Origin: a plasmid
Length of the DNA stretch: 64,000 bases
Direction: 5' to 3' (one strand)
Sequence record: NZ_CP120951.1
Made by a program: the position numbers and the translations under genes
Shown here: positions 1 to 64,000 of the stretch, piece by piece
How positions within the stretch are numbered: the first letter of the stretch is position 1
How the letters are laid out: every line of letters begins with the position of its first letter
Notes under the pieces: generated by a model
The model's database searches: none
What the model was told of the DNA's origin: nothing
What the model saw: the letters and a program-made list of their open reading frames with translations, nothing else

Positions 1-86
1 TTTGTGCGGCTGTTTTTCTGTGCGCTAAGCGCCCTCTACGACGGTTCGTGACAAAAATTTTTCCGATTCTACCGTTTCACCGACCG

Positions 87-106
87 CACCGGAAGGTATT
101 CCGGTG
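87..106. repeat. Perfect 8-bp inverted repeat CACCGGAA-GGTA-TTCCGGTG immediately 3' of the relaxase gene. Possible terminator hairpin or relaxosome-related hairpin.
   Basis: Read directly in the sequence, with an A/T-rich run nearby at 49-66. The coordinates are approximate to +/-2 nt. Confidence 0.4.
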
Positions 107-191
107 AGTATTTCGCGGTTGCACGCGTTCACCATCGCGTTTTGCCAGACTTGGCGCATCCATACTCCCTTGTTGTACTGATTTTGCATCG

Positions 192-2906
192 TCATACCCG
201 TGGCCCTCGCGGCTTCGGGTCGGTCGCCGGACCAGGTTGCGGCGCTGTCGCAGGTGCCGGCTGCGCTGGCGCCGCCGGACGCGACACGTCATCGCGCACG
301 CCGAGCGATTCACGCACGTCGGCCAGTTGCCGATCGACCCGCGACGAGCGCGCGTCCGCCAACGCACGATTCAGCTGCGTGTCGCCGAACTGCACCGACA
401 AGCCGGCTGCGGCCGCCACCTCGATCGCCGCTTGCCGAAAAACTTCATTGCCGTCGAGCTCGAGCGTGCGGCCGAACTTCATCTGCGCGAGCCGCAGGCC
501 TGTCTCGATCGCCGCGCGATCGACCTGCAGCACGTCGACGGCGTCACCACGATCCACAACGAGCGTCTGACCATCGCGGCGATAGCTGACGCTGCCGCCC
601 TCGTCGACCGACAACGACAGCTCCGGTCCATGAAACAGGATTGCGTTGTCCTCATGCACAGCCGGCGTGCCAGGCCGAATCGTATTGACCGGCGTATTGG
701 TCGACGTCGGGTCCGCATGGCTGGGCTTGCCCGTGCGGCGCAGCTCGGCGAGCGCGCGCTCGTCGCCACCCTGCGCGCGCTGCTGCAGCCAGCCGGTGAA
801 CGTCGGTGCGGTCGCAGCGCCGTACCGCGCCTTCAAGACGTCGCGCTCGAGGCGGATCTGCGCGGCAAGCGCCGTATCGGCCGCGGCACGCGTTAGGCGC
901 GCGGCCGCGAGTGCCTGGCGCCGCTCGGGCTGGCGCATCTGCGACGCGTATCGAATCTGCGTGCGGCGCTCGGCGAGCTCGCCGGCGATCGCCGCACGTC
1001 GTGCGTGCTCGTGATCCTTCTGGGCCGCCCAAGCCGCGCGACGAGCCCGTGCGTGCGCGTCGCGCTCCGCCGCGAACTCGCGCCATAGCACGGTGCGCGG
1101 CAATTCGCGCGTGCGCGGAATCGGCTCGCCCGCTCGCTGACGTGCGTAGCTTTCTCGCAGCAGCGGCGCGGCCTCGTTCCACGACAGATTCAACTCTTTC
1201 GTGAGGAAGTCGGACACGTTCAGATTGCGCCGGCCGGCACGGATCCGGGCACCGCCGTCGCTGCCGACCGTGACCACGTATTTCTGCGGCAACACGCCGT
1301 GCGAGTGCGACAGCTCGGCCAGAAGTCGGTCGGCATTCAGCTGCTGCCGTATCTCCGCGAATTCGCCCTTACCCGCGCGCTGCCGGCGTGCTTCACGCGC
1401 GTCGCGCGCGGCCTGCGAGATCGCACTGTCCGCTACCCGGCCTGTGCGGCTTCTTTCTGGCGCAATTTCTCGATCGCGATCGCGAACCCGTCGCAGGCGA
1501 TACGTGGATACGGCGCCAGCGTCGTCCACGTGTTCGTGCGCAGGATCTGGCAGAAGCACTGGGCGTCCTTCGTCGACGCCGACCAGATCGCCGCCGGACA
1601 GCGCTCGCACAGCGTCGACGGGTTCGGCCACAAACTCCGGTTCACCTGACCAAGCGCCAAACTCGTCGGCATCAAAGGCGGGGGCTGGATCGGCACCGGA
1701 CGGTCCGGGATCGAATCCGGGGCCGCCGGGTCCGTCGAAGGTCGGCCCGACGTCGGGACTACCCCATCCGTCGTCGCTGTTGAATGGGGTATCGAATGTC
1801 CGGTCGATGTCGTCGGGCTCGAGTCGTCCGAATCCGCTGGTGTCATCATGAAACTCCTTCAGGTGCTGTGCATAGAAACCGCGCTCCAGCGCGTCGAGCA
1901 TCAGGCGACGATCACCCGACGACGACTGCTGATAACGCTGCCATTGAAGCGTGTTGCCGCTATTGAGATATTTCACTTCCCGCGCGCGCTCGGCCATCCA
2001 TTCGTCCAGGCGCGCCTGGATGTCTTCGGGTGTCGCTCGCGCAGGCTGCCGTTCGATGTAGTGCTCGGCCGCGTCGGCCGCCAGCTGCAGGAGCTTCTCG
2101 TCGGTCGGCAGTTCGATGAACTCGCGCGAGAACACGTAATCCTTTAGGTTCACGCCCTTCTCGGCGCCGGCCGGCTTCACGTTCGGATACGCGTCCTCAC
2201 GTCCGACGTTGCGCACGCGGACTGCGCCGTGCTCGGCGAGTAGCGCCATGAAGTCATCGATACGCTCGACGCGCCGGTCAAGCATCCCGTCGAGGATTCG
2301 CTCCTTGAGTTGCCGGCTATCCGCTCGAAACAGGTCGCCGCGGTACCGACTCAGCATCTCGGACGCGTCGCTGAATTCCGTGCGGCGGTTATCCTTCGGG
2401 CTAGCCAGCCCGTACTTCGCGTTCAAGTGCTCCTGGATTGCATCGAAGTAGTCGAGGTTCAGCTTGTCGAAGCCAAACGGGCGCGCACTCTGCCCCGAGA
2501 TCAAGTTCAACTTCGGGATCACGACGTGAATGTGCGGCTTGCGCTCGACCAGCGTCCCGGTCTTCTCGTCGACGTAGCTTTTCACGCGCGGCAGGTGCGC
2601 CTCCGCATAAAAATTCAGTTCATCCGGTCGATAGGCGGCAAACACGAACGCCTTGAAATCGCGCACGACCGCATCGAGCGTCTCGCGATCGATATGGTCT
2701 TCCTTGAAGCTCAGGGTGATCGTCAGGTAGCGATCGACATTCGGTGCCGCGTCGATCATCCGATAGACCGATTCCGTCAGATCGAGATCGCCATCGAGCA
2801 CCACGCGCTCATCCATCTCGTCGCGGCTGAACTCGCGTCCAACCTTGCGCCCGTCTTCGAGATATTGCTTGACGCCGTCGTGATGGCCCGAAACACGGAT
2901 CAGCAT
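192..2906 (-). CDS. Conjugative relaxase with an N-terminal MOB relaxase/mobilisation nuclease domain and a long C-terminal extension.
   Basis: 904-aa ORF. The N-terminus (HIHVVIPKLN, YDFDAIQEHLNAKYGL) matches the relaxase-domain pattern of TraI/VirD2-like MOB proteins. It sits next to mobC. Confidence 0.85.
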   Translation of the reverse strand: MLIRVSGHHDGVKQYLEDGRKVGREFSRDEMDERVVLDGDLDLTESVYRMIDAAPNVDRYLTITLSFKEDHIDRETLDAVVRDFKAFVFAAYRPDELNFYAEAHLPRVKSYVDEKTGTLVERKPHIHVVIPKLNLISGQSARPFGFDKLNLDYFDAIQEHLNAKYGLASPKDNRRTEFSDASEMLSRYRGDLFRADSRQLKERILDGMLDRRVERIDDFMALLAEHGAVRVRNVGREDAYPNVKPAGAEKGVNLKDYVFSREFIELPTDEKLLQLAADAAEHYIERQPARATPEDIQARLDEWMAERAREVKYLNSGNTLQWQRYQQSSSGDRRLMLDALERGFYAQHLKEFHDDTSGFGRLEPDDIDRTFDTPFNSDDGWGSPDVGPTFDGPGGPGFDPGPSGADPAPAFDADEFGAWSGEPEFVAEPVDAVRALSGGDLVGVDEGRPVLLPDPAHEHVDDAGAVSTYRLRRVRDRDREIAPERSRTGRVADSAISQAARDAREARRQRAGKGEFAEIRQQLNADRLLAELSHSHGVLPQKYVVTVGSDGGARIRAGRRNLNVSDFLTKELNLSWNEAAPLLRESYARQRAGEPIPRTRELPRTVLWREFAAERDAHARARRAAWAAQKDHEHARRAAIAGELAERRTQIRYASQMRQPERRQALAAARLTRAAADTALAAQIRLERDVLKARYGAATAPTFTGWLQQRAQGGDERALAELRRTGKPSHADPTSTNTPVNTIRPGTPAVHEDNAILFHGPELSLSVDEGGSVSYRRDGQTLVVDRGDAVDVLQVDRAAIETGLRLAQMKFGRTLELDGNEVFRQAAIEVAAAAGLSVQFGDTQLNRALADARSSRVDRQLADVRESLGVRDDVSRPAAPAQPAPATAPQPGPATDPKPRGPRV

Positions 2907-2908
2907 AG

Positions 2909-3328
2909 TCAGTCCACCCGCTGCAGATGAGCTTTCAACAACTGCGTGATCAGCTGCAGCTCGTCCATCAACGCATCGAACAAATCTTCACGCAGGGTTC
3001 CTGCGAGCCGCGCATGATTCGCGACGTGCGCCAGCTGATTCAGGTTGTTGCCCGTCTTGTTGACCACGAACACGACCCGCTTGCGATCGACACTTGCCGG
3101 CGGACGAGCCACGATCTGCGTGCGGTTCGTCAGCACACATTCGCGCAAAAATTCGGATTGACTGAGGCCCGAGGCGGCCACCTTCTCCGCGAATACCTTG
3201 CGCTCCGCGTCGGTGAGACGCGTGCTGATCGGCGATCCCAACGCATCCTTTGCCGGGCGTCGACCTCGTTTCGGCGGCGCTTCCGACACGGCCTTCAGAT
3301 CATCGTTGCTCATCGCTGTCAGTAGCAA
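2909..3328 (-). CDS. mobC: MobC-family relaxosome accessory protein.
   Basis: 139-aa ORF with the MobC-like motif (NNLNQLAHxAN), immediately upstream of the relaxase with a 2-nt gap. Confidence 0.75.
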   Translation of the reverse strand: MLLTAMSNDDLKAVSEAPPKRGRRPAKDALGSPISTRLTDAERKVFAEKVAASGLSQSEFLRECVLTNRTQIVARPPASVDRKRVVFVVNKTGNNLNQLAHVANHARLAGTLREDLFDALMDELQLITQLLKAHLQRVD

Positions 3329-4060
3329 TCAGGTTGATGCAATATCGTCACAACCGCCGGACGGCATGCGCCGGCTGTCGTCGTCCGCCGGCTGCTGGAC
3401 AGCGTAGCCGTCGAACACATGCGCGATGAACTCAGTCAGGATGAAGCGATCTTCGCTGTTCGGCTCGCGCGACAGATTGTTTTCGCCGACGATCTCGAAG
3501 GTTTCGATCGCCGCGAGTGCTGCTTGCGCCGTTAGCGGGGCGAGGAGCTCGTCAGCTTTCGCGACTGACTGTGCAACAAACTGCCTCGGCTGCGTCGGCC
3601 CCGGATTGTGCGGTGGCAGGGCGGCAAGTCTCCCAGCCGCCGCGTCCAGCAGTTTGCGACCGTGTTCGACGAATACGTGCGACACAAGAAAACCAGCAGC
3701 GTCCATTTCAAGCAGCCACAGGATCGAGCGGATCAGGCTGTTTGTATCGTCATTGAAATTGTCGGCCGGCACTGCTTCATGCTGCGCGACAGATCCGAGC
3801 CCGTAGCGCGCAATAAGGTCAGCAGAAAGATGCGGATGCGTCATTGCGCACACGGCTGCATACGCCCGGAGCGCTGCCCGCGCGTGCAGGTCATGCTTCA
3901 GGTCGAGTACGAAATACTCGCTATCGTGGTGCTTGCCGCCAGGCTGGTCGCTACCGTCGATACGGCGCACGTCGAACTTGCGATACAGGCCCTGCTCGGC
4001 GCTCGTCTTGTTCGGATCCAAGTCCGTCAGCACATCAGCGCAGCTCTTATCGGTAGTCAT
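3329..4060 (-). CDS. Hypothetical protein, first of a co-directional unknown-function operon.
   Basis: An ORF with a GAGGA RBS 7 nt before the ATG at 4060. It abuts the mobC stop. No recognisable domain. Confidence 0.5.
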   Translation of the reverse strand: MTTDKSCADVLTDLDPNKTSAEQGLYRKFDVRRIDGSDQPGGKHHDSEYFVLDLKHDLHARAALRAYAAVCAMTHPHLSADLIARYGLGSVAQHEAVPADNFNDDTNSLIRSILWLLEMDAAGFLVSHVFVEHGRKLLDAAAGRLAALPPHNPGPTQPRQFVAQSVAKADELLAPLTAQAALAAIETFEIVGENNLSREPNSEDRFILTEFIAHVFDGYAVQQPADDDSRRMPSGGCDDIAST

Positions 4061-4147
4061 GGTTGATCCTCGGAAAAGCTTGCCCGGATCCGGGCAAGTG
4101 TTGTTCGATTCCGCAATGTCTCGCGGCATGCACAGCTCTCCGTCCGC

Positions 4148-4672
4148 TCAAAGCCGCCCGATGTTCACATCGCGTATCCCACGTGCCTCGCGCAGCGCCA
4201 CCGTGTACCTGGTCAGGTAGTCGCGCCATACAACGGCATCGGGGATGCCATGCAGCACCCACACCGGGTGATACATGTCGCTCGTCTCGAAGCGCAGGCT
4301 GCCGAAACCCATGCGCTCCTGCCACCACAGAGCAAGCGCCTGTATGTTCTGCACGCGCGCGAGCTCGACGCTGATCGTTTCCCGCATCACGAGCCCACGC
4401 GTGACGGTCACACGTGATGCGTCGATCACGAAGCGTGTCGCGCGCGTTTGTGCGATCGCCTGCAGGACGGCGCCGATCGGCACGAACAGCACGAGCGCAA
4501 ACACCCACCAAAAATTCGTCACCGCTGCGGCGCCGGCGACCAGCAGCAACAGGACAACCTCGGCGATCGCCCAATTCACGATCAGCGGGAGATTCACCGT
4601 CCAGACTGGTGACGCCTCGAACCACGGCGGCGACACCGCAGGCGACCTCGACGGGTCAAACGTCGGCTTCAT
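4148..4672 (-). CDS. Membrane protein with a bacterial PH-like (YdbS/YdbT-type) architecture.
   Basis: 174 aa. There is an N-terminal hydrophobic helix pair followed by a soluble domain. The start codon overlaps the stop of the upstream gene (ATGA). Confidence 0.55.
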   Translation of the reverse strand: MKPTFDPSRSPAVSPPWFEASPVWTVNLPLIVNWAIAEVVLLLLVAGAAAVTNFWWVFALVLFVPIGAVLQAIAQTRATRFVIDASRVTVTRGLVMRETISVELARVQNIQALALWWQERMGFGSLRFETSDMYHPVWVLHGIPDAVVWRDYLTRYTVALREARGIRDVNIGRL

Positions 4673-5922
4673 GACGTCGCCCCCACATCACTCGCTATTC
4701 CTTCTGTCGCCGGCGACGGCAAAGCCTTGATCGCCCCCTTCGGCGATGGCAGCGGCTGCATCGGATCGTCCGCATCCCATACCCATGCAGGCACCGCGCT
4801 CTCCGCAATCACCGCCTCGAGTGTCTCGCTGGATTCAGCCGGCGCGCCAGGTGTCAGCACATACAGCGCAGTCGGCACGTCGCAATCGGTCAGCACCGCA
4901 CACGCGAGCGTCTGGTTCTCCGCCAGGTTGTAGCGCAAGCTCTTCACGAAGCGTCGTCGACCACTCGTCAGCGCGTCGAGCAACGCCTTGTCGTACATGT
5001 CTTCGAACGGAATCCAGCGGTCCGTCACGACCATCGCCGACAGGGTCGATACCGTTGCGAGGCCCGTCGATTCGAGCCCGAACGTCGCGATGAAAATCAG
5101 GTGTGCACCCTCCACGCCATCCCACAGCGCGATCGCATTCGCGAACCGTTTCATGAAGCGCCGATGCAGATCCCCGTCAAGCATGAACGGGAAATTCGCC
5201 AGGTGTTTCGCAACCAGCTTCGCGCCGGCGCGTGTCGGCGTAATCTCCTTCACCTCGCCGATCGCGATCATCATCGGTCGCGTCTTGCCGACCTTCGCGA
5301 GCGCCGCCATCGCAGTGATACGTCGCGCAGTCAGATCGGCATCACGATCGAGTGACCAGGTCTCCGGAATGAACATCTGCTGGCCGAGCGGTGCTTTCTT
5401 TGCGGTCTTGCCAAGCACCGCCGACAGCAGCTCGCGCCGAACCAGCGCCCAGCTACGCTTGTTCTCCATCGCCGGTGACCAGCGATTCAACCCGGCTTCG
5501 TCCCACAGGTAGTGCAGCAGCCCGCGCAGCGTCAGCTTCGCGCCGTCCGTGCGCACCGAGTCGCTCTCGCGCCCGGTCGCCTCGGGCGCGCTCTTGCCGC
5601 TGGATTTCGTCAAGCTGAAATCCAGCCGCAGGTTCGTCGCCTCGCCGTCGTCCTGGACGGCCTGGCCGAGCACGGCACCACGGCCGGACAATTCCGCCGG
5701 CGGCTCGTAGGACGGGCACTCTGGTGCGTGCTTCGCGCCGCTGTCCGGCATGCGCTTGATGACGTAGTGATCCTCCAGCTTTGCGATGTACATCGGCACG
5801 CCGTCCGGCTGACAGGCGCAGAGCGGCCGTTGCTTACCCTTGTATGCGGTGGCGAGATGGCGCTGCAGATCGCTGGCATCAGCCGCGACCTGTGCGGAAC
5901 CGAAACGGTATGCATGCATCAT
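4669..5922 (-). CDS. Conserved hypothetical protein resembling the DUF1173 family, cysteine-containing.
   Basis: An AGGAGG RBS precedes the ATGATG at 5922-5917. The start overlaps the upstream stop. The family assignment is from memory of DUF1173-like N-terminal motifs (YRFGSAQ...PLCACQPDG). Confidence 0.55.
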   Translation of the reverse strand: MMHAYRFGSAQVAADASDLQRHLATAYKGKQRPLCACQPDGVPMYIAKLEDHYVIKRMPDSGAKHAPECPSYEPPAELSGRGAVLGQAVQDDGEATNLRLDFSLTKSSGKSAPEATGRESDSVRTDGAKLTLRGLLHYLWDEAGLNRWSPAMENKRSWALVRRELLSAVLGKTAKKAPLGQQMFIPETWSLDRDADLTARRITAMAALAKVGKTRPMMIAIGEVKEITPTRAGAKLVAKHLANFPFMLDGDLHRRFMKRFANAIALWDGVEGAHLIFIATFGLESTGLATVSTLSAMVVTDRWIPFEDMYDKALLDALTSGRRRFVKSLRYNLAENQTLACAVLTDCDVPTALYVLTPGAPAESSETLEAVIAESAVPAWVWDADDPMQPLPSPKGAIKALPSPATEGIASDVGATS

Positions 5923-6470
5923 GGGCCTCCTATCACGTGACGAAAACTGGTGATCGCAGTGCCGACCAGCATGATCGTGACGGCGGCCGTCAGCGCGACC
6001 GTCATGCCGATCGTGCGCCACGACGTGCGCGGCCGATTCTGCAGCGCGATCATCTGCTGCAGCTTGATCAGCTCCGCCGCTACCGCCTCGGTCGCTTCAC
6101 GTCGCGCCAGCTGCGCCGCCTTCACCGCAAGTTCGCCCTTGAACGAAGCTTCGTGCCGAACCGCCTCCGCCACGAACTGCTCGGCGGCCTGGCGAATTTC
6201 TTCCAGCCGGCCGGTCAGCTGCTCGTCGGTCGCACGAATCAGCTTCTCGACATGATTGAGGCTGTCAACGACCTTTGCCAGATCGATCACCAGATCGGCC
6301 ACCGCAGCCTCACGCAACTCGGGACTCGCCGACAGCGCGAGCAGCGTTTGCTTCACGCCGTCGAGCGACAACATGCCATCCTTGCCGACTGCTTCACCAG
6401 GAGGTTGACGTGATGCGTGATCAGTCGCGATCTTGACGGCGTTCAAGCCGCCTGGAAGCGGGGCATTCAT
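5919..6470 (-). CDS. Coiled-coil protein with a C-terminal transmembrane anchor, hypothetical.
   Basis: 183 aa. A GGGAG RBS is present. The start overlaps the parA-like stop (ATGA). It has a predicted long helix and a hydrophobic C-terminus. Confidence 0.5.
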   Translation of the reverse strand: MNAPLPGGLNAVKIATDHASRQPPGEAVGKDGMLSLDGVKQTLLALSASPELREAAVADLVIDLAKVVDSLNHVEKLIRATDEQLTGRLEEIRQAAEQFVAEAVRHEASFKGELAVKAAQLARREATEAVAAELIKLQQMIALQNRPRTSWRTIGMTVALTAAVTIMLVGTAITSFRHVIGGP

Positions 6471-7228
6471 GCAAAGCTCCCGGATGAAATAGCCGCGAAT
6501 GCCGCATCGAGTTTGGGTGCGATCGACTGCGACTTACGCTTCAGGCTAATCAAGCGCGTGCGGCGCACCGCTTCGGCCCGATCGGTCAATTGCGCGAGTC
6601 CGAGCTTGTAGTCCGTATCGTCCTGGTTAATCGCGTGCAGGGTCGTACCGAGTTCGGCCGCGATTGGAAATGCGTCGCTCTTCGGGATCGCGGCGGCCAT
6701 ATCGAGCCGGAAACTGCGATTCACGCGATAGATATCGATCAGCGGGCCGAACGCGCGAGCAATCGCCGCCTCATCGGATTCGTTACGCAGCGCTTCGACC
6801 TGGTTGAACACAACCCTGATCCGGTCGGGCTCGACGCCCAGGTCGGCCAGCAACTCGATCGTCTTGAACGTGTCATGCAGCTGCTTGCGTGCCGGCACAA
6901 CCGGCACCACGAAGAATCCGTAGTCCTCGTGCGCGCCGGCGGACTCGTCAAGACGCTTCAGGTATTCCTCGACATTCGACGCGCCAATGTCCACGATCAG
7001 CGCCTGCCCAAGCATCAGCGCTTCGTGCAGCACGTCGAACTGTGCTGCGATCATGGTCTCCGGACCCGATTTATCACGCCCGCCAACGGCCACCGCCGCT
7101 TCATCTGCGTTAATCGATTCCACCTGCATCACGCTCAAGTCGGGCAGACGCGGCGCAAGCAGCTCGCGCGTAACCATCGTCTTGCCAACGTTGCCGGAAC
7201 AGTTCACTACCGCAATACTCGGGGTCAT
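6467..7228 (-). CDS. ParA/MinD-superfamily P-loop ATPase, possibly StbB-like.
   Basis: Deviant Walker A-like motif VVNCSGNVGKT near the N-terminus. An AAGAGGA RBS precedes the ATG at 7228. Confidence 0.7.
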   Translation of the reverse strand: MTPSIAVVNCSGNVGKTMVTRELLAPRLPDLSVMQVESINADEAAVAVGGRDKSGPETMIAAQFDVLHEALMLGQALIVDIGASNVEEYLKRLDESAGAHEDYGFFVVPVVPARKQLHDTFKTIELLADLGVEPDRIRVVFNQVEALRNESDEAAIARAFGPLIDIYRVNRSFRLDMAAAIPKSDAFPIAAELGTTLHAINQDDTDYKLGLAQLTDRAEAVRRTRLISLKRKSQSIAPKLDAAFAAISSGSFA

Positions 7229-7230
7229 CG

Positions 7231-7638
7231 TTATCCTCTTTCGTCCAGGTCGCCGCGCCGAACAGGCGGCGTATATACCAACAGAACGGGCTCGCCCTTC
7301 GCGGCCTCGCACACGAACGCGCCGGTGGTCGACAAGCGCCAAACCGGTTGGTCAAGCACCCGCAAACTCGTATCAAGAACATGCGCCTCGCCACGGAACA
7401 TCGTGAACGTCGCACCGAGCGAAATCGACACGCGCGCTTCGATGTCCGACGACAGATGCGGCAGCCGCGATGCAAGCGCCGCCACGAACGGGTCGGTCAT
7501 CGCATCCGCCAGCTGGCACACGTCGATCCATCGCGCGCGACGTGACGTATGCAGACGAAGCCAGCCGGGCACCGTCACGCGCGCGCGCGCAAAGAACGCC
7601 GCGTTGTGCGGCAAGTGGGGAAAATGACGGCGACGCAT
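7231..7638 (-). CDS. Hypothetical protein.
   Basis: The ATG at 7638 lies 5 nt after the stop of the giant upstream ORF. It is co-directional and tightly packed. Confidence 0.4.
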   Translation of the reverse strand: MRRRHFPHLPHNAAFFARARVTVPGWLRLHTSRRARWIDVCQLADAMTDPFVAALASRLPHLSSDIEARVSISLGATFTMFRGEAHVLDTSLRVLDQPVWRLSTTGAFVCEAAKGEPVLLVYTPPVRRGDLDERG

Positions 7639-7643
7639 CGTGC

Positions 7644-10600
7644 TCACAGCCCCACCTTCGGTGCTTGCTTCATACCGGGTGCATGTGCCGGCGCTTGTTT
7701 CGGCGCAGGTGCGCTCCATTGCTTTTTCAAGTCCGCAAAACCCGCGTCAATCGCGCCCCCTGCCTCGCCCGCCTTCAGCTCACCGCTCGCCACCTTGCGC
7801 TCGACCTCGAGCGCCACCTTCAGGCTTGTATCGAAACGGTTCAGCATTTCCTCGCGGGTACGCGATGGGTATCCCGCGAGCGACTTCTCGAACTGCTCGC
7901 GCAACTGGCCAACCGTCTGCGGCATGGGGGCGGGGGTACGGTCGGGTTCAACCGGGTCCAAACGCGTCACTTCCCACGCGTTTCGAAGCGCCTCTTTCGA
8001 CTCCAGGCGGATCACCTTGCCCGCCGCGTCGCGCACCGGCTCCTGGACCACGACAGGCGTCTCACCCAAATTCTTCAGCGACACGGTATCGCCGACCTGC
8101 GCGCCGGAATCGTTCATTGCCCGTTTGAGATCGACGCCCCAGACCGTGCGCTCGTCACCCGCTTCGTCTCGATACCGCACGAAGTACGAATGAGACGCGT
8201 CCGGCTTGTGCTGATACCGGGCACTCCCGTGTTCGAGCAGCTCGCCCGACATCGTGTCGACCGGCTTTGCTTCGGTCTTCGGTGCGGCGTCTGGCGCAGT
8301 GGTTGCCGCATCCGCCCGTTGATTTACTGCCTTGGCCACCGGCGTGGCCGCCAACGAATCACTCGGTGCCACCTTCTCGACTGCAGGTGCAGGTGAATCG
8401 CCCTTGCGAATCGTCAATGCATCGCGCTGGCGTGCCTGCTCGCGCCGGGCCGCTTCAAGCAGCGCATGATCGCTGTCTGACGGCTTGTACCCCTTGACCT
8501 CGATGCCACCAGCAAGCTTCGCCTCGAGCCACCCATTGCGCCGGAAATCCGGATCGCCCTTGAGCGTGATCGACGTAAAATTTTTCGCCTGCACGATCGC
8601 AATCATGTCGGCAAGCGTGCCGCGATCGTTAGCGTGTGACGTGAGCCGTACCCCCTTGTCCTCAAAGTGCGGTACGTCGTTGCCCGGCGCCCCCGGATCC
8701 CTGACGTTCGGCTTCCAGAACTGTCCATCCTTCACGACATAGCGTTCCGCGATCGAGGACGGCACGTCGTAGCCGGTCGACGTCAATATCGGTTTTCGCT
8801 CAACCCCCTCACCGATCTCAATTTCGTTCGGTTCGCGATTGCGTGCAGGACGGGTTTGCGGTGCGTCTGCCGCCCCGGCCGGCGTGCCGAACGGCTTCGC
8901 TTTCAGGCGGCTCGTCAGTTCTTCTGTCTTGCGAGCCGCCTCATCCGCGACCGACCGCTGCTGCACACGCGCCTCATCGAGCGTTGCGCGTGCCGCATCC
9001 CCTTCAGCACTGCGAACCTGGCGCACGCGTTCGAGATCTGCCGGAGCGACACGCTCACCGACCGGTTTGGTTGGTTGGTTCGCGGGATTCTTAGCGCTGG
9101 GTTCGTTCGCAGACGGTTTCGGCGACACCGTGTCGCCTGCGACCTGTGTATCGCCGACCGTCTGCACCGGAGCGCGCTGCGAATCGGCAACCGCCAGACC
9201 ATTGCTCGCCGTCACGTCGGGACCGCTCCAACGCGGCTCCGGTCGTTCGCTCAGGGCCGGCATCGGCCGTTGTTCACCCCTACTCGCAGGGTCCGTCGTC
9301 CAGCCCCCGTCCTTCGTCCACTTGACGCTTTCCCAGCCATTCCAGTACGCATCCAGCAGCGCCGCATCCCGGAACGGCACGTCGTTCACGAATTTGGCGT
9401 TGTCGTATTGCCCCATCGTGTGCGCGACCAACAGTGCTGCATCGAGCACCGCTGGGTCGCGGGCCGTGCGGTGCGCCCACGTGACCCAGGCACTGAGTTG
9501 CTCGCGGGCGATCTCATCGAGTGGCCAGCGCTCCGCGCCGACCTCCACGCGTCGCTGGATCTGTTCCAGCACGTCGACGAGCGACCGACCCGGCTCACCG
9601 TTCACATTCAGCATCTCGAACATTGGCTCGAAGCGCTGCCGATTCGCGGCGAGATCCGGAGTCGCACGCTCCGCCCCGAGCACTTCGCGCGCGCGCCCCA
9701 TGTGGTAGGCACTCGCGAGGTTCGTGCTTTCAAACGGATTGGGTTGCGCCGCATCGCCGAACAGATCGTCATGCCGGCCGAGCGCGAGCGCGACACGCAA
9801 TGCGCTATTGCGCACGCCCGGATCACGGTTCTCGCCCAGCCACTTCAGCCACTCAACCGTCTGCGCACGTGTTTCGCTATCGAGCGGCGCTTCGCGGCCG
9901 GTCAACGCATTACGGATGCGCCACTGCACATCAGATACCGCCATCGCAAGCGGCAGGCGCGGATCGTGCTGTATGCCAAGCCGGTCGAACAGTTCCGTAG
10001 TGCCTACACGGATGTCGTTATGGTGCACAGGCTCTTCCATCGACAGCGGCAGATCATTGTCGGCGGCCGCCTGTTCGCGACGCACATGATCCAGCCGTGT
10101 TTGCCCGATCGGCTGACCGATCGCCGGGGCGACGAGTACGGTCGACACTGCTTGCTCGTCATGTTCCTGACGCGGCCCGGTGTTCGATCCAATGACAGCG
10201 GCGGTATCGTCGGCCACGTCCCACATCGTCGCGTCGCTGTTCTGGGCATCACCCGTCGACGGCTCGCGAACCGAATCGACATTGTTCGGCACGCCCTGGC
10301 GTTCCGCCTGCCGTGCGTCGTACGCCTGCTTCCACGCAATAAATTCCTGCGCCCCCTCTTCGGACATACGGGACGGAATGCCTAGCGACAAGCGCACATT
10401 GCTCAACATGACGCCACGCTCTTCGGCCGACACGAACACGATGTCGTCGCCCAACGCACGTTCGACCTCGCGGAGCGTTTTTCCGACAGCGAATTCCCGC
10501 TCGATGCGCTCCGTCAAACCACGACTATCCGACAAATTTCGCCAGAACTGCATCTGCTCGGCCGCCCAATCCGGCATGACATATGTCGACTCTGGCGCTG

Positions 10601-12287
10601 CAGGCTGATCCTCGATCGCCGCTTCGCTGGATGCCGGCGTAGACGCAGGAGTTACTTGCGCGGCCGGCTCCGTGCCCGGCTCAGGTGCCGGCACCGCCAA
10701 TCCGAACTCGGTGCGGATCTTCTCGAATGCGGCGGCCGCCTGTGCCGGCATCGGCTCGGCGGCAAAACCCTGCCTCGTGCGAATCATCTCGCCCACCGCG
10801 CGATCGCCCGCGCCGGCCGAACCGGTGCGCCGCCAGGCGTCGTGATACACCGCCTCGACCTTCGTATCCAGCGCGATCGTGCGCGTGACTTCGTCACCGC
10901 GCACGTTCGTTGAGGCGGCGATGGACTGCAGCGCGGCCCGAAATGCTCGGCCCAGTTGCTCATCTCGCGGCGGCTGCGGCTGATTTGGCTGAACCCGTTG
11001 CGCCGGCGCCGTTGATGCTGGTTCGGCGGTCACGCTCGGTTCGCTGGCCTGCGGCACCGCTACTGCCGACGTCACCGGTGCCTGGTTTGGCTCGCCGGCG
11101 GGAACGGTCACATCTGCGCGTGGCCACCGATCAAATGCCGCAAGGTCAACATCGCGCGGCACATACCACTGCTTGCGCGCGCGATCCCACTTCGCACCCA
11201 ATGCATTCGCATCTTCACGTTCCTTGTAAGGGACGACAAGGTACGTGCGACCATCCGGCACGCGCGACGCCGCGGCCCCGGCCGGCTCGAACGGGGAGGG
11301 GCGCACCGACAGATCCGGCGCTGCCGGCATCGCAATCGACAGCGTCGTCAGCAGCGCCTCGACCTGCTCGCGCACCGCGTCGCGCCCGCGCGAGGCTGCC
11401 AGATCGTTCCAGTCGGTACCGCCATCATCCGGCGCAAATGCCGGCAGCAGCACGTGGCCACCAACAACCTCAGCCGTCGCAAACGACGCGTCCTTACCGA
11501 CGTTCGGCTTGCCGGACGATTCTTTCAGATGGTCGTTATCGCCCGCGATCAGGATCGGCCGGTCGGGATATTTCTGGCGGAAAGCCTCCGCCACCGGCTG
11601 CAGGTTCCCGGCGTTCAGCGCGCAGACCACCGGCAGACCCGTAATCTCGTACAGGCTTGCCGACGTCGCGTACCCTTCGGCAATCACGATCGGCTTCTGC
11701 GGATCGTCCGCTCCCACTGGACTGAAGCACGCGAGCGTGCGGCCGTCCTTGGTAAAAAGCTTGTTGCCATCGGGACTGATGCGCTGCACGCTCCAGAGCC
11801 TGCCGTCGATATCGACAAGCGGCATCACGAGATTGCCATGCCGATCGTGCTTCAACCCATGATTGACCACGCCCTTGCGAGCCAGATACGCATGATCATC
11901 TGAGGCGATAGGCAATCTGCGCCATTCTTCCGCCACCCATGCCGCACGCTCGTCGTGCTTCGCCGCACGCTCGGCCGCACGGTCGCGCTGGCGTTGCGCG
12001 TCGGCCGATCGCTCTTCGGCCGTCAACGTAAACTTGGCTGCATCGCTCGGCCGCCAATTCAGCCCACCACCTTCGCGGTAGTTCTGGATAAACCCGCGCG
12101 GAGCGCCGTCGAGAAAGAGCCTGTACGAACCACTTTGCTTGCCGGGCTTGTCGCCCTCGACAGACACGCGATGAAACTCTCCGTCCGCCTCCGCCGGGCC
12201 ATTCAGGATCAAGCCGTGCTCGCGTGTGGCGGCCTCGAATTCGCGCAAGATGGCATCGCGCTTGTTACCTTGCCATTCGTTACTCAT
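7644..12287 (-). CDS. Giant 1547-aa multidomain 'polyvalent' conjugative protein. It has an N-terminal Toprim-type DNA primase (TraC-like), a DUF5710-like YLxVPYKEREDAxxLGAKWD motif, Ala/Pro-rich linkers, two tandem ~90-aa repeats and conserved C-terminal domains.
   Basis: A GGAGG RBS precedes the ATG at 12287. The N-terminal 320 aa carry Toprim primase motifs (IAEGYATSASL, AGDND). An internal tandem repeat is visible (PLD..TR...W..W...RDP...AL.VA..G). The start overlaps the virD4 stop by 8 nt. Confidence 0.8.
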   Translation of the reverse strand: MSNEWQGNKRDAILREFEAATREHGLILNGPAEADGEFHRVSVEGDKPGKQSGSYRLFLDGAPRGFIQNYREGGGLNWRPSDAAKFTLTAEERSADAQRQRDRAAERAAKHDERAAWVAEEWRRLPIASDDHAYLARKGVVNHGLKHDRHGNLVMPLVDIDGRLWSVQRISPDGNKLFTKDGRTLACFSPVGADDPQKPIVIAEGYATSASLYEITGLPVVCALNAGNLQPVAEAFRQKYPDRPILIAGDNDHLKESSGKPNVGKDASFATAEVVGGHVLLPAFAPDDGGTDWNDLAASRGRDAVREQVEALLTTLSIAMPAAPDLSVRPSPFEPAGAAASRVPDGRTYLVVPYKEREDANALGAKWDRARKQWYVPRDVDLAAFDRWPRADVTVPAGEPNQAPVTSAVAVPQASEPSVTAEPASTAPAQRVQPNQPQPPRDEQLGRAFRAALQSIAASTNVRGDEVTRTIALDTKVEAVYHDAWRRTGSAGAGDRAVGEMIRTRQGFAAEPMPAQAAAAFEKIRTEFGLAVPAPEPGTEPAAQVTPASTPASSEAAIEDQPAAPESTYVMPDWAAEQMQFWRNLSDSRGLTERIEREFAVGKTLREVERALGDDIVFVSAEERGVMLSNVRLSLGIPSRMSEEGAQEFIAWKQAYDARQAERQGVPNNVDSVREPSTGDAQNSDATMWDVADDTAAVIGSNTGPRQEHDEQAVSTVLVAPAIGQPIGQTRLDHVRREQAAADNDLPLSMEEPVHHNDIRVGTTELFDRLGIQHDPRLPLAMAVSDVQWRIRNALTGREAPLDSETRAQTVEWLKWLGENRDPGVRNSALRVALALGRHDDLFGDAAQPNPFESTNLASAYHMGRAREVLGAERATPDLAANRQRFEPMFEMLNVNGEPGRSLVDVLEQIQRRVEVGAERWPLDEIAREQLSAWVTWAHRTARDPAVLDAALLVAHTMGQYDNAKFVNDVPFRDAALLDAYWNGWESVKWTKDGGWTTDPASRGEQRPMPALSERPEPRWSGPDVTASNGLAVADSQRAPVQTVGDTQVAGDTVSPKPSANEPSAKNPANQPTKPVGERVAPADLERVRQVRSAEGDAARATLDEARVQQRSVADEAARKTEELTSRLKAKPFGTPAGAADAPQTRPARNREPNEIEIGEGVERKPILTSTGYDVPSSIAERYVVKDGQFWKPNVRDPGAPGNDVPHFEDKGVRLTSHANDRGTLADMIAIVQAKNFTSITLKGDPDFRRNGWLEAKLAGGIEVKGYKPSDSDHALLEAARREQARQRDALTIRKGDSPAPAVEKVAPSDSLAATPVAKAVNQRADAATTAPDAAPKTEAKPVDTMSGELLEHGSARYQHKPDASHSYFVRYRDEAGDERTVWGVDLKRAMNDSGAQVGDTVSLKNLGETPVVVQEPVRDAAGKVIRLESKEALRNAWEVTRLDPVEPDRTPAPMPQTVGQLREQFEKSLAGYPSRTREEMLNRFDTSLKVALEVERKVASGELKAGEAGGAIDAGFADLKKQWSAPAPKQAPAHAPGMKQAPKVGL

Positions 12288-14499
12288 GGTGATACGCCTC
12301 CGTCGTCGTCGGTGCGCCTGCCGGCGCGTGTTCCGTTACGTTGCCCTGCCGTCCTGAATCCGCTGCGTGACCCGCCGGAGCTTCGCTCGCGGTGGAATCC
12401 GGTCCGACCAACCCCATGCCGAGTGCAATGCCGGTGTTCCCTGCGATGGCATCCGCAAACATTCGCCGCAGATCGTCATCGATCGGCTCACCGATCGCGA
12501 ACAGACTGTCGAGCATCTGTTCGCGCACCTTCTGCAACGAAAACCCGGACGGCACCGCCTGGTCGAGCGCGAGCCGTTCCTTCGCGGTGATGGGCGATGC
12601 GCCCGCTTGGCGCGACGCGCGCACTGCCGCGGCGATCCGCGCCGAACGCTTGGCGTGGATCTCAGCGATCTTGATAATTTCGATGCCCTGGTAGCGCAGC
12701 TGCCCCGATACCCGAGCCTCGGTCAACTCGGCCTCGGTCGGCAGCTTCTTGTCACCCACTTCGCCCAGCAACGAACACACCGAGCGCAGACGGTCGATGA
12801 ACAGACGGTCTTCGTAATAGAACGCCTTCTCACAATGAATCGGCAGCCCCACACCGAGAATCATTTCCTCGGACTGCGGCATGATTTCAAGCTCCTGGGC
12901 GTACATCAGGTTGCGCTTCTGGTCCGATGTGTTCTCGCCCGATGAGGAGCTGCGCCCACGCGTTCGGCTCGTCGACTTCGCTTTCTCGGTCAGGTAGCCA
13001 AGCGTCTCGGACATTTCCTTAGAATCATGCGTATCGCGAGGCGGGTAGATAACTTTCAGCGCATGGTTGGTCACCAGCGTCCGCATCCCATGTACACCGT
13101 ATGCGTCAGGCGCTTCGCCCTGTGACTTCGATTGCAGGATCGTCAGCAGACGGATGCTGTAGCCCGCGATGAAGGCGTTCGCCTTGTCGAGTATCTCGAT
13201 CTTGCCGACCGCCGGGGCCTCGTCGAGAATGCCCAGACACTGATACTTCAGCTCCGGGTTCGCTTCTGGCAATTCGTCGAGGTTGTCCTCGATCCACTGC
13301 GTGAAAAACAAGTTGGCGAGCAGACCAGCGATCGACAACTTCGCGGCCGGCAGCACCAGGTAAATCGACATCGGCACGCGTCGCACGTCGGCAACATCAA
13401 AATCGCATCGGCTCGTCGCCGCATCAACGATCGGGTTCGCGAACAGTGTCAGGCCCGCCATGAAGGTCTTCGAGATATTGCCCATCGTCTCGTCCGGGGC
13501 CGATAACAGGCGCGCAAGCGCACCCAGGCAATCCCCCGACAGCGGCTCGCCATCTCGATCGCGCTCCATCATGTCGATCACGTGCGCGCGCAGCGTCACG
13601 TCCGGGCGAATCGGTACCGCTTCGCGCAAGACCTCGCCGAACGTCCAGGCTTCCTCTTTCTTGGTCTCCATCAGGTACAGTGCGACGCCCAAAAACAGAT
13701 CAGCCGCGCTGTCGTAGAAGAATTTGTTGCGTGCATCTGGCGAGTGGTACAGACGCGCCGCGATCATCTGCAGGCGGCCGATTCGGATATGCGGAGGAAG
13801 TTTCGCAATCTTCACAAGCGGGTTCCACGCGTGCGTAAAACCGCTCTCATCGAACGGCGCCCACCGATAAACAGCCTGTCCGCAGTTCTTGCGATACTGG
13901 GACGTCACGTCGTAGTTCTCGCCCTTGATGTCGAGCACGATGATCGAGTCCGGATAGGTGAGCAAATTCGGGATCACAACGGCAACGCCCTTACCACTGC
14001 GCGTCGGTGCCGCCAGCATCACGAACTGCTGACCGATGAACGTCAGATAACGCGGGCTGTAGTCTGGTCTACCCGGTTTGCCGCTCGGCAGCCGGCCGAC
14101 GATAATCGACGGATAGTGGCGACGCCCCTTTTTGACCCGCCCCTCGGCTTCGTCCAGCAGCCCAGCCTTGCGAATCTCATTGCGCTTGGCAAAACGTGCA
14201 CTACCGTGCAGTTCCCGCTTGGGTCGCTTGATCGCGAACGACAGAGCCACGACGACAAGCGGCAGCAACGGAACGAGCGCAGCCACAAACGATGCAGGCA
14301 AAAGTGCAAGCCGCACCTTGCCGATGTGCCCGTAAGCCTCCCAGTAATCGAGCAAAGTCCACACGCCGACGATCGACGCCGGCAGATCCTGCAGTTGCAC
14401 AAACAGCTTCGCGCCGGCGTACTGACCGGCAACAACGAGGGCGGCTAACATGGCCAAGCCGCCGAACACTACGAGCAACCAGCCGACGAGGGATTTCAT
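12280..14499 (-). CDS. virD4: Type IV coupling protein (VirD4/TraG family).
   Basis: 739 aa. There are N-terminal TM helices, a Walker A (PTRSGKGV) and TraG/VirD4 conserved blocks. A GGGAG RBS precedes the ATG at 14499. Confidence 0.9.
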   Translation of the reverse strand: MKSLVGWLLVVFGGLAMLAALVVAGQYAGAKLFVQLQDLPASIVGVWTLLDYWEAYGHIGKVRLALLPASFVAALVPLLPLVVVALSFAIKRPKRELHGSARFAKRNEIRKAGLLDEAEGRVKKGRRHYPSIIVGRLPSGKPGRPDYSPRYLTFIGQQFVMLAAPTRSGKGVAVVIPNLLTYPDSIIVLDIKGENYDVTSQYRKNCGQAVYRWAPFDESGFTHAWNPLVKIAKLPPHIRIGRLQMIAARLYHSPDARNKFFYDSAADLFLGVALYLMETKKEEAWTFGEVLREAVPIRPDVTLRAHVIDMMERDRDGEPLSGDCLGALARLLSAPDETMGNISKTFMAGLTLFANPIVDAATSRCDFDVADVRRVPMSIYLVLPAAKLSIAGLLANLFFTQWIEDNLDELPEANPELKYQCLGILDEAPAVGKIEILDKANAFIAGYSIRLLTILQSKSQGEAPDAYGVHGMRTLVTNHALKVIYPPRDTHDSKEMSETLGYLTEKAKSTSRTRGRSSSSGENTSDQKRNLMYAQELEIMPQSEEMILGVGLPIHCEKAFYYEDRLFIDRLRSVCSLLGEVGDKKLPTEAELTEARVSGQLRYQGIEIIKIAEIHAKRSARIAAAVRASRQAGASPITAKERLALDQAVPSGFSLQKVREQMLDSLFAIGEPIDDDLRRMFADAIAGNTGIALGMGLVGPDSTASEAPAGHAADSGRQGNVTEHAPAGAPTTTEAYHHE

Positions 14500-14575
14500 A
14501 CGAAGCTCCCTGCCAGGCTCTGGCAACGCACACCAACATCACCCACGATTCGCAACCTCACGTGCGCTCCGCTCA

Positions 14576-15226
14576 TCAGGATTCTCCCCGCGCGCGATAC
14601 GGCGTGCCCTGTACCCACCGGCTTTGCCAGTGGGCGGTATAGGCCTGCGCGATTGCCGGGCAATTCCACAGCACCAGCACGTCCTCGCTGTTCTTGCGAG
14701 CGGCAGCCGCGCTGAAGTTGAAACTGCCGGTCTGTACTGTTTCACCGTCGACCGTGACGGTCTTGTCGTGATGAATCGCGAATGCGTCGATCGTCCGCAC
14801 CGGAATGCCGACGCGCAGCAGCATGCTTAGCGCAACAGCACTGGCGCCGCGCGCGGGGCCAGACAGGTTTTCGCGCGCATCGACAGCCACCGCGACATCC
14901 ACGCCGCGCGCCTTCGCCTGGGCCAGTGCCCGCGCAACCTCACGAGAGGTAAACACGTATGCCGACACGCGAATGGTTCGCTTCGCACTCGCGATCGTTT
15001 TCAGCACCAGTGCCGCACCGGTTCCTTCCGGCGAGAACCCGGCCTCGGCCACGCAAGTCCCAGTGGGCTGCGGACTACGCGTGTTGGCCAGCGCGAAAAA
15101 GTGCGAAACAGAGTTCGACACCGCGCTCAACAACCCCGTCGATTCAAGGCTAACGACGTGCGCAGACGCCGGCAGGCCATTGAGCAACAGCACGGCGGCC
15201 GCACCGGTCACGATTGCGCCTTTCAT
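14576..15226 (-). CDS. nuc: Secreted phospholipase-D-family endonuclease, Nuc-like as in pKM101.
   Basis: It has a signal peptide, an HxK PLD motif (AIHHDKTVTVDG) and NFS. A GGAGGA RBS is present. The start overlaps the upstream stop. Confidence 0.75.
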   Translation of the reverse strand: MKGAIVTGAAAVLLLNGLPASAHVVSLESTGLLSAVSNSVSHFFALANTRSPQPTGTCVAEAGFSPEGTGAALVLKTIASAKRTIRVSAYVFTSREVARALAQAKARGVDVAVAVDARENLSGPARGASAVALSMLLRVGIPVRTIDAFAIHHDKTVTVDGETVQTGSFNFSAAAARKNSEDVLVLWNCPAIAQAYTAHWQSRWVQGTPYRARGES

Positions 15227-15633
15227 GAGCGATCCTCCGCGGGTTCCGCCGCCTGCATCGTCTTCAGACGCTCGGCACCTCCAGCCGCGCACACGGCGTC
15301 GAGCGAGCGCTCGACGTCGAACAGGAACCGATCATCGAGCGGCCCATCGCGGAAATCCGCCACTGCGGGAATCACCGGGAACGCAACACACACCCCGGCT
15401 GGCGATCGTTCAACCGTCGCCCGATCGATCAGGTAGAAGTAGCGGCGCAGAAACAGCCCCGGCAGCTCGCCCGCCAACACCAGATCCTCCTGGATCGCGT
15501 CGAGTCGAGCTTTCGCCTGCCGCAGCGTATCGAGCGTGACGCCGGGCGAGCGACGCGCCAAACGACGTTGAGCCGCTATCACTTCGGCTAGCGCCGCTTC
15601 TTCGTTATGCCGAAGTCGAGAGATATTCGGCAT
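15223..15633 (-). CDS. Hypothetical protein.
   Basis: A GGGAGA RBS precedes the ATG at 15633, with an ATGA overlap to the upstream gene. Confidence 0.45.
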   Translation of the reverse strand: MPNISRLRHNEEAALAEVIAAQRRLARRSPGVTLDTLRQAKARLDAIQEDLVLAGELPGLFLRRYFYLIDRATVERSPAGVCVAFPVIPAVADFRDGPLDDRFLFDVERSLDAVCAAGGAERLKTMQAAEPAEDRS

Positions 15634-16295
15634 CACGCGTCTCCCATTCCATGCAACACCTCGTTTCCACGACGCAGAAAGACCCCGCCGTGCGGTAGGC
15701 GGATCAAACGGCCATTCGCCACCGGCAGCTCGCACGAGAGAGCGCCGAGCGTCACGATCTGAGCGGCGATCCTCACCCGGTCAATCCAGGCATCGCGATA
15801 TGGGTCAGGGTCGGGAGACGCCTCATTGATGCGTCCCATCAAGTAGGCGATCGTCGCTGCCATCATCACGAGGCTGATACCGGTGGCCGCAGTACTCAGT
15901 GTCCTGGCGGTGTCGGCCGGCTGCGCGGCCGCCAGCTGCAGCCATCGGGCGACTTCCGTCGACGAACACAGCGCAGCAAACACGACGAGACCGGACACCG
16001 TTGCGAATCCGACGGCCAGGAAGCGAACCAGCTCGCTCATCACGTTGAGCACGGTGGACAGCCCTTCACCGACGCGACCGAGATGCCAGTAGCGCAACCG
16101 TTTGTCGTCCTGCAGCAGGTGCTCGATACGCCGAATCATCTGTTCGGTGACATGCCCCGCACGCACACCGTTCATGTAGACGGCCCACTGCGTTTCGTCG
16201 GTCACGTTGAACGATGCGCGCCATGCATCGCGGGCGGCCTGTCGTGACTGGTTCTGCTGCAGACCGGACCACCATTTCAGAATGTTCTTCCTCAT
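15633..16295 (-). CDS. Hypothetical integral membrane protein.
   Basis: 220 aa with several hydrophobic helices in the C-terminal half. A GGAGG RBS is present. Confidence 0.5.
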   Translation of the reverse strand: MRKNILKWWSGLQQNQSRQAARDAWRASFNVTDETQWAVYMNGVRAGHVTEQMIRRIEHLLQDDKRLRYWHLGRVGEGLSTVLNVMSELVRFLAVGFATVSGLVVFAALCSSTEVARWLQLAAAQPADTARTLSTAATGISLVMMAATIAYLMGRINEASPDPDPYRDAWIDRVRIAAQIVTLGALSCELPVANGRLIRLPHGGVFLRRGNEVLHGMGDA

Positions 16296-16816
16296 TACGC
16301 ACCTCCAGCTTCACGAGACATCTCACCTGGTTCGCTGAACGCCGCGAGATCTCTCGCGCTCGCTTCTTGCGCGATCCAAGTGCGTACCGCCTGGCGATGC
16401 TCGGCAATGAGACGTAGATCGCGCCGCACCAGCGGTCGGCCAAGCGCTGCGACTTGCTGGCGGTATTGCTCAACCGATTCGGCATCCAATGCGTCGCGCG
16501 CAAACACATCTCTCAGAACCGGCAGGTCGTCGGCCGCCATCGGCGACCACGCGGTGTTGGTGGACCACGGAGAGGCATCGCTCAGAATCGGTATCGCGAA
16601 TACCACCAGCAGAAACATGACAAACCCACCGAGCACGCTCGACGTCTGGCCCCAGAGGACGCGACTTAGCACGCAAAGTTCGATCGCAGCGACCACGCCG
16701 CATGCACTGAACCACCACCTCAGTGCGCGGCGGCGTTCCGCATCGAGCTCGGCCTGCGTCGGCGGCGCACACAGCACGGGATGCAAATTCGTCCACTTGA
16801 TTTCTTGTTCGCTCAT
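16295..16816 (-). CDS. Hypothetical membrane protein.
   Basis: The ATG at 16816 overlaps the virB11 stop (ATGA). The longer 258-aa version in the ORF track would run into virB11 and is rejected. Confidence 0.45.
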   Translation of the reverse strand: MSEQEIKWTNLHPVLCAPPTQAELDAERRRALRWWFSACGVVAAIELCVLSRVLWGQTSSVLGGFVMFLLVVFAIPILSDASPWSTNTAWSPMAADDLPVLRDVFARDALDAESVEQYRQQVAALGRPLVRRDLRLIAEHRQAVRTWIAQEASARDLAAFSEPGEMSREAGGA

Positions 16817-17952
16817 GCCAGACCTCGCAGTAATTTCCACTTGCCGACCGGATCGAAATACACTTCCTTCAGGCACTTGTTCTCCATGAACAGCACTACG
16901 TCGATCGTGCTCTTGACCTCGCGCAGGATGAATTCCCACGTCAGCGTCTGGCCGACCGGGCTTTGCTTCACCAGCGTCGCGATCCGTGCCAACGCCGAAA
17001 TTGCGTCGTTCGCATGCACGGTCGTGATACCACCCTGGTGCCCGGTGTTGAGCAGCACGAGGTAGTCCCACGTTTCATCGCCGCGCAACTCGGCCAGGTA
17101 CACGCGGTCGAATTTCATCCGCAGCGTCGCCTTCACGATCCGGCGCGCAGGCAGCGATTCGCTGAAGAACAGGTGCACGTGATTCGGCTGATTCGGCAAC
17201 GGCACTTCGTGCGTGTCTTCGATCGTCGCGACCCGCGTCGTGGACGGCACGATGTCGGCCAGCGCTTTCATCAGGGTGGTTTTGCCCGAGCCGACGCCAC
17301 CCACCAGCACGACGTTCATCCGGTGCAGCATCGCCAGCGTCAAGAATTGACCCATATCGCGCTGCGCGAGCGCGTCAAGCATGTCCAGCTCGAACCGCTG
17401 CAGCACAACGGCCGCCGGCGCCGCGAGTTGACGCCTCGAATCGACCACGTCCGACGAACTGTTCATGCTCAAATCGCCAAACGACGGCGCGTTCGGATTC
17501 GCCGACAGGAACGATGCGTCCTGTGTCCCGACGATCCGGAAGTCGTTCAGGAAATTTCCACGCGTCAGATCGCCCACCGACAAACGCGTGGCGCTCGGGA
17601 TCCGGATCGTCATCGATACCGTGTTCGGCTCGCACGCGGGCGGGATCACAATCTGGCCGCGCTCACCGTTCGGCAATCGCACCGGCTTTTCCGGATCGTC
17701 GACCGACAGCGGTGGCGTTACCTTGTTGTAGATCGCAAGCGCATTGGCGAGCTTCATCAGCGCGTCGAGCGACGCCCCCGGTAATTCGTGCTGTTGCCAA
17801 CCGTTGCGCGTCTCAGTCCAGCCTTCACCCGGCCGGTTGATCGCGATCTCGGTGTTGCCCGTCAGTGCCCGTAGTTCGGCGATGCCCGCCGACTCCATCA
17901 GATTGCGGACCGTGACGCTGCTGTCGTAGGGCTCAACGCTTGACAAGTTCAT
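16813..17952 (-). CDS. virB11: VirB11-family type IV secretion ATPase.
   Basis: Walker A (GGVGSGKTT) and the VirB11/TrbB signature are present. The start is refined to the ATG at 17952, which has a GGGAG RBS. The track start at 17985 is non-ATG. Confidence 0.9.
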   Translation of the reverse strand: MNLSSVEPYDSSVTVRNLMESAGIAELRALTGNTEIAINRPGEGWTETRNGWQQHELPGASLDALMKLANALAIYNKVTPPLSVDDPEKPVRLPNGERGQIVIPPACEPNTVSMTIRIPSATRLSVGDLTRGNFLNDFRIVGTQDASFLSANPNAPSFGDLSMNSSSDVVDSRRQLAAPAAVVLQRFELDMLDALAQRDMGQFLTLAMLHRMNVVLVGGVGSGKTTLMKALADIVPSTTRVATIEDTHEVPLPNQPNHVHLFFSESLPARRIVKATLRMKFDRVYLAELRGDETWDYLVLLNTGHQGGITTVHANDAISALARIATLVKQSPVGQTLTWEFILREVKSTIDVVLFMENKCLKEVYFDPVGKWKLLRGLA

Positions 17953-19240
17953 AGACGCTCCCGAAATCGACGTCGCGCGCGACAAAGATGTTCACTGTCG
18001 ACCCGTGGCGCGACGTTGCGGTCGGTGGAATGTTGATCGTGTTTTTCAGCGTGTCGGCCGCCAGCTGCTGGCTCTGCGACGTCGTGTTCGAGAACTGGAT
18101 CCGATTACCGTTGCCGCTCTGGGCCAGATTCGACAGCGCCTGGCCAACGTCGCCGATCACCGACAACATCAGTGCGCCCCGGAAACGCAGCCAGAAGTGC
18201 GTATCGACGTCCGCATCAATGCCTGTCGCACCGAGCGCGTTCGTCGCCGGCGAATCGAGATCGACCGTCACACCCGATGGCGTATCGATGCGGGTCCACA
18301 CCACGAAAATGCTTCCCTGGCCCTCCAGCATCGCCTTGCGCTGCTCGCCGGTCGCTTCGCTACCGCGCTCGAGCAGCAGCGTCTTCCCATCGGCCGAATA
18401 AACGTCTTCTGACACGTGGCAGGTGGCGATTCCAGGATGTGTGGACACGATCTCGGTGAACTGCCCGCACGGGATCATTGAGCCTCGCTTGAGCAGCAAA
18501 CTGAGGTTCGGCAGGAAACTGGCCTTGACCGGCGCGAGACGCGAGGGCGCGAGGCTGTCATCCAGGCCATCACGCGCGTACTGGCGCACAGGAGCGTTCG
18601 CGGCTGAAGCGGCGGCCGATGCCTGCGTCAATGCAGCGAGCCCATCATCCGACTTGCCGAATTTCACGAGCACGTCGCCCGACAGGCGGGGGTCACCTGG
18701 CGCAGATGCAGCGACCGGGCCGCCGGTTGACGTTGTGGCCGTCGTCGTGCCGGTTGTTGCCGTCGCGCCATTGCCAGCGTTCTGTGTCCCGCGTGCACCT
18801 GACGGCTCGGGCAATGCCGCGGCCGCGGCTGACGCCGCCTCTGCCGCGCTAGCCGCTTGCGCCGCTTCGACGTGATTCTTGTTGCCTTGAAAATCAGGAT
18901 CGGCCACAACTGTCTGAACCGGGGCATCGCGCTTGGAACGCTTGTGTTCTAGATACGCGTCACCAAAGCGCTTCGCAAAAATCGCGACGCTAACCGCGAT
19001 CACGATCACGATCACAACGATCACGAAGATGATCCCGACGCCGCGCACGCTCGTGTTTCGCTTGCCTCGTGCCAGCCCCGGAATGCCGCGTGGGTCCATA
19101 CCGGCCGGCGGCACGACTTCTGGCTCCGGCCTCTTCCGGGTGCTGGCCGTCTCCGGCGCCGATGACGTGCTCACGTCGCTCATCGCATTGACATCCGGGT
19201 CCATGCCAGAGTCTTCGTGCGCGTCAACCATGATTGCCAT
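17933..19240 (-). CDS. virB10: VirB10 (TrbI-family) core-complex protein.
   Basis: It has an N-terminal TM segment, a Pro/Ala-rich linker and a conserved C-terminal beta-barrel domain. An alternative start lies at 19231. Confidence 0.85.
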   Translation of the reverse strand: MAIMVDAHEDSGMDPDVNAMSDVSTSSAPETASTRKRPEPEVVPPAGMDPRGIPGLARGKRNTSVRGVGIIFVIVVIVIVIAVSVAIFAKRFGDAYLEHKRSKRDAPVQTVVADPDFQGNKNHVEAAQAASAAEAASAAAAALPEPSGARGTQNAGNGATATTGTTTATTSTGGPVAASAPGDPRLSGDVLVKFGKSDDGLAALTQASAAASAANAPVRQYARDGLDDSLAPSRLAPVKASFLPNLSLLLKRGSMIPCGQFTEIVSTHPGIATCHVSEDVYSADGKTLLLERGSEATGEQRKAMLEGQGSIFVVWTRIDTPSGVTVDLDSPATNALGATGIDADVDTHFWLRFRGALMLSVIGDVGQALSNLAQSGNGNRIQFSNTTSQSQQLAADTLKNTINIPPTATSRHGSTVNIFVARDVDFGSVYELVKR

Positions 19241-20096
19241 CCTTCGTAATACGCACCCAGCCGGGCACCGTCGTGCCTGTCCGGTTGAACGACCCATCAG
19301 GCGAATACGCGTTGTTGCGGACAGCCATCACCGTCTTGCCCAGACGCAGCACGAACCCGGTCGCCATACCCTCGATCACGATCGTGTCGCCATCAACATG
19401 CCGCTTGGGTGCCGCTTCCGTGCCGTCTGCCTGGATCTCGTAGATCTCCGGCACCCTGCGCGACGTGTCGTACTGGAAATACGTAAATCGGCCGTCGTCC
19501 CAAACCGCTGTTGGCGCGATGGCCACATCGCCCTTCATGTCGTAATCGTCGTTGCGCCGTTCGGATGTGTCCGCACCCGCCTGCTCGATCGCCAGCGCCT
19601 TATCGGCCTTTGCCTTCGCGGCCTGCTCCGCCTTCGCGCGCGTGTCCGGGTAATCGAATGACAACGACCAGATCGCCGCCTCGTTGCGGGCAGCGGCATC
19701 GAACTGGAATACGTAGCGCCGCTTGTTGGTTACGATCAGCACGTTCGTGTTCGGCTTCTTCTTGCTCGGCTTGAACATGAACCAATTCGCCTTACCGCCA
19801 ACCGACCACCCCTCCGATTCCCCGGAACCGAGCCCTCCGCTCTTGTCGTCGACGATCTCGTCCGCCTCGAACTGGACCACAAAGGCCTCACCAATCCGGT
19901 AAGGAATCCGGTACGCGGTCGTCGCGTCGTACTCGGCGCAGCGCACGTGTTCGTCCGATGCACAAGGGCCCGGCGTGATGGCGGACCAGGCCGACGAGCT
20001 CACGAATGCAGCCGCGAGCGTCGCCACCACAAGCAGGGGGCTGCGCGCCGACCGACATGCGGCATGTCTCCCGCCGAGAATTTGGCCGCTCATCAT
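19224..20096 (-). CDS. virB9: VirB9 outer-membrane core protein.
   Basis: It has a signal peptide. There is an ATGATGA start/stop overlap with virB8. A GGGAGG RBS is present. Confidence 0.85.
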   Translation of the reverse strand: MMSGQILGGRHAACRSARSPLLVVATLAAAFVSSSAWSAITPGPCASDEHVRCAEYDATTAYRIPYRIGEAFVVQFEADEIVDDKSGGLGSGESEGWSVGGKANWFMFKPSKKKPNTNVLIVTNKRRYVFQFDAAARNEAAIWSLSFDYPDTRAKAEQAAKAKADKALAIEQAGADTSERRNDDYDMKGDVAIAPTAVWDDGRFTYFQYDTSRRVPEIYEIQADGTEAAPKRHVDGDTIVIEGMATGFVLRLGKTVMAVRNNAYSPDGSFNRTGTTVPGWVRITKDGNHG

Positions 20097-21001
20097 GCAC
20101 CTCCCTTCTGACCCGGCAGCGGCGGTATCGCCGGCGTCGAGTCCGTGCGCGTCCAGTCCCGATCGACCGTGTAGCTCGTGACGCGAAAGCCGGTCGGATC
20201 CCGCTCGAGCTCCTCGCCCGATTCAGGCAAGTTGTCGTGGCGGTATGAAATCGTCGCCACCCAGTACTCGCTCTTCGGCTCGTTCAACGCGTTCCTCGGG
20301 TTCTGAACGGTCGCCAGCGGGATTAGCGTTTTCGAGAAAAACACCTGAGCAGTCGACCCGACGAACGTGATCGCCCCCACCTTCGCGACGATCCGAAACT
20401 GGTTCTTCAGCACTTTCTGTGGTGAGTCGGGGCGGTCGTAGAAAGCGACGTAGATCTCCTTTTCCTTGTCCGCCGACATCAACTTGACGGTGTCGTACAT
20501 ATCCTGAAGCGTTTCCCAGTCGTAACCCTCGCGCATCGTCACGTACCGGCGCAGATCCGCACGGTCCTGGATTTGCCCGAACGGCATTTCGCCGTCGCGC
20601 ACGACTCCGATCACGTTCGTCGTTCCGTTCGTGTCATTGGTACGGATCAACGCCGGTGGACTTGGCCTCTTTAGTTGTACTAAGGTGGCACCACCTAAAA
20701 AACCCGCCAAACCGAGCACACCTCCACCAATCGCAACCCGAATCGCGAACTGCGTCAGCTTCGCGCGTTCTTCCTGTTTCGATTGCTCGAATTCCAGCGC
20801 TCGATCCAGATACCAGCGCGCCTCGGCCGACAAGCTGGATTGCGCCTGCTTAGCCTCTTCTTCGCTAGTACGCGCCGGCGCGCCGACAGGCGCGGTTGCC
20901 TGTCGCGCCGGCAACGGCTTGCGCACCCCGCCACCCACGATTCGCGCGAGTCCGCGAGGTGTCGCACCGGTGCCAGCCGATGAACGTTTCAATCCAAACA
21001 T
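20093..21001 (-). CDS. virB8: VirB8.
   Basis: An AAGGAG RBS precedes the ATG at 21001. It has a single TM segment and a C-terminal NTF2-like region typical of VirB8. Confidence 0.8.
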   Translation of the reverse strand: MFGLKRSSAGTGATPRGLARIVGGGVRKPLPARQATAPVGAPARTSEEEAKQAQSSLSAEARWYLDRALEFEQSKQEERAKLTQFAIRVAIGGGVLGLAGFLGGATLVQLKRPSPPALIRTNDTNGTTNVIGVVRDGEMPFGQIQDRADLRRYVTMREGYDWETLQDMYDTVKLMSADKEKEIYVAFYDRPDSPQKVLKNQFRIVAKVGAITFVGSTAQVFFSKTLIPLATVQNPRNALNEPKSEYWVATISYRHDNLPESGEELERDPTGFRVTSYTVDRDWTRTDSTPAIPPLPGQKGGA

Positions 21002-21141
21002 TAACTTTCTCCTTCCACGGCCGGCACGCAGTTCACCGGCTCCCACGCACCTTTTGGCGACGGCAGCTCGTGCGACGACGCACAGCCACCCAGTACGCCG
21101 GCAGACACGACAATCAGCAGACGGGCTATCCATTGACGCAT
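21001..21141 (-). CDS. virB7: VirB7-like small lipoprotein.
   Basis: 46 aa with a lipobox LGGC. It lies between the eex-like gene and virB8, as in IncN/IncW systems. Confidence 0.6.
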   Translation of the reverse strand: MRQWIARLLIVVSAGVLGGCASSHELPSPKGAWEPVNCVPAVEGES

Positions 21142-21154
21142 GACCGACTCCGTA

Positions 21155-21514
21155 TCACTTAGCTTCCACCCGAACGTTCTCGTCACGCCGGAATTGCACA
21201 TGCTGCGTTTTCGGGTCATAGCTGATACTGATAGCGCCAATACCCATATTGATCTGCAGCATGCCGCTCACGAGCGTCGCCGGAACGCGACTCGAAGCAG
21301 CAGTCAAGTCACACTGATTTTTTGTGTCGAACCGGCAGCTGGTGACGATGAATCCATCTTGACCGCGTTCGATCACGAGATCGGCGCCGTATCGTTCATC
21401 CGGATGCAACTGCTTCCACCGACCGACGAATTCCTCTCCCTGTCGGGGCTGACAGCCCGTCACCGCGGCCGCTGCGGCCAACACCACGACCAATCCGAAA
21501 ACGTGTTGTTTCAT
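21155..21514 (-). CDS. Small lipoprotein, candidate entry-exclusion (Eex) protein.
   Basis: 119 aa with a lipobox VTGC and a GGAGGG RBS. Its position between virB6 and virB7 matches eex in pKM101. The longer track ORF is rejected. Confidence 0.5.
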   Translation of the reverse strand: MKQHVFGLVVVLAAAAAVTGCQPRQGEEFVGRWKQLHPDERYGADLVIERGQDGFIVTSCRFDTKNQCDLTAASSRVPATLVSGMLQINMGIGAISISYDPKTQHVQFRRDENVRVEAK

Positions 21515-21531
21515 CTTGCCCTCCAGTTGTT

Positions 21532-22470
21532 CTATGCTTTTGCCGCGCCGATTGAGCCACCCGAGCGGCCACCGCCACCCAGGCCGCCCAATTTCTTCGC
21601 CGCAGCCGCCACGCCGCGCGCGGCGCCACTCAAATTCCCGACCATCGATGAGATGCCGACGCCCCCAGCCAGCTGCGAGGCAAGCGACGGCAGATTCAGC
21701 GACACGATGATGAACACGATGCCGCTCGCCCAGATCTTCGCGATCGTCACCCAAGTCAGCATGTAATCGCTCGCGGTGAAGCTCTTGGGAAGATGGCTTG
21801 TCGCGTAGTTGACCTCGACGGCGCCGGCCGCAGCGAACAACGCAACCAAAATGCCGTAGTTCACACACTGCCCGACCCACGCATCAAAGAATCGACGCGT
21901 CGGCGGAAACAGTGCGCACGCGATGAACATCGGCCCAAGCGCGAGCAGCAGGCCCAGCGCAAACTTCGCGAGAATGATGAACGCGCACGCGATACCCAGG
22001 AAAATCGTTCCAACAAACAACAGCGCGAACGAAAGCGAGATGAGTTCGATCCACACCCCGACCTCGAAGATGCCCGGATTCATCTGCTTGAAGCCGTTCT
22101 GTATCGCCGTTACATATAGATTCAACAGGTTGTCGAGTGCCGACATGCCGGAGTTACCGTGCGTGATAGCCTTCGCGATATCGTCCCCGAATCCATTGAA
22201 GAACGGCACGACATACTGGCTGTAGTACTGGATGTTCATCCCACATACGAGCACGACCAGCCAGCCGCAGGCTTTCAGGAGGAAATCGACGATCGGCATC
22301 TCCTCCTGCCCGCGCATGTACGAAACCATCACAAGCAGCACGTAGATGCCAAAGCCGGCCGAGACAAGAGGCGAGATCATCGAGATGATCTGCGACGAGC
22401 CGCTGTTGATGGTTTGCAGGATGGATTCGTCGAACCCCTGCTCCATCGTAGTAAAAACGTCGATTGCCAT
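21532..22470 (-). CDS. virB6: VirB6/TrbL polytopic inner-membrane protein.
   Basis: Multiple TM helices and a Gly-rich C-terminus. The ATG at 22470 has an AGGTGG RBS. Confidence 0.8.
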   Translation of the reverse strand: MAIDVFTTMEQGFDESILQTINSGSSQIISMISPLVSAGFGIYVLLVMVSYMRGQEEMPIVDFLLKACGWLVVLVCGMNIQYYSQYVVPFFNGFGDDIAKAITHGNSGMSALDNLLNLYVTAIQNGFKQMNPGIFEVGVWIELISLSFALLFVGTIFLGIACAFIILAKFALGLLLALGPMFIACALFPPTRRFFDAWVGQCVNYGILVALFAAAGAVEVNYATSHLPKSFTASDYMLTWVTIAKIWASGIVFIIVSLNLPSLASQLAGGVGISSMVGNLSGAARGVAAAAKKLGGLGGGGRSGGSIGAAKA

Positions 22471-22499
22471 GATCGCCACCTATAGAAGTTAGCCGCCGC

Positions 22500-23171
22500 T
22501 CATTCGTCCGCGGTCATCTTGCTCATGACCGCCTGATTCGCCTGACGTGCAGCAAGCTTCTCTTCGACAGCCTGCAGCTGCTGAACGAGATTCAAGCGCG
22601 TCTGTTCGGACTGGATCTGCGCGTTCTCGGCGGCAAATCGGTTCGCGAGATCGGCCTTCGCCGCGGGATCCTGCGTCGTATCCGACTGCTGCATCAGGGA
22701 CTGAATGTTCTGCAGGCGCTCGATCACAGCGTCGTACGCCTTCTGCGTAATCGCCTTGTTGGTCGCAAGCGTCGTGATGTAGCGCGAGACGCCCGGCGCC
22801 ATCGATGCGTTCACCGTCATACCTTCCTGCCGCATGATTTCGTCGGCCACGCCCGAAATGCCGTTCAGCCGCCCGGCGTTCGCCAGGTCGTAAATCGACT
22901 TCCAGTTATCAGGCAAATAGTTGCGCAGCGCCGGGTTGTTGAAAATCAGCCCGAGGCCGCGATTGCCCTTGATCATGTTGATCTGATTCACAACCTGGTC
23001 ATACTGCATTTTCAGTTGTTTGACGGTGGCGATCGCCTGCGCGACGCCCGCTAGGTCAAACGTCGGAATTCCGGGCCCTGTCTGCGCCAGCGCAATCGAC
23101 GGCGCAGCGCCGAGCAATGCACCGACCATCACAACCGCCCTGGCTACCTTCGTAATTCGCATCGTGTTCAT
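22500..23171 (-). CDS. virB5: VirB5 minor pilus component.
   Basis: It has a signal peptide and an alpha-helical 223-aa protein. A GAGGAG RBS is present. Confidence 0.75.
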   Translation of the reverse strand: MNTMRITKVARAVVMVGALLGAAPSIALAQTGPGIPTFDLAGVAQAIATVKQLKMQYDQVVNQINMIKGNRGLGLIFNNPALRNYLPDNWKSIYDLANAGRLNGISGVADEIMRQEGMTVNASMAPGVSRYITTLATNKAITQKAYDAVIERLQNIQSLMQQSDTTQDPAAKADLANRFAAENAQIQSEQTRLNLVQQLQAVEEKLAARQANQAVMSKMTADE

Positions 23172-23214
23172 GCTGGTTCTCCTCGCCGACCCCGTGTCGG
23201 CCTATCCCGCATCA

Positions 23215-23640
23215 TCAAAAGCCCGGCATCGACAGCCGATCGATCTGTTGAATCCATTGTTGAACCCGTCGAAGTGCATCCTCGCACCTCAACCGGCGCA
23301 GCGATCCGACGACTTGCATACACGACTGATGATCAACGCCGGTCGGTGAAGCGGCCGTACAAGACACGGCCAATCTCACCTCGTGTGACGTTCGAACACG
23401 TTCCCGCTCCAGCGAAATAAGGTTCAACAGATGGTTGTCAGCAAGGACCTGCCGTGCGTAGATATCCACCAGTGTCGGAACAGAAACATGCCGACAGCTT
23501 TTCAGACCAGTCGCCCCAATGATCGACGACGAAGTCGTCGAATCAATCCCGCTCCCGTGCGCTGCGCCCACCCAACATGCGCCGATAACCGGCAACATCC
23601 ACACAGCCGCACGAAAGGGTCGAATACGATCGATTTTCAT
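23215..23640 (-). CDS. Small secreted protein of unknown function inserted between virB4 and virB5.
   Basis: It has a signal peptide and a CAGGAG RBS. The start overlaps the virB4 stop. Confidence 0.5.
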   Translation of the reverse strand: MKIDRIRPFRAAVWMLPVIGACWVGAAHGSGIDSTTSSSIIGATGLKSCRHVSVPTLVDIYARQVLADNHLLNLISLERERVRTSHEVRLAVSCTAASPTGVDHQSCMQVVGSLRRLRCEDALRRVQQWIQQIDRLSMPGF

Positions 23641-26030
23641 ACCGTGACTCCTGCCGGAGACGTTCGCCCGATATCCGCTGACATGGGTTTGCGATCACGC
23701 TTACCCTTCCGGCGTGCTTGGAAGAGCTCCATTCGCAGTTCGGGATCGCCGTCAGCCTCCAGGCTCGCCTCCTCCCAGATGGCGACGTTCTCGAGGTTCG
23801 CCGACAGCACGGACAGTTCGTCGGAGAAACCGCGCAGATCGAGCGTCGCGAACGCCGACTGGTTGCCCTGCTTGATCAGGAAGGTATGCGAGCCCTTCGT
23901 GCAGATACGCTTGAATTCGGTGAATTCACGGTCGGTCATAAGTTCACCGTAGCTCGCACGCGTCGCGCTCGGGTTCGGCAGGAAGATTTTCGTCGCCGTG
24001 AGCTGCATGATGGCGCCGCAAATCGGGCTCTTGAGCACTTCGTCAGGCGTCTGCGATACGAGAATCACGAACTCGTCGGCGCGCCGGCCGACGCGCAGGC
24101 TGCGCTCGATCATCTTCTGGGTCGTCGGGTACGACAGCGGCAACCAAAACTCCTCGATGATCGTCGCAAGCAAGCCGCCGCGCACCTGCATCAGGCTCTT
24201 CAAATACAGCAGGAACGCAAGCACCGGCTCGGTCGGGGCGTAATCCTTCCTCAGGAAGTCCGTGACGTCGAACCCGATCCGATGGAACTGCGCCATGTCG
24301 ATCTCAGTGTCCGACGCGTTGTCGAGTGCCCAGGCAAAGCGCCCGCCTTCCGATTCGCACCAGATACCGAGCCGACGACGCAGACAACCCTCGCCCATGT
24401 CCGGAATGCTTTCGAGCAGGCGCGAGAAGCGGCGATCGCGAACGTTCGTGAGCGAATAGACTGCGTCGACGCCCAGCTTGATCGCGCGGGTGTCCTCGAC
24501 ACTCAGCCGACCGTGTTCGTCGCGACCGCACGCGCCAACCAGGTCGTACAGGAATTCGAGGTTGCGTGCCGTCTTCGGCAACGCGAACGGGGCAAGGCCA
24601 GTACGCTCGCCCGCACGCAGCGGGAAATAAACACCACCGAGCTCCTCGATAAAGATCTGCATGCTGCGATCCATGTCGAGGGCAAACATCTTCGTGTTGA
24701 AGCGCTCCAGGAAGCCAACCAGCATCTCCTGCAGCGTGGTCTTGCCTTCCCCGGTGTCGCCAATTGCCACCGTGTGGCCAGCGATCTTTTCGCCGGTGTT
24801 GTTCTCGTCGTTTTTCGTGACGTGGAAGTTGAAGCTATACAGCCCCTTCGATTCGGTCTGCAGCGGAATCACGGCCGTTCCGTCGCCGATCGGATTGCCG
24901 CGCGCCTTGCCCGTCGAATAGTTGTGCAGGCTGAACGTCGATGCGAGATTGCGTGTCGATTTCGGCATCGGCCGCGGCTTGTGCTTCGCGCCCGGCAGCT
25001 GGCTCATGAACGTAATCGGCGCCGACAGCGTCGCCTTGATCCAACGCAGGCCACACTCGTTCAACGACTTGCTGGACGCGAACGCGCCGTTGTCGATTGC
25101 CTTCTTGGCGGTGTCCCCATACACGACGAGTGCTGCATGGTATTCACCAAACGCAAGATCGCGCCCGGCGATCAACGCCTGCGCATGCTCCAGCTCCTCA
25201 CGCTGGTGCACTGCCTTGTCCTCCACCGAACTGAGTTTGTTCGCCTGGTCGGCAATTTTTGACAGCGCTTCGTAGTTCCCCATCCCGATAAACGAGATCG
25301 TGAGCGTGAATTCAACCGGAAGCGTCAACATCGGGTTCAGATGGCCCCATCCCATCTGCGGCAGATCCTTCAGGTCGTAGCACATGCAATATCGCGTCTT
25401 GTGCGCGGCCCGAATCTCCAGCACGTCGTAGTGGAAGTGGTGCATCGCCGACGGGATGATTTCGCGTCCTGTCGACGCCGTCACCGGAATCGGCTCCTCG
25501 ACACCGTTCATCAGTTCGGCAAAGAACGCGAGCGGTTCGCTGAACATAACGCCGTGCCGCTCGACCACGCGCAGGAAGGTCGGATCGTAGATCGCCAACG
25601 CCTTGTCGATCGTCTCGGCCATCTCGTGCATTTCCGGGATCAGCTCGTGCAGGTCTTCGCCCTTCAGGATGAAGGTGATATAGAACGCGTTCTCGAAATA
25701 GTTGCCGTTCTGAAATCGCTTCAGATATTTGTCGGAGAGGCGCTGCATGAAGCGCGACGTGAATCCGTATTCGTCGTCGAACGTCACGCGTCGGCGCGTG
25801 AACGTGCACCACATGCCCAGACGATTTCCCTTGTCCATCACCAGCGCCGCCAGAAAGCGGTTCAGCGCTTCGAAATGCGATTCGATCTCGGCGGTCGGCA
25901 CCGACTCGAACGGGATACCCGGCAGGCGCACGACGATCGCCGCGCGATCGTCTTCGTAGCTCGTGACAATCTCCGAGATCGGCCGGCCGATCTTCGGCAT
26001 CAGATCCTCGATAGCCGGCTGATTTTTCAT
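23637..26030 (-). CDS. virB4: VirB4 type IV secretion ATPase.
   Basis: Walker A (GDTGEGKTT) and the CagE/TrbE/VirB4 blocks are present. The start is placed at the ATG giving MKNQPAIEDL. The track start is a non-ATG codon upstream. Confidence 0.9.
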   Translation of the reverse strand: MKNQPAIEDLMPKIGRPISEIVTSYEDDRAAIVVRLPGIPFESVPTAEIESHFEALNRFLAALVMDKGNRLGMWCTFTRRRVTFDDEYGFTSRFMQRLSDKYLKRFQNGNYFENAFYITFILKGEDLHELIPEMHEMAETIDKALAIYDPTFLRVVERHGVMFSEPLAFFAELMNGVEEPIPVTASTGREIIPSAMHHFHYDVLEIRAAHKTRYCMCYDLKDLPQMGWGHLNPMLTLPVEFTLTISFIGMGNYEALSKIADQANKLSSVEDKAVHQREELEHAQALIAGRDLAFGEYHAALVVYGDTAKKAIDNGAFASSKSLNECGLRWIKATLSAPITFMSQLPGAKHKPRPMPKSTRNLASTFSLHNYSTGKARGNPIGDGTAVIPLQTESKGLYSFNFHVTKNDENNTGEKIAGHTVAIGDTGEGKTTLQEMLVGFLERFNTKMFALDMDRSMQIFIEELGGVYFPLRAGERTGLAPFALPKTARNLEFLYDLVGACGRDEHGRLSVEDTRAIKLGVDAVYSLTNVRDRRFSRLLESIPDMGEGCLRRRLGIWCESEGGRFAWALDNASDTEIDMAQFHRIGFDVTDFLRKDYAPTEPVLAFLLYLKSLMQVRGGLLATIIEEFWLPLSYPTTQKMIERSLRVGRRADEFVILVSQTPDEVLKSPICGAIMQLTATKIFLPNPSATRASYGELMTDREFTEFKRICTKGSHTFLIKQGNQSAFATLDLRGFSDELSVLSANLENVAIWEEASLEADGDPELRMELFQARRKGKRDRKPMSADIGRTSPAGVTV

Positions 26031-26100
26031 CAGTTCGCTCGTCAGCACGATTCCCCCTCTGGTCTTATGCTCAAGCCGCCCCAATTCATCGACGTTTTCA

Positions 26101-26550
26101 TCACAGCACACCCTCCGCTTCCGTCGCCAGACGTTCTTCCTCGAGCTCGGCCTTGAAGCGCGCGATGAATCGCTCTTGCAACTCAAGCGAAAGCGGTCGC
26201 GCTAGCTGCTCGCGGATCTGCCGGTACGAACGCCCGTAACGCATCGGCGCGAGCGTGTACGTCTTGCCAAACAGCGACGCATTCTTGCGACGTAGCACAC
26301 ACATGAGTTCGAACCACGTGATCCGCAGTGCCTGGTCATCAGTCGCGCAGACGTGCTTGAAATACATGATGATCGGCACGCCCGGCAGACCGAGCACGAA
26401 TCCGCCCGGCCCCATGAAGGCCGCGCCCGCGAGCGAAAAGAACATGCTCGCGACGAACACGGCCAGTCCGGGCAGCAGCGGGATACCCCACTGCATCGCG
26501 GTCCGGTTCAACCCCGCGTAAGACGGATACAAGGTCTTCTCGGTGCTCAT
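26101..26550 (-). CDS. virB3: VirB3.
   Basis: 149 aa with a membrane hairpin, upstream of virB4. Confidence 0.75.
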   Translation of the reverse strand: MSTEKTLYPSYAGLNRTAMQWGIPLLPGLAVFVASMFFSLAGAAFMGPGGFVLGLPGVPIIMYFKHVCATDDQALRITWFELMCVLRRKNASLFGKTYTLAPMRYGRSYRQIREQLARPLSLELQERFIARFKAELEEERLATEAEGVL

Positions 26551-26556
26551 CGCCGA

Positions 26557-26880
26557 TCAGCTCCCACCGGCCGAGAAGAGCCAACCAGCCAGCACCACGG
26601 CTCCGCCGCAGACAAACACCTTGACACACGACATCCCGAAATCGTGCACCCAGTCGCCGCCTGCTTTAAACGCTGCGATCCCTTCCTTGATCAGGTAGAG
26701 GGCAGCGACGATCGCAGCGCACGCGTACAACCAGATCTGCAAGGTCGACAGCCCCTGCTTCCCCGTGTCGAGGCCACCCGCCTGGGCGCTGACAGCAACG
26801 CCGGTCAAAGCGATCGCAACCAGCGTTTCGCGCACGCACCGCTGGTCGAGCGGCGCAAACAATTTCTTCAGATAGTTCAT
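26557..26880 (-). CDS. virB2: VirB2 pilin.
   Basis: It has a long signal peptide and two hydrophobic helices. An AAGGAG RBS is present, with an ATGA overlap to virB1. Confidence 0.75.
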   Translation of the reverse strand: MNYLKKLFAPLDQRCVRETLVAIALTGVAVSAQAGGLDTGKQGLSTLQIWLYACAAIVAALYLIKEGIAAFKAGGDWVHDFGMSCVKVFVCGGAVVLAGWLFSAGGS

Positions 26881-27584
26881 TCCCGGTTCTCCTTTGTCGC
26901 TCCAAAATCCCCAAATACATCCCAACCTGAACCTTTCGAAGGTGCGCCGGCTGCCGCATCGCCCTTCGTCACACGCTTTACGCGCCGCGCGGGCGCCCCG
27001 TCCGGTACAACCGCGATCGCCGGCACCGCAGCGGCCGGCGCATCGGCCGACGTTGCCGTGTTACCCGATGTAGGTTCCCGCGTCAGCTTCCCGGCGTCGC
27101 TCTGCTGCGTCTGCGGCGACGCCTGCGCGACCACGCGCTGCACGTAGCTCGTGCCATCCTTCTCGATCTTGAATCCGCGCTGAATGTTGCCGCTGTAGTA
27201 GCAGGACAACGCGTGGCGCAACGCCCGTTGCCCGGGACCTGCCGCGATCGACGCGCGCCGGTAACAGTCGGCCAGGATCTCGCTGCCTGCACGCAGGTTT
27301 GCGCATGGATCGAATGCAGCGCCGCCAACCAGCCCATAGCGAGCAAAGTTCGCGCGATTCACCTGCGCCAGGCCGACGCTGTAATTCCAGCCAGCTCGCT
27401 CGAGTGCTGCGGCCGTCGCTTCGGCTTCGGCCTGCGTGCGCGGCTGGCGCACGAGACGTCCGCCAACCACACCGATCGCAAACGGATTCGCGCCGGATTC
27501 GTTGCGTACGACAGCTGAGAGCGTCACCGGGTGAACGGCTGGCGCACACGTCGACGCGAGTACAGGAAGATCGATCGCAATCAT
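26877..27584 (-). CDS. virB1: VirB1 lytic transglycosylase.
   Basis: An SLT-domain-like N-terminus, a Pro/Ala-rich C-terminus and a GGGAGG RBS. Confidence 0.75.
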   Translation of the reverse strand: MIAIDLPVLASTCAPAVHPVTLSAVVRNESGANPFAIGVVGGRLVRQPRTQAEAEATAAALERAGWNYSVGLAQVNRANFARYGLVGGAAFDPCANLRAGSEILADCYRRASIAAGPGQRALRHALSCYYSGNIQRGFKIEKDGTSYVQRVVAQASPQTQQSDAGKLTREPTSGNTATSADAPAAAVPAIAVVPDGAPARRVKRVTKGDAAAGAPSKGSGWDVFGDFGATKENRE

Positions 27585-27586
27585 CG

Positions 27587-28213
27587 TCAGTGCCTCCCAC
27601 CGCCGCCAAAAAATCCCTGGTCGTTGCGTTGCTGGTATTCCTTCAGGAACTCGGCACCGGCCTTTGTCGGGTCATACGCCGGATACGGCGTCGGGCCCAC
27701 GTAGTTTTCCGTGATGGTGTGCGGGCCGCCCTGGATGTTCCCGATCAGCCCACCGCCATTTACGCCCCACCACACTCGCGTATGCAGCTGGCCGTTGATC
27801 ATCACGTTGATCGCACCAGAAGCCTTACATACGAGTTCGCTCTGCTCGTGGCCCCCCCAACCCACCAGATCCTTTCGGCAATAGCCACCGCTTGCCCACG
27901 TATTCGACGCCGACGACCCTTTGCCATAGCTTTCGAGTGTTCCCGGTTCAAACGCGTCGACGAGTTCCGCCGGCAGGCTCGCGAGTGACGCCACCAGGTC
28001 GCAGGTCGGAAACGGGTTGCCATGGCGCAGTGCGTCCCACAGCTTCTCGATCGGCGGCACGCACTCTTTCTCCGATTCCGGCCCGCGCGGATCCGACAGG
28101 CAAATCAACACCTGACACCCCCAGCCATCTGCGAGCGCCACGCGCGCTGGCACCAGCGTGACGACCGCGATCGCAGCAAGCAGGACCACACGCTTCAGTC
28201 GAAATTTCTTCAT
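27587..28213 (-). CDS. Secreted protein of unknown function.
   Basis: It has a signal peptide and conserved cysteines. The start overlaps the upstream stop. Confidence 0.5.
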   Translation of the reverse strand: MKKFRLKRVVLLAAIAVVTLVPARVALADGWGCQVLICLSDPRGPESEKECVPPIEKLWDALRHGNPFPTCDLVASLASLPAELVDAFEPGTLESYGKGSSASNTWASGGYCRKDLVGWGGHEQSELVCKASGAINVMINGQLHTRVWWGVNGGGLIGNIQGGPHTITENYVGPTPYPAYDPTKAGAEFLKEYQQRNDQGFFGGGGRH

Positions 28214-28518
28214 GTCCGCGCTCCGGCGTCCGAGGCATCAGGCCATGCATGGAAGAAACCTCGCGCCGATGCCGGCACCTGCATGAGCGGCACCACATGA
28301 CGGCGAGTCGAGATCATGTCCCGGTACAGTTCCTCGAGCTGCTTGCGCTGATGCTCATGCAGGTCGAAGGCGTGACCGGCTGTGCTGACCTCGAGCGGGC
28401 GTCGACGCAGCCGATTGATCGCAGCTTCGACTTGCAGCAGCGTAATCGGGGTATCGGCCGATGCTTCTTTGGCATGAGCCGGAGCTCGTGCCTGATCGGA
28501 TCGAGAGGGCCGTGGCAT
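28210..28518 (-). CDS. Hypothetical small protein.
   Basis: An AAGGAG RBS precedes the ATG at 28518. Confidence 0.4.
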   Translation of the reverse strand: MPRPSRSDQARAPAHAKEASADTPITLLQVEAAINRLRRRPLEVSTAGHAFDLHEHQRKQLEELYRDMISTRRHVVPLMQVPASARGFFHAWPDASDAGART

Positions 28519-28529
28519 CACATCGCTCC

Positions 28530-29687
28530 TTATTGCGCGCCGGTAGTGAACGACCAGGACGTCGAGATCGGCGAGCCGTCGCGTGCGCCGGCAAACGTCA
28601 CCGTGTACTTCGTATTGGCCTTCAGCTGCGCAAGCGGCAGCAGAAAAGCAACGCCGGGCGAAAGTCCATTGTTCGGGTCAGCCGTAACAGAAGCGGTCGA
28701 CCCCGCCACCGCGCCTTGCGGAACGAGGATGCGAGCAGACACTGCTGCGCCGGTGTTGTCGACAAGCTGGAAGTTCGAAACCGTCAGCGTGTTCCCGGCG
28801 GCCGCGTTCACGCGGACCATGATGGGTCGGCCAGGCGCCCCCAGATCCGGTGCCGGATTCGGGACTTCCCCAAGCGTCAGTGCCGTCGCCACACCGGCCT
28901 CGTCAATGTACGGCGCGTGAACGATCAGGTTCGTCGCGAATTGCTGTCCACCGCTCGAAGGAATCGAGTTCGTTTGCGTCGGCACACTGAGATTCGGTGC
29001 GGCCGGAACACCCGTCGTCGTCCCCATGTCGAGAACGCAAAATGACCACATCGCCGGTTGCTGCCCGGCCGGCGGCGTCGTTACCGTCGTAGCGACACCG
29101 ACACCCATGCTTTCCGAGTTTGCGGTCACGCCTTGCAGGTGATAGACGCTGTTAAGCCAGGTATTCGCGCAATCTGCGCCAGTCGTTTGCACGACCGGCC
29201 CATAGCCGCTGAAGGCCACTTCGCCGACCCATTCAGTCGACGGCGCGCCGGCCACCTGCGCACGCTGAACCGGCGACGCACCGGTATAGCCCGGAAGCGA
29301 CGCGTTTTCGTCGTGACCCAGCGCAGAAATCGCGCGGCTCGGAACGTTTTGCAAACCATAGTTGGCGTGAGCGATCGCCGCCTTATCCAGATCCGCGTCC
29401 TGTTTCATCAAGCCAACACCCAATGCCTGACGATAGGCGTTCAACTTCGAAAAAATCGTCGCGCTGGGCGAATCGCTGGCATACGTCGGGGCAGGCACGC
29501 TGGTTTGAGGCGGCACGGACGTCGAGCTTCCAGGTGTCGGCGGCACTGCCGGCGTCGACGGTTGCGTGGCTCCTGCGTTCGAACCATTGCTTCCACCGTC
29601 ACCACCACCGCCCCCGCATGCGGACAACGCAATGGCTACAGCAACAGAGATCACGGCCAGCTTGATGACGTTCTTTTCGGTATTCAT
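28530..29687 (-). CDS. CAP/SCP (PR-1-like) domain lipoprotein with a C-terminal Ig-like region.
   Basis: A lipobox LSACGGG, a Pro/Thr/Ser-rich linker, a CAP-like core (HYTQVVW-type region) and a GAGGGG RBS. Confidence 0.6.
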   Translation of the reverse strand: MNTEKNVIKLAVISVAVAIALSACGGGGGDGGSNGSNAGATQPSTPAVPPTPGSSTSVPPQTSVPAPTYASDSPSATIFSKLNAYRQALGVGLMKQDADLDKAAIAHANYGLQNVPSRAISALGHDENASLPGYTGASPVQRAQVAGAPSTEWVGEVAFSGYGPVVQTTGADCANTWLNSVYHLQGVTANSESMGVGVATTVTTPPAGQQPAMWSFCVLDMGTTTGVPAAPNLSVPTQTNSIPSSGGQQFATNLIVHAPYIDEAGVATALTLGEVPNPAPDLGAPGRPIMVRVNAAAGNTLTVSNFQLVDNTGAAVSARILVPQGAVAGSTASVTADPNNGLSPGVAFLLPLAQLKANTKYTVTFAGARDGSPISTSWSFTTGAQ

Positions 29688-29775
29688 GAATGCCCCTCGG
29701 ATAAATGTTTTACACAACGATTAAGATGCTCTGCCTTGCCTTAAACGCGTCGAGCGCGCTGCACTTCCCATTCGC

Positions 29776-30600
29776 TTAATGCCCCCCACTACACGGGCCG
29801 GACCAGCTCTCGGGTGTTTTCCCGCCACACCGTGCAAAACCTATCGCCTCGTGGACGCCGATGACAGCCCCTGTATTCGGATCGGCTTCGCAGACAGCAG
29901 CCACAAAGTTCTGCACTTCCATACCGGAACCCGAGTCGAGCCCATAATCGAGACGTGCCCCCTTCACCACGACGAACTGTCCGTTCGTCGTGAACGAGAA
30001 CAGATTCCCGTTTTGCTTCGGCGGCGCATACACGCCGTTCCATGTGATTTTCCAATCGCTGTAGTTATTGGCAGTCCAGTAATGCCAGCGAAGGGTGTTG
30101 TTTGCCTCGAGCACCGGTGCGTCCGTCGCAGCGTTCGCATCAGTGATGCCGTACCCACCTTGCCGCTGCGCGATGGCTTGCGCGCATTGGGCGATCGGAT
30201 CGACAGCAGGCGGCGGAACAGACTGGCAACCGGGCTGCGTCCATTGCGACCCCGTCCAGGTCGGCGCTGCCGTCTGCAACATGCCAGCCGGACAGCTCGG
30301 CGGCGCCTGATAGCTGCACTGCGGCTGACTCCAGTGCGAACCCTGCCAAACCGCACTCCCCGTTGTGACCCATCCAGGTCCCTGCGCACATTGCGGCGCA
30401 GGGATCGGATCGTGATAGATCGGTGTCAGGCACGTGTTGTCCTGGTAGCCGGGCGAGCAGGTTACGGGCGTAGCACGAGCGTTTTGAATCGACAGCGTCG
30501 CTGCGATCGAGATCGTGAACAGCGCGAGCAACGGCCATCCGAACCGCCCAAATCCGCGATTCACTTCGCGGCAAGCTGCGTTGCTGTTGTTGCGTGACAT
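29776..30600 (-). CDS. Secreted Cys/Trp-rich protein with W-x-G-S-x-W-[ST]-Q-P-x-C repeats.
   Basis: It has a signal peptide and three copies of the WxGSxWxQPxC motif. A GAGGA RBS is present. Confidence 0.55.
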   Translation of the reverse strand: MSRNNSNAACREVNRGFGRFGWPLLALFTISIAATLSIQNARATPVTCSPGYQDNTCLTPIYHDPIPAPQCAQGPGWVTTGSAVWQGSHWSQPQCSYQAPPSCPAGMLQTAAPTWTGSQWTQPGCQSVPPPAVDPIAQCAQAIAQRQGGYGITDANAATDAPVLEANNTLRWHYWTANNYSDWKITWNGVYAPPKQNGNLFSFTTNGQFVVVKGARLDYGLDSGSGMEVQNFVAAVCEADPNTGAVIGVHEAIGFARCGGKTPESWSGPCSGGH

Positions 30601-30618
30601 GGTTCAATTCCTCGATCG

Positions 30619-31920
30619 TCAGTACGCGCAGTACGTTGCGGCAATCCCCTGCGCTCCGGGAATCCCATTTCCGACACCATCAGTCAGGTGAACCTGCCAC
30701 CCATTGCCTGTCCACGTCGCAGGTCCTGCATTCACGACGCTGGTCTCATTCACCCTGAAGTTTTGCGGGGTGACTTGAATCTGCATTGATCCGCCGTTCG
30801 GACACGTCGGTTGGGGCACCCACGTGGCATCCCACACCGTGTAATACCCATACCGCAGCCAGCGGCCGCCGATCGGCATCCACGTTCCGAACTGGCAAGA
30901 GAGAATCTGCCCCGACCCATCGCTATTCGCGGCGATCGCTCCGTTCGGAGAGCACGCTGTCGACGCGACGGCGATATTTCCGGCCTGCAACGTGCCCTGC
31001 ACGCCCAGCGACCCTTTACCGTTGGCGCCACTGACCATCAAGTGGTTGTCGCCGTCATTCATCAGGCGCATGTTGAAATCCTGCGCACCCTTACCGCCGT
31101 AATGGAAATCGACATAGGGCACCTGACCTGGATGGGTGCCGCTCATGTCACCCAGCTCGAGCGAACCGCCTTGGTCCCCGTTCATCCCTGCGCCATTTGC
31201 GAGCCGAAATGTGTTTGCGTTGACGACGTCGGCACCATTGATGCTGTGCTGCGCTCCGGTCGTATCTGTCATGCTCAGGTCCGTCTGCATCGCATTGAGA
31301 TCCGGCCGACCCGGCTTCATGTCGACCCGATACAGGTAGCCGTTGTCGCTCGGCGCATCGCCCACTCCGACCATCATCGCGAGATGGCCACTGCCCGGAT
31401 TCGCGTACCCCGTGAGCGACTGGCGGAATGACCCGCCTGCGCCGATCGCAACGGTTGGCTGCATCGTCGCGTCGCCGGCCTGATTCGCGTACGGCACAAA
31501 GCCACCGAGATTGCCGCGACCGCTCGATTGCGACGCGAGCGGCACCAGCTTCTGCGGCGGGATCGCCGTGCCACCCGTCGTGAACAGCATCGTCTGCAGC
31601 TTGCCCGGTTGCGGCTGCAGCACCTGCGCCGCCCACTGCTGTCGAAACACGTTCGCCGTGCTCATGCCGGACGGCAGATAGCCGCCAGCCTGCAGGTCGG
31701 AAACCGTCACGTTGGCCGGCTGCGTCGGCGTCGCGACCGCAGCCAAGTCCGCACCGTGATCCTTCACGTAGCGGCCCAGCGCCGCACCCATGACCTGCGC
31801 CTGGTTCGCCGCGCCGGCGACCTGAATTGAATCCGCAGACCGCTGCAGCCACGCGAACAGCACCGAAGCCATCATGAGCCACATCAACGTACCGGCCAGA
31901 CTGCCGAGCATTTCGCCCAT
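30619..31920 (-). CDS. pilV: PilV-like thin-pilus tip adhesin / minor pilin.
   Basis: Prepilin-like hydrophobic N-terminus and a long Gly/Asn-rich body. An AGGAG RBS is present. It is the last gene of the thin-pilus cluster. Confidence 0.6.
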   Translation of the reverse strand: MGEMLGSLAGTLMWLMMASVLFAWLQRSADSIQVAGAANQAQVMGAALGRYVKDHGADLAAVATPTQPANVTVSDLQAGGYLPSGMSTANVFRQQWAAQVLQPQPGKLQTMLFTTGGTAIPPQKLVPLASQSSGRGNLGGFVPYANQAGDATMQPTVAIGAGGSFRQSLTGYANPGSGHLAMMVGVGDAPSDNGYLYRVDMKPGRPDLNAMQTDLSMTDTTGAQHSINGADVVNANTFRLANGAGMNGDQGGSLELGDMSGTHPGQVPYVDFHYGGKGAQDFNMRLMNDGDNHLMVSGANGKGSLGVQGTLQAGNIAVASTACSPNGAIAANSDGSGQILSCQFGTWMPIGGRWLRYGYYTVWDATWVPQPTCPNGGSMQIQVTPQNFRVNETSVVNAGPATWTGNGWQVHLTDGVGNGIPGAQGIAATYCAY

Positions 31921-32232
31921 CGCTTACTCCTGTTGCCCGCCGCGCGCGAAGCGCGGCGTAGCACTCGAATGCACCGTAGATCAGCCATCCAATCACCTCG
32001 AACAGCTGAACCGCACCAAACACGGCCACCATCGCCAGGCCGAGCGCAGCGGCGATGCGCGACCCGACCGCATCGGCGGGCATCTTCAGAATCTCCGCTA
32101 TCGCCGGTTCAAACGCCCATTGATAGACGAAGATCATCACGATCACGCCAACCACCAGCCGCGCAATGACCATGACAACCTGTTCGACCCGCGTCGGTAC
32201 CGGTTCGGCAGACTCCCTATCCAGATTCCCGG

Positions 32233-32703
32233 TCACGGCGTCACCCTCCCTTGATAGAGCAGCGTGCCGGCCACGAACGTCGTCGGTACGTTGATCGTCT
32301 GCCCACCGATCAGCGCCTTCGCTGTACCGCTCGCCGGCACCGCATACCAGAACGCCGGATTGTTGAGGCGCTCCATTAGCACGCCCGCCGCACCCGGCAA
32401 CGTCGGTACGCCCGCGAACACCAACCGCCCCGCACCGTCCGCGCGCGTCACGCAGTTCGCGCCAGGCAGCGCGGTCAATCCGGACGGCCATGTCACGACC
32501 AGCGCGTCGCTCACCAAACCAGGCTGCGCCTGCGCGCTTGCTACACACGCTGCCGCAAATACTTCTGCCTGCAGCGCACGCGTCTCGGCCCTGCTGTCCG
32601 CGCGCGCGTCCGCTCCGGCAACACGCCCGACCGCGCGCTGCTCGCCTGCGATCAGGCTCAACGCCAACATCAACACCACGAGCGGGAGCAGCGCGTAGCC
32701 CAT
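32233..32703 (-). CDS. Pseudopilin-like protein with an N-terminal hydrophobic helix.
   Basis: 156 aa with a TGGAG RBS. It lies adjacent to the PilT-like stop. Confidence 0.45.
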   Translation of the reverse strand: MGYALLPLVVLMLALSLIAGEQRAVGRVAGADARADSRAETRALQAEVFAAACVASAQAQPGLVSDALVVTWPSGLTALPGANCVTRADGAGRLVFAGVPTLPGAAGVLMERLNNPAFWYAVPASGTAKALIGGQTINVPTTFVAGTLLYQGRVTP

Positions 32704-33732
32704 TTAGAACTCCACATCCAGCGATGCGTTATTCAACAGGCGCGTATGCCGATCAATCTCCGTTGACAGCTGACGGAAATCCGTTCCGTGCAGTTGCGAT
32801 CGAATGCCCTTTTCGTTGCGCGACCCTGCCACGATCAGCGGCGTCACATGCAACTTCCGCTGCATTGCGCCGTCGCGCTCCGTCAAAAGCAGGCTCTGGT
32901 GAATCACCGCGCCAATCCCTTGCGCAAACAAACCCGCATCTGCGCCGGCGTCGCGCACCATGCTCGCGAGACGCTGCAGCCCGGTAATCTGATCGGCAGC
33001 GTGATACGTCGCAATCACCAGCACGCCGGACGCCGCCGCGAGCAATGCCTGTACAACGGCATCGGCCGTACGTAGCTCGCCAACCATGATCAAGTTCGGC
33101 GCGCCACGCTGACGCCTACGGATTTCCGGACCGAACTCAGTGTCCTCATCCACTTCCTTCTGATACAGCGTGCCGGTTGCGTCTTCACCGCGGTACACGC
33201 CCTCGATTTCCACTTCGATCGGGTTCTCGATCGTGTAGCCCACCCCGCCGTACCGTTTCATCCATTCGACGGTCAGCGACGTCGCACCAACCGTCTTGCC
33301 ACTCGACGTACCGCCCGAGATCAGGACGACACGACCGCGCATCGAGGGCGACAACAACGCGCGTTCAATTCGATCACCGTAGCCAAGCGTGTCGAACGCG
33401 AGTGCAGCCGGCGCATGGCGGCGCAGCACGTACAGCGGTCCTGCGATCGTCTCGAACCGCGCGCCTCGCATCGACAGCCCGTCCCACTTCAGACGGAAAT
33501 CGTTCTTCGTGACCGTCGTCTCGATGTGCTGTTTCAGCACTGCGATCGCATCGCGTTGCTCGAAGCCGATTTCATGCCGAACCGGGTCATTTGCGTAGGT
33601 CTTGAACCACGCGCTGTCGCCCGCTTCGAGATACAGGTCCGAAAAACTCAGCGCCGCGAGCGAGCCGTCTCCAGCCCCTTCGGTCCACTCGCGCGGCTCA
33701 GCTTTCCCAAACGCATATTCATTCGACAGCAT
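32704..33732 (-). CDS. PilT/PilU-family (retraction-type) ATPase.
   Basis: Walker A (GGTSSGKT) with Asp and His boxes. An AGGAGA RBS precedes the ATG at 33732. Confidence 0.7.
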   Translation of the reverse strand: MLSNEYAFGKAEPREWTEGAGDGSLAALSFSDLYLEAGDSAWFKTYANDPVRHEIGFEQRDAIAVLKQHIETTVTKNDFRLKWDGLSMRGARFETIAGPLYVLRRHAPAALAFDTLGYGDRIERALLSPSMRGRVVLISGGTSSGKTVGATSLTVEWMKRYGGVGYTIENPIEVEIEGVYRGEDATGTLYQKEVDEDTEFGPEIRRRQRGAPNLIMVGELRTADAVVQALLAAASGVLVIATYHAADQITGLQRLASMVRDAGADAGLFAQGIGAVIHQSLLLTERDGAMQRKLHVTPLIVAGSRNEKGIRSQLHGTDFRQLSTEIDRHTRLLNNASLDVEF

Positions 33733-33802
33733 CGTTACTCTCCTATGACATCTATCGACAGGCCTTGCGCCGCTCGCACCGCGCAAGGCCGCCGTGCTTC
33801 CA

Positions 33803-34297
33803 TCAGCTGAACGTGATCTGGATCGTGGTGTTGTTGCTGCACACCTGAGCAGCATTAACGCCATCCGGCAAAGCATTTCGTGTAAACGTCGTCCCGCCGA
33901 TCACGAGCGTGTCGTAGTCGCGCAACGTCGTCACCAGTTGCGAGCAGTCCTTCTGATTGTTGATGCCTGCCAAGGTGATCACGCCTTGACCGTTGTTGTT
34001 CGTAGGTGCCAGCGTGATGGCGCCGGCCCATTTGTTAACCAGGTTCCCGTTGCGTACCATCCCAGGCGGCACGATGCTGTTCTGAATCAGGTACGCGGCA
34101 TTCCCCGTAGTGAAATTCGCGTATCCATTGGGCGTTTCGCCCAGCTGCTGCCTTGCCGCCCCTTGCAGCAACGTGATGTCGCTCACCTGCGACGAAACCT
34201 TGTTGCCACCCGACGCGGCATAGATCACGCCAGCGGCGGCCGCCATACTCAACAGCACCAACAGCTTGCCGTACCAGGTTGCCAGTAAGTCACCCAT
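33803..34297 (-). CDS. pilS: Major pilin candidate (PilS-like type IVb pilin).
   Basis: 164 aa with a hydrophobic N-terminal helix and C-terminal cysteines. An AGGAGA RBS is present. It sits between the pilR and pilT-like genes. Confidence 0.5.
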   Translation of the reverse strand: MGDLLATWYGKLLVLLSMAAAAGVIYAASGGNKVSSQVSDITLLQGAARQQLGETPNGYANFTTGNAAYLIQNSIVPPGMVRNGNLVNKWAGAITLAPTNNNGQGVITLAGINNQKDCSQLVTTLRDYDTLVIGGTTFTRNALPDGVNAAQVCSNNTTIQITFS

Positions 34298-34349
34298 GTC
34301 CTTTCTCCTACGCTACGCTTGCGATACCCAAAATTGATGACCGCCGTGC

Positions 34350-35450
34350 CTACATTCCGATCGAGCCGGCCATGTTCCCGATCAAACCGTTACTGGCGAG
34401 CTGCACAAGGCCGATCACCACGAAAATCACGAACAAACAAATTCCACCGATCGTCTTCGAGATCCGGCGCATGCGCTTTTCCAGGACCTCAGCATGCGTA
34501 TGCGCGAGGCTCTCCAATGCGTCGGCGCCACCTTCCGCGCCGTCCAGCGTCGCGATCCGCTCGATCAAATCGAGGGATGGAAAGCCGAGTCCCGAGCGCC
34601 GCAGGGAATCGCCCAACGGATGCCCTTCGACCAGCGCCCGGTACACCGGCCGCAGCCGTGATGCAAGCCAGGGCGACGCACGACGAATCTGCTGCGCGAT
34701 CGCATCGGCCTGCGGCACGCCACCCTTGACCTGCGTGACCAAATTCAGCAACCACCGCGTGCCCTCGAACTCGCGGTACACCGTAAAAACAAAGTACGCT
34801 TCCTCGACCCAAACACGCATGCGTGCAATCCAGCGTGGCAACGCCTGGACGGTCGCCGTGGCGAACACCGTCGCCAGCACTGCCGCGATCACCGGCGCGT
34901 AGCCTTGTCCGAGATCACCAAACCAGCCGAGCAAGGCCGTCCATCCCGTCCACTTCTCTCGCGGCAAAATCAGTTCGATCGACGGCATCACTTGCTCACC
35001 GACGACATAGAAAAATCCGTACATACAAACCATGTACACAATCGGATCGATGATGCTCGACCACGCGACCGACTGAATTCGGAGAATCCGCGCGCGCGTG
35101 TCGATGATTTGCTGCATGGCCTTCGGGAGGCCGCCCGCGCTCGACCGCTCACCGATCTCCAATACGCTGCGCTCCATATCAGGCAAACCATGGCCCAGCG
35201 CCTGCGCGAACGACGCCCCGTCCTCGAGCGCCAGATACACGCGGTGGATCTGCTGGGCCGCTGCCCGCTTCTTGCGACGCAAAAGGCTCTGGCGAATCAA
35301 CATCAGCACCTGTGTGGGCGTCCGTCCTTGTGGCAGCAACTGGATCGCGTCCTCATAAATCCGAAGCCGCAGCGCCCACGACAGTGCCTTTTCACGCTGA
35401 CGGCGGCGGTTGAACAACGAGCCGAACAACGGCAGCGAAAATCCGTTCAC
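34350..35450 (-). CDS. pilR: PilR/GspF-family inner-membrane platform protein.
   Basis: Three TM segments and GspF-like repeats. A GTG start overlaps the pilQ stop. Confidence 0.7.
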   Translation of the reverse strand: MNGFSLPLFGSLFNRRRQREKALSWALRLRIYEDAIQLLPQGRTPTQVLMLIRQSLLRRKKRAAAQQIHRVYLALEDGASFAQALGHGLPDMERSVLEIGERSSAGGLPKAMQQIIDTRARILRIQSVAWSSIIDPIVYMVCMYGFFYVVGEQVMPSIELILPREKWTGWTALLGWFGDLGQGYAPVIAAVLATVFATATVQALPRWIARMRVWVEEAYFVFTVYREFEGTRWLLNLVTQVKGGVPQADAIAQQIRRASPWLASRLRPVYRALVEGHPLGDSLRRSGLGFPSLDLIERIATLDGAEGGADALESLAHTHAEVLEKRMRRISKTIGGICLFVIFVVIGLVQLASNGLIGNMAGSIGM

Positions 35451-37138
35451 GGTGCAAGCTCCTCGAAGGTCGGCAGGCGTTCGTCGTTTCGGGCATCAAC
35501 GCTAAGCTGAGACTGCGCCGCATTCGGATCGACGCGACCGGCCAGCACGTTCGCGACCGCATACGCCAGCATCGAGTAATCCGTATCCGGTCGAGCGCGG
35601 TGCCGGCGCTTCACCTCATCGAGCGGCAACGTCCGCAGGTCCGACATCAACGCGACATCCGTTTCGATGATTTCAGCGGCGACCACCCGCCCGACTGTCC
35701 CCAGTCCATCGCAGTGCTCGCAACCGGGCCCGCGCACATGGACGTTCAGCGTGTCGCCCCAGGTATTGAGCGCGCGCAGCACTTCGTCGGGCACGGCATC
35801 GTCCGCGGCGTCGACGAGCGGCACGCGGCAGTGTTCGCACAGCCGCGGCAGCAGCCGCATGCCGATCACGGCGATCACCTTCTCCGGGTTGCACGTATTG
35901 CGGCGCGACAACCGTTCCGGGTCCATGTCCTCGAGGCGCTCGAAGAAGTAGTACGGGTCGATGACGTGCAGCGTGGTCAGCACAAGACGGCCTGTCAGCG
36001 CTGCCTCAAGTGCCGTATGTGCTTCCTCCGGCGCACGCAGCTCGCTAACCAGCAGCATGTTCGGATCCATGCGCAGCGTCTCGCGCAGCAGATCCATGAA
36101 GGAGTGCACCCCAACGACCAACTGAACGTCCCATTCCTTCTCGAACTCGGGCGGATCTTCCATCGCGATCTGACGACGTTCCGGAAAGCGCTGGGCGATA
36201 TAGCGCTCCATATGGAAAATCGCCTGCGTCTTGCCGCTACCCACCGGCCCCGTCAATCCCACCAGTCCGTTAGGGCGGTGCGAGATGCGCCGCATCCGTT
36301 CGACCTGCGCGGGCGCGAACCCTTTCCACGCGGGATCGTTCTCCGGTTGTTCGGGACGAGTCGGCGCTCTGAGCCGCAACTCCCGGATCGCATCCCGACG
36401 CGACTTGTTCGGCACCGCGTCCGGACGACGTTGCAACCGGGCCACGAGGAATCCGCCGCCGTGTGTAATCGGCACGGACGGCCCGCGAATAATCCGAACT
36501 GTCGACAGCGCCGTACCCACGAGCGTCTCACCATCGATCTGTGCGTCCTGGAAGTCCAGCGGCTTCAGCTCGGGCGGCTTGTTCGTCGCGAGCCCCTGAT
36601 AAATCGCGCCGATCAGCCGCCGACCTTCGTCAGCGTGCATCGAGAACGCGTCTGACGTGTGCAGATCGCCGTGGATCCGCACCTGCACGTCCGTATGCCG
36701 ACGACGCACCAAAATATGTATGTCGCTGGCGCCAGCGGCTGCGGCCAGTGACAACAGCAACAGCGCCCTAGCCTGCGTGGCCTGCATCGGATCGTCGCGC
36801 CGCGCAATCGCATGCTGACCACGCAGCCGCTCAAGTGCATCGACCGTGACCGAGTCGACGGCGTAACCGATCTTCAGCTCATCGAGGCGCTTCAACCACG
36901 TCCTCACGGCCGCCGAACTCTTGACGCGATGGTCGATGTAGATCATCGCCTTGACGTCAGCATCACCTGCGTTGTCCGACATCGCAACAACGACACTCGA
37001 CTGCAGATGCTCCGGCACGTCGATTCGATCGGGGCGCGCGCCGATCACCGGCACCATGCTTACTGGAGACGACGCAGAGGCGTCAGGCGCAACCAGCGCC
37101 ATCGCATCCGAAACGATCAGCGTCCGCGGCGACTTCAT
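35447..37138 (-). CDS. pilQ: PilQ/GspE-family assembly ATPase.
   Basis: Walker A (GPVGSGKT), Cys tetrad and GspE signature. The start is refined to the ATG at 37138 with a GGGAG RBS and an ATGA overlap to the upstream gene. Confidence 0.85.
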   Translation of the reverse strand: MKSPRTLIVSDAMALVAPDASASSPVSMVPVIGARPDRIDVPEHLQSSVVVAMSDNAGDADVKAMIYIDHRVKSSAAVRTWLKRLDELKIGYAVDSVTVDALERLRGQHAIARRDDPMQATQARALLLLSLAAAAGASDIHILVRRRHTDVQVRIHGDLHTSDAFSMHADEGRRLIGAIYQGLATNKPPELKPLDFQDAQIDGETLVGTALSTVRIIRGPSVPITHGGGFLVARLQRRPDAVPNKSRRDAIRELRLRAPTRPEQPENDPAWKGFAPAQVERMRRISHRPNGLVGLTGPVGSGKTQAIFHMERYIAQRFPERRQIAMEDPPEFEKEWDVQLVVGVHSFMDLLRETLRMDPNMLLVSELRAPEEAHTALEAALTGRLVLTTLHVIDPYYFFERLEDMDPERLSRRNTCNPEKVIAVIGMRLLPRLCEHCRVPLVDAADDAVPDEVLRALNTWGDTLNVHVRGPGCEHCDGLGTVGRVVAAEIIETDVALMSDLRTLPLDEVKRRHRARPDTDYSMLAYAVANVLAGRVDPNAAQSQLSVDARNDERLPTFEELAP

Positions 37139-38385
37139 GCCTTCGCTCCCGCCGGTACCGGCAATGGTCGCGCGACTGCGGGAGCGGCCGGCAACTTCGT
37201 CCACGCATACAGCGTGCCCTGTGCACTCCACTCGCCCTTGATAACGTCGTACACGACCGCGGCAAGCCGCAAGCCGGGTGTCGCATCGAGATCTGCGCTG
37301 TATCGCATCCAAGGCGGTGCCACGAAAGTAAAAGCGACACCACGTGTTTGCCACGGCAGCACATCGACGTCGCGCGTGTTGCCATTCGCGTCGGGCTTCG
37401 GCGGCGGATCCAGCGTGAGCGGGACGGCACGCGTTTGCGAAAACGTCAGAATCGTGCGGCGTGCGAGATCGGCAAGTACGGCTGGCGCCGACGACGGCGA
37501 CCAGGTCATCGCTTGCGTCAGCGACTCCTGCGAATGATCGGGATCCGTCAGCACACCTGGCGCGTCAAGTGCAGTACCGCCAGCACGCGTCCAGCTCACC
37601 GTCAGCGCGAGCATCTCGCCCTGCTGCTCGCAGCGCCAGTTCGCGATCGTCCACCCGTCGCGTGCGAGTGCTTGAGCATGCCACGCGCTCGCGCAGGCAC
37701 TCAGCAGTGCCGAAGGCGCCGGCAGCTTCGTCCACGGCGGAATCGCCGCGTCGGCCTCGCGCTTCGCACGTCGGGCGTCTGCTTGCCGCTGCAATTCGGC
37801 GAGACGCTGCTCCTCCTGTTGATGCGCCAACCACAAAGCGCCCCCGACGCCAACCACTGCGATTGCCAACACCGCAGATAGCACCCAGACGATCTGCGGC
37901 ACCGATGCCTGCAGGTCGCGTAATCCGCGCTCAGGCGTCGCGAGCCCGACGATTTCCGCGAGGTGCGCGACCGTCCCATCGTGTTCGTGCCAGCTTTCTT
38001 GCGCCCGCAGCGCATCGCGCGCGGCGATTACATCGCCGCGATCGCCGAAATGATCGCCACCAGGAACGATTTCGCCGTCGCGAACGGCAATCAACCAGTA
38101 GGCGTCGTCGGTCAGCTTGAACACACCCATCCACGGCGACGGATACTGCTCGGCCGCAAGGCTTGCGAGTGCCCGGATGCGGCCCACTCCCTTTGTGCCT
38201 GGCGGCAGTTCGCCGTAGCCGGCCTGGTAGACGCCGGTCGCCGTGTGACGCACGACGCCAAAGCGGCCGAGCCGTCGAGCGCGTTCACGCAGCGCGGCAG
38301 GTTTCGGTTTGACAGGCTCGTGCTCCCATGTGAGGCCGAGCGCGTAGCGCGCGGTCGATTCGGGGAGCGTCACGATCGTGAGCAT
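37135..38385 (-). CDS. PilO-like bitopic membrane protein.
   Basis: 416 aa with a central TM helix. Named from its position in the cluster. Confidence 0.45.
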   Translation of the reverse strand: MLTIVTLPESTARYALGLTWEHEPVKPKPAALRERARRLGRFGVVRHTATGVYQAGYGELPPGTKGVGRIRALASLAAEQYPSPWMGVFKLTDDAYWLIAVRDGEIVPGGDHFGDRGDVIAARDALRAQESWHEHDGTVAHLAEIVGLATPERGLRDLQASVPQIVWVLSAVLAIAVVGVGGALWLAHQQEEQRLAELQRQADARRAKREADAAIPPWTKLPAPSALLSACASAWHAQALARDGWTIANWRCEQQGEMLALTVSWTRAGGTALDAPGVLTDPDHSQESLTQAMTWSPSSAPAVLADLARRTILTFSQTRAVPLTLDPPPKPDANGNTRDVDVLPWQTRGVAFTFVAPPWMRYSADLDATPGLRLAAVVYDVIKGEWSAQGTLYAWTKLPAAPAVARPLPVPAGAKA

Positions 38386-38387
38386 GG

Positions 38388-38990
38388 TCAGAACCTCACC
38401 CACCGCACACGGCCACCGCGCGCCAGCTGAACGCCGTTGCCCTCGATGCGTGCAACTTTCCAGCCATCATCGAGCGTGTCGCCGACTCGCACATCACGCG
38501 CAACACCACTGATCACCAGCGTCGCCATCGAGCGGCCGTCATACGAACCCGTGCCGGCCAACGTCATGTCGCTGATTGCCGACGTCCGAATGCCGATCGG
38601 CGGCGTACCAGGAATGGGCGAGGCCGTGGCCGGTAGCGGGTTGTTCAGCGCGAGAGGCATGCCGCTCGACGCCGGATTTTTCGCCTTGTCGATCGCCGCC
38701 TCGACCTCGGCGATCTCTTTTTTGACGCGCAGCACTGAAAGGCGCGACTGGAGCGCAGCGAGCTCGTCGCTGTCGGTCGTGCTCGCCACGGCTGCAGGTG
38801 CCGATGCAGGAATTGCGACAGCTACAGTGCTGCTGGCTTGCGACGCCGGTGCCGCGCCCGCGGGAACTGGGAGCGCCGGCGCACCGTTCGCGCGCGGATG
38901 GACTGCGAGCAGCAACGCGAACGCAAGCAGTGAGCCCGCCAGCACGGGCACGCGCACGGGTGACGGATGGGTACGCAGTCGGATATTCAT
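38388..38990 (-). CDS. PilP-like periplasmic protein (secretin-interacting).
   Basis: A signal peptide and a C-terminal GWKVARIEGNGVQL motif typical of PilP/GspC-like domains. Confidence 0.5.
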   Translation of the reverse strand: MNIRLRTHPSPVRVPVLAGSLLAFALLLAVHPRANGAPALPVPAGAAPASQASSTVAVAIPASAPAAVASTTDSDELAALQSRLSVLRVKKEIAEVEAAIDKAKNPASSGMPLALNNPLPATASPIPGTPPIGIRTSAISDMTLAGTGSYDGRSMATLVISGVARDVRVGDTLDDGWKVARIEGNGVQLARGGRVRWVRF

Positions 38991-38998
38991 TCGAGGCC

Positions 38999-40648
38999 TC
39001 ACAGCAGTCGCGCGGTGATCACGATCGCCAGCAGCGTGCGCTGCTGGCGCGCGTCGACGCCGCCGCCCAGGATGGGATTGAAGGGCGAACCCACGCCGTT
39101 GTCCTGCGTGCTGTTGTCCGAACGCTGCATGCCAACCAGCACGAGCGATTCGCCGGGTTTCAGCGGCACGATCTGCTGCAGGTCGTAATTCTTCAGATGG
39201 GGCATCTGCAAGCACGACTGCGTGCTGTTCGAATTGCAGCCGGCCGGCAACGACACCATCTCGATCAAGCGACTCAACGTGAGCGAAAAATCCATCACGA
39301 TCGTGCCGTTGACGAGTTTGGGCAGAAACTGACCGGTAAACCCGACCGGCTGGAACTGGCCAGTCGCGGACGACGATGACCCGACGTTTGCGGCGAGCGT
39401 GCTTTGCGTCTGCGGCAGATACGGGATCTGCTCGCCGTCCTGCAGCGTGACCTTCTTGCCGTTTTGCGTGACGCCCGCGTTCGACAGCAGCGTGGTGACG
39501 TTACCGAGACTCGACAGCGCCTTGACTGCCCCCTTGGTGCCCGAGAACGGGCCAGACAGGATGTTTGCGCCGAAGCTCATGCCCGAGCCGCCACCGCTGA
39601 TCGCGGGGACCGCCGCGCCGGTGATACCGACCGACGTGTGGCCGGTCGCGCTCTTGTAGCCGAGCGCGAGATCCAGGCCATAGTTCTCGTCATGGTCCGT
39701 CTGAACCGAATACAGGTGGATGTCCACCGCGATCGTCTTGCTGTACATCGCGGTCAGCGATTTCATCCAGCCGTCGACCGCGTCGCATTGCGCGGGCGTG
39801 CCCGTCACGACCAGCACCCCGAGGTCGGGATCCGCCGTCACCGTCGCGCCGCTACCGGCGATCGCCGAGGCAGTCGTCTGCAATTGCTTCCACGGTGCGA
39901 TCGTGACTTTCAGCGTAGAGAGCTGCGAATTCCCGCCAGACGTACCGCCCGAATTACCGCTTCCGCTCGATCCGCTCGCGCCGTTCGACGAATTCGAGCT
40001 GGTCGTGATCGAGCTTTCCATTCCCGACGTTTCCGAGAGTGCCGGCAACGGGAACACGCGAGTTTCGCGCTTGAAGAATGTGATCACGCCATCGCGATAG
40101 CGATGCCAGACACCGAAGCGAGCCTGCTGCTGATCGAGGAACCCCTTGAACGTGCCCTTGTAGGTCAGCACGCGCGCCGAGTCGAGGTTAACCGCGCCCA
40201 CTGCTGTCGGCAGGATCGGTTGGCCAGCGGGGATGCCAGGCACGCCCGGCGGCAGCGGCGACGACATCGCACCGCCAGTCGGCGCCGAAAACGACGTTGG
40301 CACCGACGCCGAGCTGGTGGCAGACGAATCGATCTCGGTGCGCACGCCCGTCGTGCGCGTGATCCACTGAGCAACCTCCGCAAGCGAACCGGCCGGATAC
40401 GTATAGGACACCGCCTTGTCGTAAATTGCCGGCTGCGGCTTTCCTGCTACGATCTGTTCACCCATCAGCCACGCGCGCTTATGCATCTTGACGACGGGGC
40501 GACTCGTCGGCGCTTGAGCGATCTGAGCACGAGCCTGATCGGTCACTGCTTGCTGTTCGTTACGAATGTCGCGAATCGCGCATGCGGTCAGCGTCAAGGC
40601 CAGTGCCGGCGCCAAGGCGAATGCGGGATGCAGGAAGGAAGCTCGCAT
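38999..40648 (-). CDS. pilN: PilN-like secretin lipoprotein.
   Basis: A lipobox LTLTAC. The C-terminal half has the secretin domain pattern. 549 aa. Confidence 0.75.
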   Translation of the reverse strand: MRASFLHPAFALAPALALTLTACAIRDIRNEQQAVTDQARAQIAQAPTSRPVVKMHKRAWLMGEQIVAGKPQPAIYDKAVSYTYPAGSLAEVAQWITRTTGVRTEIDSSATSSASVPTSFSAPTGGAMSSPLPPGVPGIPAGQPILPTAVGAVNLDSARVLTYKGTFKGFLDQQQARFGVWHRYRDGVITFFKRETRVFPLPALSETSGMESSITTSSNSSNGASGSSGSGNSGGTSGGNSQLSTLKVTIAPWKQLQTTASAIAGSGATVTADPDLGVLVVTGTPAQCDAVDGWMKSLTAMYSKTIAVDIHLYSVQTDHDENYGLDLALGYKSATGHTSVGITGAAVPAISGGGSGMSFGANILSGPFSGTKGAVKALSSLGNVTTLLSNAGVTQNGKKVTLQDGEQIPYLPQTQSTLAANVGSSSSATGQFQPVGFTGQFLPKLVNGTIVMDFSLTLSRLIEMVSLPAGCNSNSTQSCLQMPHLKNYDLQQIVPLKPGESLVLVGMQRSDNSTQDNGVGSPFNPILGGGVDARQQRTLLAIVITARLL

Positions 40649-41194
40649 TTAGTCGTTCCCCGCTTCGTGGACCACGAATGTCCGGTTATCCAAATAGCCA
40701 TCGCCTCGAACGTCAGCGCCATTGGCTGCCAAGTCCTCGAGGACCTTCGTCGCGGCCTCCGGAAAATCACCGGCGTAATCCGCGTCGTTCGGCACGATCC
40801 AGTCAGGGCCCACGTTCCAGGACAGCGACCACCCGTCCGATTTCGCCCACTCACGCAGTTGAGATTCGAGCGACACTCCGCCGGTCAGGTGGTGGAGCGG
40901 CTTGGGCGGCGCATCGACGACTGGCGCCTCCACAACCGTTTCGGACGGCGACAGCGAAGCGGCTGGCGCGACATTGCTCGCCGCGTTCTGCGCGATAAGC
41001 GTGGCAGGCGAACCAGACGACAGCGGCGGAACCGCAGCAACCGTCAATGAGGGACTGGCCGACGCCGCGGGTGCCGGTGGGTTGTAGCGCGGCAGGTACG
41101 GTGCGAGATGTATTGCCGGCGAGTTCGACGTTGCCAGTTGGTCACCCGCGATCGCCGTCGCACTCGTCGCGAGTGCGGCACCGATCACGAGCAT
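40649..41194 (-). CDS. PilM-like periplasmic protein.
   Basis: A signal peptide. Named from its position between the pilL and pilN homologues. Confidence 0.45.
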   Translation of the reverse strand: MLVIGAALATSATAIAGDQLATSNSPAIHLAPYLPRYNPPAPAASASPSLTVAAVPPLSSGSPATLIAQNAASNVAPAASLSPSETVVEAPVVDAPPKPLHHLTGGVSLESQLREWAKSDGWSLSWNVGPDWIVPNDADYAGDFPEAATKVLEDLAANGADVRGDGYLDNRTFVVHEAGND

Positions 41195-41210
41195 GCCTCG
41201 CAACGTGCCA

Positions 41211-41771
41211 TTAATGTGCGCGTGCATCGCTCGCCCCCTTCGGCACCTGGGCCAGATTCGTCGACGCGGCTCCGAACAGCGGCTTGCCGTTCAGATCGTT
41301 CGCGTCTGTGACGATCCAGGTCTTGCCGTCAGCCACCTGCAAAATCGTGAGTGGATAGCCCGCATCGGAAACGGCGGCCAAGATCGACTTCATCGCGGCT
41401 GCCAGATCACCCGCGACATGACTGTCGGCGGTCACCGGCACCTGCAGCGACGTCATCCAGCGCATCGTCACGCCAGTCATACTGGCCCAGCGGGCGAGCG
41501 AAACAGACAACGTCTTGTCGTCCGAGCGCAGATCGAAGCCCGGCGCGTTCGGAGCGATGGCGGCAGCAAGCGCGGTAGAAGTCGGCGCGCGCGGCTGCGT
41601 TGTGGCCGGCGGAAGCGTGCACACTCGTTGATAGCGCCCGGTGGTCTGACGCGCAACCGGCGCCCAATCTGCCGAACCATCAACTCCAGCAGCACAGCCG
41701 GACAGGACAATCATGGCGAACGCGGCAACACCGCCAGCGAACGGCATGCGCGAAAATCGTGGCCGTTTCAT
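41211..41771 (-). CDS. PilL-like lipoprotein.
   Basis: A lipobox VLSGCAAG. First gene after a 280-nt promoter-like gap. Confidence 0.5.
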   Translation of the reverse strand: MKRPRFSRMPFAGGVAAFAMIVLSGCAAGVDGSADWAPVARQTTGRYQRVCTLPPATTQPRAPTSTALAAAIAPNAPGFDLRSDDKTLSVSLARWASMTGVTMRWMTSLQVPVTADSHVAGDLAAAMKSILAAVSDAGYPLTILQVADGKTWIVTDANDLNGKPLFGAASTNLAQVPKGASDARAH

Positions 41772-42050
41772 CGAATCTCCGGGATATCGGTAACGACTGG
41801 CGATCGCAACCTTCAGAAAGCGCAAGTAGCGCGCGGTGTAGAAAACGCCTGACGCAAAACCACCGCGTCCGGCAAAGCCGCCGCCATGCCCTAAAGTGAG
41901 GGGAGTCGGGATAGCGCGGCACGAGGTACGGTAATTACGCCGGCTGGCGCCTGCCAAATGCGTCGTGGCATCGCGCGACGCGCCCATGTGTTTAGCAATA
42001 CTAATAAACACACAATGACCGGCCGACGTGAGTGATTTCATCGGATGTCC

Positions 42051-42605
42051 CTATTCCGCCCCGGCTACCGCCAAGCGGCTCGTTTCATAGACCGCTGCCA
42101 TCGCTTCCGGTATCGAAACAGGAACGACCGGCTGCGTTGCCGTCACGCCAGGTGTGATTCGGAAGAGTTCGCGATAGACGCGTCGGGCGTACTGGACGCG
42201 CTTGTGCGGCGACGCCGCGTTGTATGCACCAACAGCGTTCCAGGTCAGCCCGAGGCGGGAGATGTTTTGCGAGAGGATCCACGCGCCAACGTAAGCGTTC
42301 GTGCACGCGTCGAGCAACGCCGTACGATCGATGCCGTAGCGAGCGAGCGTCGGCAGCCAACTAGAGTTGATCTGCATGAGCCCGATATCTTCGGACCCGT
42401 TGCGATTAACGTTGCGCGCGGACGGATTGAAACCCGACTCGACAGAGGCAATCGCTCTGACAAGATGCGGGTTCAGATGCTGGTAAGCAGCAGCGGCGTC
42501 AATACAATCGGCGCGCGCCGTTACTATCAGTAACGAATTCAGGGCAAACACGCAGCCCCAAAGGATGGCAGCACGCGACCGATCACGTACAATACCGAAA
42601 GCCAT
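42051..42605 (-). CDS. Lytic transglycosylase (SLT domain), the counterpart of R64 PilT.
   Basis: The SLT catalytic region (ESGFNPSA...GLMQIN) and a signal peptide. Confidence 0.75.
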   Translation of the reverse strand: MAFGIVRDRSRAAILWGCVFALNSLLIVTARADCIDAAAAYQHLNPHLVRAIASVESGFNPSARNVNRNGSEDIGLMQINSSWLPTLARYGIDRTALLDACTNAYVGAWILSQNISRLGLTWNAVGAYNAASPHKRVQYARRVYRELFRITPGVTATQPVVPVSIPEAMAAVYETSRLAVAGAE

Positions 42606-42724
42606 GGTTATTCCTCATCTCGGCAAGCTCTATCAAAGCCCCGTGGTTGGATCGCAACTAACCTGGTTAGGTCGGTAACGGTGTTGACGCACCCTTACCG
42701 ACCGTTACTACTCTGCCTCCAGCG

Positions 42725-43030
42725 CTACTTCCCCTCTTCTCCCTGGTGTCCGCCGTCCTGAGCCGATTCGGCCTCAGCTGCAAACTTCACCTTTATTTCG
42801 GACAACTTGGGACAGGCTTCTTTTAAAACTCCCATCACTCGGTCAAAGTCACGCCATGTGCGTTGCTTACCGCGTTGCCCCTGAAGGGTGAACAGTTTCT
42901 CTTGCTCGAAGAGGAAGACCTGCACTATCCACAGCGGCCGGCCCTCTTCAACGATTTCAACAACCCAGATTTCACATTTCTCCCCTGTGCGGTATGCGAA
43001 AGCCAGTTCTTGCAGTGATATGCCTGGCAT
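42725..43030 (-). CDS. Small hypothetical protein, divergent from the xre gene.
   Basis: 101 aa counted from the internal ATG. No recognisable domain. Confidence 0.4.
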   Translation of the reverse strand: MPGISLQELAFAYRTGEKCEIWVVEIVEEGRPLWIVQVFLFEQEKLFTLQGQRGKQRTWRDFDRVMGVLKEACPKLSEIKVKFAAEAESAQDGGHQGEEGK

Positions 43031-43115
43031 CCTTCCCCTCTTCCTTCTGAGGTGTAAAAGGGAAAGTATCGCCATGACTCCGCTAGAAGATCGCCACTCG
43101 TTGTAAAGTATACAA

Positions 43116-43133
43116 ACTTGCAGGAAAGTTTAT
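43116..43133. promoter_or_regulatory. AAACTT-N6-AAGTTT inverted repeat in the AT-rich divergent promoter region. Candidate operator.
   Basis: Read directly in the sequence. It lies in roughly 40% GC DNA between two divergent genes. Coordinates are approximate to +/-2 nt. Confidence 0.3.
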
Positions 43134-43355
43134 AACTTTTATCCTACTCGCATTCATCTGACATAGCAACAACGATTCGACCTTCAAGCAACAAAACTCC
43201 GTGCGCCGCCTGTATCTTGAGCATGTTGAGATGTGTCACCCCGACCACCAAGTCAGTTGCGACAACGATCTACAATCTTGATTACAGATCGCTCAACAAT
43301 AGTCATAAAAATACCTCATAAAAGGTTGCTGATCAACCATAATTGGGGTATTTCG

Positions 43356-43784
43356 ATGGGCTATCTTACGCCGATGGATAATTCTAATCAGGGCCAGGGC
43401 CGGACTCCCTTCGGAGAACGCCTTCTCGCTGCACGGCGGAGAAAGGGCTTTTCGCAGAAGCAGGTCGAGGCACGTGTCGGCATCTCGCAAAGCAACCTGG
43501 GAGCCTTGGAGACAAAGGGCACCGGCTCGGCCTTCACTGTCGCGCTTGCGTTGCTCTACGGAGTTAGCCCCGTATGGCTTGCGATGGGCAAGGGCTCCAT
43601 GGAAGGGACGTCCCCTATACCCGACTGGCTTGCCGAGCTCAATGAGCGCGAGCTTGACGCAGTACGACACTTTGCTGCTGGCTTGGTCGCAGCGCGCCAG
43701 ATCCATGGGGGGAAATCACGCACCACGCACGTTAAGCCTCTGCCGCCGCCATCCCCTGACGCGCCCGCTGACCAAACCGACTGA
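43356..43784 (+). CDS. XRE-family (Cro/CI-type) helix-turn-helix transcriptional regulator.
   Basis: The HTH motif QKQVEARVGISQSNLGALE. The C-terminal region is S24-peptidase-like or unknown. Confidence 0.7.
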   Translation: MGYLTPMDNSNQGQGRTPFGERLLAARRRKGFSQKQVEARVGISQSNLGALETKGTGSAFTVALALLYGVSPVWLAMGKGSMEGTSPIPDWLAELNERELDAVRHFAAGLVAARQIHGGKSRTTHVKPLPPPSPDAPADQTD

Positions 43785-43796
43785 AGTAGATTCCGA

Positions 43797-44747
43797 TTAC
43801 CGAAAGCCCGTTCGGTCATCCATGGCGAACCCGCCACTGATCGCATCGTGCAACTCATACGCATCTTGGACTGCACGAGCAGCGAGCCGCTGTGCCTGCA
43901 ATACAATCCGTGGATCAATTGCGCCTCCCTCCATTGAGGCCAGCAACATTGACGCACCGTTTGTCAAAGCAGCCCAGTCCACAATCCGGGCTGTTAAAGC
44001 GCGCAAGTAAGCACCGTTGGCCACTGCGGCTTCATGACCAGCATCTCCGGCCACGTCCGTCCCAGTTTCTTCGATAAGTTCTGCGCCCGAGCATAGAATT
44101 AACTCCGGCTCGCCGCTTTGCAGCGACGGAACAAATCGATTTCGAAACAAGAACGGCCGCGCCCCGCCAACCGTGTTGATCATTCGACGAACATCGTGGA
44201 TGCTGCCCTGCTCAAAGAAGCGGGATATGTTGGTCCGCGACTCATGAGCGGCGGACGCAGACATGAAGAGATCGTGCGCGCTCTCGCCCATCACGTCCTC
44301 CTCTCGATACCCCGTGTACTCCTCTGCCCGCCGGTTAAATCGCTGAATCATGCCGCTCTTGTCCAACACGACCACAATCGCATTGGTCTCTGATACCAGC
44401 CCCTCCGAAAAGGCCATTGCGCGCATCGTGATATTTGCGACCGACTCGGGATCCCATAGCGAAGCGGCGACCCCCGCCCATTCACCAGTGTGGATTTTTT
44501 TCCCGATGAGGTATAAGTCGACGTGCTCACCATAGATCTGAACGTTCAGCGTCACCATCGAGGTTGCGCCCGTCAAGCCGCGAATCCGCTCGGCTTCGCG
44601 ACCAATCACCTGGATAGGGATCGTCGGACCGAACTCGTCACCGGCCGCGGACAGCGTCAACACACGATCATGATTGGAATATCGCCAAATTGGCGTTGGG
44701 GTCCCAAAGTGATTCTTGAGCCCCGCAAATATGGTCTTCTCACTCAT
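43797..44747 (-). CDS. Sensor-type protein. An N-terminal uncharacterised domain shared with the upstream 125-aa protein is fused to a PAS domain and a C-terminal helical region.
   Basis: A PAS-like block (VVVLDKSGMIQRFNRRAEEYTGY). The N-terminal 100 aa align to ORF 44797..45174 (YL[IV]GK[KR]I..W.GVA.S). Confidence 0.55.
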   Translation of the reverse strand: MSEKTIFAGLKNHFGTPTPIWRYSNHDRVLTLSAAGDEFGPTIPIQVIGREAERIRGLTGATSMVTLNVQIYGEHVDLYLIGKKIHTGEWAGVAASLWDPESVANITMRAMAFSEGLVSETNAIVVVLDKSGMIQRFNRRAEEYTGYREEDVMGESAHDLFMSASAAHESRTNISRFFEQGSIHDVRRMINTVGGARPFLFRNRFVPSLQSGEPELILCSGAELIEETGTDVAGDAGHEAAVANGAYLRALTARIVDWAALTNGASMLLASMEGGAIDPRIVLQAQRLAARAVQDAYELHDAISGGFAMDDRTGFR

Positions 44748-44796
44748 TGCACACCCACAGCTTGTCACCACCTACATTGCCAGACCGAGATCACCC

Positions 44797-45174
44797 CTAG
44801 CTTGCGCGACGTACCGGGAACCTCACGACGTTACTGGCCTCTCGCTCTTCCCATGCAGAGATCATCGATCCATTCGGGACAAGGCCCGGGTCAACAGAAG
44901 CGACCCCTCGCCAGATTCGATCAGTAATCCTCTTCCCCACCAGGTAGAACACCAGCGGTTCCCCTGAGATCGTGATCCTGCATGATGTTTTCGTAACTTC
45001 ACCGCCGAAGGCGCGCACCTGCGCAGCTTGCTCGCGATCAAGCTCTGCGGCAATACTCGTCACACGAGGATTACCACCGAGACCAATGATGTTACTGTCG
45101 TCAGTTAACGTCCAGACAGGGCACGCTGTCCCCGTACGCAACAAAAAGAAGTCCTCAACCCCGAAGCCAGTCAT
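44797..45174 (-). CDS. Stand-alone copy of the same uncharacterised domain.
   Basis: An AAAGGTG RBS. The sequence is paralogous to the N-terminus of the downstream PAS protein. Confidence 0.5.
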   Translation of the reverse strand: MTGFGVEDFFLLRTGTACPVWTLTDDSNIIGLGGNPRVTSIAAELDREQAAQVRAFGGEVTKTSCRITISGEPLVFYLVGKRITDRIWRGVASVDPGLVPNGSMISAWEEREASNVVRFPVRRAS

Positions 45175-45461
45175 CTAACACCTTTATTGATTAATTATTC
45201 AAACTTGATAAGACGCTCACCCCGCACACCTTAGCCGCATAACATGCAAATCGCATAACGGCGCAAAGGTACGCGAACTTTAGGCCGGACGCTGCATTGC
45301 TCCGAATAAGTCGTCGTTCGTTGACGCCTGGCACGCGCCGAATCCGCCCCATCGTGCCGAGCCACGCCAATCTTAGCCGACCGCGAGCGGCCTTATCGGA
45401 CCACATCAGCTGTCGGCACAATTTGGCGGCGGATTTGCGCGCACATGCCCGCCGTCATACA

Positions 45462-45477
45462 CTGTATATTTATACAG
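45462..45477. promoter_or_regulatory. LexA-type SOS box CTGT-ATATTTAT-ACAG.
   Basis: An exact match to the CTGT-N8-ACAG consensus with an AT-rich spacer. It lies in a lower-GC intergenic region about 75 nt upstream of ORF 45553. Coordinates are approximate to +/-2 nt. Confidence 0.55.
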
Positions 45478-45552
45478 GTGTTTTGGCCGGCACACGACGA
45501 CAAACGTCGATCGGTAGCCGTCAACGACTAGCACAACGGAGCGGCTTACTCG

Positions 45553-45879
45553 ATGACTTCACGGACCCACAAAGACGGCGACGTCTTGCTCGACGACGGC
45601 ACTTACTTCATCGAAAGCGATGCAGCCGCCGGCCAGGACGGCAGGACCGGTCGCCTGATGCGTCGGTGCGATCGCGCATCGCCCGACGCTAGCGCAGTTG
45701 AATGTGTCGGCATCTACGAATTGACGATGGGCGGCAAATGGCGTGTGACCATAACGTCATACTATGACGCTCGGACTGATTCGGAAACGCACGAGATCGG
45801 CGCCTTCGAGAACAGACTGGACGCAATCTGCACGCTCTGGAAAAGTCGGCACGATGCAATCGGTAGGTATGCAAACTGA
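45553..45879 (+). CDS. Hypothetical protein, possibly SOS-regulated.
   Basis: 108-aa ORF downstream of the LexA box. The RBS is weak. Confidence 0.35.
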   Translation: MTSRTHKDGDVLLDDGTYFIESDAAAGQDGRTGRLMRRCDRASPDASAVECVGIYELTMGGKWRVTITSYYDARTDSETHEIGAFENRLDAICTLWKSRHDAIGRYAN

Positions 45880-45939
45880 ACTGGCCAGCCGACAAACGCC
45901 GATTGCTCTCAAGCACTTCCTACCTCTCCGTGATCCAGC

Positions 45940-46212
45940 ATGCAGAACTACAGTCGCCCGGAACGCACGCCGCTTACGGCTGCTGAATTACGGCAGATCT
46001 ATGATGAGAACCCCACACCAGCGGTCCGCACGCTGCTGTGGGAAATCCATCGATTACGCCTTACTCTGATACACGTGAACGATGTGCGGCGCTGTTTTCG
46101 CAGTCAGCCAACGAGTGTTCCCACGCCGCTTTGGGATCTGTTCCTCAAGCGCCTAAACGCAGAGCCTTGCCTGCGTGACGGTAACGGATCGTCTCGTAGA
46201 AATTATTCCTAG
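45940..46212 (+). CDS. Hypothetical small protein.
   Basis: 90-aa ORF. No domain recognised. Confidence 0.3.
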   Translation: MQNYSRPERTPLTAAELRQIYDENPTPAVRTLLWEIHRLRLTLIHVNDVRRCFRSQPTSVPTPLWDLFLKRLNAEPCLRDGNGSSRRNYS

Positions 46213-46241
46213 GTATCGGCCAATCACAGCGCACCATTCAA

Positions 46242-46259
46242 TTTCTCGCATGCGAGAAA
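46242..46259. promoter_or_regulatory. 18-bp perfect palindrome TTTCTCGCATGCGAGAAA, operator copy 1.
   Basis: One of five copies of the TTCTCGCATGCGAGAA core. Coordinates are approximate to +/-2 nt. Confidence 0.6.
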
Positions 46260-46283
46260 CGAAGCGAACGCTTCGCGACTACA

Positions 46284-46613
46284 CTAGCCCTCTTTCTGCG
46301 AAAAATACTTGATCCGCTCTTGCTCGACCTCGACCATGAACTTCTCGAGCAAGTCTTGCGGGGCACATACTGTCGCCCTAACCCACTTTGGGGGAAACAT
46401 TGACGACTGTAGATATTCGGCGAAAAAGCGGTTCCGAATAGCCAGCACTTGCTGTCGCTTCATTCCGTGCCGCTCTCCGACCTCGGACAGTCCTCGGCCC
46501 TCCACCAAAACCTCACGCGCGACCTGTAGGCTGCGCTCCTTCATCCGAGTTTGATCCGCCACTCTTATAAAATCCTCTTCGGGTAAGCGGTACATATCGG
46601 CCAACGGTTGCAT
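46284..46613 (-). CDS. korA: KorA/TrfB-like small HTH repressor.
   Basis: 109 aa. It aligns by eye with IncP KorA. Compare AREVLVEG..S.VGERHGMKRQQV and PPKWVRATVCAPQDLLEKFM with KorA ARGVLVDG...LGLTRGAVSQAV and PEGYARVTAVLPEHQAYIVRKWE. Confidence 0.6.
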   Translation of the reverse strand: MQPLADMYRLPEEDFIRVADQTRMKERSLQVAREVLVEGRGLSEVGERHGMKRQQVLAIRNRFFAEYLQSSMFPPKWVRATVCAPQDLLEKFMVEVEQERIKYFSQKEG

Positions 46614-46666
46614 GTAGATCCCTTATGCAATATCTACGATCTACCTGCCGATCGTAGATATTAGGT

Positions 46667-47665
46667 TTATTTGGATGCGGCCAATTTCGTCAGCGCGTGA
46701 TGCGTGCGATCAAGCTCAGCCCGCGCCTGGAAGATACTTTTCTCGACATCAGGGGGCATCACGCCAAAAACATCGCGTCGCTCCTGGAATACTTTCGCCA
46801 ACACGCCAATTTGATCGCGCAATGCCTGCACCTGCGACACCGCATCAGCCACGATCACAACAGCATCTGTTGCCGCTTTAGGCTTCTTCGCCTTCTCTTT
46901 CGCGTCATCGGCACTCGAGGATTCTCGCATGCGAGAATTAACCTCGCTTCCCGCCTTCGTGCTTGGCTTCGCGTCTTTCAGCTTGCCTCGAATCGCTTTC
47001 CGCACATTCGCGCCCGAATCGGTTTTCGCCTGTTCAACCACCGCTTGTGCGGCTGCCGGGTCGACCTTTTCAAGGCGATGCAGGTCATTGATCGTGGTGA
47101 TGTCGGCAGTGACCCCCTCTGCGACAGCTTGGCTCGCATGCCCACCCGCCTCCACGACCTCAAGAAACTTGATGCGCTCGGCTACCCAGTTCAGCCCCTT
47201 GTTCCACTCCGCCGCAACTTTCTCTAGCGTGCCAAGTCGGGCTTTATCATCTCGCAGTGCAACAGCTATTTCGAGTTGGGTCAGATTCTCGCGCTGGATG
47301 TTCTCCGCGCGCTGCACTCGGCGCGCCTGCTCATCATCCATGTCCCGCACGACGGCCTTGAGCTTGATGCCTGCGATCTTGCACCCGCGCCAACGTCGCT
47401 CACCCGCCACCATGAGGTAGCGCCCGGCCTGCTTGGGGTTCTTACGCAGCACCGCCGGCTCATGCTGACCATCACGCTTCATGTCATTGCCAAGTTCAGT
47501 CAACGACTCCACCGTGAAGCCCGGATTGTCCATACTGCGGATCTGCTTCTCGCAATCGACCAACTCCGGATCGACCTCTTCGATCCGCTCGCCTGGCAAA
47601 GCGGCCGCAGCGCCCTGCTTCTGAATGTCTGATAACTTACTGATCTTGTTTCCGAATGCGCTCAC
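46667..47665 (-). CDS. parB: ParB/KorB-family partition and DNA-binding protein.
   Basis: The ParB box GERRWRG, an HTH region and a Lys/Ala-rich C-terminal half. Confidence 0.85.
   Translation of the reverse strand: MSAFGNKISKLSDIQKQGAAAALPGERIEEVDPELVDCEKQIRSMDNPGFTVESLTELGNDMKRDGQHEPAVLRKNPKQAGRYLMVAGERRWRGCKIAGIKLKAVVRDMDDEQARRVQRAENIQRENLTQLEIAVALRDDKARLGTLEKVAAEWNKGLNWVAERIKFLEVVEAGGHASQAVAEGVTADITTINDLHRLEKVDPAAAQAVVEQAKTDSGANVRKAIRGKLKDAKPSTKAGSEVNSRMRESSSADDAKEKAKKPKAATDAVVIVADAVSQVQALRDQIGVLAKVFQERRDVFGVMPPDVEKSIFQARAELDRTHHALTKLAASK
46921..46938. promoter_or_regulatory. 18-bp perfect palindrome ATTCTCGCATGCGAGAAT inside the parB coding sequence (codons NSRMRES), operator copy 2.
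   Basis: Read directly in the sequence. Approximate to +/-2 nt. Confidence 0.55.
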
Positions 47666-47675
47666 GACATTCCCC

Positions 47676-48485
47676 TTAATTCAATCCAAGGCGCGACAGT
47701 ACTGCGTCGCATGCTTGCCGCATTTCCTTCCCCGCGGCACGTTGGTTCCCGCTACGAGCCTGATGCCATACCGCACGCCCCTGCGCCAGCGCAGTAGCAA
47801 CGCACGCGCGAGCAATAATCGCTTCATCAAAGATAAGATCGCCGTATGCCTCGCGTAGCTCCGGTAACGCCTCTACTTCATTCACCGACTTGCTGTTGAC
47901 CATGTTTGGCAGAAAGCCGAGGTGGCGTAGTTCCGGGTTGTACTGCGCCTTTACGCCGGCGATCGTGGCTTGCAGCTTCGGCATGCGCGCGAATGAAAAT
48001 GGCGAAATGTTGAACGGCGATACGATCGCATCCGACGCTGCAAGTGCGCCAAGCATGCGGCGCTGCAAATTCGGAGGAGTATCGATAATGCACAGATCGT
48101 AGTCGGCGGCCAGCTTTGCGAGTGATGCGCGCGGCTGCTCGATAACTTCGAGCGGCATGTCATCTACGTCCAGAACGTCAACATCGGCCTCGATCAGAGC
48201 GATCCGCTCGTGCACTTGCCTCGGACGGCGACCGTCGATCGCGCCAGTGAAAAGATGGCTCGCTTTCAAATAGTCGGTGTCGTCACCTTCCTCTATCTCC
48301 GCGAACACTTCGGAAATGTCGCCCTCATCGATGTCTATCAGCAGAACGCGATAGCCAAGTTCGGCCGCGCGAAATGCCAGATGGACACTGAACGTGCTTT
48401 TACCGACACCGCCTTTCTGATTGCCAACGGTCACGGTCTGCATGAGAGCTTGCACCAGCTTCTTGATTGCGTGATTTGCTCGCAT
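47676..48485 (-). CDS. parA: ParA/IncC-family partition ATPase.
   Basis: Deviant Walker A KGGVGKST. An internal alternative start (MQTVTVGNQKGG) is reminiscent of IncC1/IncC2. Confidence 0.9.
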   Translation of the reverse strand: MRANHAIKKLVQALMQTVTVGNQKGGVGKSTFSVHLAFRAAELGYRVLLIDIDEGDISEVFAEIEEGDDTDYLKASHLFTGAIDGRRPRQVHERIALIEADVDVLDVDDMPLEVIEQPRASLAKLAADYDLCIIDTPPNLQRRMLGALAASDAIVSPFNISPFSFARMPKLQATIAGVKAQYNPELRHLGFLPNMVNSKSVNEVEALPELREAYGDLIFDEAIIARACVATALAQGRAVWHQARSGNQRAAGKEMRQACDAVLSRLGLN

Positions 48486-48568
48486 AGGGATCAGCCTTAC
48501 GAAATCAGGTTGAACAGAATCGGCCTTCGCCGAACTGTTGTCATCTTATTTTCCGGTAAACACTTTGT

Positions 48569-48588
48569 CAACACATATATTTCTCGCA
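48569..48588. promoter_or_regulatory. Palindrome ATTTCTCGCACGCGAGAAAT, operator copy 3, with one central mismatch. It lies in the parA promoter region.
   Basis: Read directly in the sequence. Approximate to +/-2 nt. Confidence 0.55.
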
Positions 48589-48693
48589 CGCGAGAAATCA
48601 CTCCGTTCGGCGTTACACGAGCACCGCACATCGAGCCTCACCGACCGCACGTCCGTAACCAGCGATTGTTATGTCCCTTCTATTGGGGTACGC

Positions 48694-48709
48694 TTCTCGC
48701 ATGCGAGAA
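48694..48709. promoter_or_regulatory. Palindrome TTCTCGCATGCGAGAA, operator copy 4, in the parA promoter region.
   Basis: Read directly in the sequence. Approximate to +/-2 nt. Confidence 0.55.
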
Positions 48710-48762
48710 ATCTCCAACAGGCGGGAGCAACTTACCGGGAATCACCAGCTCATTTCAGGCGA

Positions 48763-48778
48763 TTCTCGCATGCGAGAA
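48763..48778. promoter_or_regulatory. Palindrome TTCTCGCATGCGAGAA, operator copy 5, in the parA promoter region.
   Basis: Read directly in the sequence. Approximate to +/-2 nt. Confidence 0.55.
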
Positions 48779-49156
48779 ACCTGAAGCCGATACACCACCC
48801 GCAACTCATCGACATTGACCAGCCAGGCAAATCGGCATTCTTCGCGTTGCCGCCCACGTTCCCGCCAGAACTGGTGCCGGAAGCTTGCGCGCAATTTGTG
48901 CGCGACTGCGTGCCGGGGCTGACGACGCGCGAGCTTCTTGCACTCACTCAGGCGCACGGTTGGCGGCCGACTTGGAAGCCGCTGCAGCACTTGACGCGGG
49001 ACGATCTCGAAGCGTTCGGTCTTGGCCTGACGGTCGATGGCTGCGGCGTGCCGTTGATCGCGCGAATGCGACGGGTGGGGCAGGGCGTGCGGCCGACACC
49101 ACCGCAAGAACGCAACTCACGGCAGATGAATCTGTTTTGAAACGCAAGGAAGGGTA

Positions 49157-49573
49157 ATGACAGGCACCGACAAGAAGCGGATCCCGCAGCTGCTGCGTGT
49201 TGAGCTCACTGAACTTACCGGCCCGATCGAGCAGCCTTACGCGCCCGATGCACGTCATTCTTTCGGGCCACGCGTGCAGATCGAGCACCCCTGTGATCGC
49301 TTTGCGCTCGCCGCAGGCTTTACGTCATGGGTCGCAGCTCGAACGGCCATCCTGGCCGGTGCGATCGTCACGGCACCTGGCCCGCGCGTTGGCAAAACGA
49401 CGCCCGAATATGAATTATTCATCAAGCAGATTCGAGCGGATGGCCTGGTGATGGTGACTCCTCGGCAGGAGTGGTTTGGGTTGGTTTCCGTTGGCATACT
49501 CGAGCGCTTTCCAAAGGACGCGCAGGCGAGGGCAGCTGACGACCAGCAGATTGATGATGAGCCGCGAAATTGA
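49157..49573 (+). CDS. Hypothetical protein.
   Basis: A strong RBS AGGAAGGG precedes the ATG. 138 aa. Confidence 0.5.
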   Translation: MTGTDKKRIPQLLRVELTELTGPIEQPYAPDARHSFGPRVQIEHPCDRFALAAGFTSWVAARTAILAGAIVTAPGPRVGKTTPEYELFIKQIRADGLVMVTPRQEWFGLVSVGILERFPKDAQARAADDQQIDDEPRN

Positions 49574-49663
49574 GCGCGCGAGAACAGGGAGGGGGAGTAT
49601 GCAAAATGATTTAAGTCTTGGGCTGACGATCCTGTCGTCGCTGTAGGATCCCCCACATCAACG

Positions 49664-49879
49664 ATGAGGATCTCGATCATGAACTTGGCAACGATGCAGC
49701 TTAAAGCAGGCGGGTGGGGCAGGGGCCTGGTGGCCGCGGCGCTGCTGATTGCTCTGGCAGCTGTCGACCGGGGGCTGTCGGCCCTCTGGCCGGCCGGCTA
49801 CGGACTGGTGCATCCGCTGGCGGCGATCGCCGCGCTGGCCAGCCTGCCGCTGGTCGCGTACCTGATCACGCGGTCCTGA
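49664..49879 (+). CDS. Small hydrophobic membrane peptide, 71 aa.
   Basis: Two predicted TM helices. Weak evidence. Confidence 0.3.
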   Translation: MRISIMNLATMQLKAGGWGRGLVAAALLIALAAVDRGLSALWPAGYGLVHPLAAIAALASLPLVAYLITRS

Positions 49880-50048
49880 ACGACGCCGAACCCGGCTGCG
49901 GCCGGGTTTTTGGGGCACGCCCTCAATGCCGATAACTCCCCTTAGCGGCATTGCGTTTAATGCTCGAAAACCCCGTCGGGCCGGAATCCACTTGTTTTTA
50001 GATGCGGAAAATACGTATAATATGTATTCATTGCTCCCGGAGGTCATC

Positions 50049-50303
50049 ATGCCCACCATTACCGCCACCGATCTGGCCCGCCACACCCGCCAGATCCTCG
50101 ACCAGGTCGCGCAGCGCCGCGAGACCGTCGTGGTCGAACGCAACCAGACCGTGATCGCACGCCTGGTGCCCGCCGACCCCGTCATGAATGCCGCGCAGGC
50201 GCTCGAGGGGCTGCCGACGAGTCTCGGCGCCGAAGATGCTGCCCGCTGGCTGCGCGACAGTCGCGCCGGCTTCGAAGACGGGGTGCGTGATCCGTGGGCG
50301 TGA
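50049..50303 (+). CDS. Phd/YefM-type antitoxin.
   Basis: A GGAGG RBS. MPTITATDLARHTRQILDQVAQRRETVVVERNQTVIARLVP is the classic Phd/YefM N-terminus. The stop overlaps the toxin start. Confidence 0.75.
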   Translation: MPTITATDLARHTRQILDQVAQRRETVVVERNQTVIARLVPADPVMNAAQALEGLPTSLGAEDAARWLRDSRAGFEDGVRDPWA

Positions 50304-50713
50304 TCATCGACAGTTGCGTGTGGGTCGGCCTCGCCGGCGGCACCGTCGATTCGCGTGCCGTGATCGACGCCGCCGGCGACGCGCCGGTGTTCATCTCGAC
50401 GATCTCGCTGGGCGAACTGGCATTCGGCGTACAGGCGTGCGCGGATGCGGCTGAGCGCGCGCGCCGGGCCGCCCATCTGCGTCAGCTCGAGCGGCGCCCG
50501 GTGCTCGACGTCACGCGTCACACCGCGGCCGCGTTCGGTGTACTGGCCGCCGCAGTCAAACAGGCAGGCCGCTCGCCGCGCCCGCGCTACAACGACCTGT
50601 GGATCGCCGCACAGGCGATTGAGCACGGCTACGCGCTGATGACGCTGAACGTGGCCGATTTCGCGGACTTGCCAGGGTTGACCGTGCGAATCCCGACATC
50701 AGGAGAGCAGTAA
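50294..50713 (+). CDS. vapC: PIN-domain (VapC-like) toxin.
   Basis: A GTG start overlaps the antitoxin stop. Conserved acidic residues of the PIN fold are present (IIDSCVW...D...E...D). Confidence 0.7.
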   Translation: MGVIIDSCVWVGLAGGTVDSRAVIDAAGDAPVFISTISLGELAFGVQACADAAERARRAAHLRQLERRPVLDVTRHTAAAFGVLAAAVKQAGRSPRPRYNDLWIAAQAIEHGYALMTLNVADFADLPGLTVRIPTSGEQ

Positions 50714-50946
50714 TGGCAACGAGCTGGTTGATGGTTTTGATGGTGAGCGGATCGATGGCGATCGGCGACGGCGGGTATAAGTCCGAAGCGCTGTGTCAGC
50801 GCACGGGCACCGAGGCCGTGGCGCGCCTGGATCGCCACGAGGCGGAAGTGGAAAAGGCCAACACCAAGGTTTCGCCCGGTATCACGGTGCAGTCGTATCG
50901 GGCGCGAAATTGGTCGTATCAGTGTCTGCCGACCGACAAGGGATAG
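50713..50946 (+). CDS. Small secreted or membrane hypothetical protein.
   Basis: An AGGAG RBS and a hydrophobic N-terminus. Confidence 0.4.
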   Translation: MATSWLMVLMVSGSMAIGDGGYKSEALCQRTGTEAVARLDRHEAEVEKANTKVSPGITVQSYRARNWSYQCLPTDKG

Positions 50947-50952
50947 AGCGCG

Positions 50953-51171
50953 ATGAGCAAGACCCTGAGCTATACCGCCCTGACCGCTCGCGCCGAGCGG
51001 ACGATACGGCAACTGACATCCAAAAGTCATGACGAAGCGCGCGGCGCCCTTGCGATGTGGGACGACCTCGTCACGGAATTGCTCGCGTTCAACCGCGCTG
51101 ACTACCAGGCCGATCGCGCCCGGCTCGAGGCGCTGATCGACGGCGATCGCGCGCCTACCTCTCAACCTTGA
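50953..51171 (+). CDS. Hypothetical small protein.
   Basis: An ORF in the co-directional run. Confidence 0.35.
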   Translation: MSKTLSYTALTARAERTIRQLTSKSHDEARGALAMWDDLVTELLAFNRADYQADRARLEALIDGDRAPTSQP

Positions 51172-51182
51172 ACGGAGCCACC

Positions 51183-51851
51183 ATGCCGGAAGTCAACCGC
51201 TACAACTCGGGTCTCGCCATTCGGGGCGAGCGCTACTGCGTCACGATCCAACCGTGTTCCACCCATCTCGAACTCCGGGAACCCGATGCCACGCTACTCA
51301 TCACCGTCGATGCGCGCTCGTCGTCATGGGGCGACGAGTGGGCCCGGGTAAGTGGCGACAACGCGATCGCGGCGGGTCCGCAGAATGTCTACGTGACGCA
51401 GACGGCCGGGATTCTGGACGTGCTGCAGGTGCTGCCCCCGAAGCACGCGGATCTGCGGGAGTTTCGGGTGGGCTTCGCCTTGACGCTCGAGCCGGGCATG
51501 CGCGAGCCGATCCTTGCCGCGCTGCCACGCGTCGAACGGGTCACCGAGCTGACCACGGCCGTCGGCCAGGTCGTCGAGCCGCTGCTCGGCCGCGCGCGCG
51601 AGCCCTACGCGCACACTGCCCTCCAGCCCCATGAAATCGCCGCCATCCAGTCGATCGCGGCCAATATCGTGCTCGGCGAGAAAAGTGTCGACGACGCGAT
51701 CCGGTGGTCCGTGCTGCTGCCGCCGCAATACACGACCTGGGCTTTTAGCGAGGCGGGCGATCACCCGCATTACGCGGAGCTCGGTGCCGCACTGCGTCAG
51801 CCCGCCGTACAAGCGATCCTGGCCGACGCCGGCCGCAACCTTCACGCGTGA
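51183..51851 (+). CDS. Hypothetical protein.
   Basis: An ACGGAG RBS. 222 aa. Confidence 0.45.
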   Translation: MPEVNRYNSGLAIRGERYCVTIQPCSTHLELREPDATLLITVDARSSSWGDEWARVSGDNAIAAGPQNVYVTQTAGILDVLQVLPPKHADLREFRVGFALTLEPGMREPILAALPRVERVTELTTAVGQVVEPLLGRAREPYAHTALQPHEIAAIQSIAANIVLGEKSVDDAIRWSVLLPPQYTTWAFSEAGDHPHYAELGAALRQPAVQAILADAGRNLHA

Positions 51852-51897
51852 CGGCCGGCCGACGCGCACGCCATTTCCACTCTTTCGAGGTGCAACG

Positions 51898-52365
51898 ATG
51901 AGTCTGCAAGCAGTCGACCGACCGATCCTGACCACGGGCCTCACGACCGGTACGCTGTACCGCGCGTTCGTCGTGCTGCCGGACGCACTGTGCCGATCGC
52001 GCGGCACATTCGACGAGCGCACCGTGTTCTTCGAAGCGCCACGCGGCAAAGACGAGGCCGCCCACCTTGAACAATTGCTGGCGCACGCGTGGTGCGTCGA
52101 CACACAAGGCTGGGCCGAGGATGGCGCCATCTACAACATCTACAGCGCCGCCGAGCTCTATGCAGACAAAACGGATCCAGCCGTCGATCTGCGGCTGCTC
52201 GATATCGGTGGTGGCCCGGATGGTGTCGGACCGACCAAGGCGTATTACGCGCGCACACCCGACGTGGATCTGTTCGTGACGCCGCGCGTCGCTGCACGTC
52301 TGCGAGAGCTGCTCGCGATCGTCGACGCGTTCTACGCGAAGGCCGGCCAGACCACGGCGAAGTGA
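51898..52365 (+). CDS. Hypothetical protein.
   Basis: An internal ATG following GGTGCAACG. 155 aa. Confidence 0.4.
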   Translation: MSLQAVDRPILTTGLTTGTLYRAFVVLPDALCRSRGTFDERTVFFEAPRGKDEAAHLEQLLAHAWCVDTQGWAEDGAIYNIYSAAELYADKTDPAVDLRLLDIGGGPDGVGPTKAYYARTPDVDLFVTPRVAARLRELLAIVDAFYAKAGQTTAK

Positions 52366-52501
52366 TCAAGGAAGGGCAGATGACGCGCGTGCTCGAGACG
52401 GCCGAAGCCGGGTTGATCGTGCTGCCCGAGCACGACTATCAGGTGTTACGGCGCAGGGGCGACGATCAATACGGATTTTGATCCACGGGGAGGAAAGGTC
52501 G

Positions 52502-52792
52502 ATGTCGATATTCGAGATTGCGAGTTGGATTGCCTTGGGGACAGTGCCGATTACGGCGCTGGTTACGGTCGTGCGGTCGATCTACACCGGGAACTGGATA
52601 TGGACGCGATTCCTGTTGCTGCCCGTCATCCTGACGGCATTGCTTCTATGTTTTGACATGACGCGCCCACAACCCGTGACAATAGTCAACCTGATCGCTG
52701 CACTCCCGTTCCTTCTTGCCGCATTTTGCTTAGTCAACATGTTGGCGGGTTTGTGCACGGGTGGCTTGCCGGAGACGGAGACGATCAAATGA
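52502..52792 (+). CDS. Small integral membrane protein.
   Basis: A GGGGAGGAAAGG RBS and three hydrophobic helices. Confidence 0.45.
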   Translation: MSIFEIASWIALGTVPITALVTVVRSIYTGNWIWTRFLLLPVILTALLLCFDMTRPQPVTIVNLIAALPFLLAAFCLVNMLAGLCTGGLPETETIK

Positions 52793-53034
52793 AAACGACT
52801 GCCCGCTACACCAAAGGCCGCGGCGACGCGTCGGTCCACGCCCGCACGCGCGTGTTCGCGTGGGAGGACCACCAGGTGATCGAGCTCGACGTTGTCGGCA
52901 TGCTCGACAGCGAACAGCACTTCCGCATTCTCGCGACGGCCGATGAGGCGGAGCGTCTTGCGCAGCAACTGCTCGACGCGGCCGCAAAGATCCGGGTCTC
53001 GGCGACCGCCGATTCCACTAACCTCAACACCTGA
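52789..53034 (+). CDS. Hypothetical small protein.
   Basis: An ATGA overlap with the upstream gene. Confidence 0.4.
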   Translation: MKTTARYTKGRGDASVHARTRVFAWEDHQVIELDVVGMLDSEQHFRILATADEAERLAQQLLDAAAKIRVSATADSTNLNT

Positions 53035-53043
53035 AATTCCACC

Positions 53044-53334
53044 GTGCACGACTACACCGTCTCGTACCCTGAACTGACCGGATCCGCCGAAAGGCACATC
53101 CGCGACTATATGATGCTCGCCGCGGCCGCCGGCGACGAAGCAGAGCGCGCGTCATTGCGTGCGTCTGCCGTTAGCGTGTTCGCGTACTGGCTTGGCTTCG
53201 TGAATGCGGCCCGGAAAACCGTCGATGACGCGGGACGGCAAGCGCTGCAGCGCGACGAGCATCGGCTGCTGGGGCTGGTCAACGCCGCGGCCGCACCGTC
53301 CGGGGGTAACACACAGGAGCGCCGGGCATCATGA
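53044..53334 (+). CDS. Hypothetical small protein.
   Basis: An ORF in the co-directional run. Confidence 0.4.
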   Translation: MHDYTVSYPELTGSAERHIRDYMMLAAAAGDEAERASLRASAVSVFAYWLGFVNAARKTVDDAGRQALQRDEHRLLGLVNAAAAPSGGNTQERRAS

Positions 53335-53756
53335 CCGCTGCCTTCGACCGTAACGCCGCGCTGGCCGCCGTGAAGCTGGCGCTCGCCGACACGATCGCGC
53401 GCGACTATGCGAATGCCCTGTCGATCGATCGTTACGCGGGCGCCGGCGCGCTGGCGCACTGGCCGCCCAATCCTCATCACTGCCACGAGCAGGTTGCGCG
53501 ATGGCTGCAATTGCACCCTGGCGATACCCCGGTACGCGGCTGGCTCGCGGACGGGGGCGACGGGGCGCAACAACGCTTCGTCTCCCACTCGTTGATCCGC
53601 AGCGCGTCCGGTGCGCTACTGGATGTCGCGTTCGCGCGGCCGCCGTACGTGCAGCGTTTCATCGAACACCCGACGGCGGCCGGCGATTTCCTCGCGTTGG
53701 TCCTCGGCGAGCCGCCGGTGCCGGAACTCTATGTGTCGATTCCCTGCAGGAGTTAA
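53331..53756 (+). CDS. Hypothetical protein.
   Basis: An ATGA overlap with the upstream gene. Confidence 0.4.
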   Translation: MTAAFDRNAALAAVKLALADTIARDYANALSIDRYAGAGALAHWPPNPHHCHEQVARWLQLHPGDTPVRGWLADGGDGAQQRFVSHSLIRSASGALLDVAFARPPYVQRFIEHPTAAGDFLALVLGEPPVPELYVSIPCRS

Positions 53757-53760
53757 ATTC

Positions 53761-54096
53761 ATGGCTCGCTCCTCCTCCAAAAAGCCGCCCGCCAGGCCGG
53801 CACCGAAGTACGTCGACGGTGTGGTGTTTACGCTCGCCATGCGGACGGGCGATGTCGAGGTGATCGGCATACCGTTCGAGCACCGCGGACGGACCAGGGC
53901 CGTTCATGCCGTCGTCGGTCTTGATGACGTTCAGTGTTACGCAGTGTCCGACGTGCTGTTGGGAATGCACGTGCCGAAGAGTGAGGCGTCGACCATCGAA
54001 GCGTCGCGCGCGGCGGCGATTGCCACGCTCGACAACATTACGGACGAGAGCTGGGCCGATGCCTTCGAGTCCGCTCGAGCCGCCACGGCCCAGTGA
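53761..54096 (+). CDS. Hypothetical protein.
   Basis: A GGAG RBS 8 nt upstream of the ATG. Confidence 0.4.
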   Translation: MARSSSKKPPARPAPKYVDGVVFTLAMRTGDVEVIGIPFEHRGRTRAVHAVVGLDDVQCYAVSDVLLGMHVPKSEASTIEASRAAAIATLDNITDESWADAFESARAATAQ

Positions 54097-54365
54097 AAAA
54101 CCGTCACCTCAGGCATCCGGAGGGATTACCGTCGCGGGCGGCTCCGGTCTCCGTTCAGCCCTGAATTGAGCGCCGCACCAGCGGCATGCACCAACCGGTC
54201 CGGAGGACACTGCGTTTTCGCAATTGGGATGGCGCGGTTCGCGTGTTTGATGGAGTGCATCGCTGCGCAGCATTCCCATTACCACTACATCCTGAACGAC
54301 AGCGGGCTCCACGCGTACCAATGCGAGCGCTGTGACAAGGTGCGGTCGTCGAATTTCCCGAGCCA

Positions 54366-54794
54366 ATGAGAAAAGCGACCTCCCGCAGCCACCGGCCGCT
54401 GACCCGGGCACAGCTGCTGCCGATCCCGGCAGCCGAACTACGCCGGATCCAGCTGAAGCATCACGTGGCGCTGGCGGCATTGCGCGACGCGAACGACGAC
54501 GTCGCGCAGCTGGCCACGCTCTTGAATGCGATCTACCTCGCATACTTCCTCGACCCGACAGAGCCGACCCCCTATCGACGGGCCGAGACGGCGCTACAAG
54601 ACTACGCCGACCGCGCCGCGCAGGGTCAGCCGGGCGCGCTGACCGACCTCGAGCGCGCCGCAGTCGAGCACGTTCTCGCACGGCTGGACGCGCAACTGGC
54701 CGCGGTACCGATGCACGCGTATGTCGCCGCGTTCGAGCGGCTTCAGCGTGTCACCACTGCCGACACGGTTGTATCACCCATTCCTGCAGGCTGA
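54366..54794 (+). CDS. Hypothetical protein immediately upstream of the integrase, possibly an integrase partner or directionality factor.
   Basis: 142 aa. It ends 3 nt before the integrase ATG. Confidence 0.4.
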   Translation: MRKATSRSHRPLTRAQLLPIPAAELRRIQLKHHVALAALRDANDDVAQLATLLNAIYLAYFLDPTEPTPYRRAETALQDYADRAAQGQPGALTDLERAAVEHVLARLDAQLAAVPMHAYVAAFERLQRVTTADTVVSPIPAG

Positions 54795-54797
54795 ACC

Positions 54798-56636
54798 ATG
54801 GCAAATCGCCCCCAGGAGCTGGCCCAAATGCCGTTGCGCAGCTACAGCCGCACCGAATTCACGGCGCTGCGCGCGCGCGTGAAAGGCCTCCCGCTCGAGA
54901 CGATCGAGCGGCTGTACTTCGATCGCGACGCCGACGACCCGGTCGACGTCGCGCAGCTGCTGCGCACGATGCGCGACGATCTGGTCGCGGCCGCGCTGCG
55001 CGATGGTTCTCCGGTATTGAAGTCGCACCTGCAGGCGGCGATCGAAAAATACGGCGAGCCGCGCCTCACGCCCGTCTCACTGCAGCTGATCGAGCAGGTC
55101 GCCGCGCAGTGGGCCGTTGCCACGCCGCAGGCCGAGCACCCGGTCGGCCGCTGGTTCCGGCCGCTCGTCGCGGCACGCCTGGCGGGCGAGGAGATCCACA
55201 CGCTCGGCGAGCTCGTCGCGCTGGTGAATCGCCGCGGCGGGCAGTGGTGGCGCTCGGTGCCGCGCATCGGCGCCGGCCGGGCGCGCGTGCTGGTCGCCTG
55301 GTTGCGGCGCCACGCCGCGTCGATCGGCACGGCCGTCGGGCCGGACGTCGACGCCGGCGACGCGCTGGCGCCGACCTCGGCCAGCATCACGGCCGGCGCG
55401 GGACAACTGGCGCCGCTCGAGCGCCTGGCGCTACCGGAGGCCCTGTCCGGCGCGCACGGGGCGAACCGGGCGTCGGTGTTTGCGTATCTGGGCGCTGCGC
55501 ACGACCTGGACGCGGTACGGGCGTATCTGCACCGCTACGACGATCGGCCGGCCACGCAGCGCGCGTACACACGCGAGCTCGAGCGCCTGGTGCTCTGGTG
55601 CGTGGCCGAGCGCGGCGTCGCGCTGTCGTCGATGCGGGTCGAGGACTGCAACGCGTATAAGGCGTTTCTCGCCGCGCCATCTGAGCGTTTTACGGGCTCG
55701 CCCGTCGCCCGCAGGAGCGGCCAGTGGCGACCGTTCGCGCCAGGCGGCCTGGCACTGGAAAGCCAGCGCTACGCAGTGCGCCGGATTCGCGCGGCGTTCG
55801 CCTGGCTGGTCGCCGTGCGGTATCTGGCCGGCAACCCGTGGGCGGCCGTCACCGATCCGAACGTCGTCACGCGTGCGCGCAAGCTGCAGGTCGAGCGCTC
55901 GTTGCCGCTCGACCTGTGGACCCGCGTGCGCGCGACGCTGGCCGAACGCAGCGAGCTGCAGGGCCCGAGCGGGCCGCGCTGGCGCGCCGCGCGCGCGTTG
56001 TTGCTGGTGATGGGCGACGGCGGGTTGCGGATTGCCGAGGCGGCCGGCGTGGCGCGCGCGGCCCTCGCTTGGCTGCCGGCCGACGACGACACGCCGGCCA
56101 GCTGGTTGCTCGAGGTGATCGGCAAGGGCAACAAGCAACGCTTCGTGCCGATCAGCGACGAGTGCGTCGACGCGCTGCGTGCGCACTGGCGCGATCGCGG
56201 CCAGGATCTCGACGCGGTGGCCGCGACGGAACCACCCGGGTTGCCGCTGGTGGCGCCGCTGGTCATCCCGCCTACGCCGCGGGCCCGCGAGAAATTTGGC
56301 GAGCCCGATGAGGCCGGCGACCAGCTCAAGCCCCGCGCCCGGGGCTACTCGGTGCGCGGGGCGCGCGGGCTGACGCAGTGGGCGATCGCGCAGCTGCTCG
56401 AGGTGATGCCGGATCTGAGCGATGCCGATCGGCGCAAGCTGTCCGACACGTCGCCGCACGCTTTCCGGCACACGGTCGGCACGCAGATGCTGGCGGCTGG
56501 CGTCGCGCTCGAAGTCGTGCAGCGCACGCTCGGGCATGCATCGCTTGGCACGACGTCCATCTACGTGTCGCCGGAAGAGGCGCGGATGCGTCGCGAGGCG
56601 GCGAAGTACCACGCGCGGCTCACTCGCGAATCCTGA
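54798..56636 (+). CDS. int: Large tyrosine site-specific recombinase (integrase).
   Basis: The C-terminal catalytic region carries R...HxxR...Y (HAFRHTVGTQML, LGHASLGTTSIY). 612 aa with a long N-terminal extension. Confidence 0.85.
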   Translation: MANRPQELAQMPLRSYSRTEFTALRARVKGLPLETIERLYFDRDADDPVDVAQLLRTMRDDLVAAALRDGSPVLKSHLQAAIEKYGEPRLTPVSLQLIEQVAAQWAVATPQAEHPVGRWFRPLVAARLAGEEIHTLGELVALVNRRGGQWWRSVPRIGAGRARVLVAWLRRHAASIGTAVGPDVDAGDALAPTSASITAGAGQLAPLERLALPEALSGAHGANRASVFAYLGAAHDLDAVRAYLHRYDDRPATQRAYTRELERLVLWCVAERGVALSSMRVEDCNAYKAFLAAPSERFTGSPVARRSGQWRPFAPGGLALESQRYAVRRIRAAFAWLVAVRYLAGNPWAAVTDPNVVTRARKLQVERSLPLDLWTRVRATLAERSELQGPSGPRWRAARALLLVMGDGGLRIAEAAGVARAALAWLPADDDTPASWLLEVIGKGNKQRFVPISDECVDALRAHWRDRGQDLDAVAATEPPGLPLVAPLVIPPTPRAREKFGEPDEAGDQLKPRARGYSVRGARGLTQWAIAQLLEVMPDLSDADRRKLSDTSPHAFRHTVGTQMLAAGVALEVVQRTLGHASLGTTSIYVSPEEARMRREAAKYHARLTRES

Positions 56637-56688
56637 ATCGTGGGTGGTGCTGCTTCAACGCGGCGACCGCCCGGCAGCGAGACCGTTC

Positions 56689-57348
56689 TCAGCGCAGCCA
56701 AATCGGAGTTCTCGCGGCGATCCAATCGATCGTGGTGGGTGGCATCGAAATCGACCGCATGCTGTCGTACGTATCCGACGCGTCGAAGTAGATCAACTTG
56801 CCGTCGCGGATCTCGATCGGCTCGGCGCCCGGGCGGCCACCCCAGAAGACGAAAAATAGCCGGGTGGCAAGGGTCGACCCGTGCGAATCGGCCACGACGA
56901 TTTTGACCTGCTCGTTTTGGTTAGCAAAAAAGCCATTGCCGTGGCCGCCGCCGCTTCCGCAGATGTTGACGATGTAGGTCGTGCCGTCGACCCGCTTGGT
57001 GCCGCCGTTCAGCTTCGCGTTGTAGTTGTAGCGCTGACAATTGGTGTCGTCGGTCGCGATCCCGCGAAAATTGACGAGATAGAAGAATGCCAAAAAGCCC
57101 AGCGTGACGATCGCCAGTCCCACGCGCTTTGCACGACTGAAATGGTCGATATTTCTGACAAGCCGATAGAAGTAGAGCACGAAGATGATCGACGTGACGG
57201 CGAAGATCACGCTCTTCGCGTTCTTAAGCGAGAAAAGCGTGATCGCGTTCCTGACGTCGGCCGGCACGAACATCCACGCGATGGCGACAACCAGGCATGC
57301 GGCGACAACGGCCAAGGCCGCTTTGAGGATGACGGTGAGCGCCTTCAT
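56689..57348 (-). CDS. Membrane protein with three N-terminal TM helices and a C-terminal soluble domain.
   Basis: Lower GC than the flanks. The start codon overlaps the upstream stop. Confidence 0.45.
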   Translation of the reverse strand: MKALTVILKAALAVVAACLVVAIAWMFVPADVRNAITLFSLKNAKSVIFAVTSIIFVLYFYRLVRNIDHFSRAKRVGLAIVTLGFLAFFYLVNFRGIATDDTNCQRYNYNAKLNGGTKRVDGTTYIVNICGSGGGHGNGFFANQNEQVKIVVADSHGSTLATRLFFVFWGGRPGAEPIEIRDGKLIYFDASDTYDSMRSISMPPTTIDWIAARTPIWLR

Positions 57349-58607
57349 TGCTCGGCCGGGAGGGTTCTGCATATGGTGTCAATTTTCAGAATGATCGGCT
57401 TGTCCAGCTTGATAAGTCTGGGCTTACTGTAGACCATGAAGTCGCCGCCGCGATTATGCACCGATCGCCAGTCGCGGTACGTCTTGTTATGGACTGGCCA
57501 GTAGACATCCTTTGCCAGGAATTTCCGAAAGCGGCTGGTGCGTTTGTCGACCGGCTTGTTGACCTCTTCGCCCTCGGGGAGATAACGCCACTCCTCGATG
57601 GTCGAGTTCCCGACATTCAAGTTGCTGCTTTTGAAGAAATCGTTGACGGCCGCGACGTAGGACAGAACCATACCGGTCTTGTTCCAGTGGCCGAGGTATT
57701 GGCTCTTGGAAGGCGAATCGTCGTTGAACGAGTAGCTGTCTTTGATGTAGACGTAGATGTGGGTGATCTGGGCGACCGGCTCGAGACAGAAAATCTTGCG
57801 CTTGCCTTCGTACTTGTAATAGCGATCCCCGGTGACGGTCGCCTTCCCGATGGCGGCGTAGAAGTTGAAGTTTGCCAGGGCCCCGGTCAGATCGGTCATC
57901 GCGGTACCGTCGAGCGTATCGAGCGACGACACGGGCTGGTACTGGAATCCCCAGGCGATGTGAAACTGGAGCGGATCCCTCAGAAACGGCGAAGTGTCGA
58001 TCACGATACCGGCCGCGTTTAACTGCCCGCCCGAGAAACTCTTCTCGATCACAGGTGCCATGACTTTTGAGGCGGCTCGCACGGCATTCGGCGTGTAAAT
58101 CGCTTGCCGCACGAGCTGATTGAAGCGCTCGGATGCGCCGCTAAATTTCAATGCCCAATCCAGGGTAACCGTTGTGTCGTCGAGCGGCTGTACCGAGTTG
58201 AGATCGTTGTTGTAGACGTGCTTGGGGCTCGCAAGCCATTCTCGCGCGAGCTTGGCCGAAATTGGCCAGCCCATCTTGTCCATTGCTTTGGGGATGTCCT
58301 GCAGGTCGAACTCGGGCAGCTTGTCGGCTTGCTCCGCGTCTTGCGGTTTATCGCTCAGTTGTGGCTTGGCGGGCGGCTTCGCAGGTGCTGGAGCAGGGGC
58401 GGGCGGCTTTTGCGGCGCGACTGGAGCGGCTGCCTTGGGCGGGGGTGGCGGTGGAGGCTCGTTCGGCGCGAGCCTGTCGAACGAGATTCTCTGCTGCGTA
58501 TCGATGGGAACGCATCCGACTACGCCAGAGTAGCATTTCCACCGTTTGCTGGAATATAAAACACCGGATTCCAGCTGATAATACGGGACTTTTCTGACGT
58601 CTGGCAT
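57345..58607 (-). CDS. 420-aa protein with a short N-terminal domain, a poly-Pro/Ala linker and a large C-terminal domain of unknown function.
   Basis: An ORF in a lower-GC segment. The PPPPPPPKAAAPVAPQKPPAPAPAPAKPPAKP linker is visible. Confidence 0.5.
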   Translation of the reverse strand: MPDVRKVPYYQLESGVLYSSKRWKCYSGVVGCVPIDTQQRISFDRLAPNEPPPPPPPKAAAPVAPQKPPAPAPAPAKPPAKPQLSDKPQDAEQADKLPEFDLQDIPKAMDKMGWPISAKLAREWLASPKHVYNNDLNSVQPLDDTTVTLDWALKFSGASERFNQLVRQAIYTPNAVRAASKVMAPVIEKSFSGGQLNAAGIVIDTSPFLRDPLQFHIAWGFQYQPVSSLDTLDGTAMTDLTGALANFNFYAAIGKATVTGDRYYKYEGKRKIFCLEPVAQITHIYVYIKDSYSFNDDSPSKSQYLGHWNKTGMVLSYVAAVNDFFKSSNLNVGNSTIEEWRYLPEGEEVNKPVDKRTSRFRKFLAKDVYWPVHNKTYRDWRSVHNRGGDFMVYSKPRLIKLDKPIILKIDTICRTLPAEQ

Positions 58608-58918
58608 AAGTGCGTGAACAGCGATTATTGAGAAGAGTTCGTCATGCTCGTGAGCAGTATCAGAGTAATCGATATCCCGCCAAAACCAACGACGCCAATG
58701 TGATCTACTGTTAAATCAGATCGAATTCACTCAGAATGAAAGATCGGGGGCAGTTCCCGGCACATAAACTTGGTGAAAGAGCACAAGCATATTGCCAGTT
58801 TCGTCCTGCAGCGATGCCACTACCATCCAAATGCACGATAATGGCCCGGCTCGTATTGACCTGGTCCCTTGTTCCGACTAGCCTAAGCGCTCTTTGCTCA
58901 ACTGAAGAATCTTAATCC

Positions 58919-59218
58919 ATGACGACTTACCTCGAACTCAAAAAGCAGGCTGATGCGTTGGCACAGCAGGCAGAAGAAGCACGTCTCTCAGAACTGGAGA
59001 GCATCATTACGGCGATGCGTGAGCAAATCGCCGAATACGGCATTACGTCCGAGCAGCTGTTCGGGCGCCGGCGCGCTGCCGTATCCGGTGCACGCACACC
59101 CATCGCTCCGAAATATCAAGACCCGAAGTCGGGCGCAACCTGGAGCGGACGCGGCAAAGCGCCGGGCTGGATTGCAGGGAAGAAGCGCGAGCGCTTTCTG
59201 ATTCCCGTTACGGAGTAA
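58919..59218 (+). CDS. H-NS-family nucleoid-associated protein.
   Basis: The C-terminal motif TWSGRGKAPGW and an N-terminal coiled coil. Confidence 0.8.
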   Translation: MTTYLELKKQADALAQQAEEARLSELESIITAMREQIAEYGITSEQLFGRRRAAVSGARTPIAPKYQDPKSGATWSGRGKAPGWIAGKKRERFLIPVTE

Positions 59219-59252
59219 CGTGACACGTTCGCGGCTCAGATCGCGAACCATG

Positions 59253-59326
59253 CGGGCGTAGCTCAATGGTAGAGCAACAGCCTTCCAAGCTGATGACGAG
59301 GGTTCGATTCCCTTCGCCCGCTCCAG
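59253..59326 (+). tRNA. tRNA-Gly (anticodon UCC).
   Basis: A 74-nt cloverleaf, GCGGGCG...CGCCCGCUCCA acceptor stem, anticodon loop CUUCCAA. It is nearly identical to the E. coli glyT pattern. Confidence 0.85.
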
Positions 59327-59412
59327 AAGATGTGATCAAGCGATTTAAGACACCTTCCTTGAAAACCAGCGGCAGCGACTGTCCGCGAGTGTGAATCGCG
59401 TCCGATAGGTCT

Positions 59413-59739
59413 TCAGTAACAGATCTGCCGCGGGACCATCGCCCAGCCGTAACCGACCCATTCCTGCACGTTTCGCCAGTAACAGCGTGGCCCCGCATAG
59501 TCATAGGGCGGAGGCGCATAGACCGGAACGGGCGCCCCATACATCGGAGGCGGCCCCGCATATGCCGGCGGTGCAGCGATCGCCGAGCCCAACAGAAACC
59601 CGCCGACCAGACCCGCGACAATGCCGCCGACAACTGATCCGGAAGGACGCTCATAGCCGTATCCGTAGGCATAAGCCGATTGAGTAAATCCGGCAATCGA
59701 CAACATCATCAGCATTACTACACATTGCTTTCTCATCAC
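59413..59739 (-). CDS. Secreted glycine-zipper (Gly/Tyr/Pro-rich) small protein.
   Basis: A signal peptide and a GxxxG-rich helix (GGIVAGLVGGFLLGSAIA). Confidence 0.5.
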   Translation of the reverse strand: MMRKQCVVMLMMLSIAGFTQSAYAYGYGYERPSGSVVGGIVAGLVGGFLLGSAIAAPPAYAGPPPMYGAPVPVYAPPPYDYAGPRCYWRNVQEWVGYGWAMVPRQICY

Positions 59740-59821
59740 GTGTCACTCCAAGACAAACCACGTTTGATATTGCAGACGGTATGATCGTCGAACCCAACCC
59801 GCTCACACCGTCCTCATACCC

Positions 59822-60223
59822 ATGACCGCGTCTACCCGCCCGACGAAGCCTGGCCAGTCACAACCGTCCCGCTCGAATGCTGCTCAACCTTCCGCCACTC
59901 CAGACCCGGTCATCCATGCTCGCGCCGTGAAGGTCAGCGTTGTGGTCGACGTCGAGCGATTTCCATTCGACGCCGTACCGCCTGTCGGCACGCCTGGCGC
60001 GAAGAACGCTCAGCTGCCGTTCTCGATCTGTACGCCGGCGGGCCGCATCGTCAAAACCACGCTTAAGGGCGGCACCCTGCAGCGCTTCGTCCAGGCCGTG
60101 CGCGACAACCCTGCCGGCGGCGCCGCCGTGATAGCCGGTCGAATCAGCGACGACGGCAAGTCGATCCTCGACGCAGGCATCACGTTTCAGCCCAAAGCGA
60201 TCGAGGCGACTGCCACCGAGTAA
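59822..60223 (+). CDS. Hypothetical protein.
   Basis: 133-aa ORF. Confidence 0.35.
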   Translation: MTASTRPTKPGQSQPSRSNAAQPSATPDPVIHARAVKVSVVVDVERFPFDAVPPVGTPGAKNAQLPFSICTPAGRIVKTTLKGGTLQRFVQAVRDNPAGGAAVIAGRISDDGKSILDAGITFQPKAIEATATE

Positions 60224-60294
60224 TGCTCCGGTACCGCCGGGCAAACGATCCAGATCCTCCTGCTGGTGCCCCTTCGACAGCAGTCGCCTGAGCA

Positions 60295-60777
60295 TCACGG
60301 GATAACGCCATCCTCGGTCGCCGTGACAGCAATCGCTGGCCCCTCAAGCGCGTCGATCAGATCCAGCTGGCCAGGCAACGGTGCGGGTTGCGCCGGCACT
60401 CGCCTTGGACGAGGATGACCGCCGCGCCGCAAGCCGCGTGCGATCATCTGCAGCTTGCGCCACAACACATCCGCCTCGGCCGGCGCCAACAATCCAGCAG
60501 CTGCATCCAGCGCAGCGACCAGTTCGTCCAGATGTGCGGGCGCACTGGCAAACACCTCGCGAGCACGCGCCATCGCCTGACTGTCACGCCAGGCCACCAG
60601 CCATGACGACAGCTCACGCCGCTCATTGCGATCCAGGCGCTCGAGCAGATCAGCCGGCACGTCTTCATCCGCACGGAACGTGCCGATCACAATCTGACGG
60701 TGCCGACGCGTATCCCCGCTACGCGTGACGCGCAGCAGCTTGATCGATCGGCCTTGCTCGCGAATCAACATGTCCAT
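60295..60777 (-). CDS. Hypothetical protein.
   Basis: 160-aa ORF. Confidence 0.35.
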   Translation of the reverse strand: MDMLIREQGRSIKLLRVTRSGDTRRHRQIVIGTFRADEDVPADLLERLDRNERRELSSWLVAWRDSQAMARAREVFASAPAHLDELVAALDAAAGLLAPAEADVLWRKLQMIARGLRRGGHPRPRRVPAQPAPLPGQLDLIDALEGPAIAVTATEDGVIP

Positions 60778-60839
60778 CCTCAGGCGTCGTCACGTCATCC
60801 ACTTCATCCGGCTACAGCACTTCCTGCACAACCAGACGA

Positions 60840-61025
60840 CTACTGATCTTCATCTGAGCGCACTGGCTTTGTCGACCGTGCGCGATCGATCAGCTTTCTG
60901 AGCCAAGCCATTCCATGCGCATCAATCTTCGCCCATTGCGCAGCGGTCAAACGGATCGAGCGGCCGATCAACCGATCTTCTTCAGGAATAGGCGGTCTAC
61001 CCATCCGCGGTTTCGTGGATTTCAT
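60840..61025 (-). CDS. Small putative DNA-binding protein.
   Basis: A short basic peptide (MGRPPIPEEDRLIGRSIRLTAAQWAKID). The start is uncertain. Confidence 0.3.
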   Translation of the reverse strand: MKSTKPRMGRPPIPEEDRLIGRSIRLTAAQWAKIDAHGMAWLRKLIDRARSTKPVRSDEDQ

Positions 61026-61391
61026 TGAGTTTAAGATAGCACTTTTCGTTACACAAAAACAGGCCGTTTTCGTTACTTTCTGTACTACACTAAGTAGTAG
61101 CGTGCGATGCTGTCCGAGCTGCGTATTTGATGTGGATAACCGTTTGTGGCAAGGCGCGTCCGATCTCAACCCTGATCATGGTGAACAACATGACCAAGTA
61201 TGTGGTGATGGTGCGGCAAATAACCTGGTACGACCGGCTGGCTGCGGTGCCGGGCAAGATCCTCAAGTGGGCCATCCTGATCCAGCTCGGCCTGCTGTTT
61301 GCTGCCGGCGTCTTCGGCGTGATCGCGCACGTCGGCAAGGTTGTGATGACTGCGGTGACCGGCGCGCACTGAAGCACGCCGATCGGCTCGA

Positions 61392-61784
61392 TCACGGCGT
61401 GAAACGCGTCGGCGGCCGCTCGAACGATTTTCCGTCGATAAGTCGGTCCATCCGCTCGATCGCTTCCAACAGCACCGCGAGTGGCGCCGTGCGCAGCTGA
61501 TCGTCGTGCCACGCCAGCAGCATCGAAACGAGCTCGTCGGTCTGCTCGTCAAACGTCCATAGATCCTCGCGCTCGCCGCGATCGAAGGCAGCCTGGATCC
61601 CGCGCTCCGCCGCCACCAGCACTTCAACCCGGATCTCCTGTCGACGGGCTTCATCGATGAACCCCGTCAGCATGATCATCTGCAGCAGGATCCGCATGCC
61701 GAAGGCGCTGCCCTGACGCATCCTGATCGCCTCGAGCGCCGAGTGGTACTGCAGCGACATCTTCTCGATCTCGTCCCGCGGCAT
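61392..61784 (-). CDS. Hypothetical protein.
   Basis: An ORF with internal ATGs at 61784 and 61760. Confidence 0.35.
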   Translation of the reverse strand: MPRDEIEKMSLQYHSALEAIRMRQGSAFGMRILLQMIMLTGFIDEARRQEIRVEVLVAAERGIQAAFDRGEREDLWTFDEQTDELVSMLLAWHDDQLRTAPLAVLLEAIERMDRLIDGKSFERPPTRFTP

Positions 61785-62213
61785 AGGCAACAGCAAGCGC
61801 TTGGCGAGCTGGCCGCGCGGCCGTCGACGTGTGCTCGCGCGACGCGTCACGGAAACCTCGCCGGCGAGTACGTCGCCCCGATGCCGGTGTCGCACATGAG
61901 CCTCATCGCGGCCGCGTGCTCGTGGTCATGCATGGAGATCCTACTGTCCTGGTCGGTTGAATCATCCGCAGCATAGCGGAATTTCTTGTACCTCAAAAAC
62001 TCGTGATCGAGGCGAGCTGCGCTGCACTCGCGATCGAACCGTGCACGCGCGCTGCGCGCCCGTGCACGGTTCTCATGTCCAACAGCAACGAAACACCATC
62101 CCTTCCTTCCACGTCGCCGTGCTTGCCAAGGTCCACTCAACCAAGGCCTCTGCGGTTCTTACCGGGGTGGTGGCTACCCGTCGCCAACGATCGCCTCCAG
62201 GGTGCCGGGAGCC

Positions 62214-62259
62214 GGTCGTTCACCGCGCGCGCCGGGATGGTCGCGCACGGTGAACGACC
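62214..62259. repeat. 12-bp perfect inverted repeat GGTCGTTCACCG ... CGGTGAACGACC with a 22-nt loop, upstream of the methyltransferase.
   Basis: Read directly in the sequence. Approximate to +/-2 nt. Confidence 0.45.
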
Positions 62260-62468
62260 TTCAAGAACTTTCGCGGCATAAACGGCCGGCTCTCCCTGGC
62301 CGGGAGGCCCACCATTTATTCCACGTTTCTTGACTCCCGACACCCTTCCGGCGCTCGCCAGCGCCGGGTAGCCACCACCGTGCAGCCGCAAACGCTGCCG
62401 CGCTATCCATCGCCCCGCCCGTCATCTGCCGGGCGGCACAGGGTTCACCTTATCGATGGAGCACCACC

Positions 62469-63110
62469 ATGGACTTTTTCTATCACGGCGACTGTCTCGA
62501 TGTTCTCCCCACCATCCCCGATGCAGTGATCGACTTCGCGCTGACCGACCCGCCGTATCTGGTCAACTACCAGGACCGCAACGGCCGCTCGATCGCGAAC
62601 GATGTGCGCGGCGACTGGCTCGAACCGGCGTTCGCACAGGTGTTCCGCGTACTGAAGGATGACGCGCTGTGCGTGAGCTTCTACGGCTGGACTAAGACCG
62701 ATGAATTCTTCCGAGCGTGGAAGAAGGCGGGTTTTCGCATCGTCGGTCACATCGTATTTGCGAAAACCTACGCGTCCAAGGCGCGCTTCGTGAAGTACCA
62801 GCACGAATCGGCCTACGTGCTCGCCAAGGGCTCGCCGGCGCTGCCATCAAAGCCCCTGCCGGACGTACAGCCGTGGCAGTACTCCGGCAACCGCCTGCAC
62901 CCCACTGAAAAGCCGCTGTCCGCCATGCGCGCCGTCGTCGAGGCGTTCACGCGGCCGGGGGACCTCGTGCTCGATCCGTTCGCCGGCAGCGGCACCACGT
63001 GCGCGGCGGCCAAGCAGCTTGGGCGTCGCTATGTCGGCATCGAACTGGACGCGACTTATCACGCCGCGGCTGTCGCCCGGCTGGGCCGGCGCGAAGCGAT
63101 CGCGGCTTAA
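62469..63110 (+). CDS. Orphan beta-class DNA methyltransferase (N6-adenine or N4-cytosine).
   Basis: The TDPPY motif and the FAGSGTT AdoMet motif. A GGAG RBS. No adjacent restriction enzyme. Confidence 0.8.
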   Translation: MDFFYHGDCLDVLPTIPDAVIDFALTDPPYLVNYQDRNGRSIANDVRGDWLEPAFAQVFRVLKDDALCVSFYGWTKTDEFFRAWKKAGFRIVGHIVFAKTYASKARFVKYQHESAYVLAKGSPALPSKPLPDVQPWQYSGNRLHPTEKPLSAMRAVVEAFTRPGDLVLDPFAGSGTTCAAAKQLGRRYVGIELDATYHAAAVARLGRREAIAA

Positions 63111-63135
63111 CCTCCAACGAAGCGAGAGAACCATC

Positions 63136-63642
63136 ATGGGACTGACCATCACAGCCTATTGCGGCCTGGAAGCGATCGACGCGCCGCGACTCGACGGCAA
63201 CCGCGAGCCGATTGACGTATTCACGGTGCGTTTCTATTGGGCGCCGCGCTTTCCGCAACGCGCAGACGGCCTCGATATCGCCCGCGTGTTTCGCTACCGC
63301 AATGCGTTTGAGTTCAACGTCGGTACGTACATCACGCATGAGATTTTCCGCGAGCAGCTCGCCGAACTGGCGAACTATCCGGCGATTCCCCTCGGCAGCG
63401 AGAAGATCTGCCACACGAACGGCGCGATCGTCGAAACGGAAGGCATGTTCAAGGAACTGATCGACTTCTCAACCACGATGGGCACGATCGGGCCACGTAC
63501 TTCGCGCAAGCTGGCCAACGACTTTTCGCGATTCATGCACCTGGTCGATGGCGAAAGCAATCCCTTGTTCGCCGAGCTCTATCGCAACTGGTATGTCGCG
63601 TTCGCACTTGCGCAGCATGACGGCGCCGTGCGATTCCACTGA
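63136..63642 (+). CDS. Hypothetical protein.
   Basis: A GAGAGAA RBS. 168 aa. Confidence 0.4.
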   Translation: MGLTITAYCGLEAIDAPRLDGNREPIDVFTVRFYWAPRFPQRADGLDIARVFRYRNAFEFNVGTYITHEIFREQLAELANYPAIPLGSEKICHTNGAIVETEGMFKELIDFSTTMGTIGPRTSRKLANDFSRFMHLVDGESNPLFAELYRNWYVAFALAQHDGAVRFH

Positions 63643-63697
63643 CCCGATTGAACGGCCGGCCGCTCACCGCGGCCGGCATCCGAACAAGGCAAACACC

Positions 63698-63877
63698 ATG
63701 CAACTTTTCTATATCCAGCACCTGATGTGTGCCGTACTCGATCATCACTTCGCGTCGCGCCTGGACAGCCCGGCGCCTCGCTCCGATGACACGCTTACCG
63801 TGAGCGTCGCCGAGCTATTGAACGCGCTGCGCGAGGCGTTCGAACTCGGTCAAGATGTACGGAGGACCGCGCGATGA
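63698..63877 (+). CDS. Small hypothetical protein.
   Basis: A 59-aa ORF. Weak evidence. Confidence 0.25.
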   Translation: MQLFYIQHLMCAVLDHHFASRLDSPAPRSDDTLTVSVAELLNALREAFELGQDVRRTAR

Positions 63878-64000
63878 CCCACGCAGAATTCGAAACGCTA
63901 CTCGAGGCGATCGCGCGCGAGCATCTTTTTATCTCGACCCTGCAGGAGCAGAAATCCGATCGCCTTGACTTCCATAGCGTCGCGGTTTGGACCGTGCGCG

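Follow-up and report, generated by a model that had tools for sequence, protein, structure and literature searches.

A type IVb thin-pilus gene cluster adjoining the VirB/D4 transfer genes of a Burkholderia plasmid

Profile searches identify a type IVb pilus gene set related to that of R64 on the minus strand between positions 42605 and 28530 of the window (the whole analysed stretch of NZ_CP120951.1, 64,000 nt), where it adjoins a VirB/D4 system of the MPF-T type. The genes present, their families, their contiguity and their conserved order are established. The region is probably an accessory thin-pilus module, carried by a conjugative Burkholderia plasmid ~70 kb in size, that forms the leading part of the transfer array (probability about 0.75). 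A preliminary description had presented the combination of a thin pilus with VirB/D4 as an unusual hybrid. The pairing is ordinary, however, because it is known from E. coli IncI2 plasmids and from many plasmids of the Burkholderia family, and the locus is a further example of it. The main value of the analysis is thus a correction: a thin-pilus module need not accompany a Dot/Icm-type pore. Such modules are found together with MPF-T (IncI2, pHG1, and the plasmid family of the window) as well as MPF-I (R64 and pXCV183), and have been reported for ICE-type systems too, among them PAPI-1, whose type is MPF-G.

Gene content of the pil block

The pil genes named in the preliminary description are, with the corrections given below, confirmed at the stated coordinates by profile searches, which place the cluster, all on the minus strand, in the R64 thin-pilus family rather than in Tad/Flp or T2SS. 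The first gene (42051..42605) encodes a lytic transglycosylase (SLT; PF01464, E 1.9e-21) with 54-58% identity to the SLT at the head of the pil cluster in pRP6297_1 and pHG1; identity to the PilT proteins of R64 and IncI2 is 34-38%. It is followed by two proteins matching TcpQ (PF10671) at 41211..42041 and 40649..41227 (E 7.6e-11 and 1.1e-17, respectively). The former is PilL-like, as had been proposed; the latter, previously taken for PilM, is a TcpQ-family protein with 36-49% identity to those of pHG1 and pRP6297_1 and has no NCBIfam match to R64-type PilM. The PilL-position protein of IncI2 is likewise annotated as a TcpQ-domain protein.

As for the core assembly genes, the lipoprotein secretin PilN (38999..40648; lipobox LTAC at residues 20-23) matches Secretin (PF00263) and has the type IVB PilN family TIGR02520 as its best NCBIfam match, at 212 bits and thus under the equivalog cut-off of 287.65. 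Its full-length identity is 26-27% to PilN of R64 and IncI2 and 44-45% to that of pHG1 and pRP6297_1. PilP (38388..38951; TIGR03021, 43.7 bits vs a cut-off of 34.65) precedes PilO2 (37135..38385), whose match spans the full PAP_PilO profile (PF06864, E 1.1e-30, 107 bits vs 26.7), so the order is N-P-O and not N-O-P as first described. The GspE-type assembly ATPase PilQ (35447..37138; T2SSE, E 7e-35, 120.7 bits) has 26-28% identity to PilQ of R64 and IncI2 and 43-44% to that of pHG1 and pRP6297_1. The GspF-type platform protein PilR (34350..35450) matches T2SSF in two stretches (E 3e-16, 59.9 bits), and the major pilin PilS (33803..34297) matches PF08805 (E 2.8e-10, 40.8 bits vs 22).

Several genes further down the block (a PilT/BfpF-like ATPase, three small ORFs, and a CAP-domain lipoprotein) had been overlooked. 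The ATPase, the second in the block, occupies the PilT2 position (32704..33732; T2SSE, with pilT_fam as best NCBIfam match). Next to it lies a conserved membrane protein of 156 aa (32233..32703) without a family match, 36-37% identical to the same-position ORF in pRP6297_1 and pHG1, followed just before pilV by a membrane ORF of ~104 aa (31922..32236), which in alignment to B. aenigmatica has lost its stop codon in the window through a 2-bp CG indel. The non-shuffling minor pilin or tip adhesin PilV (30619..31920; PF04917 Shufflon_N, E 1.1e-28, 101 bits vs 27.5) shares 26-30% identity with PilV of R64 and IncI2. It had been placed at the 28530 end of the block, but the ORF found there (28530..29687) is the CAP-domain lipoprotein (PF00188, E 2e-7), which carries a C-terminal Ig-like domain. 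Between the two lies a Cys-rich secreted protein of 274 aa (29776..30600) with no family match and no relation to PilV.

The CAP gene adjoins pilV in 6/6 betaproteobacterial plasmids inspected, and follows it in pHG1, pRP6297_1, pTY921B, pm01, and the B. contaminans plasmid. This neighbourhood could suggest that the type IVb machine also secretes the CAP-domain or Cys-rich proteins, in the way TcpF and CofJ are exported by the TCP and CFA/III pili. However, the CAP protein itself carries a lipoprotein signal (lipobox LSAC), its gene lies on the strand opposite to pil in pHG1, pTY921B, and pm01, and there is no sequence relation to TcpF or CofJ, which makes such secretion very improbable.

Pilins, second ATPase, and R64 components

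The pilin N-termini are short, with 6 residues (MGDLLA/T for PilS and MGEMLG/S for PilV), and, according to alignments, do not fit the type IVb pattern of a long leader with Gly at -1 and Glu at +5; Glu5 is absent. The pilS start has an AGGAGA Shine-Dalgarno sequence, and a longer PilS leader is excluded because an in-frame TAG stands 12 nt upstream of the ATG. A short N-terminus of this type is found in 72 of 108 PilS-family representatives. Among the ORFs of the block other than the ~104-aa one, no Pfam match to an A24 prepilin peptidase (PilU) was obtained; a dedicated peptidase is also missing in PAPI-1 and Tfp7 (PMC3984277). Neither sfx-like shufflon repeats 3' of pilV nor an Rci recombinase downstream of it are present: the interval 27500-33000 holds only chance-level short repeats, and the closest integrase is located at 54798-56636. 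R64-style switching of the recipient range is thus absent.

The best PDB matches of the second ATPase are PilT proteins. It aligns end to end, over ~90% of length, with the BfpF-position ATPase of a bfp operon (EPEC bundle-forming pilus) carried by an E. coli plasmid, with 29% identity over 305 aa (E 3e-28), and its Walker A, Asp, Walker B, and His boxes are intact. Both are short ATPases of the PilT class located in a type IVb operon. The protein of the window is a putative retraction motor. The bundle-forming pilus, however, is an adhesion and not a conjugative pilus, unlike the role proposed for the pilus of the window.

In pil2 clusters (PAPI-1/pXCV183), the genes are L2 N2 O2 P2 Q2 R2 S2 T2 V2 M2, an arrangement, including an ATPase between pilS and pilV, that is given in PMC3984277. 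The pilS-pilV interval of pXCV183 holds an ATPase as in the window, and pil2 clusters, like that of the window, have no dedicated peptidase and no shufflon. In contrast to the window, pil2 clusters have the order O-P and PilM last, and that of pXCV183 is paired with MPF-I. PilS2 is reportedly processed by the host PilD (PMC3984277).

R64 (IncI1) shares homologues of PilN, PilQ, PilR, PilS, and PilV (24-30% identity) and PilT as the SLT, while for PilO2 and PilP no more than the profile family is common. It differs in having PilI/J/K, PilM, a PilU peptidase, a shufflon with Rci, and the order N-O-P, and its pilus is paired with a Dot/Icm-type MPF-I pore. The IncI paradigm invoked in the preliminary description, a thin pilus accompanying such a pore, applies to IncI1 only, IncI2 being MPF_T.

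Junction with the virB operon and conservation in relatives

The pil block continues on the same strand into virB1-virB11/virD4, as previously noted, and adjoins these genes physically, with intergenic gaps of at most 88 bp over the junction. The bridge (27587..28521, minus strand) encodes a DUF3717 protein (PF12512) and a 208-aa secreted protein, has intergenic distances between -4 (overlap) and 8 bp, and is kept in B. contaminans. It is followed by virB1-virB11 (16813..27584, minus strand), identified by Pfam and NCBIfam matches and comprising VirB1 SLT, VirB2-like, VirB3, VirB4, orf141, VirB5, VirB6, a VirB7-position lipoprotein, VirB8, VirB9, VirB10, and VirB11. VirB4 belongs to the VirB4/CagE subfamily (TIGR00929, 441 bits), VirB11 reaches 279 bits in TIGR02788 vs a cut-off of 250, and Pfam matches among VirB3, B6, B8, B9, and B10 are PF05101, PF04610, PF04335, PF03524, and PF03743. 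The 107-aa VirB2-position ORF has no Pfam match and 32% identity to the IncI2 VirB2-position protein; the 119-aa VirB7-position ORF has the lipobox VTGC and no family match.

Further along the minus strand are a PLD-family nuclease (PF13091; 48% identity to its R64 counterpart) and the VirD4 coupling protein (PF02534, E 1e-92) at 12280..15292, followed by DNA-processing genes (192..12287) encoding a 1547-aa Toprim/DUF5710/LPD7 primase-like protein (35% identity to the R64 LPD7 protein), DUF1173, bPH, and NikA-like proteins, and a 904-aa MOBP relaxase with a partial match to NF041893 TraI_MobP. The one-strand array thus runs pil, virB1-virB11, PLD nuclease, virD4, primase, NikA/MOBP relaxase, with gaps of at most 153 bp between 42605 and 7644. 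Terminator-like sites are no commoner than chance (12 seen vs 16.3 expected), and no promoter was identified 5' of the array. PAS and HTH regulators lie upstream of the cluster.

The closest relative, from B. aenigmatica (94% nucleotide identity), has the same pil-to-virB order and is typed MPF_T. The order is also kept in MS455 (81% nucleotide identity) and in B. contaminans plasmids (57-73% amino-acid identity). In pHG1, Ralstonia pRP6297_1, R. solanacearum pm01, B. cenocepacia pTY921B, and Paraburkholderia p3 the pilus stands beside VirB/Trb-type genes, a linkage retained in every plasmid relative examined. PLSDB types pRP6297_1 and pHG1 as MPF_T and pm01 as MPF_F. MOB-suite calls relatives "non-mobilizable", because their relaxase is unrecognised.

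The plasmids pHG1 (Cupriavidus necator H16), pRP6297_1, and pm01 share the order SLT, TcpQ, PilN, PilP, PilO2, PilQ, PilR, PilS, 156-aa ORF, PilV, CAP, with Pil identities to the window of 31-45% (54-58% for the leading SLT) and equally short pilin N-termini. They have, however, a single TcpQ protein and no second ATPase, and their T4SS is of another, Trb-like lineage (VirB4 23-27% identical to that of the window), partly divergent in orientation in pHG1 and pm01, whereas in pRP6297_1 it follows downstream and shares the strand of the pil genes.

The IncI2 plasmids R721 and pHNSHP45, typed IncI2/MOBP/MPF_T, combine a type IVb pilus, a VirB/D4 MPF-T pore, and a MobC/NikA plus LPD7-type MOBP relaxase, as does the window. 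For VirB and relaxase proteins, identities to IncI2 range over 35-41% (VirB4 36% over 775 aa, VirB10 41%, VirB11 38%, VirD4 35%, and relaxase 41% over 318 aa). In IncI2, pil and virB are interleaved on one strand (pilL-pilM, then virB1-B4, virB8-B11, and virD4, then pilN-pilV and rci, with virB5/virB6-type genes upstream), whereas in the window all pil genes come before virB1. IncI2 also has PilT (SLT), the peptidase PilU, Rci and its shufflon, and Glu5 pilins with long leaders, but neither a second ATPase nor a CAP gene; its Pil proteins are only 20-28% identical to those of the window, and replicon and host class differ. The plasmid is not filed as IncI2, because the scanned parts of the window yielded no rep gene and the replicon of the closest relative is typed rep_cluster_526.

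The Pil proteins are thus nearest to those of pHG1 and Ralstonia rather than IncI2, and VirB and relaxase are nearer to IncI2 than to those plasmids. These split affinities suggest past modular exchange and could be read as a separate, recent insertion of the pil block merely next to the virB operon. Yet no repeats, tRNA, integrase, or IS flank the block, GC content is uniform, and the junction genes CAP, DUF3717, hyp208, and virB1 are shared with a B. contaminans plasmid whose proteins are no more than 57-73% identical. Recent insertion is extremely improbable on this evidence, and the cluster is not a separate adjacent element, in agreement with the preliminary description.

Proposed role in mating

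We infer co-transcription with virB, a role in mating, fibre retraction, and pilin processing, in the following scheme. PilS filaments with a PilV tip would be assembled by PilQ (ATPase), PilR (platform), PilO2, and PilP, and would leave the cell through the PilN lipoprotein secretin, assisted by the TcpQ-type proteins, with the SLT enzyme opening the murein. The pilus may bind recipient cells and hold mating pairs where contacts are unstable, for example in liquid. The second ATPase would probably retract the fibre, drawing cells together, after which DNA would be moved by the NikA/MOBP relaxosome together with the MPF-T pore (VirB/D4). The short-leader pilins may be processed by a host prepilin peptidase, if processing is needed at all.

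Counted in favour of this conjugative reading were the family matches of the core pil and VirB/D4 genes, the short gaps, the few terminator-like sites, the kept order, the MPF_T typing of the closest relative, the boxes of the second ATPase, the IncI2 combination, and experiments on two other elements. In IncI2 TP114, deletion of pilS abolishes mating in liquid but not on solid medium, and pilS is required for mating in the gut (PMC7508951); PAPI-1 has a conjugative type IVb pilus that attaches to LPS of the recipient (PMC5297154). Counted against it were the "non-mobilizable" call, the absence of a shufflon and Rci, the lack of an identified promoter, the indel before pilV, and the discussion of R64-type pili of Salmonella and B. 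pseudomallei as adhesion or biofilm organelles (PMC3984277).

The last point underlies the view that the pilus serves its bacterial host mainly in adhesion, biofilm formation, or host colonisation and contributes little to mating. Such a role is discussed for R64-type pil loci of S. enterica and for Tfp7, which is chromosomal in B. pseudomallei (PMC3984277), and the missing shufflon, the CAP-domain lipoprotein and Cys-rich secreted protein conserved beside pilV, and the upstream PAS and HTH regulators would fit. This is unlikely, however, given the tight packing with virB (overlaps and gaps of at most 88 bp), the VirB/Trb-type linkage in all plasmid relatives examined, and the mating role indicated by the IncI2 and PAPI-1 experiments (PMC7508951, PMC5297154).

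More tentatively, and with considerable doubt, the Burkholderiaceae pilus could be regarded as a distinct, retractile subtype of conjugative type IVb pilus, having 6-residue M-x-x-I/L-L-G pilins, a fixed PilV, a CAP partner, and a position leading the virB operon. In such a subtype the PilT2/BfpF-like ATPase may drive retraction, the Glu5-less pilins may stay unprocessed or be processed non-canonically, and expression of the pilus at the head of the virB operon would mean that fibre and pore are made together.

In the Burkholderia cepacia complex, to which clinical B. contaminans belongs, the locus marks a plasmid family that can probably mate in liquid or flow, which bears on gene spread in water systems and airways. 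Three further features, although not unique to the window, could inform on the assembly and retraction of type IVb fibres: the Glu5-less short-leader pilins, the second ATPase, and the conserved CAP partner.

Gene content of the pilus block and its junction with virB/virD4

According to profile searches, R64-type thin-pilus genes occupy the minus strand at 28530–42605, as proposed in the preliminary description. The block begins with an SLT transglycosylase (42051–42605, PF01464) and two TcpQ-domain proteins (41211–42041 and 40649–41227, both PF10671), followed by the PilN secretin (38999–40648; top NCBIfam match TIGR02520, lipobox LTAC), PilP (38388–38951, TIGR03021, score over the cut-off), PilO2 (37135–38385, PF06864, E 1e-30), PilQ (35447–37138, T2SSE), PilR (34350–35450, T2SSF), and PilS (33803–34297, PF08805). 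These are succeeded by a second T2SSE ATPase of 342 aa (32704–33732), two small membrane ORFs without a family match (32233–32703 and about 31922–32236, the latter of roughly 104 aa), PilV (30619–31920, Shufflon_N, E 1e-28), a Cys-rich secreted protein also lacking a family match (29776–30600), and a CAP-domain lipoprotein (28530–29687, PF00188). For the small ORFs of the array, PHROGs and NCBIfam searches gave nothing informative. The specific PilN-IVB, PilO2, PilP, PilS, and Shufflon_N matches rule out a Tad/Flp or T2SS identity for the pilus. As for the Cys-rich protein, it has no similarity to PilV, which rules it out as a spare PilV C-terminal segment. The core set of genes named previously is thus retained, but one ATPase and several ORFs had been missed, PilP precedes PilO rather than following it, the supposed PilM is the second TcpQ-family protein, and the ORF at the 28530 end taken for PilV-like encodes the CAP protein.

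Directly downstream on the same strand lie genes for a DUF3717 protein, a 208-aa secreted protein, VirB1 (SLT), a VirB2-like ORF, VirB3, VirB4, VirB5, VirB6, a small lipoprotein, VirB8, VirB9, VirB10, and VirB11 (TIGR02788, over the cut-off), all assigned by profile searches. Three small ORFs, a PLD nuclease, VirD4, a Toprim/DUF5710/LPD7 primase-like protein, DUF1173, a bPH protein, a NikA-like protein, and a 904-aa MOBP relaxase complete the minus-strand series. Every long, high-GC3 ORF from 42605 down to 192 is on this strand; spacing between neighbouring genes does not exceed 153 bp from 42605 to 7644 and ranges from −4 to 88 bp at the pil-to-virB junction. Terminator-like sites are not enriched (12 found vs 16.3 expected), and the combined promoter and terminator scan revealed nothing beyond chance. 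The pilus is probably co-expressed with the VirB/D4 pore. Just upstream of the array, a PAS-domain protein and an HTH regulator are encoded divergently (43797–44771 and ~43381–43791); this pair, also kept in B. aenigmatica and B. contaminans relatives, is a candidate for transfer regulation.

The possibility that the pil block is a separate adjacent element with its own boundaries, raised in the preliminary description, is less likely. A search of its boundaries found no flanking repeats, IS elements, integrase, or long repeats, the sole tRNA detected being at 59252, and GC content is even over pil and virB. Moreover, the chain from pil through virB to the relaxase is the same in B. contaminans plasmids, despite protein identities of just 57–73%: SLT, two TcpQ proteins, PilN, a 180-aa ORF in the PilP position, PilO2, PilQ, PilR, PilS, the ATPase, an ORF, PilV, CAP, DUF3717, an ORF, and VirB1 through VirD4 to the relaxase. 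Together, these features argue that the block is not a separate element, and its gene content, contiguity, and conservation are matters of direct observation.

Pairing of the pilus with VirB-type pores in other plasmids

The combination had been put forward as what would be an unusual hybrid mating apparatus, a view that does not survive comparison with IncI2 and Burkholderia-family plasmids, which already pair the pilus with VirB-type genes. PLSDB types the IncI2 plasmids R721 and pHNSHP45 as MOBP and MPF_T. In their annotation, TcpQ-domain PilL, PilM, VirB1–B4, VirB8–B11, and VirD4 are followed on one strand by PilN, PilO2, PilP, PilQ, PilR, PilS, PilT, PilU, and PilV; the array ends with a site-specific integrase at the Rci position, and VirB5/VirB6-type genes lie upstream. 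Type IV pili with shufflons have been reviewed for PTU-I1, PTU-I2, and PTU-B/O/K/Z (PMC12282955). Searching 72,556 plasmids for PilO2 returned 65 records, mostly from Burkholderia, Xanthomonas, Cupriavidus, Ralstonia, and Paraburkholderia. The module adjoins VirB/Trb-type genes in five more loci, namely pHG1 and pRP6297_1 (both MPF_T in PLSDB), R. solanacearum pm01 (MPF_F), and B. cenocepacia pTY921B and Paraburkholderia p3 (both without an MPF type). Plasmid p3 has an IncI2-like order, with virB, virD4, primase, and StbB preceding pil, while in the Xanthomonas plasmid pXCV183 the module accompanies MPF_I. Since it occurs with MPF_T, MPF_F, and MPF_I plasmids, the module is promiscuous as to pore type. 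Thin pilus plus MPF-T is a common pairing, represented for years among published plasmid sequences, and the locus is real and well conserved, a case of IncI2-like logic within a family of Burkholderia plasmids rather than a novel hybrid.

By protein identity, the two halves differ in affinity. The VirB proteins, VirD4, and relaxase resemble IncI2 more than their Trb-like counterparts in pHG1 and pRP6297_1, with identities to pHNSHP45 of 36% for VirB4 (over 775 aa), 41% for VirB10, 38% for VirB11, 35% for VirD4, and 41% for the relaxase (over 318 aa). The Pil proteins, however, show the reverse, being 31–45% identical to pHG1/pRP6297_1 vs 20–30% to IncI2/R64. The PLD nuclease and primase-like protein match R64 at 48% and 35%, respectively. 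IncI2 as the nearest T4SS relative has to be tempered, because VirB4 is 41–59% identical, vs 36% for IncI2, in numerous small MPF-T plasmids from betaproteobacteria (Robbsia, Caballeronia, Massilia, Ralstonia) and from Moraxella and Xylella. Some of these are too small for a pil cluster; this T4SS lineage has therefore acquired, lost, or swapped the pil module.

On the best-supported reading, the locus encodes a conjugative type IVb pilus that is accessory to the VirB/D4 pore and would stabilise mating pairs for it; we infer the mating function from IncI2, R64, and PAPI-1 (PMC7508951, PMC5297154). In the IncI2 plasmid TP114, deletion of pilS abolishes mating in broth, not on agar, and reduces gut transfer >1000-fold (PMC7508951; see also PMC9045228). 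That the pilus is instead an adhesion organelle is less likely.

Pilins, second ATPase and CAP protein

PilS (33803–34297) and PilV (30619–31920) begin with M-G-D/E-x-L-A/G and pass straight into the hydrophobic helix, so that a 6-residue N-terminus M-x-x-[IL]-L-[GA] replaces the long leader and Glu is absent at +5. A longer PilS leader is excluded, as the start has a good Shine-Dalgarno sequence and a stop codon lies in frame 12 nt upstream of it. A word-indexed search gave only 4 close PilS relatives; among the 108 cluster representatives recovered by exhaustive search, 72 have the short form and 23 a classical leader with G-x4-E. Profile searches of the pil-block ORFs, except the ~104-aa one, found no A24 peptidase gene. 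PAPI-1 and B. pseudomallei Tfp7 also lack one, and host PilD is invoked there (PMC3984277). No Rci was found near pilV, and a shufflon search of 27500–33000 gave only short, chance-level repeats.

The second ATPase (32704–33732), a short protein of the PilT/BfpF class between pilS and pilV, has PilT retraction ATPases as its top family and PDB matches and shares 29% identity over 305 aa with the BfpF-position ATPase of an E. coli bfp operon. Its place is that of PilT2 in pXCV183 and, according to PMC3984277, in PAPI-1; R64 and IncI2, in contrast, lack it. It has homologues in at least 121 plasmids, among them those of Burkholderia, Xanthomonas (pXCV183), and E. coli bfp operons. The pilus is probably retractile.

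In all betaproteobacterial pil loci inspected, pilV is followed by a gene for a CAP-domain (SCP/PR-1-like) protein, with two copies in pHG1; the protein of the window (28530–29687) carries a lipobox. A pilus acting as a secretion device for this protein is less likely than one assisting conjugation. None of these features, whether short pilin N-termini, second ATPase, missing peptidase and shufflon, or CAP partner, is unique to the window.

Plasmid relatives and the 21.4-kb gap

At the nucleotide level, the pil-virB region is 94% identical to a plasmid of B. aenigmatica (448 kb, MPF_T) and 81% to one of Burkholderia sp. MS455. The remainder of the window is ~100% identical to the B. contaminans plasmid NZ_CP082810.1 (49.3 kb), which lacks segment 16062–37522 (21.4 kb). 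The window therefore represents the greater part of a B. contaminans-type plasmid of about 70 kb, which encodes KorA, a ParB/KorB-type protein, and ParA upstream of the transfer genes. The gap, which extends from inside pilO2 to inside a 220-aa ORF after virB11, is either a collapse in the assembly or a deletion by which the entire mating apparatus was lost. The longest string found in common within about 100 nt of the breakpoints is 7 nt.

In comparison with B. aenigmatica, the VirB2-like protein (26557–26880) and PilV (30619–31920) are 77% and 87% identical, respectively, vs 95–99% for adjacent genes, which is consistent with more rapid divergence of surface-exposed parts. Also relative to B. 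aenigmatica, an indel of 2 bp (CG) within a CG-run at ~31930–31940 deletes the stop codon of the ~104-aa ORF just upstream of pilV, so that this ORF reads across pilV in a different frame as far as 31148, leaving the pilV Shine-Dalgarno sequence and ATG unharmed. On this plasmid-like DNA, a tRNA-Gly (TCC) gene at 59252–59325 lies beside a DUF6402 gene, ~2.6 kb downstream of a 612-aa DUF3701-type integrase (54798–56636).
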